Positions 1 to 42,165 of a DNA stretch of 42,165 nucleotides are shown here, piece by piece. How positions within the stretch are numbered: the stretch's first letter is position 1; each line of letters opens with the position of its first letter. Below the pieces are notes generated by a model. It did not search any database, was not told the DNA's origin, and worked only from the letters and a program-made list of their open reading frames with translations. Location: positions 1 through 42,165 of the IMG/VR virus record IMGVR_UViG_3300029116_000014; one strand, 5' to 3'. A program made the translations under genes and the position numbers. Source of the stretch: a virus.

Positions 1-1435
1 TATCGGTCAGTCGTTTATGGCAATCTGGACGAACGGAACCGGACTTGAAACGCTGAACAATATTCAACTGCTGCTGCAAACCATCTTTAACCTGATTACC
101 GCCATTGCAACGGCGTTTACCAATGCGTGGAACACGAACAACACGGGCGAACAGATGTTGCAAGCAATTATGAACTTGCTGAACACGATCATTCAGATTA
201 TCACATCTATTGGTCAGGCGTTCATTGCAGCATGGAACGATGGTAACGCGGGACAAATCATGCTGCAGGCTATCATGACAGCGATTACGAATGTTGTTAG
301 CTTTGTAAATTCCATCGGCCAGGCGTTCATTGTTGCTTGGAATCAAGCTGGTTTGGGCGAAAGCATTATGGGACACATCATTTCCATCATCACGAACATT
401 GTAAACGCAATCGGCAATATCGCACAGAGATTGCAAGAGGCGTGGGAGAAAAACAACACCGGAGTTGCAATTTGGACAGCAATTCTCGGAATTGTAGATT
501 CCGTCCTTGGTTTTGTTGACAGAATCGCACAAGCCACGGCAAATTGGGCAGCACAGTTGAATTTCAGCCCGTTACTGGAATCCATCAAGACATTGCTCGA
601 AGGCGTTAAAAACCTTACAGATACATTGGGAGAAGCACTCGGAGAGATATACCAAGATATTATCCTTCCTCTCCTGACGTGGGTTATCCAAACGGGTCTG
701 CCAAGTGTTATAACTCTTCTCGGCTCTCTGGCAAACTTTATTGCGAACAACAAAGTCTTGGTAAAAAGCTTAATTGAAACTGTAACGCTTTTTGTCGCCG
801 CGTGGAAACTTACTGGCATTATTGCGGCTGTTGCAAAGCTGGTATCTACGATCAACCCGTTGGCTGCTGCTCTTGGTCTTGTGGTTACGTTGACGCTTGC
901 TGTTATGAATGCTTGGAGCAACCTTACCACCCTTGAGCGTGTTACAACAATTATCTATGGTGTTGTTGCTGCGGTAGCCGCTTTGGCGGTCGCTCTTGGT
1001 GCGGTCACGGGTCCAGCGGGAGCGATTGCGGCGGCGGCTTCGATTGCCGTCGGCATAGGCATGGTAGCCCTAAATACCAGTAAAGCGAACAAACGTTCTT
1101 CCTCCGGTACGCGTGCTTATAGCGGGGACTTTTCACGTCCAGTTGCATTTTCTCTGGATTCGGTTCCGCACCTTGCGAACGGCGCAGTTATCAGCCCGAA
1201 CAGCGAATTTCTCGCTCTGCTGGGCGATCAGAAAAGCGGCGTGAACGTGGAAACCCCGCTGTCTACCATGATTGATGCGTTTAACGCGGCACTGGATGCA
1301 CGCGGCGGCACCGGCAACAGCGGTCAGCCTATCGAGCTTTACATCGACGGCGCGAAGTTTGCCCGCATTACCGGCCCGTACAACAGCGGCGAAACGCGGC
1401 GGCGCGGCGTAAGTCTTGTAACAGGAGGTGCATAA
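1..1435 (+). CDS. Tape measure protein, C-terminal part (continues from 40718..42078 across the circular junction)
   Basis: The frame is open from base 2 (codon phase 2,5,8...) to TAA at 1433-1435. It is in the same phase as the ORF that opens at ATG 40718 once 42079-42165 is overlaid on 1-87. The joined ORF is 2796 nt (931 aa). It has about four tandem ~37-aa repeats (AWNxxNxG...IGQAF), a hydrophobic segment, and lies directly upstream of the tail tip genes. Confidence 0.85.
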   Translation, partial: IGQSFMAIWTNGTGLETLNNIQLLLQTIFNLITAIATAFTNAWNTNNTGEQMLQAIMNLLNTIIQIITSIGQAFIAAWNDGNAGQIMLQAIMTAITNVVSFVNSIGQAFIVAWNQAGLGESIMGHIISIITNIVNAIGNIAQRLQEAWEKNNTGVAIWTAILGIVDSVLGFVDRIAQATANWAAQLNFSPLLESIKTLLEGVKNLTDTLGEALGEIYQDIILPLLTWVIQTGLPSVITLLGSLANFIANNKVLVKSLIETVTLFVAAWKLTGIIAAVAKLVSTINPLAAALGLVVTLTLAVMNAWSNLTTLERVTTIIYGVVAAVAALAVALGAVTGPAGAIAAAASIAVGIGMVALNTSKANKRSSSGTRAYSGDFSRPVAFSLDSVPHLANGAVISPNSEFLALLGDQKSGVNVETPLSTMIDAFNAALDARGGTGNSGQPIELYIDGAKFARITGPYNSGETRRRGVSLVTGGA

Positions 1436-1813
1436 ATGGAACTTACCGTAGACGGAAAGAAGTACAACGTCCTTGTTACAAGCCTTACCCGTAAATTTCA
1501 GGTGCTTGACGGCAAGAACGCAGAGCGAACGCTCAGCGGCGCAATGATTCGCGACATTATCGGTACGTTTTACAACTACGAGATTACGATTCTTCCCGCA
1601 GTTGGCAAGTACGGCGACTACGATGCGCTGTACGAGGTTCTGAGTGCACCGCAGGACAGTCACAGAATTGTTGTTCCGTATGCACAGAGCACGCTTACGT
1701 TTAACGCATATGTTACCGCCGGACAAGACAATCTCATTCGCAAGAAACCCGGAGAAGCATACTGGACGGGGCTTTCCGTTCAGTTTATCGCGATGGCACC
1801 GCAGAGGACTTAA
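1436..1813 (+). CDS. Small tail component in the distal-tail-protein position (function uncertain)
   Basis: The ATG abuts the TMP stop (TAAATG) and a GGAGGTG SD lies upstream. The 125-aa ORF sits between the TMP and the tail tip protein. It is too short for a canonical Dit. Confidence 0.55.
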   Translation: MELTVDGKKYNVLVTSLTRKFQVLDGKNAERTLSGAMIRDIIGTFYNYEITILPAVGKYGDYDALYEVLSAPQDSHRIVVPYAQSTLTFNAYVTAGQDNLIRKKPGEAYWTGLSVQFIAMAPQRT

Positions 1814-1816
1814 GAC

Positions 1817-4078
1817 ATGGGAACAAACAAAATTATTTATCTGGACAGGGAGTTTACTGCAACAGATGTAACGGCCGGGAACGTGTATCAATCGCGTTCC
1901 CCGGTCGCATCGTCACAGGAAGTTGATACATTCAATTTTGACATCAGCAGCGACGATACAAGCCTAACCGATTTCATCCGCAACACGCCTCTGACATTCT
2001 TCCATGACGATGAACAGATGGGCATTTTCTACGTGCAGAAAATCAGCCGAACGTCCATCAACACCTATCATTTCGCCTGCACGTCTACCGTCGGTCTGCT
2101 TGACGAGACCTACCATGACGGCGGCATTTACACAGGTGAAACCGTAAAAGAGGTTTGCGAGGACATTTGCAGTCCGCTGACGGTTTATACCAAAACGAAC
2201 TTGCAGAACATCAAGCTCTACGGTTGGCTTCCCATCGCAACGCGGCGTGAAAACCTCACGCAGGTGCTTTTCGCGATTGGCGCAACGTTCAAGGTTGACT
2301 TTGACGGTGCAATTCGCATTGAAGGTCTGTGGAGCGGCGAGGCAAGCGCAATCGACGCAAGCGAAATCTACGCAAGCGGTACGGTTGATTACGCAACGCC
2401 TGTTACCGAGGTAATCGTAACCGAACACGCCTATTCGCAGAGCGCAACGGAAACGACAGAGCTTTTCAAGGGCACAACGTCAGCAGGCGACAAAATCACC
2501 TTCGACGAACCGTGCTACGACCTCTCGGCATCTGGCTTTTCCATTCTTGCAAGCGGTGCAAATTGGGCAACGGTTTCGGCAGGTTCGGGCGCGCTGACGG
2601 GCAAGAAGTACACGCACGTTACCCGGCAGGTAATGCAGCAGATTAAACCGAAAACACGCGAACTCGTTACGCAGTCCGACAATACGGTTAAGGTAGAGAA
2701 CGCAACGCTCGTATCTCTCGTAAATGCAACGGCAGTCGCAGAACGCCTTGCCGAGTATTACAGCCACAACGAACGTATCAATTACAAAATCGCGGTTAAA
2801 CGTGAAACCCCCGGTGATGTAGTGAAGATTGCGCATCCTTACGGCGGTACAGTCTCCGGCTGCATTGAAAGTGCGGATATTACGGTGTCCGGTAAACTTG
2901 CAGCAGAGGAAAGCGTGCTGATTGATTATTTCCCGCCGGATATTGGTGTGCAGGAATATTACGACACGGTCGAAGTTCTGACCAAAGATGGAACGTGGGC
3001 TGTGCCGGAGAATGTGACGAGTATTCGTGTAGTGCTGATTGGGGGAGGGTGCGGAGGAAATCCGGGAAACAAGGGCGGTGAATGTACCGAATATGCAGGC
3101 AATTATAGCCTGACGCATACGACGCTTACCGATTACACCGAATATCAGGAAGGCTACGGCCTGTATTACGGAGGAGAGGGCGGCGACGGCGGTCAGGGCG
3201 GTCTGGGTGGCAAAATCATGCAGGCGACGCTCGATGTATCCGAAGGAGACGTGTTTAACGTTGCAATCGGCAAGGGCGGAACGGGTAAAGTTTTCGGCGC
3301 GAATGACGATAGCCATAACGGCGGCGCAACCACGTTCGGCACATTCACATCCGCTGACGGCTCGCCAAACCCATACGGCTATGTTGATACTATTAACGGC
3401 ACGGTCTATGGCGGAACGGGTGGGCAAGGCTTAAAGGGCGGAAAAGGCGGCGGCGCGACACGTGACGCTGACTGGCCACAAATTACGTATTCTCCCGGCG
3501 ACTCGTTTGGAGATAATCAACCGGGCGCGAATGGCGAAGAAAGCACCGAATACGGTAGTTTTTTGGTGCATGACAGCAGTGTCGAGCACGAAAAGGTGTG
3601 GGCGGTTGGTATCGGTGAAGCAGGCGGCGGCGCAGGCGGCGGCGCGGCTTATGGAGCTAATGGCGGAGACGGCAGTAACGGCAGTGCATATGCCCGCGGC
3701 AGTGCGTCATCTATTCACGCACGTGCATATGCAGGCAAAGGCGGCACAGGCGCAACCCCGCTTCCGCCTGCTGCGCAAACGCAAATCGGCTATGGCGGCA
3801 TAGGCGGCAACGGTGGCGGTGGCGCAGGTTCGGCAGGTTACGCTATTGGTAGCCGCCGCGTTCCTAAAAAATACGCATATTCTGGCACGTGGGATGTTTA
3901 CGGAAACGATAACAAATCGAAAAACGGAGAGGGCGGCAACGGCTCCAACGGCGGCGACGGTGCACCCGGCTGCGTGCTCATCTATTACCGTGTATACCGT
4001 GCAAGCTCTGCCGGACGGTTTGTCACCCGTGACGGCAAAGGCTTTAATGAGAAATTCACAAGAAAGGTGGTTGTGTAA
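1817..4078 (+). CDS. Tail tip protein (Tal-like N-terminal half) with a glycine-rich C-terminal half
   Basis: 753-aa ORF after the TMP. The N-terminal ~380 aa resemble gp27-like/Tal tail tip proteins. The C-terminal half is packed with Gly runs (VVLIGGGCGGNPGNKGG, YGGEGGDGGQGGLGG, GEAGGGAGGGAAYGANGGDGSNGS, GYGGIGGNGGGGAGSAGY, NGEGGNGSNGGDGAPGCVLIYY). Confidence 0.75.
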   Translation: MGTNKIIYLDREFTATDVTAGNVYQSRSPVASSQEVDTFNFDISSDDTSLTDFIRNTPLTFFHDDEQMGIFYVQKISRTSINTYHFACTSTVGLLDETYHDGGIYTGETVKEVCEDICSPLTVYTKTNLQNIKLYGWLPIATRRENLTQVLFAIGATFKVDFDGAIRIEGLWSGEASAIDASEIYASGTVDYATPVTEVIVTEHAYSQSATETTELFKGTTSAGDKITFDEPCYDLSASGFSILASGANWATVSAGSGALTGKKYTHVTRQVMQQIKPKTRELVTQSDNTVKVENATLVSLVNATAVAERLAEYYSHNERINYKIAVKRETPGDVVKIAHPYGGTVSGCIESADITVSGKLAAEESVLIDYFPPDIGVQEYYDTVEVLTKDGTWAVPENVTSIRVVLIGGGCGGNPGNKGGECTEYAGNYSLTHTTLTDYTEYQEGYGLYYGGEGGDGGQGGLGGKIMQATLDVSEGDVFNVAIGKGGTGKVFGANDDSHNGGATTFGTFTSADGSPNPYGYVDTINGTVYGGTGGQGLKGGKGGGATRDADWPQITYSPGDSFGDNQPGANGEESTEYGSFLVHDSSVEHEKVWAVGIGEAGGGAGGGAAYGANGGDGSNGSAYARGSASSIHARAYAGKGGTGATPLPPAAQTQIGYGGIGGNGGGGAGSAGYAIGSRRVPKKYAYSGTWDVYGNDNKSKNGEGGNGSNGGDGAPGCVLIYYRVYRASSAGRFVTRDGKGFNEKFTRKVVV

Positions 4079-5097
4079 TGCCTGATACTTATACATCACA
4101 GTTTAGCGGCGAAGAAATTGACTCTGCGCTGAGAGCTGCACATATTATCTCCGGTGCAGATACGCCCGCTGCGCTGCGTGAGAAATTGGAGATTTACGGC
4201 AGTAATACGGCGTTATCCCCTACCGACCCCACCACAGTAGAAACCGCCCTGAAATACCGCACAAACCCCAATCTGCTCGATAACTGGTACTTCGGCAGAC
4301 CGGTGAACCAGAGAGGGCAGGTGGAGTATACGGGGGAATGGAAGTACACCATTGACAGGTGGGAGATTTCGGAAGGGACACTGACTGTGAATGATGGCTC
4401 TATTTCTCATAGTAACGGTTATTTACTCCAGCCGTTTTCGGATGAGTTCTCGGCCTTACTTAAAGAAAAACTTATAACTCTGAGTTTTCTTTATGCAAAT
4501 GGTTCTTTAGAGTCAGCATCAGCCACCATACCGTCCACGTGGGGGACTTGGGAAGGAATAATCGATCATGAGTCTATTCACCTCATTGGTATCAACAATG
4601 GCAACAGGCTATGGGTAACGAATACGGGCAATACTCCCCTCCTCGCCGCCAAGCTCGAACTCGGCTCCACCCAGACCCTTGCACACAAAGAGGGTGACAA
4701 GTGGGTGCTAAATGAAATCCCTGACTTCGGGGAGCAGCTGAGAAGGTGCACGTACTATGCAGAAAAAATAGAAGATGGAAATACGCCTGTTATTACGAAT
4801 GCTACATTTATTCCAGCTGGTGCTACGAGCGCAACATTTGTTCTGCCATACGAAAGAAAACGTACACCTCCGTCAATCCGCTTTAACGATGTGAGTAACT
4901 ATCGAGTTGTTGTCCGCTCCATGTCTGGAAACACAAGTGCTTTCGGTATATCAAACATATCGATTCTTGACGTTGGCACAACTAAAGCGGCCGTGCTTGT
5001 AACTTTTAGTAGTGCTACATCACAAGATTGGTATGGCTTTTTACAGAGGTCTGATAATACAACTGGCGGATACGCCTTTATTTCCGCCGACCTGTAA
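4078..5097 (+). CDS. Tail fibre / receptor-binding protein
   Basis: The start overlaps the preceding stop (TAATG). The N-terminus YTSQFSGEEIDSAL and the internal KLELGSTQTLAHKEGDKW...PDFGEQLRRCTYY motif are typical of Firmicute phage fibre proteins. Base composition is mosaic. Confidence 0.7.
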   Translation: MPDTYTSQFSGEEIDSALRAAHIISGADTPAALREKLEIYGSNTALSPTDPTTVETALKYRTNPNLLDNWYFGRPVNQRGQVEYTGEWKYTIDRWEISEGTLTVNDGSISHSNGYLLQPFSDEFSALLKEKLITLSFLYANGSLESASATIPSTWGTWEGIIDHESIHLIGINNGNRLWVTNTGNTPLLAAKLELGSTQTLAHKEGDKWVLNEIPDFGEQLRRCTYYAEKIEDGNTPVITNATFIPAGATSATFVLPYERKRTPPSIRFNDVSNYRVVVRSMSGNTSAFGISNISILDVGTTKAAVLVTFSSATSQDWYGFLQRSDNTTGGYAFISADL

Positions 5098-5109
5098 GGA
5101 GGTGACACC

Positions 5110-5466
5110 ATGCAAACCCCAAAATCCCGTGTATACGTCCTCTGCGACAGTGAAAGCCGTGTTTTGCGGCTCGAAGGAGAGTATTCCCTCCCAGCAAACC
5201 TCGACGGATGGACGAAAATTGATGAAGGCTATGGCGATAGATTTTCGCTCGCGCAGAGCCATTATCTCGATAAGCCGCTCTACGACGGCGCGGTTCTGCG
5301 CTATAAGCTCGTAGACGGCAAGGTCGTAGAGCGCACTGCCGAGGAAATCGAGGCAGATAAGGCGGCGTTACCTAAACCCGAGCCAACCGCAGAGGACGAC
5401 ACAAACGCTATGATGGTAGACCACGAATACAGGTTAACCCTGCTTGAACTGGGTCTCAACGAATGA
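5110..5466 (+). CDS. XkdW-like hypothetical protein (tail fibre accessory position)
   Basis: 118-aa ORF with a GGAGGTG SD, lying between the fibre gene and the XkdX-like gene as in PBSX-type clusters. Confidence 0.5.
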   Translation: MQTPKSRVYVLCDSESRVLRLEGEYSLPANLDGWTKIDEGYGDRFSLAQSHYLDKPLYDGAVLRYKLVDGKVVERTAEEIEADKAALPKPEPTAEDDTNAMMVDHEYRLTLLELGLNE

Positions 5467-5480
5467 AAGGAGCAAACACA

Positions 5481-5624
5481 ATGTTATTTCGTACTTTGAA
5501 GCGCATGATCGAGAAGAACCAGACCGACGGCCTTGCAGACAAGATCGACATCTTTTTTGCAGCAGGCAAGCTCACCGAAAGCGAGTGGAACACGCTGACC
5601 GAAATGCTCAAGCAGGAGGCGTAA
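5481..5624 (+). CDS. XkdX family small phage protein
   Basis: 47 aa: MLFRTLKRMIEKNQTDGLADKIDIFFAAGKLTESEWNTLTEMLKQEA. An AAAGGAG SD lies upstream. It matches the recalled XkdX pattern (..IDxFxAAGKLTxxEY..). It is below the ORF-track length cutoff. Confidence 0.75.
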   Translation: MLFRTLKRMIEKNQTDGLADKIDIFFAAGKLTESEWNTLTEMLKQEA

Positions 5625-5625
5625 C

Positions 5626-5799
5626 ATGAAGGGCGCAGAAAACACCGCTGCACCGAACATGATCGTCGATGAGTTTTTTCCGAAGCATATCAGACAGCGT
5701 GAGGACTTTGCAGAAATCCGCGAGGCGGTGCGCAAATACAGGATTACGGAGCTGTATCTCACGCAGAAGTACAACAGAAAGAGAGAAAAGCATGGATAA
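5626..5799 (+). CDS. Hypothetical small protein (57 aa)
   Basis: The ATG is 1 nt after the XkdX stop. The stop overlaps the holin start (ATGGATAA). Translational coupling on both sides supports it as a gene. No TM segment. Confidence 0.45.
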   Translation: MKGAENTAAPNMIVDEFFPKHIRQREDFAEIREAVRKYRITELYLTQKYNRKREKHG

Positions 5800-6250
5800 T
5801 GTAAACAATTTTAAGGCGGCTGTTACCGCTTGTATTGCCGTCCTTACCGCCCTGTGGGGGTGGTTCGGCTGGCTTGTGGTGCTGTTTGTTGTCGCAATGG
5901 CGGCGGACTACCTGACGGGCACGGCGGCGGCAATGCAGGCGGGTGCATGGAACAAAAAGATTGCATGGAAGGGCATTACGCGCAAGGTTGCACAGATTGC
6001 TATTGTAGCGGTTGCAGGCGGTGCAGATTTGCTTGTCGGAATGATTATGGGACATCTGCCCATGGTTACACTGCCGTTTGAATATACTGTGCTGTTCTGC
6101 CCCCTCGTTGTCGTGTGGTACACGCTAACGGAACTCGGCAGTATCGTTGAAAACGCGGTTTCCCTCGGTGCACCTGTCCCGGCGTGGCTGCAAAAGGCAC
6201 TTTCCGCCGCAAAGGACGCGGTGGACAAAATCGGAGATGAGGAAAAATGA
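5792..6250 (+). CDS. Holin (multi-TM, phage_holin_4/TcdE-like)
   Basis: Internal ATG of ORF 5669..6250 (MDNVNNFKAAVTAC...). 152 aa with 3-4 hydrophobic helices and a charged C-terminal tail. It lies immediately upstream of the endolysin and overlaps it (ATGA). Confidence 0.8.
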   Translation: MDNVNNFKAAVTACIAVLTALWGWFGWLVVLFVVAMAADYLTGTAAAMQAGAWNKKIAWKGITRKVAQIAIVAVAGGADLLVGMIMGHLPMVTLPFEYTVLFCPLVVVWYTLTELGSIVENAVSLGAPVPAWLQKALSAAKDAVDKIGDEEK

Positions 6251-6978
6251 AAATCACTTTTAAGGGCTGCAACCCGAGTAACTACCACAAGGGCAGAGAG
6301 TTTCCCGTGCACTGGATTGTTCTGCATTTTACCGCGAACAACGGCGATACGGCAAAGAACAACGCGGATTACTTCGCGAACAACGCTAATCTGCGGGCAA
6401 GCGCACACTACTTTGTAGACCCGAACGAGATTTACCAGAGCGTAAAGGACACGGACACGGCATGGCATTGCGGCAGGGAGCGCGGCGGCAGTTACTACAA
6501 CGACTGCCGCAACGCTAATTCCATCGGCATTGAGATGTGCAGCGTTATCCGCAACGGCGTGTATGTTATCCCGGACGAAACGGTACGGAACGCGGCGGAG
6601 CTTGTACGGTATCTGATGGCGCGTCATCACGTGCCGGTCAGCCGGATTTGTCGGCATTACGATGTGACGCACAAGGAATGCCCCGAACCGTGGGTGCGCA
6701 ACCCCAATCAGTGGGAAAACTTTAAGAAAATGCTTACAGAGAAAGAGGTTGAGGACATGACCGAACAGCAGACGCGTGCAATCGCACAGCAGGAAATCAA
6801 GAAAGCAAACGCAAAGGTTTATGACCGCGTGCAGGACTGCCCGGAGTGGGCGAAGGACACGGTGCAGCGGCTTGTGAACAAGGGCTTTTTGCAGGGCGAC
6901 GAGAACGGCAAGCTGGGTCTCACTGAAGAGTTGATGCGCGTGCTGGTTATCAATGACCGTGCACATCTGTACGGTTAA
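6247..6978 (+). CDS. Endolysin, N-acetylmuramoyl-L-alanine amidase (Amidase_2/PGRP type) with a C-terminal putative wall-binding module
   Basis: Motifs seen: HWIVLHFTA, SAHYFVD, TAWHCG, NSIGIEMC, RHYDVTHKECP. The C-terminal PEWAKDTVQRLVNKGFLQGDENGKL module resembles cell-wall-binding repeats. Confidence 0.9.
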   Translation: MKITFKGCNPSNYHKGREFPVHWIVLHFTANNGDTAKNNADYFANNANLRASAHYFVDPNEIYQSVKDTDTAWHCGRERGGSYYNDCRNANSIGIEMCSVIRNGVYVIPDETVRNAAELVRYLMARHHVPVSRICRHYDVTHKECPEPWVRNPNQWENFKKMLTEKEVEDMTEQQTRAIAQQEIKKANAKVYDRVQDCPEWAKDTVQRLVNKGFLQGDENGKLGLTEELMRVLVINDRAHLYG

Positions 6979-7033
6979 ACCGGATTAAGCGGGGTAAGAT
7001 ATGGCGGTGACACTCTGACAAAGGGGCGCCGCT

Positions 7034-7237
7034 ATGAACCTAAAAAAAGATTTGACAAAGGCGGAGTGCGTTAAACTCCGCGAGGAATGCAATTTTACAG
7101 ACGAGGAACGCGCTGTTTTTGACCTGCGGGTCGCGGCGCGTTCTGTCGTTGAAATCTCAATGAGCCTGCACCTGAGCGAAGCAACGGTTTACAGGCGGCT
7201 CAGGAACATCAAGCGCAAAATCGTGAAAGTTTTATGA
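7034..7237 (+). CDS. Small sigma-70 region-4-like HTH regulator
   Basis: 67 aa with LTKAECVKLREECNFTDEERAVFDLRVAARSVVEISMSLHLSEATVYRRLRNIKRKI, a pattern typical of sigma region 4 / LuxR-like HTH proteins. Confidence 0.65.
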   Translation: MNLKKDLTKAECVKLREECNFTDEERAVFDLRVAARSVVEISMSLHLSEATVYRRLRNIKRKIVKVL

Positions 7238-7290
7238 CAGGTTTATACCCTCTCTGCGACGTATAATATAAGCACAGGGAGGGATAAATC

Positions 7291-7641
7291 ATGGCATATC
7301 AGCAGTTTTATCCACAGTATCAACAGCAATATCCACAACAGGCAGCGCAGCAGCCGCAGTACCCACAACATATAGTGCGTCCCGTGGCGAGTATCGAGGA
7401 GGCACGGGCGGTGCAGACGGATTTCTCCGGTGCGCTGACCATCATGCCAGACTTATCGCACGGCTACATTTACACCAAGCAGCTTAATCTGCAAACCGGA
7501 TGCGCGGATTTCGCGGCGTACAGCCGCGTGCAGGACGCGCCGAAGGTGCAGACGGATTATGTAGCACGGGGCGAATTTGACGAGCTTGCGCGGCGTTTTA
7601 ACGCGCTTTGTGACCAACTGGGAGGTGCAAAGAATGAATAA
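7291..7641 (+). CDS. Hypothetical protein with a Q/Y/P-rich N-terminus
   Basis: 116 aa with a GGGAGGG SD. The N-terminus is MAYQQFYPQYQQQYPQQAAQQPQYPQ, followed by a globular-looking domain. Confidence 0.6.
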   Translation: MAYQQFYPQYQQQYPQQAAQQPQYPQHIVRPVASIEEARAVQTDFSGALTIMPDLSHGYIYTKQLNLQTGCADFAAYSRVQDAPKVQTDYVARGEFDELARRFNALCDQLGGAKNE

Positions 7642-7858
7642 CCCGATGATGCAGGTTTTACAGCTGATGCGGAACGGCGGAAACCCTATGACGATGCTGA
7701 ACCAGATGACGGGGAATAATCCGATGGTCGGTCAGCTGATGCAGAGTATGCAGGGGAAAAGTCCGGATGCACTGCGGCAGATGGCGATGAACATCGCCAA
7801 AGAACGCGGCATTGACCTTAACCAGTTTGCGCAGCAGTTCGGTATGAATATCAAGTAA
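7634..7858 (+). CDS. Hypothetical M/N/Q-rich small protein
   Basis: Internal ATG of ORF 7577..7858, preceded by GGAGGTG and overlapping the upstream stop. 74 aa: MNNPMMQVLQLMRNGGNPMTMLNQMTGNNPMVGQLMQSMQ... Confidence 0.55.
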   Translation: MNNPMMQVLQLMRNGGNPMTMLNQMTGNNPMVGQLMQSMQGKSPDALRQMAMNIAKERGIDLNQFAQQFGMNIK

Positions 7859-7966
7859 ATAACTTCTTTTCAGTTTGGACGGGTCTTGACGAAAAACCGA
7901 CGTGATTTTGTCATGTTCGGAGTTCGCGCGGCTCCGTTCAAAATAAACTGAAAAGGAGATTTTCAA

Positions 7967-8716
7967 ATGGATAACGATTTTGCAACCGGGTACGCTCTTG
8001 GTTCTGATAACAACGGCGGCGGCAATGACGGCATGTGGGGCGGTAACGGCTCGTGGATTTTCGCGTTTCTGATCATCGCGCTGATCTTCGGCGGCAACGG
8101 CTGGGGCTTCGGCGGCAACAACGGCGCGGGCTATCAGGGCGCGGTAACGCGCAGCGACCTGTGCAGCGAGTTCAACTTCAACAACCTGTCTCGTTCCGTT
8201 CTCGGCATTCAGAACGGCCTGTGCGACGGCTTTTACAGCACGAACAACGGCATGCTCACCGGCTTCAACACGCTCGGCAGCGCGGTTTCTAACGGCTTCC
8301 ACGGCGTAGACAACGCGATTTGTCAGCTCGGCTACCAGACGGCACAGCTTGCAAACAACACGGTTCAGAACATGAACACCGGTTTTAACGGCGTGACCGC
8401 CGGTCTGACGGCACTCGGCACGCAGATGTCCGGCTGCTGCTGCGACACCCAGAGACAGATGGAACGCGGTTTCTGCGACATCAACTACAATGCCGCTACC
8501 AACGCACGCGACATTATCCAGACGGCGCACAACGACACCGACCGCATTATTGCGCGCCTTGACCAGATGGAGAACACCCGTCAGCAGGAGAAGATCGCGG
8601 CGCTTCAGAACGAGAATCAGGCCTTGAAGTTCGCAGCTTCGCAGGAGGCACAGAACAATTACCTTGTAAACGCTCTGCGTTTTTCCGGCTGCGGCTGCAA
8701 CGCTTGCGGCTGCTGA
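7967..8716 (+). CDS. G/N-rich membrane-anchored protein with a coiled coil and a Cys-rich C-terminus
   Basis: 249 aa with an AAAGGAG SD. Gly/Asn-rich N-terminus, one TM helix (WIFAFLIIALIF), an internal CCC, a coiled-coil segment (QQEKIAALQNENQALK), and a C-terminal GCGCNACGC. Confidence 0.65.
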   Translation: MDNDFATGYALGSDNNGGGNDGMWGGNGSWIFAFLIIALIFGGNGWGFGGNNGAGYQGAVTRSDLCSEFNFNNLSRSVLGIQNGLCDGFYSTNNGMLTGFNTLGSAVSNGFHGVDNAICQLGYQTAQLANNTVQNMNTGFNGVTAGLTALGTQMSGCCCDTQRQMERGFCDINYNAATNARDIIQTAHNDTDRIIARLDQMENTRQQEKIAALQNENQALKFAASQEAQNNYLVNALRFSGCGCNACGC

Positions 8717-8772
8717 GATACGATATTCAGGAGGGGGAGCAATCCCCCTGCCTTTGACAGGAGGGAATAGTT

Positions 8773-9159
8773 ATGGCTTGCAAGCCTGTACAGAAACTTT
8801 GTCCGAACCTGCGTATCTCACAGAGCGTGACCTACGCAAGCGGCGTACTGACGGTAAATATTCCGGCGGGAGATTACCAGAACGGCTGCGTATACGGTAT
8901 CGTCATCGCGCAGAACATTCCGTCAACAACGATCATCGGCGCGCCGGTGGTCATCACGATCGGCGACGGCACGGTAACGTATCCGCTCCTTAAATGCAAC
9001 GGCGCGGCGGCTACCGTGTTCAACCTTGACACGCGGCACAAGTACCTTTGCCGGGTGGTCACTTCGGCAACCGGCGGCAGTTTCCGAATGCTCGGAAATT
9101 CCTGCTGCTCGCACTCTGACGCGCTGCGCTCGATTAACGGAACGGCGGTGACAGTATGA
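8773..9159 (+). CDS. Hypothetical Cys-containing beta-rich protein
   Basis: 128 aa with a GGAGGG SD. MACKPVQKLCPNL... plus an internal CC. No family recognised. Confidence 0.55.
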   Translation: MACKPVQKLCPNLRISQSVTYASGVLTVNIPAGDYQNGCVYGIVIAQNIPSTTIIGAPVVITIGDGTVTYPLLKCNGAAATVFNLDTRHKYLCRVVTSATGGSFRMLGNSCCSHSDALRSINGTAVTV

Positions 9160-16288: not shown

Positions 16289-16450
16289 ATGGTTATCAAC
16301 CCCGTACTTTTCGGCGTACTCGCCTGCATCTTCACGCAGCTCGTGCTGCTGTTCGGGTGGGGCTTTTACCACCGCGTTCTCAAGGACGAGCTGAACAAGC
16401 GAAAGACGCTTTTGCTGAAAGCCGCTCAGATGCGCTGTGAGCGCCGCTAA
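16289..16450 (+). CDS. Small membrane protein (53 aa), paralogue of the 15566 peptide
   Basis: AGGAGG SD. MVINPVLFGVLACIFTQLVLLFGWGFYHRVLKDELNKRKTLLLKAAQMRCERR. Confidence 0.5.
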   Translation: MVINPVLFGVLACIFTQLVLLFGWGFYHRVLKDELNKRKTLLLKAAQMRCERR

Positions 16451-16532
16451 GCACTCAGGCATGAAATTACATGCCGAGGGGTGCGAAAACGCGACACGCG
16501 CCGTCTGAGGGCGCGGAAAGGGGTGATACGCA

Positions 16533-16673
16533 ATGACCGACGGCATCAAGCGGCGGAACGTAATCCGCGAGATGCAGAAACGCACGATCGGCGAGGCGCT
16601 TTACTCGAAAAAGATCGGCAGGAAGCCGAACGCAAGCGCTAAGAAAATCGGCGTACTGCCAAAACGAGATTAG
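16533..16673 (+). CDS. Small basic protein (46 aa)
   Basis: ATG preceded by GGAAAGGGGTG. MTDGIKRRNVIREMQKRTIGEALYSKKIGRKPNASAKKIGVLPKRD. Confidence 0.35.
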   Translation: MTDGIKRRNVIREMQKRTIGEALYSKKIGRKPNASAKKIGVLPKRD

Positions 16674-16850
16674 CCGCGCAAGGGCAAGGCAAAGCGCAGC
16701 AGAGCATAGCAAGGGCAAGGCATGGCGAAGCAGAGCGAGGGCATAGCGAAGCAGAGCGAGGGCATAGCAACGCAGTGCACTGCAACGGCAAGGCATAGCA
16801 TTACACAGCTCAGCGAGGGCATAGCATGGCAAAGCTATGCGAGGGCAAAG
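16673..16850 (+). repeat. T-poor repeat block 3 (GCGAGGGCATAGC units, including a 21-bp tandem duplication)
   Basis: AGGGCA at 16681, 16712, 16738, 16759, 16816 and 16842. GCGAAGCAGAGCGAGGGCATA occurs twice in tandem (16725-16766). The block opens with the same GCCGCGCAAGGGCA 14-mer as 15819-15832. Confidence 0.85.
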
Positions 16851-16881
16851 CTTGAGGAACGAAACAGGAGGACAAAAAATC

Positions 16882-17511
16882 ATGAAAAAGCTGAAAATTC
16901 ACGTGACATTCACCGAGGGCATTCTCGGCACGGCAACCGCAGATCCGGAAATCTACAGCCGGTTCATCGGCTCGAAGAGCCCGGACGCGGCAACACTGCC
17001 GGAGGAAGTCGCGGCACTCGGTGAGGACGCAATCATCGAGCGCGGCACGACCGTGTTCCCCAAGGACGAGGACGGCACGCCTTTTCTCTGGGATTACCAG
17101 ATCAAGGGGTTCTTCAAGGACGCTTGCGGTATGCTGGCACGTCTCAGCGGCAAGGACCCCGAAACCGGCAAAAAGCGCAAGGCGGTAAACGAGAGCGGCA
17201 AGCTGACGGCGTACAAGAAGGTCATCGACGGCCTGATCTTCGTCGAGCCGCGCCGCATTCGGCTCGATACCCCGGGCGAAATCACGATCTGTCAGCGTTC
17301 GCTCAGAGCGCAGACCGCGCAGGGCGAACGGACGGCACTCAGCAGCAGTGAGGAATGCCCGGCGGGCACGACGTGCGAAATGACGATCCTCTGCTTGGAC
17401 GACGCGCACGAAAAAGCGGTGCGCGAGTGGCTGGACTACGGCGCGCTGCGCGGTATCGGACAGTGGAGGAACAGCTCGAAGGGGCGGTTCGAGTGGGAGG
17501 AAGTCAAATAA
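16882..17511 (+). CDS. Hypothetical early protein (209 aa), first long gene after the repeat arrays
   Basis: Internal ATG of ORF 16837..17511, preceded by AGGAGG. No family recognised with confidence. Confidence 0.6.
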   Translation: MKKLKIHVTFTEGILGTATADPEIYSRFIGSKSPDAATLPEEVAALGEDAIIERGTTVFPKDEDGTPFLWDYQIKGFFKDACGMLARLSGKDPETGKKRKAVNESGKLTAYKKVIDGLIFVEPRRIRLDTPGEITICQRSLRAQTAQGERTALSSSEECPAGTTCEMTILCLDDAHEKAVREWLDYGALRGIGQWRNSSKGRFEWEEVK

Positions 17512-17517
17512 AAGAAA

Positions 17518-17550
17518 AACCGCCGAGCGGGAGCGCAATCCCGTTTCGGC
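17518..17550 (+). terminator. Strong GC hairpin (possible attenuator/terminator, no U-tract)
   Basis: CCGCCGAGCGGGA-GCGCAA-TCCCGTTTCGGCGG forms a stem of about 13 bp. It is followed by CAAAGATAAA rather than a T-run. Confidence 0.35.
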
Positions 17551-17601
17551 GGCAAAGATAAATGTTCAAGGAAAGTCTAACACGAAAAGGAGAAAAAGTC
17601 A

Positions 17602-17865
17602 ATGGACAGAGAGACGGCGCACAAGCTGCTTGATCTGGTGTTGAGCGCAAAGCACAAGGGCGTGACATTTGAGTTCACGCCGATGTGCAACAACGGCGGA
17701 CAGGCGAGCTTTTTCATTCACGAGTGGGACGGAAACAGTATCGGCAAATGCCGCGGCTACACGATGGATATTGACGGCGCGTGGCTTGTGCTCGGTGAGG
17801 GCAGACGCTGCACAACGCAGGAAATCATGAAGGTTCTGGAGGGGTTGCAGGATGCTGAACATTGA
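17602..17865 (+). CDS. Hypothetical protein (87 aa)
   Basis: AAAAGGAGA SD. The ORF is in the early operon. Confidence 0.55.
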   Translation: MDRETAHKLLDLVLSAKHKGVTFEFTPMCNNGGQASFFIHEWDGNSIGKCRGYTMDIDGAWLVLGEGRRCTTQEIMKVLEGLQDAEH

Positions 17866-18058
17866 GCCGCCGCTCGAGCCGCCAGAGAGAGACGATCAGG
17901 AGCGCATTAACCGGCTGTACGACATGCGCGAGGCGGAAATCCGCATGGGGGCGTTCCTCGAGGAGTACGAGGGGCTGTTCCCGGATGAGATCAAGAACTT
18001 TTTACAGGACGTGCGGGAGCGCGTCTGGGAAGCAGAAGACGAGATAGAGGAGGACTAA
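17852..18058 (+). CDS. Hypothetical acidic protein (68 aa)
   Basis: The ORF overlaps the upstream gene end. It is Glu/Asp-rich. Confidence 0.5.
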   Translation: MLNIEPPLEPPERDDQERINRLYDMREAEIRMGAFLEEYEGLFPDEIKNFLQDVRERVWEAEDEIEED

Positions 18059-18061
18059 GAA

Positions 18062-18679
18062 ATGAGCGTGTATGAGAAGTTAGCGGCAGTTCAGCGAGAG
18101 CTGAAAGCACCGAAGGGACAGTACAACAGCTTCGGCAAGTACAAGTACCGCAGCTGCGAGGACATTCTGGAAGCACTCAAGCCGGTACTCGGAAAGAACA
18201 ACTGTGCTGTGATGCTGTCGGACGATGTGGAGCAGGTAGGCGAACGGTTTTATATCCGCGCAACGGTGACGTTCTTTGACTGCGACACTGGCGAACAGGT
18301 TTACAATGCGGCGTTTGCCCGCGAGGACGCAGACAAGAAAGGCATGGATGGGTCACAGATCACCGGCACGGCAAGCAGCTATGCACGAAAGTATGCGCTG
18401 AACGGCCTGTTCCTCATCGACGATACCAAGGACGCGGACACGGACGCATACCACGAGCAGACCAGCGGCGAGAAGCCGAAGGAAGACACGAAGATCGCGG
18501 CGGCGAAGGCCAAGGCGAACGAGGTAAAGCGGATGCTTGTGAAAATCATGGGCGACAAGACCGCAGCGGCGCAGCTGTGGAACGAGAAGTACAAGCAGGA
18601 TGCAGGCGACATCGTGAAGATGAACGCGGCGCTGCTTGATCTCGAAGCTCGGCTCAAGCAGATGGAGGCGCTTGCATGA
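18062..18679 (+). CDS. erf: ERF-family single-strand annealing protein
   Basis: VYEKLAAVQRELKAPKGQYNSFGKYKYRSCEDILEALKPVL and GSQITGTASSYARKYALNGLF match the recalled ERF signature. Confidence 0.8.
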   Translation: MSVYEKLAAVQRELKAPKGQYNSFGKYKYRSCEDILEALKPVLGKNNCAVMLSDDVEQVGERFYIRATVTFFDCDTGEQVYNAAFAREDADKKGMDGSQITGTASSYARKYALNGLFLIDDTKDADTDAYHEQTSGEKPKEDTKIAAAKAKANEVKRMLVKIMGDKTAAAQLWNEKYKQDAGDIVKMNAALLDLEARLKQMEALA

Positions 18680-19212
18680 CGCATGAGTTTGATCGTGCGC
18701 ACGTCGTGCGCGACGAGAGCGGCAACTGGCTTTGCCTGCACGTCAAGAACGCGCCTATGGCGCGCGTAGAGTGCGAGCAGATGAAGGAGGGCAAGTTATA
18801 CTGCGCGGAGGTAAAGCGCAAGTATGACAAGCGCTCAGGGCGTTGCAACGCCTATCTCTGGCAGATGCTCGGAAAGCTGGCGGCGGTGCTCGGCATGAAG
18901 CGCGACGAGGTGTACCGCTCGTACATTCCCGATGTAGGGGACAATTACCGACTTGTCCCCTACGCCAACGAGCAGCAGCGCGATTTGATCGCGAACCTGT
19001 GGGAAAAGCAGGGGCTCGGATGGGTAACGCAGGACTGTAACGGCGGTTTGCTGATGTGCTACTACGGCTCATCCACTTACAACACGCTGCAAATGGGGCG
19101 GCTGATTGACATGGTAGTGCAGGACTGCAAGGAGCAGGGCATTGAGACAGAGCCGGAAAGCACGGTGCTCGGATGGATTGCCAAGTGGAAACCGGAGGAA
19201 CGCGGGGTATGA
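18676..19212 (+). CDS. Hypothetical recombination-module protein (NinB/HNHc_6-like KRS..N.Y.W motif)
   Basis: 178 aa. KYDKRSGRCNAYLWQMLGKLA resembles the KRSxxxNxxxW motif of NinB-like or putative HNHc nuclease families. This is a weak assignment. Confidence 0.4.
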   Translation: MTHEFDRAHVVRDESGNWLCLHVKNAPMARVECEQMKEGKLYCAEVKRKYDKRSGRCNAYLWQMLGKLAAVLGMKRDEVYRSYIPDVGDNYRLVPYANEQQRDLIANLWEKQGLGWVTQDCNGGLLMCYYGSSTYNTLQMGRLIDMVVQDCKEQGIETEPESTVLGWIAKWKPEERGV

Positions 19213-19376
19213 GGTTTACGACATACAAGCGATTCGTACCGGCACACCGGAAGATCGGATACCGGTACGCCTGCTGGGCGCGGAACCACGGAGGCTGGGC
19301 GAAGATGAAAAAAGGGTATCGCAAGCTCGCCAAGAAGCGACTGAAAAGAGAGATGGAAAGGGACGCGAGGCAATGA
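19209..19376 (+). CDS. Small basic hypothetical protein (55 aa)
   Basis: ATGA overlaps at both ends indicate translational coupling. Confidence 0.4.
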   Translation: MRFTTYKRFVPAHRKIGYRYACWARNHGGWAKMKKGYRKLAKKRLKREMERDARQ

Positions 19377-19687
19377 GGAGACAGACGAAGTTTACGGGCG
19401 TGTCGCCAAGCGTCTGGAAAGAGGTCTATGACCGGGACGGCGGCGTTTGCCGCCACTGCGGCAAGGGCGGTGTGTTACAGGCGGCGCACTTTGTCAGCAG
19501 GGCGCGCGGCGGCATGGGGATTCCGACGAATTTAGTCATGCTGTGCCAGGAGTGTCACCGGGAAATGGACCAGGGCGACGGCAAGGAAATCAAGGAAGAA
19601 ATGCGGGAATACCTCGAAAGCCTTTATCCCATGTGGAGCGAGGAAAGGCAGAAATACACAAAGGAGACAGGACGAAATGCTGAATAA
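19373..19687 (+). CDS. HNH endonuclease
   Basis: CRHCGKGGVLQAAHFVSRARGGMGIPTNLVMLCQECHREMD (Cys4 plus an H-N-H pattern). Confidence 0.8.
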   Translation: MRRQTKFTGVSPSVWKEVYDRDGGVCRHCGKGGVLQAAHFVSRARGGMGIPTNLVMLCQECHREMDQGDGKEIKEEMREYLESLYPMWSEERQKYTKETGRNAE

Positions 19688-20075
19688 GGGAATTTTAATG
19701 GGTCGGCTGACGCGAGACCCGGAGTTGCGCCACACACAGAGCGGCACAGCGGTTTGTTCGTTCACGCTGGCGATTGACCGAGACCGCAAGGACGCAAACG
19801 GCGAGAAGCAGGCCGATTTTATCGACTGCGTCGCATGGAACAAGCAGGCAGAATTCGTTGCACAGTGGTTCTCGAAGGGGATGATGGCAATCGTTGTTGG
19901 CCGTATCCAGTCCCGCAAGTGGCAAGACCAGAACGGCAACAACCGCACTGCGATTGAGATCAACTGCGAGGATGTTTCCTTCGGCGAGACGAAGAAGAAC
20001 CGCGAGAACAGCGGCGGACAGACAAGCGACTTTATCGCGTCGGACGAGAGTGACCCGGACGACTGCCCGTTTTGA
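19677..20075 (+). CDS. ssb: Single-stranded DNA-binding protein
   Basis: MLNKGILMGRLTRDPELRHTQSGTAVCSFTLAIDR...FIDCVAWNKQAE...GRIQSRKWQDQNG, with an acidic tail ending DDCPF. Confidence 0.92.
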   Translation: MLNKGILMGRLTRDPELRHTQSGTAVCSFTLAIDRDRKDANGEKQADFIDCVAWNKQAEFVAQWFSKGMMAIVVGRIQSRKWQDQNGNNRTAIEINCEDVSFGETKKNRENSGGQTSDFIASDESDPDDCPF

Positions 20076-20088
20076 GAGGTGACAGGGG

Positions 20089-20826
20089 ATGCTGACGAAC
20101 GGGCACATACAGATTTACCGACAGCTCACAGAATGGGGGTGGTACAAGGATGTACCCACCTGCAAGCTGTGGCTGCATATCCTGCTGAGGGCAAACTACA
20201 AGGAAAGCCAGTTCATGGGGAGCGAGATTCACCGAGGCGCGTTTGTGACGAGCTTGCAGGGGATTGCAGACGAGAGCGGGCTAACGGTAAAGCAGGTGCG
20301 CACGGCACTCGGAAAGCTCAAGAAAACCGGAGAAATCACGGTGGAAAGCAACCGGCATTACACAGTAATCACGGTATGCCGGTATGACGAGTATCAGGGC
20401 GGCGAGAGGGAGGAAGCGCCTGCAAAGCAGCCGCCGAAACCGGAGATGCCGAAAAAGACGCAGAGTCCAAAGCCGAAAGAGCCTGACCTTGCAGAGCGGT
20501 TTTCTGAGCCTGTGCTTTCTGCGGTGCGCGACTGGATCACCTACAAGCAGGAGCGGCGCGAGGCGTACAAGGCAGTCGGCTTGAAGTCTCTGCTGACAGA
20601 GATAGAAAACCGAGTAAAGCGCCACGGAGCGGCGGCAGTAGCCGAGGTTATCCGGCTGAGCATGGCGAACAACTGGAAGGGCATTATCTGGGATCGCATC
20701 AAGGACGCGCCAAAGCAGGCGGAAGCAAAGACGGAACCGGAGGAAACGCCGGACTGGGAGATTGCATGGCGAGCACAGAAGGAAGAAATTAGACGGCAAA
20801 TGAGAGAGGAAGGTTATGAGAGGTAG
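20089..20826 (+). CDS. Replisome organizer / replication initiation protein (winged-helix N-terminal domain, conserved phage C-terminal domain)
   Basis: The N-terminal W..YKD...KLWLHILLRANYKE...RGAFVTSLQGIADESGLTVKQVRTALGKLKKTGEI pattern matches. The C-terminal FSEPVL..WITYKQERREAYK...NNWKGIIWD is as in phage replisome organizers. Confidence 0.65.
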   Translation: MLTNGHIQIYRQLTEWGWYKDVPTCKLWLHILLRANYKESQFMGSEIHRGAFVTSLQGIADESGLTVKQVRTALGKLKKTGEITVESNRHYTVITVCRYDEYQGGEREEAPAKQPPKPEMPKKTQSPKPKEPDLAERFSEPVLSAVRDWITYKQERREAYKAVGLKSLLTEIENRVKRHGAAAVAEVIRLSMANNWKGIIWDRIKDAPKQAEAKTEPEETPDWEIAWRAQKEEIRRQMREEGYER

Positions 20827-21169
20827 AAAGAAAGATACTCTCTGCTGGGACTGCACGAAAGCCGCTGCGAAGAGCTGCGCATGGTCTGGGCGGTTCGAGC
20901 CGGTGAAAGGCTGGAAGGCCGAACGAGTGCAGCGGCAAGACCTCAATGGCGGCGAGACGTTCCACGTTATCAGCTGCCCGGAGTTCGAGCCGGACAGGCG
21001 GCCGGAACAGCCGAAACGCAAGGACGCTTACACAGAACACGACCTCTGCGTCATCCGAAACAGTCTGGAGGACGGCGAAAGCGTGAGCATGATCGCGTGG
21101 AGACTCGGCAGGAGTTTGACTGCTGTAACGTACAAGATCAGGAAAATGAGGCGAGCGGGTGAATTATAA
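20816..21169 (+). CDS. Hypothetical Cys-cluster plus HTH-like protein
   Basis: 117 aa. It has an N-terminal CWDCTK...C...SC cluster and a C-terminal SVSMIAWRLGRSLTAVTYKIRKM, which is HTH-like. Confidence 0.5.
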   Translation: MRGRKKDTLCWDCTKAAAKSCAWSGRFEPVKGWKAERVQRQDLNGGETFHVISCPEFEPDRRPEQPKRKDAYTEHDLCVIRNSLEDGESVSMIAWRLGRSLTAVTYKIRKMRRAGEL

Positions 21170-21542
21170 GTTTACGATACGAGGCACGCTGCCGGGACTA
21201 AACGAACTGATCGAGGCGGAACGGCGAAACCGATTTATCGGTGCAAAGCTGAAAAAGCAGTATGAAGCGGTTGTTATGCGGGCGGCGCGAAGCCTCGGGA
21301 ATGTGGAGTTTGAAGAGCCGGTGTACATGGCGTACCACTGGTACGAGAAGGACCGGCGGCGCGATAAGGACAATATCTGCGCGTTTGGGCGCAAGGTTAT
21401 TCAGGACGCGCTGGTAAAGGCGCGGTATCTGAGTAACGACGGATGGAAGAATATCCGAGGGTTTGAAGATCACTTTGAAGTGGACGCGAAAAATCCGCGG
21501 ATTGTGGTTGAGATTTGGGAGAGTGCGGATGAAACAGGTTAA
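21159..21542 (+). CDS. rusA: RusA-family Holliday junction resolvase
   Basis: GTG start. LPGLNELIEAERRNRF, RRRDKDNICAFGRKVIQDALVKARYLSNDGW and EVDAKNPRIVVEI match the recalled RusA layout. Confidence 0.75.
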   Translation: MNYKFTIRGTLPGLNELIEAERRNRFIGAKLKKQYEAVVMRAARSLGNVEFEEPVYMAYHWYEKDRRRDKDNICAFGRKVIQDALVKARYLSNDGWKNIRGFEDHFEVDAKNPRIVVEIWESADETG

Positions 21543-22347
21543 ATGTGAGATGTTCTGCGATAATTTCCAGAACTACAAGCGTTACGGGATTCCGAAAGCG
21601 CAGCTTGTTATTGCGGATATTCCGTATAACATCGGAGCGGACGCTTACGGTAGCAATCCGATGTGGTATGTCGGCGGAGATAACAAGAACGGCGAGAGCA
21701 AGAAGGCAAAGAGCAGTTTCTTTCGGACTGACGGCTATTTCAAGATTGCAGAGTATATGCACTTCTGTAATCGGCTTTTGAAGAAAGAACCGAAGGAAAA
21801 GAACGCCGCACCGGCGATGATTGTATTTTGCGCGTTCGACCAGATGCAGACGGTGATGGAGTACGGCAGGCGGTACGGGTTCAAGAACAGTTATCCGCTG
21901 TTTTTCACAAAAAATTACTCGGCACAGGTACTTAAAGCCAATATGCGCATTGTAGGCGCAACCGAATTTGCGGTCGTACTGTATCGCGACAAGCTGCCGA
22001 AGTTTAACAACGGCAGGCAGTACGACGAGGACGGCAAGGTCATTCGCGGAAGCGGAAAGATGGTGTTTGACCATATCGACTGGGAGCGGGACGGCAGAGA
22101 GATTCCCAAGCTGCACCCGACGCAGAAGCCGGTGAAGGTGCTGAAAAAGCTGATTGAGATTTTCACAGACCCGGGCGACACGGTAATTGACCCATGCGCC
22201 GGGAGCGGTTCGACGCTGAGAGCGGCGCGGGAGCTGGGAAGAAACAGCTATGGGTTTGAACTGGATAAGCACTTCTATCAGATGGCAAAAGACGAAATGC
22301 TGAAAGAGCCGGAAATGGTGCAGATTGGGATGGAGGGCGTTGTGTAA
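21529..22347 (+). CDS. DNA methyltransferase (N6_N4_Mtase family, beta-class order)
   Basis: VIADIPYNIG (a DPPY-type catalytic motif) lies N-terminal, followed by HPTQKP and VIDPCAGSGSTLRAARELGRNSYGFELD (AdoMet motif). The start at ATG 21529 is chosen; 21550 is an alternative. Confidence 0.85.
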   Translation: MKQVKCEMFCDNFQNYKRYGIPKAQLVIADIPYNIGADAYGSNPMWYVGGDNKNGESKKAKSSFFRTDGYFKIAEYMHFCNRLLKKEPKEKNAAPAMIVFCAFDQMQTVMEYGRRYGFKNSYPLFFTKNYSAQVLKANMRIVGATEFAVVLYRDKLPKFNNGRQYDEDGKVIRGSGKMVFDHIDWERDGREIPKLHPTQKPVKVLKKLIEIFTDPGDTVIDPCAGSGSTLRAARELGRNSYGFELDKHFYQMAKDEMLKEPEMVQIGMEGVV

Positions 22348-23010
22348 ATGAAAGTCTTAGTAGCATGCGAGGAATCGCAGACTGTGTGCAAGGCTTTTCG
22401 AGAGCGTGGACACGAAGCATATTCCTGTGATATACAAGAACCGTCCGGAGGTCATCCCGAGTGGCATATCCTCGGCGACGCACTCGCTGCGGTAGAGGGT
22501 GGGATAATAACTACCATGGACGGTAAGAAACATGAGGTAGGCAAGTGGGATTTGCTGATTGCACATCCGCCTTGCACTTACTTAACCAACGCAGGGGCGC
22601 GGCACTTGTGGGCACATCACCAGTTACAGCCGGAACGGGTAAAGCTCGGTATCCGGGCGCGTGATTTGTTCATGCGGTTCTGGTGGGCAGATATACCGCG
22701 AATCGTGATTGAGAACCCTGTTCCGTCAAGCGTGTTTTGTCTGCCGGAGTACACGCAGATTATCAATCCATACCAGTTTTACGGTGCCGAACACCCATAC
22801 ACGAAGAAAACGTGTTTGTGGGAAAAGAACGTAGAACCGTTAGTGCCGATTGAAGCGGTAGAACCGGAGAAAAGCAGAGTGCTTCATATGAAGAATGGTA
22901 CAGTTCGCCGTTCCTGTTGGGTGATGGATCAGAACAGAGACCGGGCGAAAGCGAGAAGCAAGACGTTCCCGGGCATTGCTCGGGCGATGGCGGAACAGTG
23001 GGGAGGTTGA
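22348..23010 (+). CDS. Minimal C5-cytosine-methyltransferase-like protein (atypical)
   Basis: 220 aa. LLIAHPPCTYLTNAG resembles motif IV (the PC dipeptide) and RIVIENPV resembles motif VI (ENV-like). The N-terminal VLVACEESQTV lacks the FxGxG glycines. No long target-recognition domain is present. Confidence 0.5.
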   Translation: MKVLVACEESQTVCKAFRERGHEAYSCDIQEPSGGHPEWHILGDALAAVEGGIITTMDGKKHEVGKWDLLIAHPPCTYLTNAGARHLWAHHQLQPERVKLGIRARDLFMRFWWADIPRIVIENPVPSSVFCLPEYTQIINPYQFYGAEHPYTKKTCLWEKNVEPLVPIEAVEPEKSRVLHMKNGTVRRSCWVMDQNRDRAKARSKTFPGIARAMAEQWGG

Positions 23011-23086
23011 AGCTGCAACGGCGACAGCGAGCACCGGGCGGATTTCCGGTTGGAAGATGAGACGTGCGAGGAATAGGAGAAACAGA

Positions 23087-23281
23087 ATGACGCATGATTG
23101 CAGCGGTTGCGGCTATATGAAGTCGCTTGAAGATAATTCCGGAAGAACGATATATTTCTGTATGTTTGATCAGAGTCCGTTCTATTTGGAGGAAACTGGA
23201 ATTGACGGCGACTGTGAATTGGACGATTATGCAGAGGAAATTTATCGGAGAAGCGGAGAATGGGAGGAAAACAATGAATAA
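23087..23281 (+). CDS. Small Cys-rich hypothetical protein (64 aa)
   Basis: Internal ATG of ORF 22976..23281, preceded by AGGAGA. MTHDCSGCGYM...FCMF...GDCELDD. Confidence 0.45.
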   Translation: MTHDCSGCGYMKSLEDNSGRTIYFCMFDQSPFYLEETGIDGDCELDDYAEEIYRRSGEWEENNE

Positions 23282-23867
23282 AAAGTTTGAATTTACCGGA
23301 GAAACCAAAGTAATTTTAGGGCATACCCTGCATCGCATTCGGGCGTTGATTTCGTTCGGTGAAGTCGAAGCTGGGGAACTAGGCGGATGGATTGAAAAAG
23401 AGGAAAACCTTGATGCTTCCGGCAACGCATGGGTTTCCGGCGACGCACGGGTTTCCGGCGACGCACAGGTTTACGGCAACGCATGGGTTTCCGGCGACGC
23501 ACGGGTTTCCGGCGACGCACGGGTTTCCGGCAACGCATGGGTTTCCGGCGACGCACGGGTTTACGGCAACGCATGGGTTTCCGGCAACGCATGGGTTTCC
23601 GGCGACGCACGGGTTTACAAGCGCGGTGCGATTTTCTGGATTTCCAATGTTGGTTCGCGCGATGACACGGCAACTTTCTTCGCCTGCCGGGATAAAAAAA
23701 TCAAAGTAATTGTAGGTTGCTTCTTCGGAGATTTGGACGAGTTTGCCGCCGCAGTACAGAAAACGCAAGGAGATAACACACACGCCAAGGTATACCGCCT
23801 TGCAATCGAAATGGCGAAGGAACGCATTAAGATGGATGATATGCCGGAGGAAAGCAATGACGGTTGA
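23274..23867 (+). CDS. Hexapeptide-repeat (predicted beta-helix) protein
   Basis: 197 aa. The central part is made of 6-aa units (GNAWVS/GDARVS/GDAQVY), about 11 units, encoded by an 18-bp tandem DNA repeat at about 23410-23620. Confidence 0.7.
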   Translation: MNKKFEFTGETKVILGHTLHRIRALISFGEVEAGELGGWIEKEENLDASGNAWVSGDARVSGDAQVYGNAWVSGDARVSGDARVSGNAWVSGDARVYGNAWVSGNAWVSGDARVYKRGAIFWISNVGSRDDTATFFACRDKKIKVIVGCFFGDLDEFAAAVQKTQGDNTHAKVYRLAIEMAKERIKMDDMPEESNDG

Positions 23868-23928
23868 TGAGCTGCGGCGCAAGTCCAACATGGGGCTGCG
23901 GGAGCTGAGAGAATTGGAGGAGATGTAA

Positions 23929-24543
23929 ATGGGTAAGTGTAAGCCGGGTGATATTATCACCATTAAAGGAACGGAATTTGCGGTGCTGGACGTAGAGAAA
24001 GGCGTGGCAAAGGACGGCAAAGACCAGTTGTTTGTGCGGCTGAAAGAACCGGTCGGTATTACGGAGTTCGGTCCAACAAATGACTACAGATGCAGCACGT
24101 TACGCCGTGCGGTAAACAAGTGGTTTAATAAGTACGAGGTTGCCGCATATGACGACCTGATTTATTCCCGTGAGGTCAGCCTGCTGACGATGGATGGGCG
24201 CGAGAATTATGGGATTGTTTATCGCTTAGCAGCACCGTTGACATTTGATGAGTGGCGCAAGTATTCACGCTATATTCCAGATTGCGAGAAAAGCTATTGG
24301 CTGGCAACCGGAGATGGCGCAACGGGGCGCTACGGCGTGGACGCCGCGATGCTCGTGTACCCCAATGGCGCTTGGAGCAGCGGCGGCTGCTCGAACGCGT
24401 ATGCGGTGCGTCCGGCTTTGGTCGTGTCGGAAGAGCTGATTGATACGCCGAAGGACGACGGCTTAAGCAAGTATAGCACGATGGAGCTGATTCAGGAGCT
24501 TGAGAAAAGGGTGATGAGGGATGAGCGAGTTTTGCAAGAATGA
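23929..24543 (+). CDS. Hypothetical protein (204 aa)
   Basis: ORF with SYWLATG...VYPNGAWSSGGCSNAYAVRPALVV, a motif I recall from an uncharacterised Firmicute domain family. Confidence 0.55.
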   Translation: MGKCKPGDIITIKGTEFAVLDVEKGVAKDGKDQLFVRLKEPVGITEFGPTNDYRCSTLRRAVNKWFNKYEVAAYDDLIYSREVSLLTMDGRENYGIVYRLAAPLTFDEWRKYSRYIPDCEKSYWLATGDGATGRYGVDAAMLVYPNGAWSSGGCSNAYAVRPALVVSEELIDTPKDDGLSKYSTMELIQELEKRVMRDERVLQE

Positions 24544-24790
24544 AAGGCATGGAGGCATATGTGTCAAAACGGGTACTTATTGTAATCTTGGCGCTTGTCC
24601 TTACGAACAGTTAGAACAATTTGCACCAGTGGTGAATGGGCGGTGGGAGCAAGATGCGGACGGCGATTGGTATTGCACAAATTGTGATGAAGTTGTTGCT
24701 ATCTGCGAAAGTGGCAGAGAACGAACTTATCGCAAGCCGTACTGCCCCAACTGCGGGGCAAAGATGGACAGAGGTGCAGACAATGATTGA
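24521..24790 (+). CDS. Zinc-ribbon hypothetical protein (89 aa)
   Basis: Cys pairs: CTNCDEV...C and CPNCGAKM. Confidence 0.5.
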   Translation: MSEFCKNERHGGICVKTGTYCNLGACPYEQLEQFAPVVNGRWEQDADGDWYCTNCDEVVAICESGRERTYRKPYCPNCGAKMDRGADND

Positions 24791-25031
24791 GTTTAAACCC
24801 TGTCCGTTTTGTGGAGGAAAAGCGACTGTTCAATGTAAGCACACCGAAACATACGACGTTTGGGCGAACCACCCCGTTTTGTGTGCTAAGTATCGTGTTG
24901 GCTGTGAAAAGTGTGGAATTTATTTCTGGCAGTTGCACGAAATCCAATTGACAGATGGCCAACCTGCTGTTATTAAAAACGGATATGACGAAGCTGCCGA
25001 AGCATGGAACAGGAGGGCAAGCAATGATTGA
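24783..25031 (+). CDS. Lar-family restriction alleviation protein (copy 1)
   Basis: MIEFKPCPFCGGKATV...C.KCG...AAEAWNRRA. This matches the recalled Lar pattern of an N-terminal CPFCGG and a C-terminal AWNRR. Confidence 0.7.
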   Translation: MIEFKPCPFCGGKATVQCKHTETYDVWANHPVLCAKYRVGCEKCGIYFWQLHEIQLTDGQPAVIKNGYDEAAEAWNRRASND

Positions 25032-25257
25032 GCTTAAACCTTGCCCGTTCTGTGGAGGGACAAAATTGAAAATCGACAGCAAACGAACTTTTCAGTATGG
25101 AGGGAAGAGGCATTGTTCTGTTACTGTAAGGTGTATGCAATGTCACGCGAGAAGTCCTGTTGTTGGTATCAATATGCCTGATGGGCGGTATAACGAGCGT
25201 GAAATTTGTGAAAGTGCTGTAATCGAAGCATGGAACAGGAGGGCGGACAATGCGTGA
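25024..25257 (+). CDS. Lar-family restriction alleviation protein (copy 2)
   Basis: MIELKPCPFCGGTKLKI...CMQCHA...VIEAWNRRA. It overlaps copy 1 by 8 nt. Confidence 0.7.
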   Translation: MIELKPCPFCGGTKLKIDSKRTFQYGGKRHCSVTVRCMQCHARSPVVGINMPDGRYNEREICESAVIEAWNRRADNA

Positions 25258-25429
25258 AATCACCAAAGCCGACATGGACAAGCCGATTGAACCGAAAATG
25301 GCGCGTGACGCTGTTACAGCGGTGCGCGATATAGCTGCGTATTTAACGGTGGGTGAGTGGTGCTTGATTATGGCAGGCGTGAAGAAAGCCGTTGAGAGAA
25401 TGACACAGGAGGAAAATAATGAGGTTTAA
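25250..25429 (+). CDS. Hypothetical small protein (59 aa)
   Basis: The ATG overlaps the upstream stop (ATGCGTGA) and the stop overlaps the next start. It is below the ORF-track cutoff. I translated it by hand and found no internal stop. Confidence 0.4.
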   Translation: MREITKADMDKPIEPKMARDAVTAVRDIAAYLTVGEWCLIMAGVKKAVERMTQEENNEV

Positions 25430-25922
25430 GAAAGATGGGAAAGTGTACAACGTTATAGATGCGGTACATGAATACTGTAAAAACACAGATTGCCTTGAAT
25501 GCAAGTTGTACGACAAAAACACAAATATGTGCGTAGACGTGAGACCTGAGCGAGCAGCCATTTTAATGGGTTATGAGGCAATCGAGGACGACACGCCCAC
25601 TATTGACGAGGCAGTCGAGGAAAACAGCGGGAACGTGAAACGCAGGCTGACCCGTGCGGACATCCTGCACGCGGCGGAGAAGTGCGTATGCGGACAGCGC
25701 GAGACGGACTACGGCACACCGGAGGATAACTTTAAGACGATTGCGGAGCTGTGGGAGGCGTATCTTAATAAAGCCTGCATAAGGGGCGTGAACGTGCGCG
25801 TAGAGGCAAAGGACGTTGCTGTAATGATGGCACTGCTCAAGATTGCACGTATTGCGGCAGGCGGCGGAAAGGCTGACAGTTGGATTGATCTTGCAGGCTA
25901 TGCGGCTTGCGGGGCGGAGTGA
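25419..25922 (+). CDS. Hypothetical protein with a conserved phage C-terminal domain
   Basis: 167 aa. The C-terminal ETDYGTPEDNFKTIAELWEAYL...DVAVMMALLKIARIAAGGGKADSWIDLAGYAACGAE resembles a widespread uncharacterised phage domain. Confidence 0.55.
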   Translation: MRFKKDGKVYNVIDAVHEYCKNTDCLECKLYDKNTNMCVDVRPERAAILMGYEAIEDDTPTIDEAVEENSGNVKRRLTRADILHAAEKCVCGQRETDYGTPEDNFKTIAELWEAYLNKACIRGVNVRVEAKDVAVMMALLKIARIAAGGGKADSWIDLAGYAACGAE

Positions 25923-25936
25923 GAGGGGGTAACGGA

Positions 25937-26194
25937 ATGAAGTACCGTAAGAAGCCCGTGGTTATTGAGGCTGTCCGGTGGACAGGAAAGAACCAGACGG
26001 AAATCGACAAGTTCTGTGGAATGAAAGTCGTGTGGAGTGAGAACAAGAAAACATTCCTTGTTTTAACTCTTGAGGGAACTATGCTGGCATCTACTGGCGA
26101 CTACATCATCAAGGGTGTAAACGACGAGTTCTACCCCTGCAAGCCGGATGTTTTTGAAAAGACGTATGAGCGGGTGGACGAAAATGACGATTGA
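25937..26194 (+). CDS. Hypothetical protein (85 aa)
   Basis: Internal ATG of ORF 25907..26194. MKYRKKPVVIEAVRW...GDYIIKGVNDEFYPCKPDVFEKTYE is a recurrent small phage protein pattern. Confidence 0.55.
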   Translation: MKYRKKPVVIEAVRWTGKNQTEIDKFCGMKVVWSENKKTFLVLTLEGTMLASTGDYIIKGVNDEFYPCKPDVFEKTYERVDENDD

Positions 26195-26552
26195 TGAAGC
26201 TATCAAGGTAGCAGAAGCCAACGCGGAACTCTATTCGAGCTTCGAAGGGTGGGGACAGGCGGTAAGTTTTTACGACACATGCGCTGCCATGCTGAAAGTA
26301 ATGAAGAAGATGATCGAGGAAGGCAGACCGGAAGACGCGCCGGATGCGTGGCAGGAGCGCAGAAAGCGCGAGTACCGCGAGACCAAGGACCGGTACGAGA
26401 GGCTGCACTGGATGATTACCAAATACGAGGCAGGCGTGCTTGAGTATACGCCGAAGTGCTCGATCGAGCTGTTAAAGCAGCAGAAAAAGCACATGGGCGA
26501 GTACCTGCACGATCTGGAAGCCGGCGCATTTGTGGAAGGAGTGGAACTGTGA
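26184..26552 (+). CDS. Hypothetical protein (122 aa)
   Basis: Internal ATG of ORF 26148..26552, overlapping the upstream gene end. Confidence 0.5.
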   Translation: MTIDEAIKVAEANAELYSSFEGWGQAVSFYDTCAAMLKVMKKMIEEGRPEDAPDAWQERRKREYRETKDRYERLHWMITKYEAGVLEYTPKCSIELLKQQKKHMGEYLHDLEAGAFVEGVEL

Positions 26553-26722
26553 CGATTAACCAGGCCATCCGCATCCTCGACCCGGAAACCTCGGCCGAGG
26601 CGTTAGGCGAGATCGAATACTATGGCGGACTGCGCGGCAAAGAGAAGGTGCTGGTCGCCTGCGACGAGGCGTGCCGCGTAGCGGTTCAAATTATGAGAAA
26701 ATACATGGAGGAACAGAAATGA
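26549..26722 (+). CDS. Hypothetical small protein (57 aa)
   Basis: The GTG start overlaps the upstream stop (GTGA) and the stop overlaps the next ATG. Confidence 0.4.
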   Translation: MTINQAIRILDPETSAEALGEIEYYGGLRGKEKVLVACDEACRVAVQIMRKYMEEQK

Positions 26723-27108
26723 ACAAGAAAATCACGGCGGCACTGCTCTGCGGTGCTATGATGTGTAGTCTGTCGGCCTGCAGGGAGAGCGAGCGCGTTG
26801 CGTACAACATCTCGAAGGAGGCGGACAATTTCAACGTCACGCGCCGTCTGGAAGTCATCAACGCGCGTACGGACAAGCCGGTGTTTGAGCTGATCGGCAA
26901 CTTCGCCATCTCGAACAACAGCGAGAACGAGCTGGAGGTGACTGTCGAGACCGGGCAGGGCGTTTACAAGAAACACCTTGTGTACCTCAACGACTGGACG
27001 ATCTACGTTGTGGAGGACGTCAGCGGCGCTTACGTGGACAAGTTCCACTACGAGGTGAATTTCCTGCCGGAGATGATCATTCCAGTTACGGTGACGTCGC
27101 ATGACTAA
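26719..27108 (+). CDS. Lipoprotein (129 aa)
   Basis: Signal peptide with a lipobox: MNKKITAALLCGAMMCSLSAC. The mature part is beta-rich. Confidence 0.7.
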   Translation: MNKKITAALLCGAMMCSLSACRESERVAYNISKEADNFNVTRRLEVINARTDKPVFELIGNFAISNNSENELEVTVETGQGVYKKHLVYLNDWTIYVVEDVSGAYVDKFHYEVNFLPEMIIPVTVTSHD

Positions 27109-27347
27109 ATACAGCGACAAGGTCCGGCGTTACTTATTATGGTGATACGCCGTGCCGGAACTGCGCTTACTGGCGGACGCTCGGAAACTATAAAAATCTG
27201 AAGCTGTGGGCGTGCCACTACGCATTGGTTAACCGGCATTCGAGGGGATGCGAGCCGGGCGAAAGGTGCACAAAAAGAACAGAAAGCTACCGCAGACGGA
27301 TAGCTTTCAAACACGACGGAAGCACCGAGGAGATTACAAGCCGATGA
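27105..27347 (+). CDS. Cys-rich small protein with no usable start codon in frame (possible 1-nt indel after ATG 27139)
   Basis: An 80-codon open frame (…GDTPCRNCAYWRTLGNYKNLKLWACHYALVNRHSRGCEPGERC…) ends in a TGA that overlaps the ATG of the next gene (ATGA at 27344-27347). It contains no ATG or GTG in frame, and its only TTG is late and lacks an SD. ATG 27139 is one base out of phase. Confidence 0.4.
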   Translation, partial: LNTATRSGVTYYGDTPCRNCAYWRTLGNYKNLKLWACHYALVNRHSRGCEPGERCTKRTESYRRRIAFKHDGSTEEITSR

Positions 27348-27757
27348 CAGCGAAAGAATGGCTGATGCGCGGGCGCGCACTGGAAAAAACGATTACAGCC
27401 TTGCAGGAGGCGCGGAAACGCGCCTATGCACGGGCAACGGGCGCAACCGCGCCGGTAAGGGATACGCCGGGCGGAAAAGGGAGCACGGGGAACAAGGCAG
27501 ACCCCTACATCGAACTGGGCGAGAAGATCGCAGAGAAAGAAAACGAGCTTGCGGAAATATACGGCGAGATTGTGCGCGTGCTGGGCGAAATGCGGGATAA
27601 CGAACTGCAAACGCTCCTGCTTGAACGTTACGTGAACGGCGCAACATGGGCGCAGACGGCGCGGCGGCTGCATTACAGCGAGGCGCACGTGAAAGGCTAC
27701 ATGCACAGAATGGCACTGAATGCTGTGGATAAGTTAATACCCCACAATACGCAATAA
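27344..27757 (+). CDS. Sigma-like late transcriptional activator (coiled-coil N-terminus plus region-4-type HTH)
   Basis: Internal ATG of ORF 27248..27757. 137 aa. LLLERYVNGATWAQTARRLHYSEAHVKGYMHRMALNAVDKL resembles phage RinA/ArpU/DUF1492-type activators. It lies upstream of the packaging module. Confidence 0.65.
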   Translation: MTAKEWLMRGRALEKTITALQEARKRAYARATGATAPVRDTPGGKGSTGNKADPYIELGEKIAEKENELAEIYGEIVRVLGEMRDNELQTLLLERYVNGATWAQTARRLHYSEAHVKGYMHRMALNAVDKLIPHNTQ

Positions 27758-27779
27758 TGTGATATACTGATATCGTGGA

Positions 27780-28530
27780 AGAGCTCCAAGGGAGCAAAAC
27801 CACGGCATTCACGGGTTGATAAATTCCGGTTATGTCCTCCTAATTCTCTCCCCTGCTTCGGCGGGGGACACGCTCCAAAGGCTGCACGAGGCCGGAGGGG
27901 CTCACACTTCCTTTCGCCCAAGGCATTCCCTAATGAGACGGGAAACCGTCTCAGCCTGTCCGCTGCGTCTGCACGAGGGCGCGCGGGCTCTTTGACTCTC
28001 GGGAATACAGTTCAAGGAAACGCGGCAGAGATGCCGCACATGCTCCAAAGCCTGCATGAGGGCGGCGGGGCAAAAAAAGACAGCCGAACGGCTGCCCATA
28101 ATCTGACGGCTCGGAAAGACGAGCACGGGCGCAGCTTACGGAACGGCGCGCCGACACCTATTCTGACGGCCCGGAAAGACGGGCATCTGTTTGCGAACTT
28201 TGCCGGACTGCCCGGCAGGCCTTGCGCAGGGCCAAAGCGTCAGTACACAGCGCAGCAGCACGTGTATCAGGGAGTAATTCCCTGCAACGGGGTAGCGCCC
28301 TGCGGTGAAAGTCCGCCGGTTTGCAGGCCGATAACTGCGCGCGAGGGGTTCAAAATTCGAACGTCCTATTTTGTAGCAGCCCCTGAGCGCAAGCCGGGAA
28401 ACCGTCCGTAAAGCCGGACGCAAGGCGCAGCGATACGCGCACATACCGCGCAAGCGGTATACATGCAGCCCAAAGTTGATACACGGTGCAATTCCGTGTG
28501 GCTGCACCTCCAATTAGTCATAAGTAAAAG
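27780..28530 (+). ncRNA. Candidate large structured non-coding RNA (class unassigned)
   Basis: About 750 nt with no credible ORF. On the + strand it has many short perfect helices capped by UUCG/GAAA/GCAA/GUAA-type loops. Two hairpin families are repeated with compensatory base changes. The region ends at a strong terminator hairpin. Confidence 0.6.
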
Positions 28531-28568
28531 CACCTCCCCGGGATGGCTTCGGGAAGGTGCTTTTGCTT
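28527..28568. terminator. Bidirectional intrinsic terminator hairpin
   Basis: AAAGCACCTCCCCG-GGATGGCTT-CGGGAAGGTGCTTT forms a 14-position stem with one mismatch. An A-run lies upstream and a T-run downstream, so it can terminate both the + RNA and the convergent minus-strand cassette. Confidence 0.8.
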
Positions 28569-28614
28569 AGATGTTGCTTAGATGTTGCTTAGATGTTGCT
28601 TAGATGTTGCTTAG
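28565..28614. repeat. Tandem 11-bp repeat GCTTAGATGTT x 4.5
   Basis: There are four perfect copies (28565-28608) and a partial fifth. The partial copy contains the stop codon (28611-28613, minus strand) of the 53-aa ORF. Confidence 0.9.
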
Positions 28615-28772
28615 CGGTTATCATAAGCGCATAGAGCCTCGCACAGCTCGCGCGTCGGGCACTGAGAGCAGTCGCACTCCGAAATGATAACGTTTTCGCA
28701 CAGTGCGCGAGGATCGGCCATAAAAACGGCCTCGGCTGCTCGGTAGTCCTCAGGGGTAATGATGTTATACAT
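28611..28772 (-). CDS. Small Cys-rich protein (53 aa)
   Basis: MYNIITPEDYRAAEAVFMADPRALCENVIISECDCSQCPTRELCEALCAYDNR. The start lies 3 nt after the upstream gene's stop. It is below the ORF-track cutoff. Confidence 0.5.
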   Translation of the reverse strand: MYNIITPEDYRAAEAVFMADPRALCENVIISECDCSQCPTRELCEALCAYDNR

Positions 28773-28775
28773 GGG

Positions 28776-29042
28776 TTACGCCTCCAGCCGGTAGGACATC
28801 GCGCTGTTAAGCAGTGCGAAAGTGATGCACTCGTAAAATTCGCCGCGGGTGATTCCCTCCGGCGCGCCGGTGCCCTGCTCGATCAGGTGGGCGACGGTCT
28901 CGACATTATGGGCGGTCGGCTCGTGAGAAGATACCCAGTCGAGCATATGCTCGTAATCGTTGCACGTCATGGACGTGCAGAAGTCGTTTTCGATGCATGC
29001 CTTGCGGACGCTGTACGCGCTCCAGCTTGCCTTGATGGTCAT
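28776..29042 (-). CDS. Hypothetical protein (88 aa)
   Basis: AAAGGAAG SD on the minus strand. No family recognised. Confidence 0.55.
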   Translation of the reverse strand: MTIKASWSAYSVRKACIENDFCTSMTCNDYEHMLDWVSSHEPTAHNVETVAHLIEQGTGAPEGITRGEFYECITFALLNSAMSYRLEA

Positions 29043-29093
29043 TTTATATCTTCCTTTCTGCGGGGTTATACCGCCCCGCCCGGTGTAGGTGGA

Positions 29094-29639
29094 TCAGTCA
29101 ATAGCGCAGTAGGTAAGGGCATCATAGCCCATATCAGCAAGCGCCTTGGTCATTACCTCGGCAGCGGTCTCGCGCTTGTATGCCTGACCGGGAATGTGGA
29201 AGCAGATAACCCAACGCCGGTTAAAGCACTTCCACTCAAAGCAGCCGCATCCGGCCTCCTTGCAAGCCTGCTCAATCTTGGCGGACTGCCAGCGCGGGAG
29301 CAGGAGCGAGGGCGCATCTAAATTGCAGGCGCCGCCGTCCTCAACTTGTGCGGCTGCGGCTTTGCCGATCTCGTACACCTTGCGCAGATCGTCGCGGAGC
29401 TTGGCGTACTTGCCGGTAAGCGGCTTGGGCGCTGCGGGCTTGGTGTCTGCCGGGTAGGCGGTCAGCAGCTCGTCAAAGTCTGCGATTGCGTCCGCCTCGG
29501 TGCGTGCCGTGCGGCAGTCGATCTCGTGGCCGTTGGGGTACAGGAGCATAGTCTCGTATTTGCCCGGAGTGAGTTCGCAGGTGTCGAGCATAACGCGGCG
29601 GCCGTTGTGTTTGTACTCGGTGTGTTTGATGGTGTTCAT
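29094..29639 (-). CDS. Hypothetical protein (181 aa) with a Cys-rich C-terminal domain
   Basis: ATG at 29639, preceded by GGAGG (8-nt spacing). The C-terminus has DGGACNLDAPSLLLPRW...KEAGCGCFEWKCFNRRWVICFHIPGQAYKRETAAEVMTKALADMGYDALTYCAID. Confidence 0.6.
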   Translation of the reverse strand: MNTIKHTEYKHNGRRVMLDTCELTPGKYETMLLYPNGHEIDCRTARTEADAIADFDELLTAYPADTKPAAPKPLTGKYAKLRDDLRKVYEIGKAAAAQVEDGGACNLDAPSLLLPRWQSAKIEQACKEAGCGCFEWKCFNRRWVICFHIPGQAYKRETAAEVMTKALADMGYDALTYCAID

Positions 29640-29703
29640 GGTGTGTACCTCCAAAATTAAAATTTATGGGTGCGGGCTTTAAGGGTGAACCCGCGAGAAC
29701 CGT

Positions 29704-30048
29704 TTAGCTGTGCATGATGCAACCGCTGTGGCTGCGGTCGAAGTCACCTTTGCACTTGCCGTCCTTGTCGTACCAACTGCCGGTGCTCTCTGCGGCAAAG
29801 CGGGAGCAGGAGAGGCACATGGGGTTTACAAGGCAGAAGCGGCGAAGGTCGCTGTCTTCCGGTGCTTCCTGATCGAGCCATGCGTCAAAGCCTTCCGGGT
29901 AACGCTTCTCGATTTCGTCCATCAGCCAACCGCGCGTGATTGCGGTTTCTTCACTGTTGCTCAGGTGCTCGGTCATCTCCCAGCAGCCAAAGAGCTGCTC
30001 TGCGGTCAGGCTTGCGATCTTTGCGGTTGCTTTCTCGGTTGCGGTCAT
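29704..30048 (-). CDS. Hypothetical protein (114 aa), Cys-rich C-terminus
   Basis: ATG at 30048, preceded by AAAGGAAG. The C-terminus has CLVNPMCLSCSRF...GKCKGDFDRSHSGCIMHS. Confidence 0.55.
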   Translation of the reverse strand: MTATEKATAKIASLTAEQLFGCWEMTEHLSNSEETAITRGWLMDEIEKRYPEGFDAWLDQEAPEDSDLRRFCLVNPMCLSCSRFAAESTGSWYDKDGKCKGDFDRSHSGCIMHS

Positions 30049-30092
30049 ATTGATTACTTCCTTTCGGCGTTCGTTTCCTTTACTGTGACTAT

Positions 30093-30198
30093 AGTATAAT
30101 ATATTTGCGCAAGTATAGCAATGGGCAAAATAACTATATTTGCGCAAGTATATTTGTGGGTTATGTATATTTACACAAACATATCTGAGGCGTATAAT
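30093..30198. promoter_or_regulatory. Divergent promoter region with two identical 18-bp near-palindromic operators
   Basis: TATATTTGCGCAAGTATA occurs at 30100-30117 and 30135-30152 and is 16/18 self-complementary. The + promoter is TTTACA (30170-30175), 17 nt, TATAAT (30193-30198). The minus promoter is TTGCTA (30121-30116), 17 nt, TATACT (30098-30093). Operator copy 1 lies inside the minus-promoter spacer. Confidence 0.65.
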
Positions 30199-30223
30199 AG
30201 CCATCGTTAGGAGGTGCTGTTAT

Positions 30224-30424
30224 ATGCCATCCAGCAAGGCGCAGCAGAAAGCAACCAATAAGTACATCAACAAGGCTTATGACCGGGTTAATTTAACCCT
30301 GCCGAAAGGCAAGAAAGAAGAGATCAAATCCCATGTGGAAGGCCGGAGCGAAAGCGTGAATGGCTTTATCGCCCGTGCGATTGATTGCCAGATGGCGCGA
30401 GACAAAGAGGAGGACAAAGCGTAG
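30224..30424 (+). CDS. Ribbon-helix-helix (Arc/CopG-like) small DNA-binding protein
   Basis: Internal ATG of ORF 30140..30424, preceded by AGGAGGTG. 66 aa. DRVNLTLPKGKKEEIKSHVEGRSESVNGFIARAI fits a beta-strand-helix-helix layout. Confidence 0.6.
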   Translation: MPSSKAQQKATNKYINKAYDRVNLTLPKGKKEEIKSHVEGRSESVNGFIARAIDCQMARDKEEDKA

Positions 30425-31131
30425 TGTATGATAGAGTAGATGCAAGTAGCGGAGAGAGCCTGTGCCGTACTATGGCGGAGGAATGCGATACCGCGATCTT
30501 AGCATTTTCCACAGGTAAGGACAGCATTGCAGCGTGGTTGCAGCTGAGAAAATATTTCAAGCATGTAATCCCGTATTATTGTTACACCGTGCCAGGTCTG
30601 GAATTCGTCGAAAACAGCCTCGCATACTATGAGGATTTTTTCGGCACTCACATTTACAGGCTGCCGCACAGATCGTTGTACCGCATGCTGCGGAATCTGG
30701 TATTCCAATCGCCGGAGCATGTAACCAAGATCGAGGCGCTGGACTTGCCGGGCGAAGAATATGATGATGCCGAGATCGGCGAGATCATCCGCGAATGCAA
30801 GCGACTGCCGGAATGCGTATACACTGCGACCGGCGTTAGAATGGCAGACAGTCCTATGCGGCGTATTGCCATGAAAACACATGGAGCGATCAACCACAAT
30901 GCAAAGCGGTTCTATCCGGTGTTCGACTGGGTAAAAGCCGACCTGCTGCGCGAATTTGATGCAAGCGGTGTTCGCCTGCCGGTAGACTATAAGCTGTTCG
31001 GCAGAACGTTCGATGGTATTGATTATCGGTTCTTGAAGCCGATCAAGGAGAATTTCCCGAGGGATTACGAAAAGATCATCACATGGTTCCCGCTGGCGGA
31101 ACTGGAGTTATTCAGGAGGGGTGAGCTGTAA
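30424..31131 (+). CDS. PAPS reductase / PP-loop ATPase family protein
   Basis: The GTG start overlaps the upstream TAG (TAGTG), with AGGAGG 8 nt upstream. ILAFSTGKDSIAAW is a PP-loop-type SGGKDS-like motif. It lies next to the terminase genes. Confidence 0.7.
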   Translation: MYDRVDASSGESLCRTMAEECDTAILAFSTGKDSIAAWLQLRKYFKHVIPYYCYTVPGLEFVENSLAYYEDFFGTHIYRLPHRSLYRMLRNLVFQSPEHVTKIEALDLPGEEYDDAEIGEIIRECKRLPECVYTATGVRMADSPMRRIAMKTHGAINHNAKRFYPVFDWVKADLLREFDASGVRLPVDYKLFGRTFDGIDYRFLKPIKENFPRDYEKIITWFPLAELELFRRGEL

Positions 31132-31496
31132 TGGGATATTGGAACGACAACGAAGTTAAGGAAACAAAAGATGATCACATTGAATTAGAGCAGCTCGAAA
31201 GCGAGTGCCTCGATGAGCTGGGAGATGTAGAAAAGAGTTTCCGTGAGCGCATGGGCGCTGAGAATAAGCGATTTAAGGATATGTGCGATACCGAATATTG
31301 GTGCTGCATCTGCTTCACCAGCCGTGCGCAGAAGGAGGAATTTTTGGAGTCTCTGGAGTTTGACGGCGATTTGAAGTATATCGAAGGAAAAGAATTCGCG
31401 CGAGCGGTGAAAAGACCGGTTAAAACCGAGGATTTGCGGTTTGCGCGTATCGGCAAAGGCTCAAAAGATTACTTGAGCAGGCTCATAGATGAGTAA
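31131..31496 (+). CDS. Hypothetical acidic protein (121 aa)
   Basis: ATG overlaps the upstream stop (TAATG). No family recognised. Confidence 0.55.
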   Translation: MGYWNDNEVKETKDDHIELEQLESECLDELGDVEKSFRERMGAENKRFKDMCDTEYWCCICFTSRAQKEEFLESLEFDGDLKYIEGKEFARAVKRPVKTEDLRFARIGKGSKDYLSRLIDE

Positions 31497-31559
31497 AAAA
31501 GACGAAAAGGGCTGTCTTTCGGGATGGCTCTTTTTCATACCCGAAAGGAGGTGTAAGGC

Positions 31560-31682
31560 ATGGGCAATGGTTATGGTAGTAGCAGACTTGCGAACCGTGG
31601 ACGCGTTGGCAATCGTCGCCGTAGCGTAGCGGTTGGCCGTCGTGCGGCTGGCGCTCGTGGCGCCCGCTCGTCCTCAACCTAA
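31560..31682 (+). CDS. Micro-ORF: 40-aa Arg/Gly-rich highly basic peptide
   Basis: AAAGGAGGTG SD. MGNGYGSSRLANRGRVGNRRRSVAVGRRAAGARGARSSST. It is followed by a terminator. Confidence 0.35.
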   Translation: MGNGYGSSRLANRGRVGNRRRSVAVGRRAAGARGARSSST

Positions 31683-31702
31683 GCAAATACAACTCAACAG
31701 AT

Positions 31703-31737
31703 AAAGCACCGAGGTTTTGCCCGGTGCTTTTCTTTTG
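31703..31737 (+). terminator. Rho-independent terminator upstream of terS
   Basis: AAGCACCG-loop-CGGTGCTT forms an 8-bp stem, followed by TTTCTTTTG. Confidence 0.7.
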
Positions 31738-31755
31738 AGGAAAGGAGGTTAGAAG

Positions 31756-32073
31756 ATGCCTAGAGGCAGACCGAAGAAAGCTATTGACCTTGACGCTGTG
31801 CAGGAGCTTGCAAGCGAGGGCAATACGCAAGAAGAAATTTCAAAGGCGCTCGGTTTTTCGCGTGCGACGTTCCACAATCGCAAGGAAGTAACCGAGGCTT
31901 ATTATAAAGGCGTTGCAGAAATGAAGCTGAGCCTGCGACACTGGCAGTTTAACGCTGCCCGTGGCGGTAACATCCAGATGCTTATCTGGTTGGGCAAGCA
32001 GTACCTCGGACAGCGCGACACAGTAGAGGAAAAGATCGAAAGCGAAGGCGTGAAGGTGATTATCGATGTCTGA
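31756..32073 (+). CDS. terS: Terminase small subunit (HTH type)
   Basis: MPRGRPKKAIDLDAVQELASEGNTQEEISKALGFSRATFHNR... It lies immediately upstream of the large subunit and overlaps it. Confidence 0.8.
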   Translation: MPRGRPKKAIDLDAVQELASEGNTQEEISKALGFSRATFHNRKEVTEAYYKGVAEMKLSLRHWQFNAARGGNIQMLIWLGKQYLGQRDTVEEKIESEGVKVIIDV

Positions 32074-33304
32074 GTTGAAGCTCTCGCAGATCATCGGACC
32101 GGCATTTTACGCCGTTGCGCACGATGTGTTTGCACATGGGCACACGCATTACGATGAGAGCGGCGGCCGTGGCTCGCTGAAATCGTCGTTTGTGTCGATT
32201 GTCGTTCCGCTGCTGCTTATCCACAACCCCGGAACGCATGCGCTTGTGTTACGCAAGGTTGCAAACACCATCCGCGATAGTGTATACGCACAGTATGTAT
32301 GGGCAATTGGTGAGCTGGGCATGGCTGACTACTGGGACGCGAAGGTATCGCCGATGGAGCTGATATATCGCCCGACCGGACAGAAAATCATGTTTCGCGG
32401 CGCTGATGACCCGATGAAGATCAAGTCAATCAAGGTTCCGTTTGGTTATATTGCTGTTACGCATTTCGAGGAGAAAGACCAGTTCTCAGGACGCGCGGAA
32501 ATCCGAACGATCTTGCAGTCTACAATGCGCGGCGGTGATAAGTATTGGAACTTTGAGAGTTATAACCCTCCGATCAGCCGCGACAACTGGGCGAACAAGG
32601 ATAGTTTAGAAGAACGCCCTGACCGTCTCTGCCACCGCAGCACGTACCTTGAAGCGCCGCGCGAGTGGTTGGGCGATCAGTTTATTTATGAGGCGGAGCA
32701 CCTAAAACTGACGAACGAACGAGCGTATCAGCATGAATACCTCGGCATTCCGGTTGGCACGGGTGGCAATGTCTTTGAAAACCTTGAACTGCGAGAAATC
32801 ACAGATGATGAGGTGGCAACGTTCGATCGTATCTATCAAGGCGCTGACTGGGGATGGTTCCCCGACCCGTTCGCTTTTATCCGCGTCCACTACGACAGAG
32901 CGCGTGAGACGGTGTATTTTATCGATGAGATATACAAAAACAAGCTGAGTAACGAGGAAAGCGCCGGTATTATCATGGAGCGCGGCTATAATGATACGTT
33001 TATCACCTGCGACAGTGCAGAGCCAAAAAGCGTTGCAGACTACCGCGCTATGCGACTGCCTGCCAAAGAGGCCGTGAAGGGTCCCGGCAGCGTCGAGTAC
33101 GGCATGAAGTGGCTACAGCGCAGGACACTTGTCATCGACCGCAAGCGAACGCCGCACGCCTATGATGAGTTTGTGAACTATGAGTATGAGCGCGACAAGG
33201 ACGGCGAGATCATCAGCGGCTATCCAGATGAAAAGAACCATCTGATTGACGCCACGAGATACGCCCTTGAGCGCGTTTACAGAAGAATGGGAGTGATTGC
33301 TTGA
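32066..33304 (+). CDS. terL: Terminase large subunit (PBSX/Terminase_3-like)
   Basis: 412 aa. Walker A-like ESGGRGSLKSS, a nuclease-half pattern (GADWGW...DPFAF, CDSAEPKS, HLIDATRYAL), and the expected position. Confidence 0.9.
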   Translation: MSELKLSQIIGPAFYAVAHDVFAHGHTHYDESGGRGSLKSSFVSIVVPLLLIHNPGTHALVLRKVANTIRDSVYAQYVWAIGELGMADYWDAKVSPMELIYRPTGQKIMFRGADDPMKIKSIKVPFGYIAVTHFEEKDQFSGRAEIRTILQSTMRGGDKYWNFESYNPPISRDNWANKDSLEERPDRLCHRSTYLEAPREWLGDQFIYEAEHLKLTNERAYQHEYLGIPVGTGGNVFENLELREITDDEVATFDRIYQGADWGWFPDPFAFIRVHYDRARETVYFIDEIYKNKLSNEESAGIIMERGYNDTFITCDSAEPKSVADYRAMRLPAKEAVKGPGSVEYGMKWLQRRTLVIDRKRTPHAYDEFVNYEYERDKDGEIISGYPDEKNHLIDATRYALERVYRRMGVIA

Positions 33305-34722
33305 CGATCATTGAAAAACTGAAAGAGCTCGGCTATAACACAATCGCCCCCGAGTTTTACGGTAAGGTTGCGGAGTGGCGCAGCTGGTATGTGGGTGATG
33401 TGAAGTCATTCCACCATTACAAGGTGCGGAACTGCGGCCGAACCGTGCATTGCAAGCGATATACGCTCGGTATGGCGAAGAAGTTAGCCGAGGACTGGGC
33501 GAACCTGCTCATGAACGAAAAGGTGAATATCACCTTGGAGGGCGAGAAAGAACAGGCGTTCGTCGACCGCATCTTTGAAGAGAACAACTTCGAGGTAAAG
33601 GCGAACGAGATGCAGGAAATGAAGTCTGCACTGGGTACGGTCGCATACATTCCGCGTGTTGTCGGTGCAGTGTCGGACGGCGAACAGCCTATTGCGGGCG
33701 CAGCAAACGGCATTCAGATTGATTATGTGACTGTAGAACACATTTTCCCTCTGGCATGGCAGAACGGCGTTATCATGGAATGCGCGTTCGACAGCAGAAC
33801 CGCCGTGAAAGGCGAGGATTACTGCTATCTGCAAATCCACAAGCGAAATGAAAACGGCTTTTACGACATCGAAAACCGCATTTTCAAAATCACAAATGAA
33901 AGTTTGTCTGAAGAAAGCCTTGCAAGCGTGCCGGGGTTTGAAAAAATTCCACCCGTTGTGCATACCGCTTCGAACAAGCGGCGGTTTGTGATTGATCGTT
34001 TGAACATCGCGAACAACTTTGATTATTACATTCCGCTCGGCATTCCGGTCTATGCAAACGCGATTGACGTTCTGAAAGGCGTTGATATCGCATACGACAG
34101 CTATGTAAACGAGTTTCTGCTCGGCAAAAAGCGCATTATGGTCAAGCCTGCTGCAACGCAGTATCTTGACGGTGAGCCGGTGTTTGACCCGGACGAGCTC
34201 GCATATTATGTGCTGCCGGAGGATACGCAGGACGGCAATGTAATTGAGCCTATCGACATGTCGCTGCGAACCAGTGAGCATAACCGGGGCATTCAAGATC
34301 AGCTGAACCTACTGTCAACCAAGACAGGTTTCGGCGAGAGCTATTATCACTTCGACGGCGCAAGCGTTGCAACCGCCACGCAGGTAATCAGCGAAAACAG
34401 CACCATGTTCCGCACGATCAAGAAGCATGAAATCATCCTTGAGCAGGCACTTGTGGAGCTGTGTCGCATTATTCTGCGGCTCGGAAATGACGCGATGAAC
34501 GCCGGGCTGAACGAGGATGTGGAAATCAGCATTGACTTTGATGACAGCATCATCGAGGATAAGGGCACGGACTTCACGCGAGACATGCAACTGCTTAACG
34601 CAGGCATAATGAACGACTGGGAATTCCGCGCTAAGTGGCTCAATGAAGATGATGAGACGGCGAAGAAAATGCTGCCTAAAGCGCAGGATATGACAGACGA
34701 GGGGGAAGATGAGATTGAATGA
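33301..34722 (+). CDS. Portal protein (SPP1 gp6-like)
   Basis: 473 aa. The TTG start overlaps the terL stop. Size, position and acidic C-terminus fit a portal protein. Confidence 0.85.
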   Translation: MTIIEKLKELGYNTIAPEFYGKVAEWRSWYVGDVKSFHHYKVRNCGRTVHCKRYTLGMAKKLAEDWANLLMNEKVNITLEGEKEQAFVDRIFEENNFEVKANEMQEMKSALGTVAYIPRVVGAVSDGEQPIAGAANGIQIDYVTVEHIFPLAWQNGVIMECAFDSRTAVKGEDYCYLQIHKRNENGFYDIENRIFKITNESLSEESLASVPGFEKIPPVVHTASNKRRFVIDRLNIANNFDYYIPLGIPVYANAIDVLKGVDIAYDSYVNEFLLGKKRIMVKPAATQYLDGEPVFDPDELAYYVLPEDTQDGNVIEPIDMSLRTSEHNRGIQDQLNLLSTKTGFGESYYHFDGASVATATQVISENSTMFRTIKKHEIILEQALVELCRIILRLGNDAMNAGLNEDVEISIDFDDSIIEDKGTDFTRDMQLLNAGIMNDWEFRAKWLNEDDETAKKMLPKAQDMTDEGEDEIE

Positions 34723-35888
34723 AGTATCCAATCACACCGGAATACCTCGACGCAGCGCCCGAACCGATTGCGATTGCAATGCGAGAGCTCGAAAAGGACA
34801 TCTTGCGCGAGATATGTTCACGCTTTAAGCTGACCGGCGAACTGAACGAGGCTGCCATGAACAATATCCGCGCTCTGCGTGCGCAAGGCCTCGACATGGA
34901 GACCATCGAGAAAATGATAGCGAAGCACAGCAAGGAAACACTGCCTCAGGTGCAGGAAGCACTTGACCGTGTTGTTGAATACAACCAGAAGTATTACAAC
35001 GAGCTTGCAAGCAAGGCGAGCATTGCTGAACCGCTTTTCTGGATGACGGCTGCGGATATCGCGCAGATACAGTCACAGACGCTTGACGGATACCGCAACA
35101 TTACACGCTCTCTCGGTTTTGCACTGCAAACAAACGGAAAGGTTACATTTCAGTCGATTGCAAAGGCGTATCAAGCCGCCCTTGACAAAGCAGAAGTGAA
35201 AATGCAGTCCGGCGCGTTTACGTTGCAGCAGTCACTTGAGGATGCAGTTAGAGAGCTGGCAGACAGCGGCATATACACGATCGACTATGCGACAGGGCAT
35301 AGAGACCGTGCAGACGTTGCAGCGCGCAGAGCTATTTTCACGGGGCTAAATCAGCTCACCTCGAAATATACGGAAACAGCTGCGGAAACACTGGAAACTG
35401 ACCTGTACGAAATCACCGCCCATCGCGGCGCGCGTGATAAAGGCACAGGATGGAAGAACCACAAGGCATGGCAAGGCAAGGTTTACAGCACGAAAGACGG
35501 CAGCAAATACCCGAATATTTACAAGGTTTGTGGATTGGGTGCTGTTGACGGTCTGGAGGGCGCTAACTGTAGGCATCATCGGCATGCGTTTTTAGAGGGC
35601 GTTTCTGAGCGCGTCTACACAGACGACGAGCTTGCGAACATCGACCCACCTCCTGTGGAGTTCGAGGGACGCACGTACAGCGCCTATGAAGCAACGCAAA
35701 TGCAACGCAAGATGGAACGCACAGTGCGCAAACTGGAGCGCCGCAGAGCCGCGTACAACGCCGCAGGAATGACGGGCAAGGAAGAGCAAACAGGAATCCG
35801 CATTCGCCGATTGAAGAAAGAATATCGCGAATTCAGCCGGGCGGCGAGCCTGCCGACGCAGACCAACCGCATGAAAGTAATTGAATAA
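34719..35888 (+). CDS. Minor head / head morphogenesis protein (SPP1 gp7 / Mu F-like)
   Basis: 389 aa following the portal. It has YEITAHRGARDKGTGWKNHKAWQGKVYS...CRHHRHAF. Confidence 0.8.
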   Translation: MKYPITPEYLDAAPEPIAIAMRELEKDILREICSRFKLTGELNEAAMNNIRALRAQGLDMETIEKMIAKHSKETLPQVQEALDRVVEYNQKYYNELASKASIAEPLFWMTAADIAQIQSQTLDGYRNITRSLGFALQTNGKVTFQSIAKAYQAALDKAEVKMQSGAFTLQQSLEDAVRELADSGIYTIDYATGHRDRADVAARRAIFTGLNQLTSKYTETAAETLETDLYEITAHRGARDKGTGWKNHKAWQGKVYSTKDGSKYPNIYKVCGLGAVDGLEGANCRHHRHAFLEGVSERVYTDDELANIDPPPVEFEGRTYSAYEATQMQRKMERTVRKLERRRAAYNAAGMTGKEEQTGIRIRRLKKEYREFSRAASLPTQTNRMKVIE

Positions 35889-35891
35889 TTG

Positions 35892-35917
35892 GCATCGTGG
35901 AAACACGGTGCTTTTTT
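35892..35917 (+). terminator. Rho-independent terminator between the head morphogenesis and scaffold genes
   Basis: GCATCGTG-GAAA-CACGGTGC forms an 8-bp stem (one G-U pair), followed by TTTTTT. Confidence 0.8.
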
Positions 35918-35959
35918 ATTGCCAAATTGTCCGACAGGACGTTAAACAAGGAGACCACA

Positions 35960-36472
35960 ATGGAAAACAACGCTACCAACACCAACGCGCCGGGCGCGGA
36001 AAACAACACTGCTGCACAGCAGGAAAAGACGTTTACGCAGGCAGATGTAGACAAGATGATCCAGTCTCGCCTTGACCGTGAACGGAAGAAGATGCCCAGC
36101 GAGGAAGAGCTGACCGCATTCCGCACGTGGAAAGACAGCCAGCAGACCGAGCAGGACAGAATGAACAACATCACCAAGGAGCGCGACGCCGCAGTAAGCA
36201 ACCTTTCGACGGCGAACGCGAAGATCGAACAGCTTGAGCATGAAAAATACGTTTCGTCCAAGGGTTTTACCGGTGACGAGGCGGAATTTATCGCGTTCAA
36301 GGCTGCGAAGATGGTAGATGACAAGACCACCTTTGAACAGGCAGTGGATGCAATCGCGCAGGAACGTCGGCCGCGAACCTCGTTTGATTGGACTGCGCCT
36401 GTTGGCGATGGCAACCAGAAAAACGCCCCCAACGCGGCAATGAACGCGCTTATCCGTGGGGCAATCAAGTAA
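35960..36472 (+). CDS. Capsid scaffolding protein
   Basis: Internal ATG of ORF 35897..36472, preceded by AAGGAGA. 170 aa, coiled-coil-rich, directly upstream of the major capsid gene. Confidence 0.75.
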   Translation: MENNATNTNAPGAENNTAAQQEKTFTQADVDKMIQSRLDRERKKMPSEEELTAFRTWKDSQQTEQDRMNNITKERDAAVSNLSTANAKIEQLEHEKYVSSKGFTGDEAEFIAFKAAKMVDDKTTFEQAVDAIAQERRPRTSFDWTAPVGDGNQKNAPNAAMNALIRGAIK

Positions 36473-36490
36473 GAAAAGGAGCTTTTAACA

Positions 36491-37723
36491 ATGGCAAATA
36501 ACGTAATTGACCGCAATTCCCTTTCCGGCCTCATCCCGGAGCCGGTAACTCGTGAAATCCTTCAGGGCGCTGTTGCAGAGTCGGCAGTGCTGCGTATGGC
36601 TCGCCGCCTGCCGAACATGACCAGCAAGACCCAGACCATGAACGTTCTGGATATGCTGCCGACCGCTTACTGGGTAAACGGCGAGGTTTCCGGCACTGGC
36701 GCGGCTGACTCCGCAGCGTACAAGCAGACCACCAAGATGGCATGGGACAAGAAGAAGATTTACGCCGAGGAAATCGCGGTAATCGTCCCCATCCCGGAGG
36801 CAGTTCTGGATGATGCGGATTACGACATCTGGGGTGAAGTTCGTCCGCGTCTGGTCGAGGCGTTCGGCAAGAAGATTGACGCCGCAATCCTGTTCGGTGC
36901 TGACAAGCCGACCACGTGGCGTGATGGCGTTGTCCCGTCTGCGATTGCAGCAGGCAACGGCGTTCCGACCTCTACCGACACTTTCGGCGACATCATGGGC
37001 GAGAACGGCCTTATCGCAAAGGTTGAACTGGACGGCTACAGCCCGAACGGCGTTGTATCCGCCGTACAGATGCGCGGCAAGCTGCGCGGTCTGGTAGATA
37101 CCACCGGTCAGCCGATCTTTAAGACTGACATGCAGGGCGCGTCTCGCTACGCTCTGGACGGCATGGATATGTATTTCCCGAACAACGGCGCGTTTGACCC
37201 GACGCTCGCAAAGATGATTGTCGGCGACTGGTCGCAGCTCGTTTACGCCATCCGTCAGGACATCACGTTCAAGATCTTCACCGAGGGCGTTATTCAGGAT
37301 CCGTCTACCAAGGCAATCCAGTACAACCTCATGCAGAACGACATGGTTGCGCTGCGCGCGGTTATGCGCCTCGGCTGGGAGATCGCAAACCCGGTAACTG
37401 CATTTAATGCGGACATGGAAAACCCGTTCCCGTTCTCCGTTTACGGCAACGGCGGCACTGTTTCCACTGTAAAGGTAACTCCGGCGACTGCAAGCCTTGC
37501 AGCGGGCGGTTCCAAGCTGTTTACTGCGGCTGTAACCGGTAACGGCATTGTTTCCGACAGCGTATCGTGGAGTGTTTCCGGCGGCGCAAAGGCTAACACC
37601 AAGATCACCGAAGACGGCCTGCTGACCGTTGACAAGGCGGAGACTGCATCGAGCCTCACGGTAACTGCTGAGTCGAAGCAGGACGCAAGCAAGAGCGGCA
37701 CCGCATCCGTAACCCTTTCGTAA
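36491..37723 (+). CDS. Major capsid protein (HK97-fold type) with a C-terminal Ig-like (Big_2-type) domain
   Basis: 410 aa at the expected position. The C-terminal ~85 aa (VKVTPATASLAAGGSKLFTAAVTG...VSWSVSGG...ITEDGLLTV...LTVTAES) matches the bacterial Ig-like pattern. Confidence 0.85.
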   Translation: MANNVIDRNSLSGLIPEPVTREILQGAVAESAVLRMARRLPNMTSKTQTMNVLDMLPTAYWVNGEVSGTGAADSAAYKQTTKMAWDKKKIYAEEIAVIVPIPEAVLDDADYDIWGEVRPRLVEAFGKKIDAAILFGADKPTTWRDGVVPSAIAAGNGVPTSTDTFGDIMGENGLIAKVELDGYSPNGVVSAVQMRGKLRGLVDTTGQPIFKTDMQGASRYALDGMDMYFPNNGAFDPTLAKMIVGDWSQLVYAIRQDITFKIFTEGVIQDPSTKAIQYNLMQNDMVALRAVMRLGWEIANPVTAFNADMENPFPFSVYGNGGTVSTVKVTPATASLAAGGSKLFTAAVTGNGIVSDSVSWSVSGGAKANTKITEDGLLTVDKAETASSLTVTAESKQDASKSGTASVTLS

Positions 37724-37736
37724 GGAGAAAACGCAA

Positions 37737-38123
37737 ATGGTAGATTATGCATATTACAAGGATACGTACCTCGGCAACCAGATTGCCGAGGACGAGTTTC
37801 CGCGCCTTGAAAGCCGCGCTGTAGCATATCTTACCTATCTTACGCGCGGAAGAATTGACGATAGCGAGCCTGCAAAGATGGCGTGCTGTGCGGTCGCGGA
37901 GCAGTATCAAGTGATTGATACGCTCCAAACTCGCGCGGCATCTGCTGAGCAGGAGAAACAGAGCGAGAGCGTTGGCTCTTGGTCTGTAAGCTATCGCAGC
38001 GGCACGGAGGCAATGCAGGAGGCAAAGGCACAGCTTAAAGCGGCTGCGGAAATGTATCTTGCAAATACCGGAATGCTGTACCGAGGTGGGAGGTGTCGCA
38101 AATGCGATTACCTCACACTGTAA
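37737..38123 (+). CDS. Head-tail connector (gp6-like adaptor)
   Basis: MVDYAYYKDTYLGNQIAEDEFPRLESRAVAYL... is typical of head-tail connector proteins, and the position fits. Confidence 0.7.
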   Translation: MVDYAYYKDTYLGNQIAEDEFPRLESRAVAYLTYLTRGRIDDSEPAKMACCAVAEQYQVIDTLQTRAASAEQEKQSESVGSWSVSYRSGTEAMQEAKAQLKAAAEMYLANTGMLYRGGRCRKCDYLTL

Positions 38124-38413
38124 CGCTGTTTCAGCCGTCCGGCAGAACCGTTTTAACCGGTGTGCTGTTGGAAAGCACGAGAGGAACGGCAGTAACGAAG
38201 AACGCGCAGAACAGCGCGGATTCGGTCACTCTGCATATTCCAATTCCGTTCGATTTAATAGTTTCGCCGGAAAAGGATTATTTCGCGCGTGGTGACATTC
38301 CGGACGAAGGAAGTTACCAGAAATGCCGCGAAAAGCATGAAACATACCGCGTTACAAGCGTTTCGTTGTATGACTACGGCGGGCTACAGCATTTGGAGGT
38401 GGGCGGCCGATGA
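38102..38413 (+). CDS. Head closure / head-tail joining protein
   Basis: ATG 38102 preceded by GGGAGGTG. 103 aa. Assigned by position. Confidence 0.55.
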   Translation: MRLPHTVTLFQPSGRTVLTGVLLESTRGTAVTKNAQNSADSVTLHIPIPFDLIVSPEKDYFARGDIPDEGSYQKCREKHETYRVTSVSLYDYGGLQHLEVGGR

Positions 38414-38808
38414 TTCGATACTCTCTGAACATCAAGCTACCGGATAACGTACTGAGCAAGCGCGTTGAAAAGGCGAATGCATGGTTAGTGGAGGAAATCA
38501 TAAAAGATACAGATCAGTTTGTGCCTGCCCGCACCGGCGTATTGGCTATGAACGTGCAGCGGCACGGGCATACCATCGTTTATGCGTCCCCATATGCGCG
38601 GTTTCAGTATTACGGCAAGGTCATGATAGACCCCGCAACTGGCAGCACGTTCGCGCCTGCTGGCGTAAGAAAAGTGGTTACCGATAGACCGCTGAAATAC
38701 AACAAATCCATGCACAAGCACGCGCAATCGCATTGGTTTGAAGCAAGTAAGGCGGTTTACGGTCCGCACTGGGAGGAAGGAGTGCGAAAAATTCTGACCG
38801 ATGGCTGA
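38410..38808 (+). CDS. Minor capsid / tail-completion protein (HK97 gp10-like position)
   Basis: 132 aa. DTDQFVPARTGVLAMN...YASPYARFQYYG resembles the recalled minor capsid protein family. Confidence 0.6.
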   Translation: MIRYSLNIKLPDNVLSKRVEKANAWLVEEIIKDTDQFVPARTGVLAMNVQRHGHTIVYASPYARFQYYGKVMIDPATGSTFAPAGVRKVVTDRPLKYNKSMHKHAQSHWFEASKAVYGPHWEEGVRKILTDG

Positions 38809-39235
38809 GAAAGTGAAATTACTGACGGCACGCGATCAAGATAACATTTCGAAAGCCGTTTTTTTATGGCTGCAAGGCTATAAGCCGGACATGGAGTTTG
38901 AATATCTCCCGCCGGAACGCTCGGGAATCATGCTTACAACGGTACAGGCGGCGTTTAAGACGGCGCAATACATTGATGGCGGCTACGCAGCACAGTACCA
39001 GTTTGGCGTTATGTATCGAGCGCTCCCAACAACCAGCGGCGAACGCTTAGATGTTGAATCCCTGCTGAATGAACTCGGAACATGGGCGGAAGAAAACCCG
39101 CCGGATTTAGGCGAGGGAATTACCGTCACCGATGTTGAACGCACTACCCGCGCCGGGCTTGTGGCAAGATACGAAGATTTAACCGAGGATTATCAAATCC
39201 TCATGACCATCAAATTTGAAGTAGAGGTGCAATAA
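38801..39235 (+). CDS. Tail terminator / minor capsid protein
   Basis: 144 aa, directly upstream of the major tail protein. Confidence 0.55.
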   Translation: MAEKVKLLTARDQDNISKAVFLWLQGYKPDMEFEYLPPERSGIMLTTVQAAFKTAQYIDGGYAAQYQFGVMYRALPTTSGERLDVESLLNELGTWAEENPPDLGEGITVTDVERTTRAGLVARYEDLTEDYQILMTIKFEVEVQ

Positions 39236-39760
39236 ATGGCAACTGTTGAAAAGATTAAGCGTCCGCTTATCGCCCATTTTCTGGACACGTCCGACAAGAT
39301 GGGCGAGTATTCGGCGGCAAAGTTTAAGCGTATCGGCAAGAACGTAACTGAAGCTTCCACCGATTACGGCGCACAGACCGAGACGGAGCAGGACATTATT
39401 TCTGATTCTGCGACTACTGAGATTACCGGCTATCAGCCGACCATGAGCGTTTCTCAGCAGTGCACCAAAGGCGATGACGTGTTTGAGTTTATCGACAAGA
39501 AGCGTCGCGCTCGTGCTACTCTGGCAGATTCCCACGCATGGCTGCTGAATGTGGACATGTGGAATGCTACCAGCGACAGCGACACTGCGACTTATGTTGC
39601 AGAGGTGCAGGAAGTATCTGTACAGGTTGATACCTACGGCGGCGCAGGCGGCGAATCTCCGACGCTGGAATATACGCTGAACTATGTAGGCGACCCGATT
39701 CCGGGCACTGTTAAGATCACCGGCGGCGCACCGGTATTCACTGCGAACGTATCCGTATAA
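39236..39760 (+). CDS. Major tail protein
   Basis: 174 aa. Lies between the head-tail joining genes and the tail chaperones. Beta-rich sequence. Confidence 0.75.
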   Translation: MATVEKIKRPLIAHFLDTSDKMGEYSAAKFKRIGKNVTEASTDYGAQTETEQDIISDSATTEITGYQPTMSVSQQCTKGDDVFEFIDKKRRARATLADSHAWLLNVDMWNATSDSDTATYVAEVQEVSVQVDTYGGAGGESPTLEYTLNYVGDPIPGTVKITGGAPVFTANVSV

Positions 39761-39774
39761 GGAGGTAACGAGGA

Positions 39775-40167
39775 ATGGATAGTATCCGCGTAAACAGCGG
39801 CGTAAAGGTTATTGAAGTCAACGACAAGGGAGAGACGATCTCCCTCCCGCTGTCTGATGATAGCTTTGTCAAAGGCTTTTTCGACCTGCTGAATGAAATC
39901 AAAGACAAGGCAACGGCTATTTCTGAGAAGAAAGGCGACGTTCTGGACACTCTGGACGATATCGTAGCGTTTGACAAAGACGTTAGGGACAAAATCGACG
40001 CGCTGATTGGCGAAAATACTTGCGCGAAGGTGTTTGGTGCGGTTCTTCCGTCCTCCGACCAGTTCCTTGATTTCTTCGCACAGCTTACTCCCATCATTGA
40101 CAGCCACGTTGAGAAACGTGCAGCAAACATGAGCAAGTACAGCGCGGAGCGTGTCGGCAGTGTTTAA
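39775..40167 (+). CDS. Tail assembly chaperone
   Basis: 130 aa, acidic, between the major tail protein and the TMP. Confidence 0.65.
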   Translation: MDSIRVNSGVKVIEVNDKGETISLPLSDDSFVKGFFDLLNEIKDKATAISEKKGDVLDTLDDIVAFDKDVRDKIDALIGENTCAKVFGAVLPSSDQFLDFFAQLTPIIDSHVEKRAANMSKYSAERVGSV

Positions 40168-40168
40168 C

Positions 40169-40702
40169 ATGTTGCTCGACCGCCTGCCAAGCTCTTACAA
40201 GGGGTATCTGATTCGCACGGATTACAGAATCGGCATTCAGATTTCCCTTGCGCTGGACGACCCGAATTTAAGCGATAATGACCGTGCATGGGTGGCATTA
40301 TCCTTGCTTTACGGAGCAGGGATGCCACCCATTGACATTGCACTGGAAGGTTTGCAGTGGTTTATTCGCTGTGGCGACGATAGAGAGATTGAACCCGGCG
40401 GTAAACGCATGATGTGGTTCGATTTTGATTCTGCACGGTTGTACGCATCGTTCCGACAGACGTTCGGCATTGAGCTGCACAAGGTCAATCTGCACTGGTT
40501 TGAGTTTATGGCAATGATGGAAAGCCTTAACGAAGATTCGGCAATGTCTCATGCCCTGCAAATCAGAGGCACGGACACAAGCAAAATGAAGGGAAAACAG
40601 AAACAGGAATACGAACGTCTCAAACGTAATTTAACCCCTGCACCCGCACTTTCCGAAGAGGAAAAGGAAGCTATTGACGCTTTCTGGGCGCAGATCAATT
40701 AG
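40169..40702 (+). CDS. Gp15-family protein (second tail chaperone position)
   Basis: MLLDRLPSSYKGYLIRTDYRIGIQISLALDDPNLSDNDRAWVALSLLYG matches the recalled bacteriophage Gp15 family. ATG 40169 lies 1 nt after the upstream TAA; GTG 40151 is an alternative start. Confidence 0.65.
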   Translation: MLLDRLPSSYKGYLIRTDYRIGIQISLALDDPNLSDNDRAWVALSLLYGAGMPPIDIALEGLQWFIRCGDDREIEPGGKRMMWFDFDSARLYASFRQTFGIELHKVNLHWFEFMAMMESLNEDSAMSHALQIRGTDTSKMKGKQKQEYERLKRNLTPAPALSEEEKEAIDAFWAQIN

Positions 40703-40717
40703 AAAGGCGGTGAATAA

Positions 40718-42165
40718 ATGGCGGATGGCTCTATCAGAATCGACGCTACTGTAAGCGACGAACAAGCGAAAAAGCAGATTGCACAAATGACGAAAGACAT
40801 TGAGAAGCAATCAGCCGCCGTAGATAAACAAGCCGCAAAGGTGCAAAAACTTGCTGATCAGTGGAACAAGGTAGCCGCTGGCGGCACGAAGGGCATTAAA
40901 ATGCAAGCCGACCTTGCAGCAACGGAGAAAGAAGCCGCACGTCTGGCTGCTCGGTTGGATGAAGTAAACGCTGAGATTGAAAAGGCTCAGAGCGATTACA
41001 ACACCAAACTGAAACAGGCGACAACGGGCGCAATTCCACAGGAGGAATTCTCGGAATCAGCGCAAAAGCTGAATTCTCTTGTTGCTGAATCGGATAAACT
41101 GGGTGAAGCTCTGCGAAACGCAGATGATAAAGCGGCACAACTGAAACAACAGCTTGCCGAGATTAAGCAATCGTCCACGATGAGCAGCGCCGGTCAGAAT
41201 GTACGGCAAAGCCTTGACAATGAGACAACGCAGTTAGGCAACATGAAGGCCGGGCTTAAACAGTCCAAATCGGAAATGAACGACTTCGTAAGTCAGACTA
41301 ACTCGAAGATGGCGAAACTGAAACGAGTTATTGCAGGTTTGGGCGCTGGCTTGAAAACCTCTGTCGGCAGTCTGCAAAATTCGCTCGGCGGCAAATTGGG
41401 CGCGGCGATTGACAAGCTCAAATCCAAATTCTCCAATTTCGGACGTTCCAGCCAAAAGTCCATGAAGAAAGCAACGGGCGGCGTGCAGTCGTTCGGGGTG
41501 CGTCTGCGTTCTATCGTTGCGGGCGCGTTGTTCTTCAACTTGATTTCCAAAGCGCTTACGGCAATGGCTGACCGTTTGGGCAAGGCTCTGCTTGCGAACA
41601 AGACGTTTGCAAAGTCGTTCGGGCAGGTGAAAAGCAACCTGCTGACGGCGTTTCAGCCTATCTATGAATCTATTATTCCATGGCTGAATAAGTTGATGCA
41701 GGCTCTTGCACAGGTAACGGCACAGATGGCACAGTTTACCGCATCAGTGTTCGGAACGACGGCGCAGAAAGCGCAGGACAACGCTAAAGCGCTTGAGGAA
41801 CAGGTAGACGCAACAAACGACACCACAAAGGCGACAAAGAAAGCTGAAAAGGCTCTTGCGTCGTTTGATACAGTCCAGAAATTAAGCAATAATAGCGATA
41901 ACACGACCGACCCGAGCGCACCTAAGTTTGATACGGATTATTCCGCAGTAAAAAAACAGACACCGCAATGGCTCACTGACTTCTGGAAAGTATTTCAGGA
42001 TTCGTGGGCGCAGTACGGACAGCAGACCATTGAAAGCGCAAAGAACGCTCTTTCTGCGCTGAAAGACATGGTTTCCGCTATCGGTCAGTCGTTTATGGCA
42101 ATCTGGACGAACGGAACCGGACTTGAAACGCTGAACAATATTCAACTGCTGCTGCAAACCATCTT
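40718..42165 (+). CDS. Tape measure protein, N-terminal part (runs off the window end; continues at base 1)
   Basis: ATG 40718 is preceded by AAAGGCGGTG. I translated it by hand to the window end and found no stop. The N-terminus is coiled-coil (MADGSIRIDATVSDEQAKKQIAQMTKDIEKQSAAVDKQAAKVQKL...). The frame matches ORF 17..1435 through the 87-bp overlap. Confidence 0.85.
   Translation, partial: MADGSIRIDATVSDEQAKKQIAQMTKDIEKQSAAVDKQAAKVQKLADQWNKVAAGGTKGIKMQADLAATEKEAARLAARLDEVNAEIEKAQSDYNTKLKQATTGAIPQEEFSESAQKLNSLVAESDKLGEALRNADDKAAQLKQQLAEIKQSSTMSSAGQNVRQSLDNETTQLGNMKAGLKQSKSEMNDFVSQTNSKMAKLKRVIAGLGAGLKTSVGSLQNSLGGKLGAAIDKLKSKFSNFGRSSQKSMKKATGGVQSFGVRLRSIVAGALFFNLISKALTAMADRLGKALLANKTFAKSFGQVKSNLLTAFQPIYESIIPWLNKLMQALAQVTAQMAQFTASVFGTTAQKAQDNAKALEEQVDATNDTTKATKKAEKALASFDTVQKLSNNSDNTTDPSAPKFDTDYSAVKKQTPQWLTDFWKVFQDSWAQYGQQTIESAKNALSALKDMVSAIGQSFMAIWTNGTGLETLNNIQLLLQTI
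42079..42165. repeat. 87-bp exact duplicate of bases 1-87 (circular-assembly overlap)
   Basis: TATCGGTCAGTCGTTTATGGCAATCTGG...CTGCTGCAAACCATCTT is identical at both window ends. It lies inside the TMP coding sequence. Confidence 0.95.

Follow-up and report, generated by a model that had tools for sequence, protein, structure and literature searches.

Genomic context

The window analysed here is a stretch of 42,165 nucleotides (IMG/VR record IMGVR_UViG_3300029116_000014) from a temperate phage of human-gut Clostridia. The region between its late transcriptional regulator and its packaging genes is shown here to hold a true non-coding RNA gene, at ~27775-28568 on the + strand, whose large product (~800 nt) is modular and highly structured. 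The regulator gene, described as late-activator-like in the initial annotation, was assigned by matches to the transcriptional regulator family phrog_36 (E = 3.7e-15) and to Sigma70_r4_2 (E = 0.002), in keeping with that description; SigX-like matches were weak, and a comparison of its profile with solved structures gave weak matches only (best SigF region 4, E = 0.07). The LtrA-like regulator family has been described in PMC3753634, with the Ltr late-activator superfamily acting just upstream of terS and its proteins described as activators, not as antiterminators.

The unit is organised in three parts: an extended -10 promoter at the stop codon of the late regulator, a body of a terminal hairpin, repeated hairpin modules and a tRNA-like minihelix, and a strong terminator (Table 1). 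The promoter sequence TGTGATATACT overlaps the LtrA-like gene at its stop codon and probably works as a sigma-A-type promoter, which would place the transcription start at ~27774-27776. Its TG and the hexamer positions T1, A2 and T6 are invariant in 25 of 25 distinct 5' ends, a mini form (locus L025, see below) included, with TATAAT, TACAAT, TATTAT and TATAGT as hexamer variants. At the other end, a terminator closes every homologue and its loop motif GAUGG is conserved; given the A-tract on its 5' side, it could work bidirectionally. The tandem repeat TTGCTTAGATG that follows varies between 0 and 5 copies among near-identical relatives. The first gene 3' of the large-form RNA is convergent in 16 of 16 clusters, and in the window minus-strand genes occupy 1.6 kb between the terminator and the late genes, an interval that also holds a consensus sigma-70-type promoter (30170-30198). 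With its own promoter, a strong intrinsic terminator and a convergent gene always 3' of the latter, the RNA would constitute a self-contained transcription unit.

Homologous loci were searched for with the late-regulator gene as anchor, and at all of them the RNA lies directly downstream of this gene. Three sizes are known in this slot: leaders of 50-90 nt, a mini form of ~270 nt and large forms of 813-1127 nt. A short leader with a terminator is found in L060, L062-L065 and L095, and in these short-leader relatives it lies directly upstream of HNH or terS. The mini form (L025) belongs to an Intestinibacillus prophage, found in I. massiliensis Marseille-P3216 on NZ_LT707029, and is matched by the model of the 5' domain at 63.8 bits. 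The same model did not match the short leaders of L060-L065 and L026, so that these leaders are homologous to the large RNA by position alone. The presence of a leader or mini version at the same place in relatives points to the giant RNA as an expanded late-leader transcript; it probably grew by insertion and duplication of autonomous hairpin modules within a promoter-leader-terminator unit.

Fold, sense strand and coding status

The minimum free energy of 27758-28570 on the + strand is -355.6 kcal/mol, against -304 +/- 6.6 kcal/mol for shuffled sequences (z = -7.8), versus a z of -3.7 for the minus strand of the same region. G-U pairs are frequent in the + orientation and would turn into A-C mismatches if the opposite strand were read, which identifies + as the sense strand. 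The region is non-coding: substitutions against 15 homologue clusters are equally distributed across codon positions, the majority of indels among the homologues are not multiples of three, and the longest ORF differs in strand and frame between variants. The ORFs of 139 aa (+ strand) and 125 aa (- strand) in the region gave no family matches. Helix covariation, lack of a coding signal and predicted boundaries at a promoter and a terminator are thus found together, as for a conserved structured non-coding RNA.

These results bear out the initial annotation, which had proposed a large structured phage RNA, read from the + strand and lacking a protein-coding ORF. Every hairpin and repeat it had listed was present on re-checking of the sequence, and neither the 3-nt periodic substitutions nor the conserved protein frame that it had named as grounds for refutation was seen. 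Covariation was obtained for one module and for two domains, each modelled independently of the other, in support of a conserved RNA fold, and the compensatory changes noticed between paralogous hairpin copies were upheld across homologues.

Homologues and covariation

In total, 39 distinct full-length homologues were collected, in 16 clusters (813-1127 nt) and all on gut-phage contigs. The family is narrow, with ~55 contigs from the human gut only. A blastn search of the region against 50,697 deposited phage records returned no similar DNA, and a pattern search for the 3' domain in IMG/VR added only chance matches, within a capsid-like gene, so that in IMG/VR the large RNA is restricted to one phage lineage. 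Among close relatives, the copy numbers of modules 1 and 2 and whole sub-domains differ, and the cassette neighbouring the RNA region is variable.

Covariance-model alignments were used instead of a plain MAFFT alignment, on which RNAalifold misplaced several helices. In the homologues the helices are retained via many compensatory changes. For the 5' domain (model R1), 95% of the cells are paired, with double changes at 15 pairs; for the 3' domain (R2/A10), the 29 pairs are 99% paired, with 13 double-change pairs versus 6.4 in shuffles and 65 double-change cells versus 14.3. Module 2 (A5 alignment) is 97.4% paired, with 24 double-change cells versus 5.6 in shuffles. In each of these three cases 0 of 500 shuffles matched the observed value, a count that is not a probability, as the alignments were fitted to covariance models and the sequences are mutually related. 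Slid controls were 30-48% paired across both domains (30-47% for the 3' domain).

Three tertiary or long-range pairings were considered and rejected by eye. A helix between 28190-28196 and 28388-28394 (GUUUGCG/CGCAAGC) is lost in L006, L058 and L068; a pseudoknot of the terminator-loop GAUGG with CCGUCC/CCAUCG of the 3' domain fits some variants, not L049; and in the L015 and L024 types the UGCAUG loops can no longer pair with the CAUGCA of 28460-28466.

Table 1. Features of the RNA locus, in coordinates of the window
Feature	Position	Strand	Remarks
Late transcriptional regulator gene (LtrA-like, sigma-70 region-4-like)	27344..27757	+	Stop codon adjoins RNA promoter
Predicted extended -10 promoter TGTGATATACT	27758..27768	+	TG 27760-61, -10 hexamer 27763-68; without -35 element
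P1, 5'-terminal helix GUGG/CCAC with inner hairpin GCUCC-AAG-GGAGC	27775..27803	+	R1 helices 1 and 2, 99% and 97.6% paired
P2, variable two-tier hairpin	27804..27836	+	R1 helices 3 and 4, 88% and 96% paired, many G-U
Single-stranded CU-rich tract CUCCUAAUUCUCU	27837..27849	+	CCUCC at 27836-27840; retained in most variants
P3, 7-bp hairpin, UUCG loop	27850..27867 (UUCG hairpin as listed in the initial annotation, 27849-27868)	+	R1 helix 5, 93% paired
Module 1a: 5-bp outer helix, internal loop, 3-bp inner helix, invariant 8-nt loop UGCACGAG	27872..27901	+	
Hairpin GAGACGG-GAAA-CCGUCUC	27935..27952	+	7 bp, GAAA tetraloop
Module 1b, loop UGCACGAG	27958..27988	+	Outer helix GUCCG/CGGGC
Module 1c, loop UGCAUGAG	28042..28071	+	R1 match 28038-28071, 30.8 bits, E = 1.6e-6
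Hairpin A, CAGCC-GAAC-GGCUG	28081..28094	+	A-rich linker before; in all variants; loop varies, stem mostly invariant
Module 2a: UCUGACG and 5-bp hairpin, GAAAGA loop	28102..28124	+	
Central hairpin, conserved loop ..YRCGGAACG	28128..28152	+	
Module 2b	28162..28184	+	Covariation with module 2a set
Middle-domain hairpins	28268..28316	+	GUAA hairpin CAGGGA-GUAA-UUCCCUG (28268-28284); CGGGG/CCCUG; T-loop-like GCGG-UGAAAGU-CCGC (28302-28316)
3' domain, five elements	28389..28512	+	R2/A10 covariance alignment
3' domain, GNRA hairpin	28395-28404	+	
3' domain, hairpin CGUCCG..CGGACG	28405-28418 (CGUCCG..CGGACG, 28403-28420)	+	
3' domain, invariant GCGC hairpin	28425-28440	+	
3' domain, GNRA hairpin AUACCGC-GCAA-GCGGUAU	28443-28460	+	
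tRNA-like minihelix, acceptor-like stem UGCAGCC/GGCUGCA	28464-28470 with 28500-28506	+	
tRNA-like minihelix, T-arm-like hairpin ACACGG-UGCAAUU-CCGUGU	28481-28499	+	Then CCUCCA
Predicted intrinsic terminator, long G+C-rich hairpin and UUUU	28527..28568	+	5' A-tract
11-nt tandem repeat TTGCTTAGATG x 4.7	28563..28614	.	TRF score 104; between terminator and convergent-gene stop codon

Architecture of the RNA

In the 5' domain, the compensatory changes of P1 comprise GC to AU, UA to AU and UA to CG, and P3 shows both-side changes in 7 of 7 pairs; P2 is short or missing in L024, L049 and L025. The CU-rich tract has a counterpart in the mini form (CCUCCUUUCUA) and in the short leaders (CACUCCUUUCUAA), and we take it to resemble the anti-Shine-Dalgarno 3' end of 16S rRNA. 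Module 1, a hairpin with the loop UGCAYGAG, occurs in three copies in the window and in 2-4 copies in the family, with the fourth in some relatives; 47 distinct copies were collected, and the self-complementary UGCA core is present in all loop variants. Of the two helices of module 1a, R1 helix 6 is 97.7% paired and R1 helix 7 is 94.9% paired, and the middle pair of the inner helix is GC in 24, CG in 23 and UG in 3 sequences. The stem of the GAAA hairpin between modules 1a and 1b reads GAGGCGG/CCGCCUC in L006 and L092, with G-U intermediates; in L068 the loop is GCGA.

The inner helix of the central hairpin is GCAGC/GCUGC, GCGGC/GCCGC or UGCGGCC/GGCUGCA depending on the variant, and has a shifted register in the window (GGCGC/GCGCC). 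For the middle domain, reading of the alignment gave CAGGGA/UCCCUG versus CGCGGA/UCCGCG (L058) and GCGG/CCGC versus GCUG/CAGC as compensatory variants.

Module 2, the sequence UCUGACGG followed by the GAAAGA hairpin, occurs in 2-3 copies per large RNA (third copy in L006 and L067). Outside the family it was found in IMG/VR on 41 unrelated contigs, and 38 of these have complementary bases at all three free stem pairs. It is located 5-8 nt 5' of tRNA genes in L033, L035, L102, L109, L115 and L128, and by these occurrences it appears as a motif that is widespread in phages and has a link to tRNA genes; it is also found 7-35 nt upstream of protein genes and is hence not tRNA-specific. Locus L037 combines an identical promoter type, module 2 and a cloverleaf-like tRNA-like gene with the T-loop UGCAAAU. 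Two ribozyme assignments of module 2 were rejected: it is not a hammerhead, as CUGACGG differs from CUGANGA and stem II is not followed by GAAA, and by inspection it is not a minimal HDV-like/theta ribozyme, as the spacer in L033 cannot make the nested P1/P3 pseudoknot.

In the 3' domain, the minihelix corresponds to R2 helices 5 and 6, which are 98.9% and 100% paired with double changes at 7 pairs; its loop is UGCAAUU, UGCGAUU, UGCAAGC or UGCAAAU. As modelled, its helices would stack coaxially to ~12 bp, with contiguous 3' strands and a 7-nt T-loop carrying U1 and A5, which makes it a tRNA-like minihelix. The acceptor-like stem is followed by A-CCUCCA in the window and by ACCA in the mini form, and the L015 and L049 types differ again, so that there is no conserved CCA. 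The minihelix was recognised by neither ARAGORN nor the Rfam tRNA, tmRNA and Y-RNA models, and no tRNA or tmRNA was found in the whole window (ARAGORN; RF00005). The minihelix, the RNA's own extended -10 promoter in a late-leader slot, and the tRNA-linked spread of module 2 in phages are points that were absent from the initial annotation.

Search for known RNA classes

The large RNA has not been catalogued so far and fits no family of Rfam 15. Rfam 15 gave no match in the whole window at gathering thresholds and only chance matches for 27600-28750 at E <= 10, namely Plastid-ycf2 on the minus strand (28.8 bits, gathering threshold 65.7) and FMN (13.2 bits, threshold 66.2). No family was obtained for the mini form L025, the divergent large form L049 (E <= 5) or L037. 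The models of ROOL (RF03087) and GOLLD (RF01998) were unmatched in the whole window, in 27600-28750 (E <= 10) and in L049 (E <= 5), and those of OLE, HEARO/omega RNA, raiA, group I/II introns, RNase P, tmRNA, 6S, T-box and the cobalamin riboswitch were likewise unmatched. The proposal that the RNA may be a new class, possibly neither ROOL nor GOLLD, is in line with this outcome, which also covers the HEARO, OLE and intron models suggested for the search. Cobalamin, FMN and T-box riboswitches, brought up by GGUGAAAGUCC-like strings, were rejected for want of Rfam support. The literature search returned only a catalogue of short candidate RNAs (csRNA, PMC10690425), taken without its supplements.

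Proposed function and alternative explanations

Taken as a whole, the observations are best explained by a stand-alone large RNA gene, a module-expanded late leader that yields a trans-acting, tRNA-precursor-like scaffold, a reading to which we give a little less than an even chance. Acting in trans, the RNA would be a multivalent scaffold, or a decoy, that displays three recognition elements: the UGCAYGAG hairpins in 2-4 copies, the UCUGACGG/GAAAGA hairpins in 2-3 copies and the acceptor/T-arm mimic. It would thus line up features of tRNA precursors while containing no functional tRNA. Its target may be a factor for phage tRNA precursors, be it an enzyme of processing or a host nuclease directed at tRNA, which the RNA would bind or titrate or by which it would be processed; the anti-SD-like CCUCC tract could also pair with ribosome-binding sites. 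The trans-acting function is put forward with low confidence. In its boldest form, which we regard as unlikely, the RNA would found a new class of giant RNAs in phages. It would be a pseudo-tRNA array, composed of multiple copies of the leader motif of phage tRNA precursors, multiple UGCAYGAG hairpins and a mimic of the tRNA top half, made from a late-leader slot, that decoys or hijacks tRNA-processing or tRNA-targeting defence machinery during lytic growth, with the UCUGACGG/GAAAGA hairpin as a new, widespread processing or recognition signal of phage tRNAs.

The main rival is a cis-acting leader of the late operon, in which the structures and the upstream regulator would set the read-through of the terminator into the terminase and head genes, in the manner of lambda PR'-6S RNA-tR' with Q or of a nut/put platform. 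A cis role is favoured by the slot itself, which in distant relatives holds a similar promoter type and a short terminated leader directly before the late genes (HNH or terS), and the regulator belongs to a superfamily that acts at this very place. In the window, TGTGNTATANT has a single exact occurrence, the RNA promoter, and no second copy of the promoter motif was found ahead of the late genes. Module 2 often lies just ahead of genes or tRNAs, and its hairpin presumably resembles lambda boxB, with a 5-bp stem, a purine-rich GAAAGA loop and a conserved single-stranded sequence before it; on this view it would be a hairpin of the boxB type to which a protein binds. Against this stand the convergent genes in all large-form clusters, the 1.6 kb of minus-strand genes and the sigma-70-type promoter before the window's own late genes, and the description of Ltr proteins as activators. 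Moreover, an alternative anti-terminator pairing was not found, and 800-1100 nt with a tRNA-like minihelix far exceed the known antitermination leaders in elaboration. We consider the cis-acting leader rather improbable.

A self-assembling, ornate RNA is quite unlikely. It would form a homo-oligomer of the ROOL/GOLLD kind with an architectural function, the repeated loops, GNRA tetraloops and T-loops making contacts within and between molecules. Size and phage context agree with it, as do the several GNRA tetraloops and T-loop-like hairpins, the self-complementary UGCA core kept in every module-1 loop variant, and the tRNAs that other phages keep in this slot; ROOL and GOLLD themselves set the precedent as phage-associated, cage-forming RNAs (PMC12286853). 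However, homology to ROOL, GOLLD or OLE was not found in Rfam 15, and the variation of modules and sub-domains in close relatives suits a single precise quaternary architecture poorly; the loops are invariant, which leaves covariation uninformative on loop-loop pairing.

To a polycistronic precursor, from which endonucleases of tRNA processing or of another kind would release the active small stable RNAs through cuts at the minihelix and beside module 2, we attach only a slight probability. Acceptor/T-arm geometry is what RNase P and RNase Z recognise, and the 3' minihelix has this geometry; the RNA is composed of autonomous modules, and module 2 lies in phage tRNA arrays at 5-8 nt before the tRNA 5' ends, where RNase P cuts. 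Yet the conserved domain order, and the presence of a terminal hairpin at either end, suggest one molecule under selection.

That the conserved entity works at the level of DNA, as a site of packaging, an origin of replication or a hot spot of recombination, or is a decaying coding sequence, is very improbable: the location between early and packaging genes, where pac/cos sites and mobile cassettes are common, the duplication and loss of modules and the variable neighbouring cassette would fit, but compensatory changes maintain the helices, G-U pairs are many in one orientation only, the fold signal differs between the strands, the stable RNA tetraloops UUCG and GNRA are conserved and a coding signature is absent.

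Significance

To our knowledge, only a handful of bacterial and phage RNAs longer than 500 nt have conserved folds (rRNAs, RNase P, introns, OLE, GOLLD, ROOL, raiA, HEARO). Each of the known ones has started a structural or functional line of research. The RNA gene described here is a further candidate for the very few large structured RNAs of phages, with covariation that is unusually clear for its size. The size series at one genomic position (50-90 nt, ~270 nt, 0.8-1.1 kb) suggests how a giant RNA may grow from a leader by accretion of modules, and the mini form, present in the cultured host Intestinibacillus massiliensis, makes experiments possible. The RNA is connected with tRNA biology by a small motif, which many unrelated phages carry upstream of tRNA genes and which may be a discovery in its own right. 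Should the RNA control late transcription instead, the late switch of Gram-positive phages that Ltr regulates would have a further layer, of the antitermination type.

Comparison with known systems

Like ROOL and GOLLD, the RNA is large (about 0.6-0.8 kb) and multi-domain, has many GNRA-type hairpins, and is encoded in Firmicutes phages and prophages at or near the usual place of phage tRNA genes. Unlike them, it has repeated modules of variable copy number, is fixed directly after the late-regulator gene and carries a tRNA-like 3' minihelix, and it is not matched by their covariance models.

The lambda late leader is a short terminated RNA upstream of the late genes, and the leader region carries cargo, namely tRNAs in Stx phages. 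The locus described here resembles the lambda PR' - 6S RNA - tR' arrangement in the promoter right after the regulator gene, and the lambda leader in the short terminated leader RNA ahead of the late genes with its leader-region cargo. It differs in its sigma-region-4-like regulator of the Ltr family, in place of Q or N, and in the convergent genes that follow the large forms. The likeness to the lambda nut site (boxA and boxB) is one of shape only, and no N-like early gene was identified.

With tRNAs and tRNA-like structures (the tmRNA domain, YrlA Y RNAs, viral TLS) the minihelix shares an acceptor-like stem of 6-7 bp stacked on a second one of 5-6 bp, and with the tRNA T-loop a 7-nt loop UGCRAnn that has U as its first and A as its fifth nucleotide; unlike a tRNA, it is devoid of a D arm, an anticodon arm and a conserved CCA end. 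Module 2 is common to the RNA and the 5' flanks of phage tRNAs, and the cloverleaf-like gene of L037 has the same T-loop type. Conceptually, finally, the RNA resembles the CsrB/RsmZ sponge RNAs in its hairpin arrays with invariant loops, covarying stems and variable copy number, with UGCAYGAG and GAAAGA loops instead of the GGA motif of CsrA sites.

A non-coding, folded region downstream of the regulator gene

All elements listed in the initial annotation between the regulator stop codon and the hairpin at 28527-28568 were present at exactly the coordinates reported. The interval, described there as helix-dense, has a minimum free energy of -355.6 kcal/mol, compared with -304 +/- 6.6 kcal/mol for dinucleotide shuffles (z = -7.8); the reverse complement reaches only z = -3.7. 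The proposed plus-strand sense was borne out by many G-U pairs in the alignments to R1 and R2, the covariance models of the 5' and 3' domains, since these pairs would become A-C mismatches on the other strand.

The region is non-coding. Two ORFs cross the interval, and neither gave a match in Pfam or PHROGs searches. For the coding test, the reading frame of each ORF was applied to the window and 15 other clusters; in agreement with the earlier description of the interval as ORF-free, substitutions were even across the three codon positions (e.g. 33/29/32 and 49/46/50). Indels in the same comparisons were mostly not multiples of three, and the longest ORF changes strand, frame and position between variants.

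Searches with Rfam 15 yielded nothing above gathering score in the window, and only chance matches from E = 0.001 to E = 10 in the RNA region, and likewise in the mini form, one divergent large form and the module-2 contig L037; ARAGORN found neither tRNA nor tmRNA. The RNA therefore lies outside ROOL, GOLLD, OLE, HEARO, raiA, the introns, RNase P and the riboswitches as currently modelled, and the initial view that it could be assigned to neither ROOL nor GOLLD holds. A 2023 catalogue of short candidate RNAs drawn from IMG/VR has about 10,000 entries; its text describes no large RNA of this sort, and fragments of the window RNA may be contained in it (PMC10690425). Judged by its sequence and those of its relatives, the window RNA represents, as had been suspected, a new class of large structured RNA in phages, and the comparative support for this is strong.

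Covariation and architecture

Compensatory changes, noted initially for two hairpin families, are visible as textbook cases already in plain homologue alignments. Two covariance models were built from hand-drawn structures, and all homologues re-aligned to both. In the 5' domain (R1, 33 pairs, 95.4% of cells paired), both-side changes were found in 15 pairs vs 6.5 in column shuffles and in 74 cells vs 21.6, and in the 3' domain (R2, 29 pairs, 99.0% of cells paired) in 13 pairs vs 6.4 and 65 cells vs 14.3, the alignments being model-fitted and the sequences mutually related. In both domains the observed values were reached by 0 of 500 shuffles; slid controls were 43-48% (R1) and 30-47% (R2) paired. 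For the module-2 hairpin, 31 distinct copies give 97.4% pairing and 24 double-change cells, vs 5.6 in shuffles. Both-side changes thus exceed shuffles in the 5' domain, the 3' domain and module 2; the middle domain (28190-28390) was assessed by alignment reading only.

In the putative promoter, 25/25 distinct 5' ends agree in the TG and in positions 1, 2 and 6 of the hexamer, while the remaining positions drift (TATAAT, TACAAT, TATTAT, TATAGT); it has no -35 element. The CU-rich tract (CCUCCUUUCUA at 2480-2495 of L025, an Intestinibacillus prophage; CACUCCUUUCUAA in the short leaders of loci L063 and L065) closely resembles the Firmicutes 16S rRNA 3' end, the anti-Shine-Dalgarno.

Features of the window and of module-2 contigs, with the elements of the RNA in 5' to 3' order
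Feature	Position	Strand	Remarks
Integrase	10200-11282	-	
CI-like repressor, antirepressor, ERF recombinase, DNA methylase			further identified genes
Regulator gene	27344-27757	+	phrog_36 'transcriptional regulator' match (E = 3.7e-15); weak sigma-70 region 4 match; directly upstream of RNA
Putative promoter TGTGATATACT	27758-27768	+	Gram-positive-type extended -10
P1			terminal helix, start ~7 nt past hexamer
P2			variable
CU-rich tract	27836-27849; second site 28506-28512		first site single-stranded, includes CCUCC; between P2 and P3
P3			UUCG loop
Module 1 x 3			two-tier hairpin, invariant loop UGCAYGAG; inner and outer helices covary
GAAA hairpin			between modules 1a and 1b
A-rich linker, hairpin A			after module 1 copies
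Module 2 x 2	28102-28124; 28162-28184		UCUGACG + 5-bp GAAAGA-loop hairpin; conserved-CGGAAC-loop hairpin between copies
Middle domain			GUAA hairpin, T-loop-like hairpin
3' domain			two small hairpins, invariant GCGC hairpin, GNRA hairpin, minihelix
Minihelix			modelled as 7-bp acceptor-like stem stacked on 6-bp stem, UGCAAUU cap
Terminator			last element of RNA; the hairpin at 28527-28568
ORF across interval	27992-28411	+	
ORF across interval	28136-28513	-	
Four genes	28611-30204	-	downstream of RNA terminator
Divergent promoter region	30090-30430		19-nt repeats (AGTATAATATATTTGCGCA x 3.3)
Consensus promoter	30170-30198		TTTACA-17-TATAAT; before small ORF starting near 30226
Large terminase	32066-33304		PBSX-type
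Module 2, L033	4617-4639	-	near tRNA
Module 2, L035	4057-4079		near tRNA
Module 2, L102	1155-1177		near tRNA
Module 2, L109	6253-6275		near tRNA
Module 2, L115	3055-3077		near tRNA
Module 2, L128	4522-4544		near tRNA

Homologues

Searches with the regulator protein and with conserved DNA strings gathered 94 loci from four sources: IMG/VR, one genome per species, Logan and ENA contigs, and JGI and ENA metagenomes. Among these loci the RNA region is complete in 39 distinct copies, which form 16 clusters (813-1127 nt). All homologues come from human gut samples, the hosts found by genome scan being Clostridia and Oscillospiraceae MAGs and the isolate Intestinibacillus massiliensis; 50,697 deposited phage records contained no DNA similar to the RNA region. 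The large RNA is narrowly distributed.

Relatives differ by whole modules: some carry a fourth module 1 or a third module 2, some lack P2 or the part that separates module 1a from 1c, and the types of L006, L015, L024, L049 and L058, as well as L066-L068, have an extra domain of ~110-330 nt that is absent from the window. This domain (e.g. L010 ~4960-5160) contains additional hairpins as well as three motifs of the GAGAG type (CGGAGAGC, CGAGAGG, CGAGAGCC), and has no Rfam match in L049. The L025 prophage, whose regulator is 42% identical to that of the window, has a mini RNA of ~270 nt directly after the regulator gene, composed of the same promoter type, P1, the CU-rich tract, a UUCG hairpin, one module 1, a GNRA hairpin, a GGUGCAA minihelix and a terminator; R1 scores it at 63.8 bits. 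More distant relatives (regulators 31-40% identical), including deposited 'Heliusvirales' gut phages, have only the promoter and a terminator-ended leader of 50-90 nt, directly before HNH or terS.

Module 2 outside the RNA family

Module 2 is not private to the window RNA. A search of IMG/VR with the pattern TCTGACGGNNNGGAAAGACNNNC (motif form UCUGACGG-NNN-GGAAAGAC-NNN-C) found it at 41 places in unrelated contigs outside the RNA family. For 38 of these, complementarity extends to each of the three free stem positions, with many different stems (chance expectation ~5%). In at least six contigs (L033, L035, L102, L109, L115 and L128) a tRNA gene begins 5-8 nt past the motif, and in others an ORF begins 7-35 nt past it. 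No Rfam family covers the motif, which could represent a new motif, either of tRNA leaders or of processing; the study of the RNA has thus yielded, as a by-product, a candidate tRNA-associated leader motif widespread in phages.

A related unit lies at 150-520 in L037. Behind the C-terminus of a regulator homologue it repeats the extended -10 promoter, then has a terminal hairpin, a GGAGG/CCUCU hairpin and module 2. After these comes an unusual tRNA-like gene (7-bp acceptor stem, D arm, long insertion, T-loop UGCAAAU), which both ARAGORN and the tRNA model of Rfam leave uncalled, and the last element is a terminator. Among the other module-2 contigs, L098 has a DUF805b RNA (RF02914, 37.3 bits) at 4988-5054 (-), 12 nt downstream from a copy of module 2, and two have phage tRNA genes with long insertions: L035 one with a ~40-nt insert in the anticodon region (~3830-3990), and L102 one of 122 nt that matches the tRNA model end to end (1182-1303).

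Genomic setting

From its identified genes, the window is a temperate phage genome. The minus-strand genes beyond the RNA terminator are followed by the divergent promoter region, which they flank on one side, and only then by the plus-strand late genes; the small ORF near 30226 looks like a ribbon-helix-helix repressor by the appearance of its sequence. At 28563-28614 the RNA terminator is separated from the convergent gene's stop codon by a perfect tandem repeat of 11-nt units (TTGCTTAGATG x 4.7), present in 0 to 5 copies across otherwise near-identical phages. Immediately upstream of terS (31498-31735), a small arginine/glycine-rich ORF (~31541-31683, MGNGYGSSRLANRGRVGNRRRS...) sits between two terminator-like hairpins. 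Several GCA/AGC-rich repeat arrays with periods of 11-33 nt occur in the early region (15685-16855), and an 18-nt repeat x 11 (54-nt super-repeat) at 23417-23616 within ORF 23127-23867; the latter was ruled out as iterons and encodes YdcK beta-solenoid repeats (Pfam PF18836). In the cassettes adjoining the leaders of L065 (~3150-3420) and L025 (~3100-3300), a small hydrophobic ORF converges on a short structured transcript with consensus promoter, which looks like a type I toxin-antitoxin pair.

Function and relation to known RNAs

The RNA is modular in construction, keeps a constant place after the regulator gene, ends in a terminator with a convergent gene beyond it, and has one module in common with the flanks of phage tRNA genes. 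We infer its promoter and transcription start from sequence motifs; it would be expressed together with, or independently of, the regulator. We prefer, tentatively as a whole and still more so as regards the mechanism by itself, to read it as a stand-alone RNA with tRNA-precursor-like features that would act in trans as a multivalent platform, displaying the leader motif, a tRNA top half and repeated invariant loops to a tRNA-handling or tRNA-attacking protein. In addition, the CCUCC tract could pair with ribosome-binding sites.

Because the L025 mini form and the short leaders of distant relatives share its place, the window RNA appears to fill the late-leader slot, where it resembles a much enlarged short leader. 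In 16/16 large-form clusters, however, a convergent gene comes first past the terminator, and a variable cassette separates the RNA from terS, so that the large RNA would be an insulated transcription unit. The main rival reading, a cis-acting leader controlling read-through into the late genes, seems rather unlikely to us. A self-assembling particle of the ROOL/GOLLD kind is improbable, a precursor cut into small RNAs still less probable, and an element acting at the DNA level very improbable.

Compared with known systems, the minihelix of the window RNA is shaped like the top half of a tRNA. The lambda late leader is closest to the window RNA in position, and ROOL and GOLLD are closest in kind, being likewise large, ornate, phage-borne and near the tRNA slot (PMC12286853).

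Follow-up and report, generated by a model that had tools for sequence, protein, structure and literature searches.

A two-armed accessory gene module in a temperate phage of gut Clostridia with a predicted Arc-like repressor and covarying operators

In the immI region of phage P22, with its promoters Pant and Pmnt, the gene of the ribbon-helix-helix (RHH) repressor Arc heads one arm. Morons, in the concept of Hendrix and colleagues, are as a rule expressed in the prophage state. In phages of Firmicutes, late activators work close to terS. Gene arrays of Clostridia phage-like DNA were reportedly found by Weinberg et al. in 2015 to be associated with twister, hammerhead, pistol and RAGATH motifs. 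Aca14 is an RHH repressor that acts at inverted repeats over promoter elements and represses its own operon and the adjacent one, whose small genes mostly lack annotation, and it is a precedent for RHH repressors under which counter-defence or establishment genes are expressed transiently (PMC13551039). The RHH protein Reg(p576) of the pLS20-family plasmids of Firmicutes has operators flanking strong promoters and gives a transient, high expression in the entry phase (PMC8708921). The switch of the locus analysed here has a layout of this familiar kind, and only its cargo is unexplained.

The window (the whole stretch of DNA analysed, 42,165 nucleotides of the virus record IMGVR_UViG_3300029116_000014) is a temperate phage in which genes of an integrase, a CI-like repressor, Ant, terL, the portal and the major head protein were found, and its closely related proteins bear names that suggest Butyricicoccus or Agathobaculum, gut Clostridia, as hosts. 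The plus strand carries the early region (12720-27757) and, from position 30224 on, the packaging region. The original prediction placed an array of four minus-strand genes (28611-30048), here called c1 to c4, between the late-activator side and the plus-strand packaging genes, and its coordinates, orientation and setting were all borne out; each gene has a GGAGG or AAGGAAG Shine-Dalgarno sequence 6-10 nt upstream, the packing is as tight as claimed, with gaps of 64, 51 and 3 nt, and homologues of all four genes were found, which bears on their coding status. A 175-bp AT-rich spacer (GC content of 0.35), containing two divergent sigma-70-like promoters and the operator repeats, separates c1 from a 66-aa RHH gene. 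This gene had been taken for a dedicated repressor beside the cassette; instead, it heads the rightward operon, and in TAGTG (30422-30426) its stop codon overlaps the start codon of a PAPS-reductase-like gene, so the module is two-armed and extends over about 3 kb (28521-31540). The unit has promoters of its own, as predicted, and is bracketed by terminators as well. The one on the left, with a z of about -6 on both strands and kept in relatives, ends both the leftward array and a plus-strand structured RNA coming from the late-activator side. The GC content of the cargo is 0.54-0.60 compared with 0.525 for the phage, and its GC3 is 0.73-0.81 compared with about 0.62. The coordinates of the features are given in Table 1.

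Table 1. Features of the module and its borders, in window coordinates
Feature	Coordinates	Strand	Remarks
Bidirectional intrinsic terminator, hairpin AAAAGCACCTCCCCGG...CGGGAAGGTGCTTTT	28521..28569		-32.4 kcal/mol (plus), -28.7 kcal/mol (minus)
11-nt tandem repeat TTGCTTAGATG, ~4.5 copies, 3' UTR	28563..28617	-	Overlaps c4 stop codon
c4, 53 aa	28611..28772	-	21 homologues; five invariant Cys, C-x7-C-x-C-x2-C-P-x4-C
c3, 88 aa, orphan	28776..29042	-	13 homologues, all unnamed
c2, 181 aa, phrog_23592	29094..29639	-	186 homologues, without Pfam annotation
Junction element upstream of c2: hairpin GCGGGTTCACCCTTAAAGCCCGC, then U-rich tract	29640..29703	-	Conserved; weak fold
c1, 114 aa	29704..30048	-	31 homologues; N-terminal domain and optional Cys-rich tail
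Leftward sigma-70-like promoter TTGCTA-17-TATACT	30093..30121	-	O1 inside spacer
Operator O1, TATATTTGCGCAAGTATA	30100..30117		Within leftward promoter spacer; covaries with RHH allele
Operator O2, exact second copy of TATATTTGCGCAAGTATA	30135..30152		Between the two -35 boxes
Operator O3, degenerate copy TATATTTACACAAACATA	30166..30183		78% identity to O1; overlaps rightward -35 box
Rightward sigma-70-like promoter TTTACA-17-TATAAT	30170..30198	+	11/12 consensus positions; O3 over -35 box
Predicted Arc-like RHH repressor, 66 aa	30224..30424	+	P22 Arc, E=5e-5; phrog_13890, 9e-21
PAPS-reductase-like (PP-loop-like), 235 aa	30424..31131	+	phrog_2302, 7e-24; GTG start overlaps RHH stop
121-aa gene, last of rightward arm	31131..31496	+	Follows the PAPS-reductase-like gene
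Two terminator-like hairpins with U-tracts, ~31504-31540 and 31703-31735	31504..31735	+	-19.9 and -20.5 kcal/mol

Analysis of the spacer upheld the prediction of divergent promoters with a repeat inside the spacer of the minus-strand promoter, and that of two identical 18-bp near-palindromes 35 bp apart: TATATTTGCGCAAGTATA is present exactly twice in the window, each copy being a palindrome at 16 of 18 positions, when 0.01 matches are expected by chance in 42 kb. The count of two stands for the exact copies, but the degenerate third copy, TATATTTACACAAACATA, had been overlooked; a third site occupies this position in all RHH types compared. Further operator copies were not found in the 42-kb window at up to three mismatches. 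The leftward -35/-10 layout with an operator in its spacer recurs in all scaffold-homologous relatives, and promoters and operators stand in classical occluding positions.

Searches with a profile of seven RHH alleles confirmed a protein of the Arc/MetJ type, with its beta-alpha-alpha domain of about 45 aa, the first match being P22 Arc (5e-5), followed by pArc, AvtR, CopG, ParG, VapB, and Mnt, while matches of the RHH protein to Arc-like PHROGs and to the Pfam RHH_1, RHH_5, and NikA-like families were below the curated cut-offs. Contigs carrying the exact protein number 220, and those with a close variant 949. That this protein would be the operator binder, as had been proposed, is strongly supported by comparison of related contigs, in which the repeat changes with the RHH allele. 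Across related phage contigs, at least 12 RHH-operator specificity pairings were found with the operators at conserved positions, more pairs being present in near and distant loci, and the operator sequence tracks the RHH allele and neither the late-activator allele nor the cargo. Sites of the TTTGCGCAA type accompany every RHH of type A (at least 93% identity), including cases in which the identity of the late activator falls to 46-55%. With RHH of type B (42% identity), the corresponding three positions of a homologous scaffold are occupied by ATCATTGAGCAATGAT sites, despite 97% identity of the late activator in contig L029. In a 2x2 case, the beta-strand D-A-I-T-L-R is paired with the operator centre GT(A/T)GAC and D-N-I-M-L/I-R with GTTAAC, so that the alternating residues A,T and N,M track the centres GTWGAC and GTTAAC, respectively. 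The N-terminal arm of the protein is of two types, which are paired with an outer operator of ACGT..ACGT or CAGT..ACTG. Judged by these comparisons, the RHH protein would read its palindromic, repeated operators through beta-strand side chains.

The original prediction matched no member of the array to a known family, and c1 to c4 were indeed without a match in Pfam, NCBIfam, PADLOC, and PDB. It also described three of the products as Cys-rich; the quoted motifs are present, but a conserved richness in cysteine is seen only in c4 and, optionally, in the tail of c1. The N-terminal domain of c1 has the conserved motif ..WExTE..RGWLMDEIEKR.P.GF..WLD and is also found alone in unrelated low-GC elements, where its gene comes first after a strong promoter; the Cys-rich tail is missing in about half of the 31 homologues, and pN/pS is 0.28. 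The c2 protein consists of an N-terminal four-strand sheet with a helix and a C-terminal alpha/beta domain (AF2 pLDDT 92.5), with the conserved motifs PLTGKYAKLRDDL and DGGTCNxDAP..LPRW and a pN/pS of 0.1-0.6. Its only conserved cysteine is C105, those of GCGCF..WVICF varying freely among homologues; PDB gave no match, and all BFVD matches were uncharacterised phage proteins. The c3 protein, with neither a family nor a PDB match, is weakly constrained (pN/pS of 0.55-1.6). Five cysteines (C25, C33, C35, C38, and C44) are invariant in c4 and its 21 homologues, and c4 differs from its counterpart in L029 by four synonymous and no non-synonymous changes. It is probably a small metal- or Fe-S-binding protein; no Pfam or PDB profile match was found, nor a PDB fold match for its AF2 model of moderate confidence (pLDDT 73). 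The hairpin GCGGGTTCACCCTTAAAGCCCGC, of weak fold (z of -0.9), is kept upstream of c2 whatever gene precedes and is absent where c2 is first after the promoter. The copy number of TTGCTTAGATG varies from 2 to 4 among relatives, and this therefore looks like a slippage-type variable-number repeat.

Comparison of relatives showed that the unit behaves as a dispensable module, in agreement with its predicted accessory nature. The claim of a coherent four-gene system failed, because the genes shuffle independently and the exact c1-c4 set is present in a single other contig (L082). Beside an identical RHH protein, the synteny is c1-c4 once and otherwise c1-c3, c2-c3, or other genes, and 8 of 19 contexts have lost the array along with the two promoters and every operator. 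The variants lacking promoters and operators keep an intact RHH gene, which would be odd if operator binding were its sole job; the deletion may be recent. In relatives, the same array contains genes for a J-domain protein, a GNAT acetyltransferase, multi-zinc-ribbon proteins, and HTH proteins. The cargo is an exchangeable array of which c2 is the most persistent, near-core member.

The RHH-gated operons in which distant homologues of c2 occur are interspersed with twister-sister, pistol, and RAGATH-5 motifs (Rfam families compared: RF02681, RF02679, and RF02685), and such ribozyme-class motifs, found in loci L041, L043-L046, L051-L053, L058, L060, L077, and L078, fill almost every intergenic spacer of the distant c2 (and c3) operons. 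Distant copies of c3, with 30-52% identity, are in the ribozyme-punctuated arrays L044, L046, and L055. No ribozyme-class motif was found in the window or in close relatives, even below the family threshold. In RHH-gated operons of distant phages, c2 is next to a PHROG 'primase' family and hence among early-type genes.

We propose that the locus is a two-armed accessory module in which a switch of the Arc/Aca14/Reg576 kind limits accessory-gene expression to a brief early pulse, an explanation to which we give an even chance of being correct. The Arc-type RHH protein, product of the first rightward gene, would bind the three 18-bp near-palindromic operators. With O1 in the leftward spacer and O3 over the rightward -35 box, it would silence the leftward array tightly and only restrain its own operon. 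Upon entry into an RHH-free cell, both host-type promoters would fire until RHH builds up and the leftward genes go off, and the outcome would be a short early pulse of variable small accessory proteins, here c1 to c4, a timing suggested by the positions of promoters and operators. In a lysogen, the autoregulated RHH protein would hold the array silent. For the cargo, the most likely function would be to take over the host or to counter its defences as infection begins; such an anti-defence or host-takeover role is plausible by analogy, and family and structure searches against characterised proteins gave no likeness of this kind. The early operon of the phage already holds anti-restriction-type genes (a Lar-like protein and an N6/N4 methylase), and these were counted against the pulse explanation.

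The leftward genes could instead form a lysogenic-conversion moron or a prophage defence cassette, expressed from the prophage to the benefit of the host, for instance through exclusion of other phages, with RHH only tuning the level of expression. The module is carried by a temperate phage, and the array has classic moron features: its own promoter and terminator, variable presence with clean loss in relatives, and a GC and GC3 shift away from the phage. However, the best operator is inside the leftward promoter spacer and the RHH promoter is near-consensus, so that the steady-state RHH level of a lysogen should silence the array, and such silencing in lysogens speaks against a function in prophage defence. 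The products are also tiny, without enzymatic domains, and match no PADLOC defence family; neither c1-c4 nor RHH had a PADLOC match, and the two rightward genes had only chance-level ones (E of 0.004-0.04). We consider this explanation unlikely.

A similarly unlikely explanation is a timing gate on the packaging side, in which RHH controls the rightward operon and prevents leftward transcription from colliding with late transcription, the cargo being incidental. Being co-transcribed with the PAPS-reductase-like gene, at the head of the stretch before terS, the RHH gene may primarily serve that arm or late-gene timing and not the leftward cargo, a point that also counts against the pulse. Late transcripts would originate from a conserved promoter immediately downstream of the late-activator gene, with read-through of the terminators. 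In all relatives, whichever activator allele they carry, the stop codon of the late activator is directly followed by a conserved extended -10 promoter (TGnTATAAT-like) and then TATCGTG, and the terS side invariably opens with the RHH gene. Between the rightward arm and terS, immediately upstream of the latter, are the two terminator-like hairpins, which flank a 40-aa Arg-rich ORF (31560-31682), and a search of 30200-32200 gave no sigma-70-like promoter. The deletion variants have a promoterless RHH-terS directly behind the RNA and its terminator. On the other hand, the strongest operator guards the leftward promoter and not the rightward one, and the PAPS-reductase-like gene (called in its 235-aa form in public contigs; Pfam PAPS_reduct match of 0.01, below the curated cut-off) is optional, being absent after RHH type B. 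The read-through or antitermination would itself have to be supposed, the late activator having only weak Q-like matches (E of 0.015-0.064).

It is quite improbable that the locus is a second immunity region like P22 immI, in which a cargo protein such as c2 would be an RHH-repressed antirepressor or induction modulator and the alleles would reflect heteroimmunity. The topology does mirror that of Pant and Pmnt, Arc is the best PDB match of the RHH profile, and a single scaffold displays a striking range of RHH and operator specificities. However, a canonical Ant gene (phrog_130, 1.7e-88) already adjoins the CI-like repressor gene, c1 to c4 have no antirepressor similarity, and the whole array can be lost. 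A toxin-antitoxin-like or abortive module with RHH as antitoxin, a possibility raised in the original prediction together with defence, has very little to recommend it: RHH proteins are commonly antitoxins, and weak matches to the HicB-like, ParD, and TacA RHH families were obtained, but the gene overlapping the RHH stop codon is PAPS-reductase-like (phrog_2302) and not a known toxin, the cargo is divergent and freely exchangeable, and no toxin family was found in either arm with Pfam, NCBIfam, or PADLOC. That the 18-bp repeats, upstream of the packaging side as they are, would be sites of a sigma-like late activator is hardly credible, the repeats being unchanged at 46-55% activator identity and wholly changed at 97% when the RHH allele differs.

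The repressor-gated pulse also allows a broader and more tentative reading, which we think possible but rather doubtful. The RHH-gated back-to-back promoter, with its many exclusive specificities, would be the shared regulatory chassis of a large pool of orphan genes, exchangeable and carried by temperate gut-Clostridia phages, which would also take in the ribozyme-punctuated arrays. Its cargo, with c2 as the persistent member and c4 as a putative new small metal-binding protein, would consist of counter-defence or takeover factors of the entry phase, and a related resident phage with the same RHH allele could silence the set in trans, which would drive diversification. To our knowledge, almost nothing is known about counter-defence in phages of butyrate-producing Clostridia. 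The RHH gene and its operators, abundant in human-gut metagenomes, could be used as a guilt-by-association marker, as Aca proteins are, for finding entry-phase accessory genes in these phages. The natural series of repressor-operator alleles, with its clean 2x2 swap of beta-strand and operator centre, is ready material for RHH recognition rules, and the distant relatives tie the layout to ribozyme-punctuated operons, in which the ribozymes may process the transcript of a repressor-gated burst. Were the cargo without phenotype, the locus would merely be another moron-like hotspot with a tidy switch.

Comparison of c4 with the WhiB-like Fe-S proteins, whose Wbl motif has four cysteines (C-Xn-C-X2-C-X5-C), showed the same C...C-x2-C-P-x4-C spacing with a CP.R motif, C25...C35-x2-C38-x5-C44 being present in all 22 sequences along with the extra invariant C33. 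However, c4 is short, at 53 aa, and has neither the C-terminal turn nor the basic tail, its host is not an actinobacterium, none of the 22 members matched Pfam Whib, and no PDB sequence or fold match was obtained (pLDDT 73 model). The ribozyme-punctuated arrays of Clostridia resemble the locus in that distant c2 and c3 homologues are in RHH-gated operons of that kind, whereas the window has one simple conserved hairpin before c2 and no motif. Like morons, the array has a promoter and a terminator of its own, deviates in GC, sits inserted among conserved genes, and is present in some close relatives and missing from others, but the built-in cognate repressor should here keep the genes off in lysogens. 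As for Aca14, inverted repeats overlap the regulated promoters (O1 in the leftward spacer and O3 on the rightward -35 box); however, Aca genes are downstream of acr in one operon while RHH is divergent from the cargo, and in contrast to Aca/acr operons no cargo gene matches a characterised family or is a validated anti-defence gene. Reg(p576) differs in belonging to a conjugative plasmid with recognisable establishment genes and a different operator layout. The differences from P22 immI, to which the Arc similarity is at the superfamily level only, are the three spaced 18-bp operators, the single repressor gene without a Mnt counterpart, and a variable orphan-gene array without antirepressor cargo. 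In both regions, a small RHH repressor is encoded by the first gene of one arm, the promoters are back-to-back with operators within or over them, and the position is near the late genes of a temperate phage.

The four minus-strand open reading frames of the leftward array (c1 to c4, the cargo), each with a Shine-Dalgarno site, were recovered at the coordinates of the original prediction, all of which were correct on re-checking. Homologues were found for all four, and purifying selection was seen on c1, c2 and c4 and was weak on c3. The 18-mer TATATTTGCGCAAGTATA occurs, as first reported, exactly twice, 35 bp apart (chance expectation 0.01), in a spacer of 35% GC between c1 and the gene for the 66-aa ribbon-helix-helix (RHH) protein. 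A third, degenerate copy had been overlooked, and a search of the 42-kb window at up to three mismatches returned no further copies. Of the three predicted operators, O1 falls within the 17 nt between the -35 and -10 boxes of the leftward promoter (TTGCTA/TATACT), the degenerate copy (O3) overlies the -35 box of its rightward counterpart (TTTACA/TATAAT), and O2 is located between them. The assignment of the small protein to the RHH class was sound, since a profile of seven alleles retrieved P22 Arc first (5e-5) and then many RHH proteins.

Co-variation of RHH alleles and operators among the IMG/VR and metagenome relatives provided strong comparative evidence that the RHH protein reads the 18-bp operators, and the role of operator binder originally proposed for it is thus well supported at the sequence level. 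The same three sites were present in all loci whose RHH protein is at least 93% identical to that of the window, even though the late activator of these loci is only 46-55% identical. Where the RHH protein is of type B (42% identical), these three positions are occupied by ATCATTGAGCAATGAT-type sites, with the rest of the promoter scaffold homologous, and one related locus (L029) has the type-B RHH protein and sites despite a late activator 97% identical to that of the window. The sites therefore follow the RHH allele and not the activator allele, which rules out the repeats as late-activator sites. More RHH/operator pairs, some within the homologous scaffold and others at distant loci, bring the count to at least 12 specificities. 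The clearest case was a two-by-two table in which the beta-strand D-A-I-T-L-R goes with the operator centre GT(A/T)GAC and D-N-I-M-L/I-R goes with GTTAAC. Alternating positions of the RHH beta-strand face the DNA, and the residues that differ between these two strands are at such positions. The outer ACGT..ACGT or CAGT..ACTG tracks two types of RHH N-terminal arm, independently of the centre.

Although the observation behind the original prediction was real, its framing of the array as a fixed four-gene Cys-rich system was unsupported, as gene content varies between relatives. Among the 66 c2-bearing IMG/VR loci compared, a handful had c1, about ten had c3 and c4, and many other small genes replace them: a 154-aa family, orphans of 55, 77, 111 and 145 aa, multi-zinc-ribbon proteins (329 and 485 aa, Pfam DZR), XRE-type HTH proteins, a J-domain protein and a GNAT acetyltransferase. 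We also read 24 public contigs carrying the identical 66-aa RHH protein, where ten places, together with similar places, gave 19 contexts. The array beside this protein was c1-c2-c3-c4 in one context (contig L082), c1-c2-c3 in two and c2-c3 in seven; it consisted of other genes in one and was absent from eight. In the array-less form (L083, L090 and L091, on contigs of up to 227 kb), c1 to c3, both promoters and all three operators have been cleanly deleted, with the 3' part of c4 fused to the RHH Shine-Dalgarno site at the junction (..GCAGTCGCACTCC/AGGAGGTGCTGTTATATG). The existence of this natural deletion indicates that the array and its switch are dispensable.

The GC content of the cargo is 0.54-0.60 (GC3 up to 0.81), compared with a phage mean of 0.525 (GC3 about 0.62). 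A hairpin and U-rich element of about 50 nt accompanies c2 whatever gene precedes it, and is missing when c2 comes first after the promoter, which suggests cassette-like exchange. Its fold alone was not significant; candidate roles for it are those of a processing site, an attenuator or a boundary for recombination. An 11-nt tandem repeat that follows the c4 stop codon, ahead of the terminator, is present in about 4.5 copies in the window and in 2-4 copies in relatives.

Searches of Pfam, PHROGs, NCBIfam and PADLOC with c1 to c4 gave nothing usable, the sole match being phrog_23592 (no assigned function) for the C-terminal domain of c2, and sequence profiles of the four proteins gave no match in the PDB, in agreement with the original statement that no member could be matched to a known family. 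The c2 model is confident (two domains, pLDDT 92.5); it had no match below E 0.016 among PDB structures, and its BFVD matches were uncharacterised phage proteins only. The cysteines originally quoted for c2 are not conserved in its homologues. In c1 the helical N-domain is conserved and the Cys-rich tail is optional; unrelated low-GC elements have the N-domain alone, encoded at the head of operons that a strong promoter precedes. The c3 protein belongs to a narrow orphan family. Five invariant cysteines characterise c4 (C-x7-C-x-C-x2-CP-x4-C). The c4 model matched no PDB fold, and the idea of a WhiB-like protein was reduced to a motif-level resemblance, every membership test applied (sequence, family and fold) having failed. 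Homology of c4 to F17, a CxxCPxxxxC protein of relatives' arrays, was unsupported (hhalign probability 2%), and Pfam gave no support for an ArdC-like identity of a 413-aa protein of distant arrays.

Coprococcus, Faecalibacterium and Moryella were the sources of more distant c2 loci. In distant loci where c2 is 39-49% identical, its operons are likewise RHH-gated, and Rfam ribozyme-class motifs lie on the coding strand of nearly every spacer. RAGATH-5, by Rfam label, occurs 5-8 times per locus, twister-sister lies directly upstream of c2, and pistol and twister-P5 are also present. Rfam found no such motif in the window or its close relatives.

On the rightward arm, the RHH stop codon overlaps the GTG start (TAGTG) of a gene for a 235-aa PAPS-reductase-like protein (phrog_2302), preceded by a GAGGAGG Shine-Dalgarno site, which implies translational coupling. 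This gene is missing after type-B RHH genes; in the window a 121-aa gene comes after it. Shortly before terS there are two hairpins that resemble terminators, and a search for sigma-70-type promoters between the rightward arm and terS found none. The hairpins flank a 40-aa Arg-rich open reading frame with a strong Shine-Dalgarno site; public gene calls differ as to which small reading frame is real at this place, one of 46 aa or one of 40 aa. As the leftward array ends at a strong bidirectional terminator, terminators stand on both sides, and the module is a two-armed, self-contained unit. A 24-nt inverted repeat exactly flanks the array and switch, and was set aside as an inversion site because it is 79% complementary and mostly SD/anti-SD-like (GGAGGTGCT), and because the type-B leader is different; it is probably due to chance.

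Features of the window and of related loci, with their positions
Feature	Position	Strand	Remark
Integrase	10200-11282	minus	
CI-like repressor	11917-12408	minus	
Ant-like gene	12720-13511		
Early-operon genes	21463-22347, 24636-25031, 26148-26552, 26671-27108	plus	N6/N4 DNA methylase, Lar-like restriction-alleviation protein, crAss001_48-related protein, Phage_VG64 protein
Sigma-region-4-like late activator	27248-27757		closes long plus-strand early region; phrog_36, 4e-15
terS, terL, portal, major head protein			downstream of late activator
Extended -10 promoter	27760-27785	plus	
Structured stretch	27775-28570	plus	about 800 nt
Two-armed module	about 28521-31540		
Bidirectional terminator	28521-28569		
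24-nt inverted repeat	28525-28548 / 30199-30222		
11-nt tandem repeat	28563-28617		
c4	28772-28611	minus	
c3	29042-28776	minus	
c2	29639-29094	minus	
Hairpin and U-rich element	29640-29703	minus	
c1	30048-29704	minus	
O1	30100-30117		
O2	30135-30152		
O3	30166-30183		degenerate copy
RHH gene	30224-30424	plus	
RHH stop/GTG start overlap	30422-30426		
Terminator-like hairpins	31504-31735	plus	
40-aa Arg-rich ORF	31560-31682		
Array-less form	L083 4860-5005		
Ribozyme-class motif loci	L052 3300-7650; L041 618-700; L043 2804-3955; L077 7731-7811		
Further ribozyme-class motif loci	L044, L045, L046, L051, L053, L058, L060, L078		
GP20-b motif	L002 198-258; L007 584-644; L039 281-341 (all on minus strand)		

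The window is a temperate siphovirus-type genome, complete or nearly so. Butyricicoccus sp. and Agathobaculum sp. are the names attached to close protein relatives. Among GenBank phages, tblastn gave no match to c2, and blastn of the region gave terminase-level similarity only (for example, to a Blautia phage) and no close relative. The content of the early operon indicates that the phage already has recognisable anti-restriction-type genes outside the array; its Phage_VG64 protein is an RDF by PHROGs label. The Rfam cis-regulatory motif GP20-b was seen on the packaging/head side of three related loci whose terminase type differs from that of the window, and Rfam did not find it in the window.

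The late-activator stop codon is followed directly by an extended -10 promoter (TGATATACT; in relatives TGGTATAAT) and then by (G/A)TATCGTG, both kept in all relatives, whose activator alleles are 46-100% identical. The arrangement is similar to that of lambdoid PR'/Q, and this may be the late promoter, with downstream terminators read through. An untranslated, highly structured stretch separates the late-activator gene from the array. It contains GNRA and UUCG hairpins, and a module repeated within it (GCUCC-AAA-GNCU-GCAYGA-GGNC-GGN-GGGGC) shows compensatory change between copies. When the MFE of the stretch was compared with that of shuffles, z was -6.7 for the plus strand, against -3.1 for the minus strand, and all relatives share two short conserved blocks. 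Rfam detected no family at gathering threshold in the window and, below threshold, nothing credible in the RNA region or the cassette. Late transcription, if begun behind the activator and passing the terminators, would run antisense across the array. The deletion variants leave RHH-terS without a promoter of its own, which would be consistent with late read-through.

Transcription from one of two strong host-type promoters would supply the RHH repressor, which would then shut both, so that the leftward genes would be expressed briefly on entry into an RHH-free cell and would stay silent in a lysogen. Putative entry-phase functions in host takeover or counter-defence fit the cargo best, because of the predicted timing, the turnover, the orphan nature of the proteins and their company (J-domain, GNAT and zinc-ribbon proteins). 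The leftward array could instead be a moron or defence cassette expressed from the prophage; against a defence cassette, no cargo protein had a PADLOC match. Another reading takes the RHH protein as a gate that sets the timing of the packaging side. Control of an antirepressor in the manner of immI, or a toxin-antitoxin module, fits the cargo less well than entry-phase functions. The switch itself is of a known kind, its layout being shared with P22 Arc, with Aca14, also an RHH regulator (PMC13551039), and with Reg(p576) of the pLS20-family plasmids (PMC8708921); what is new is this variant, with its exchangeable cargo.
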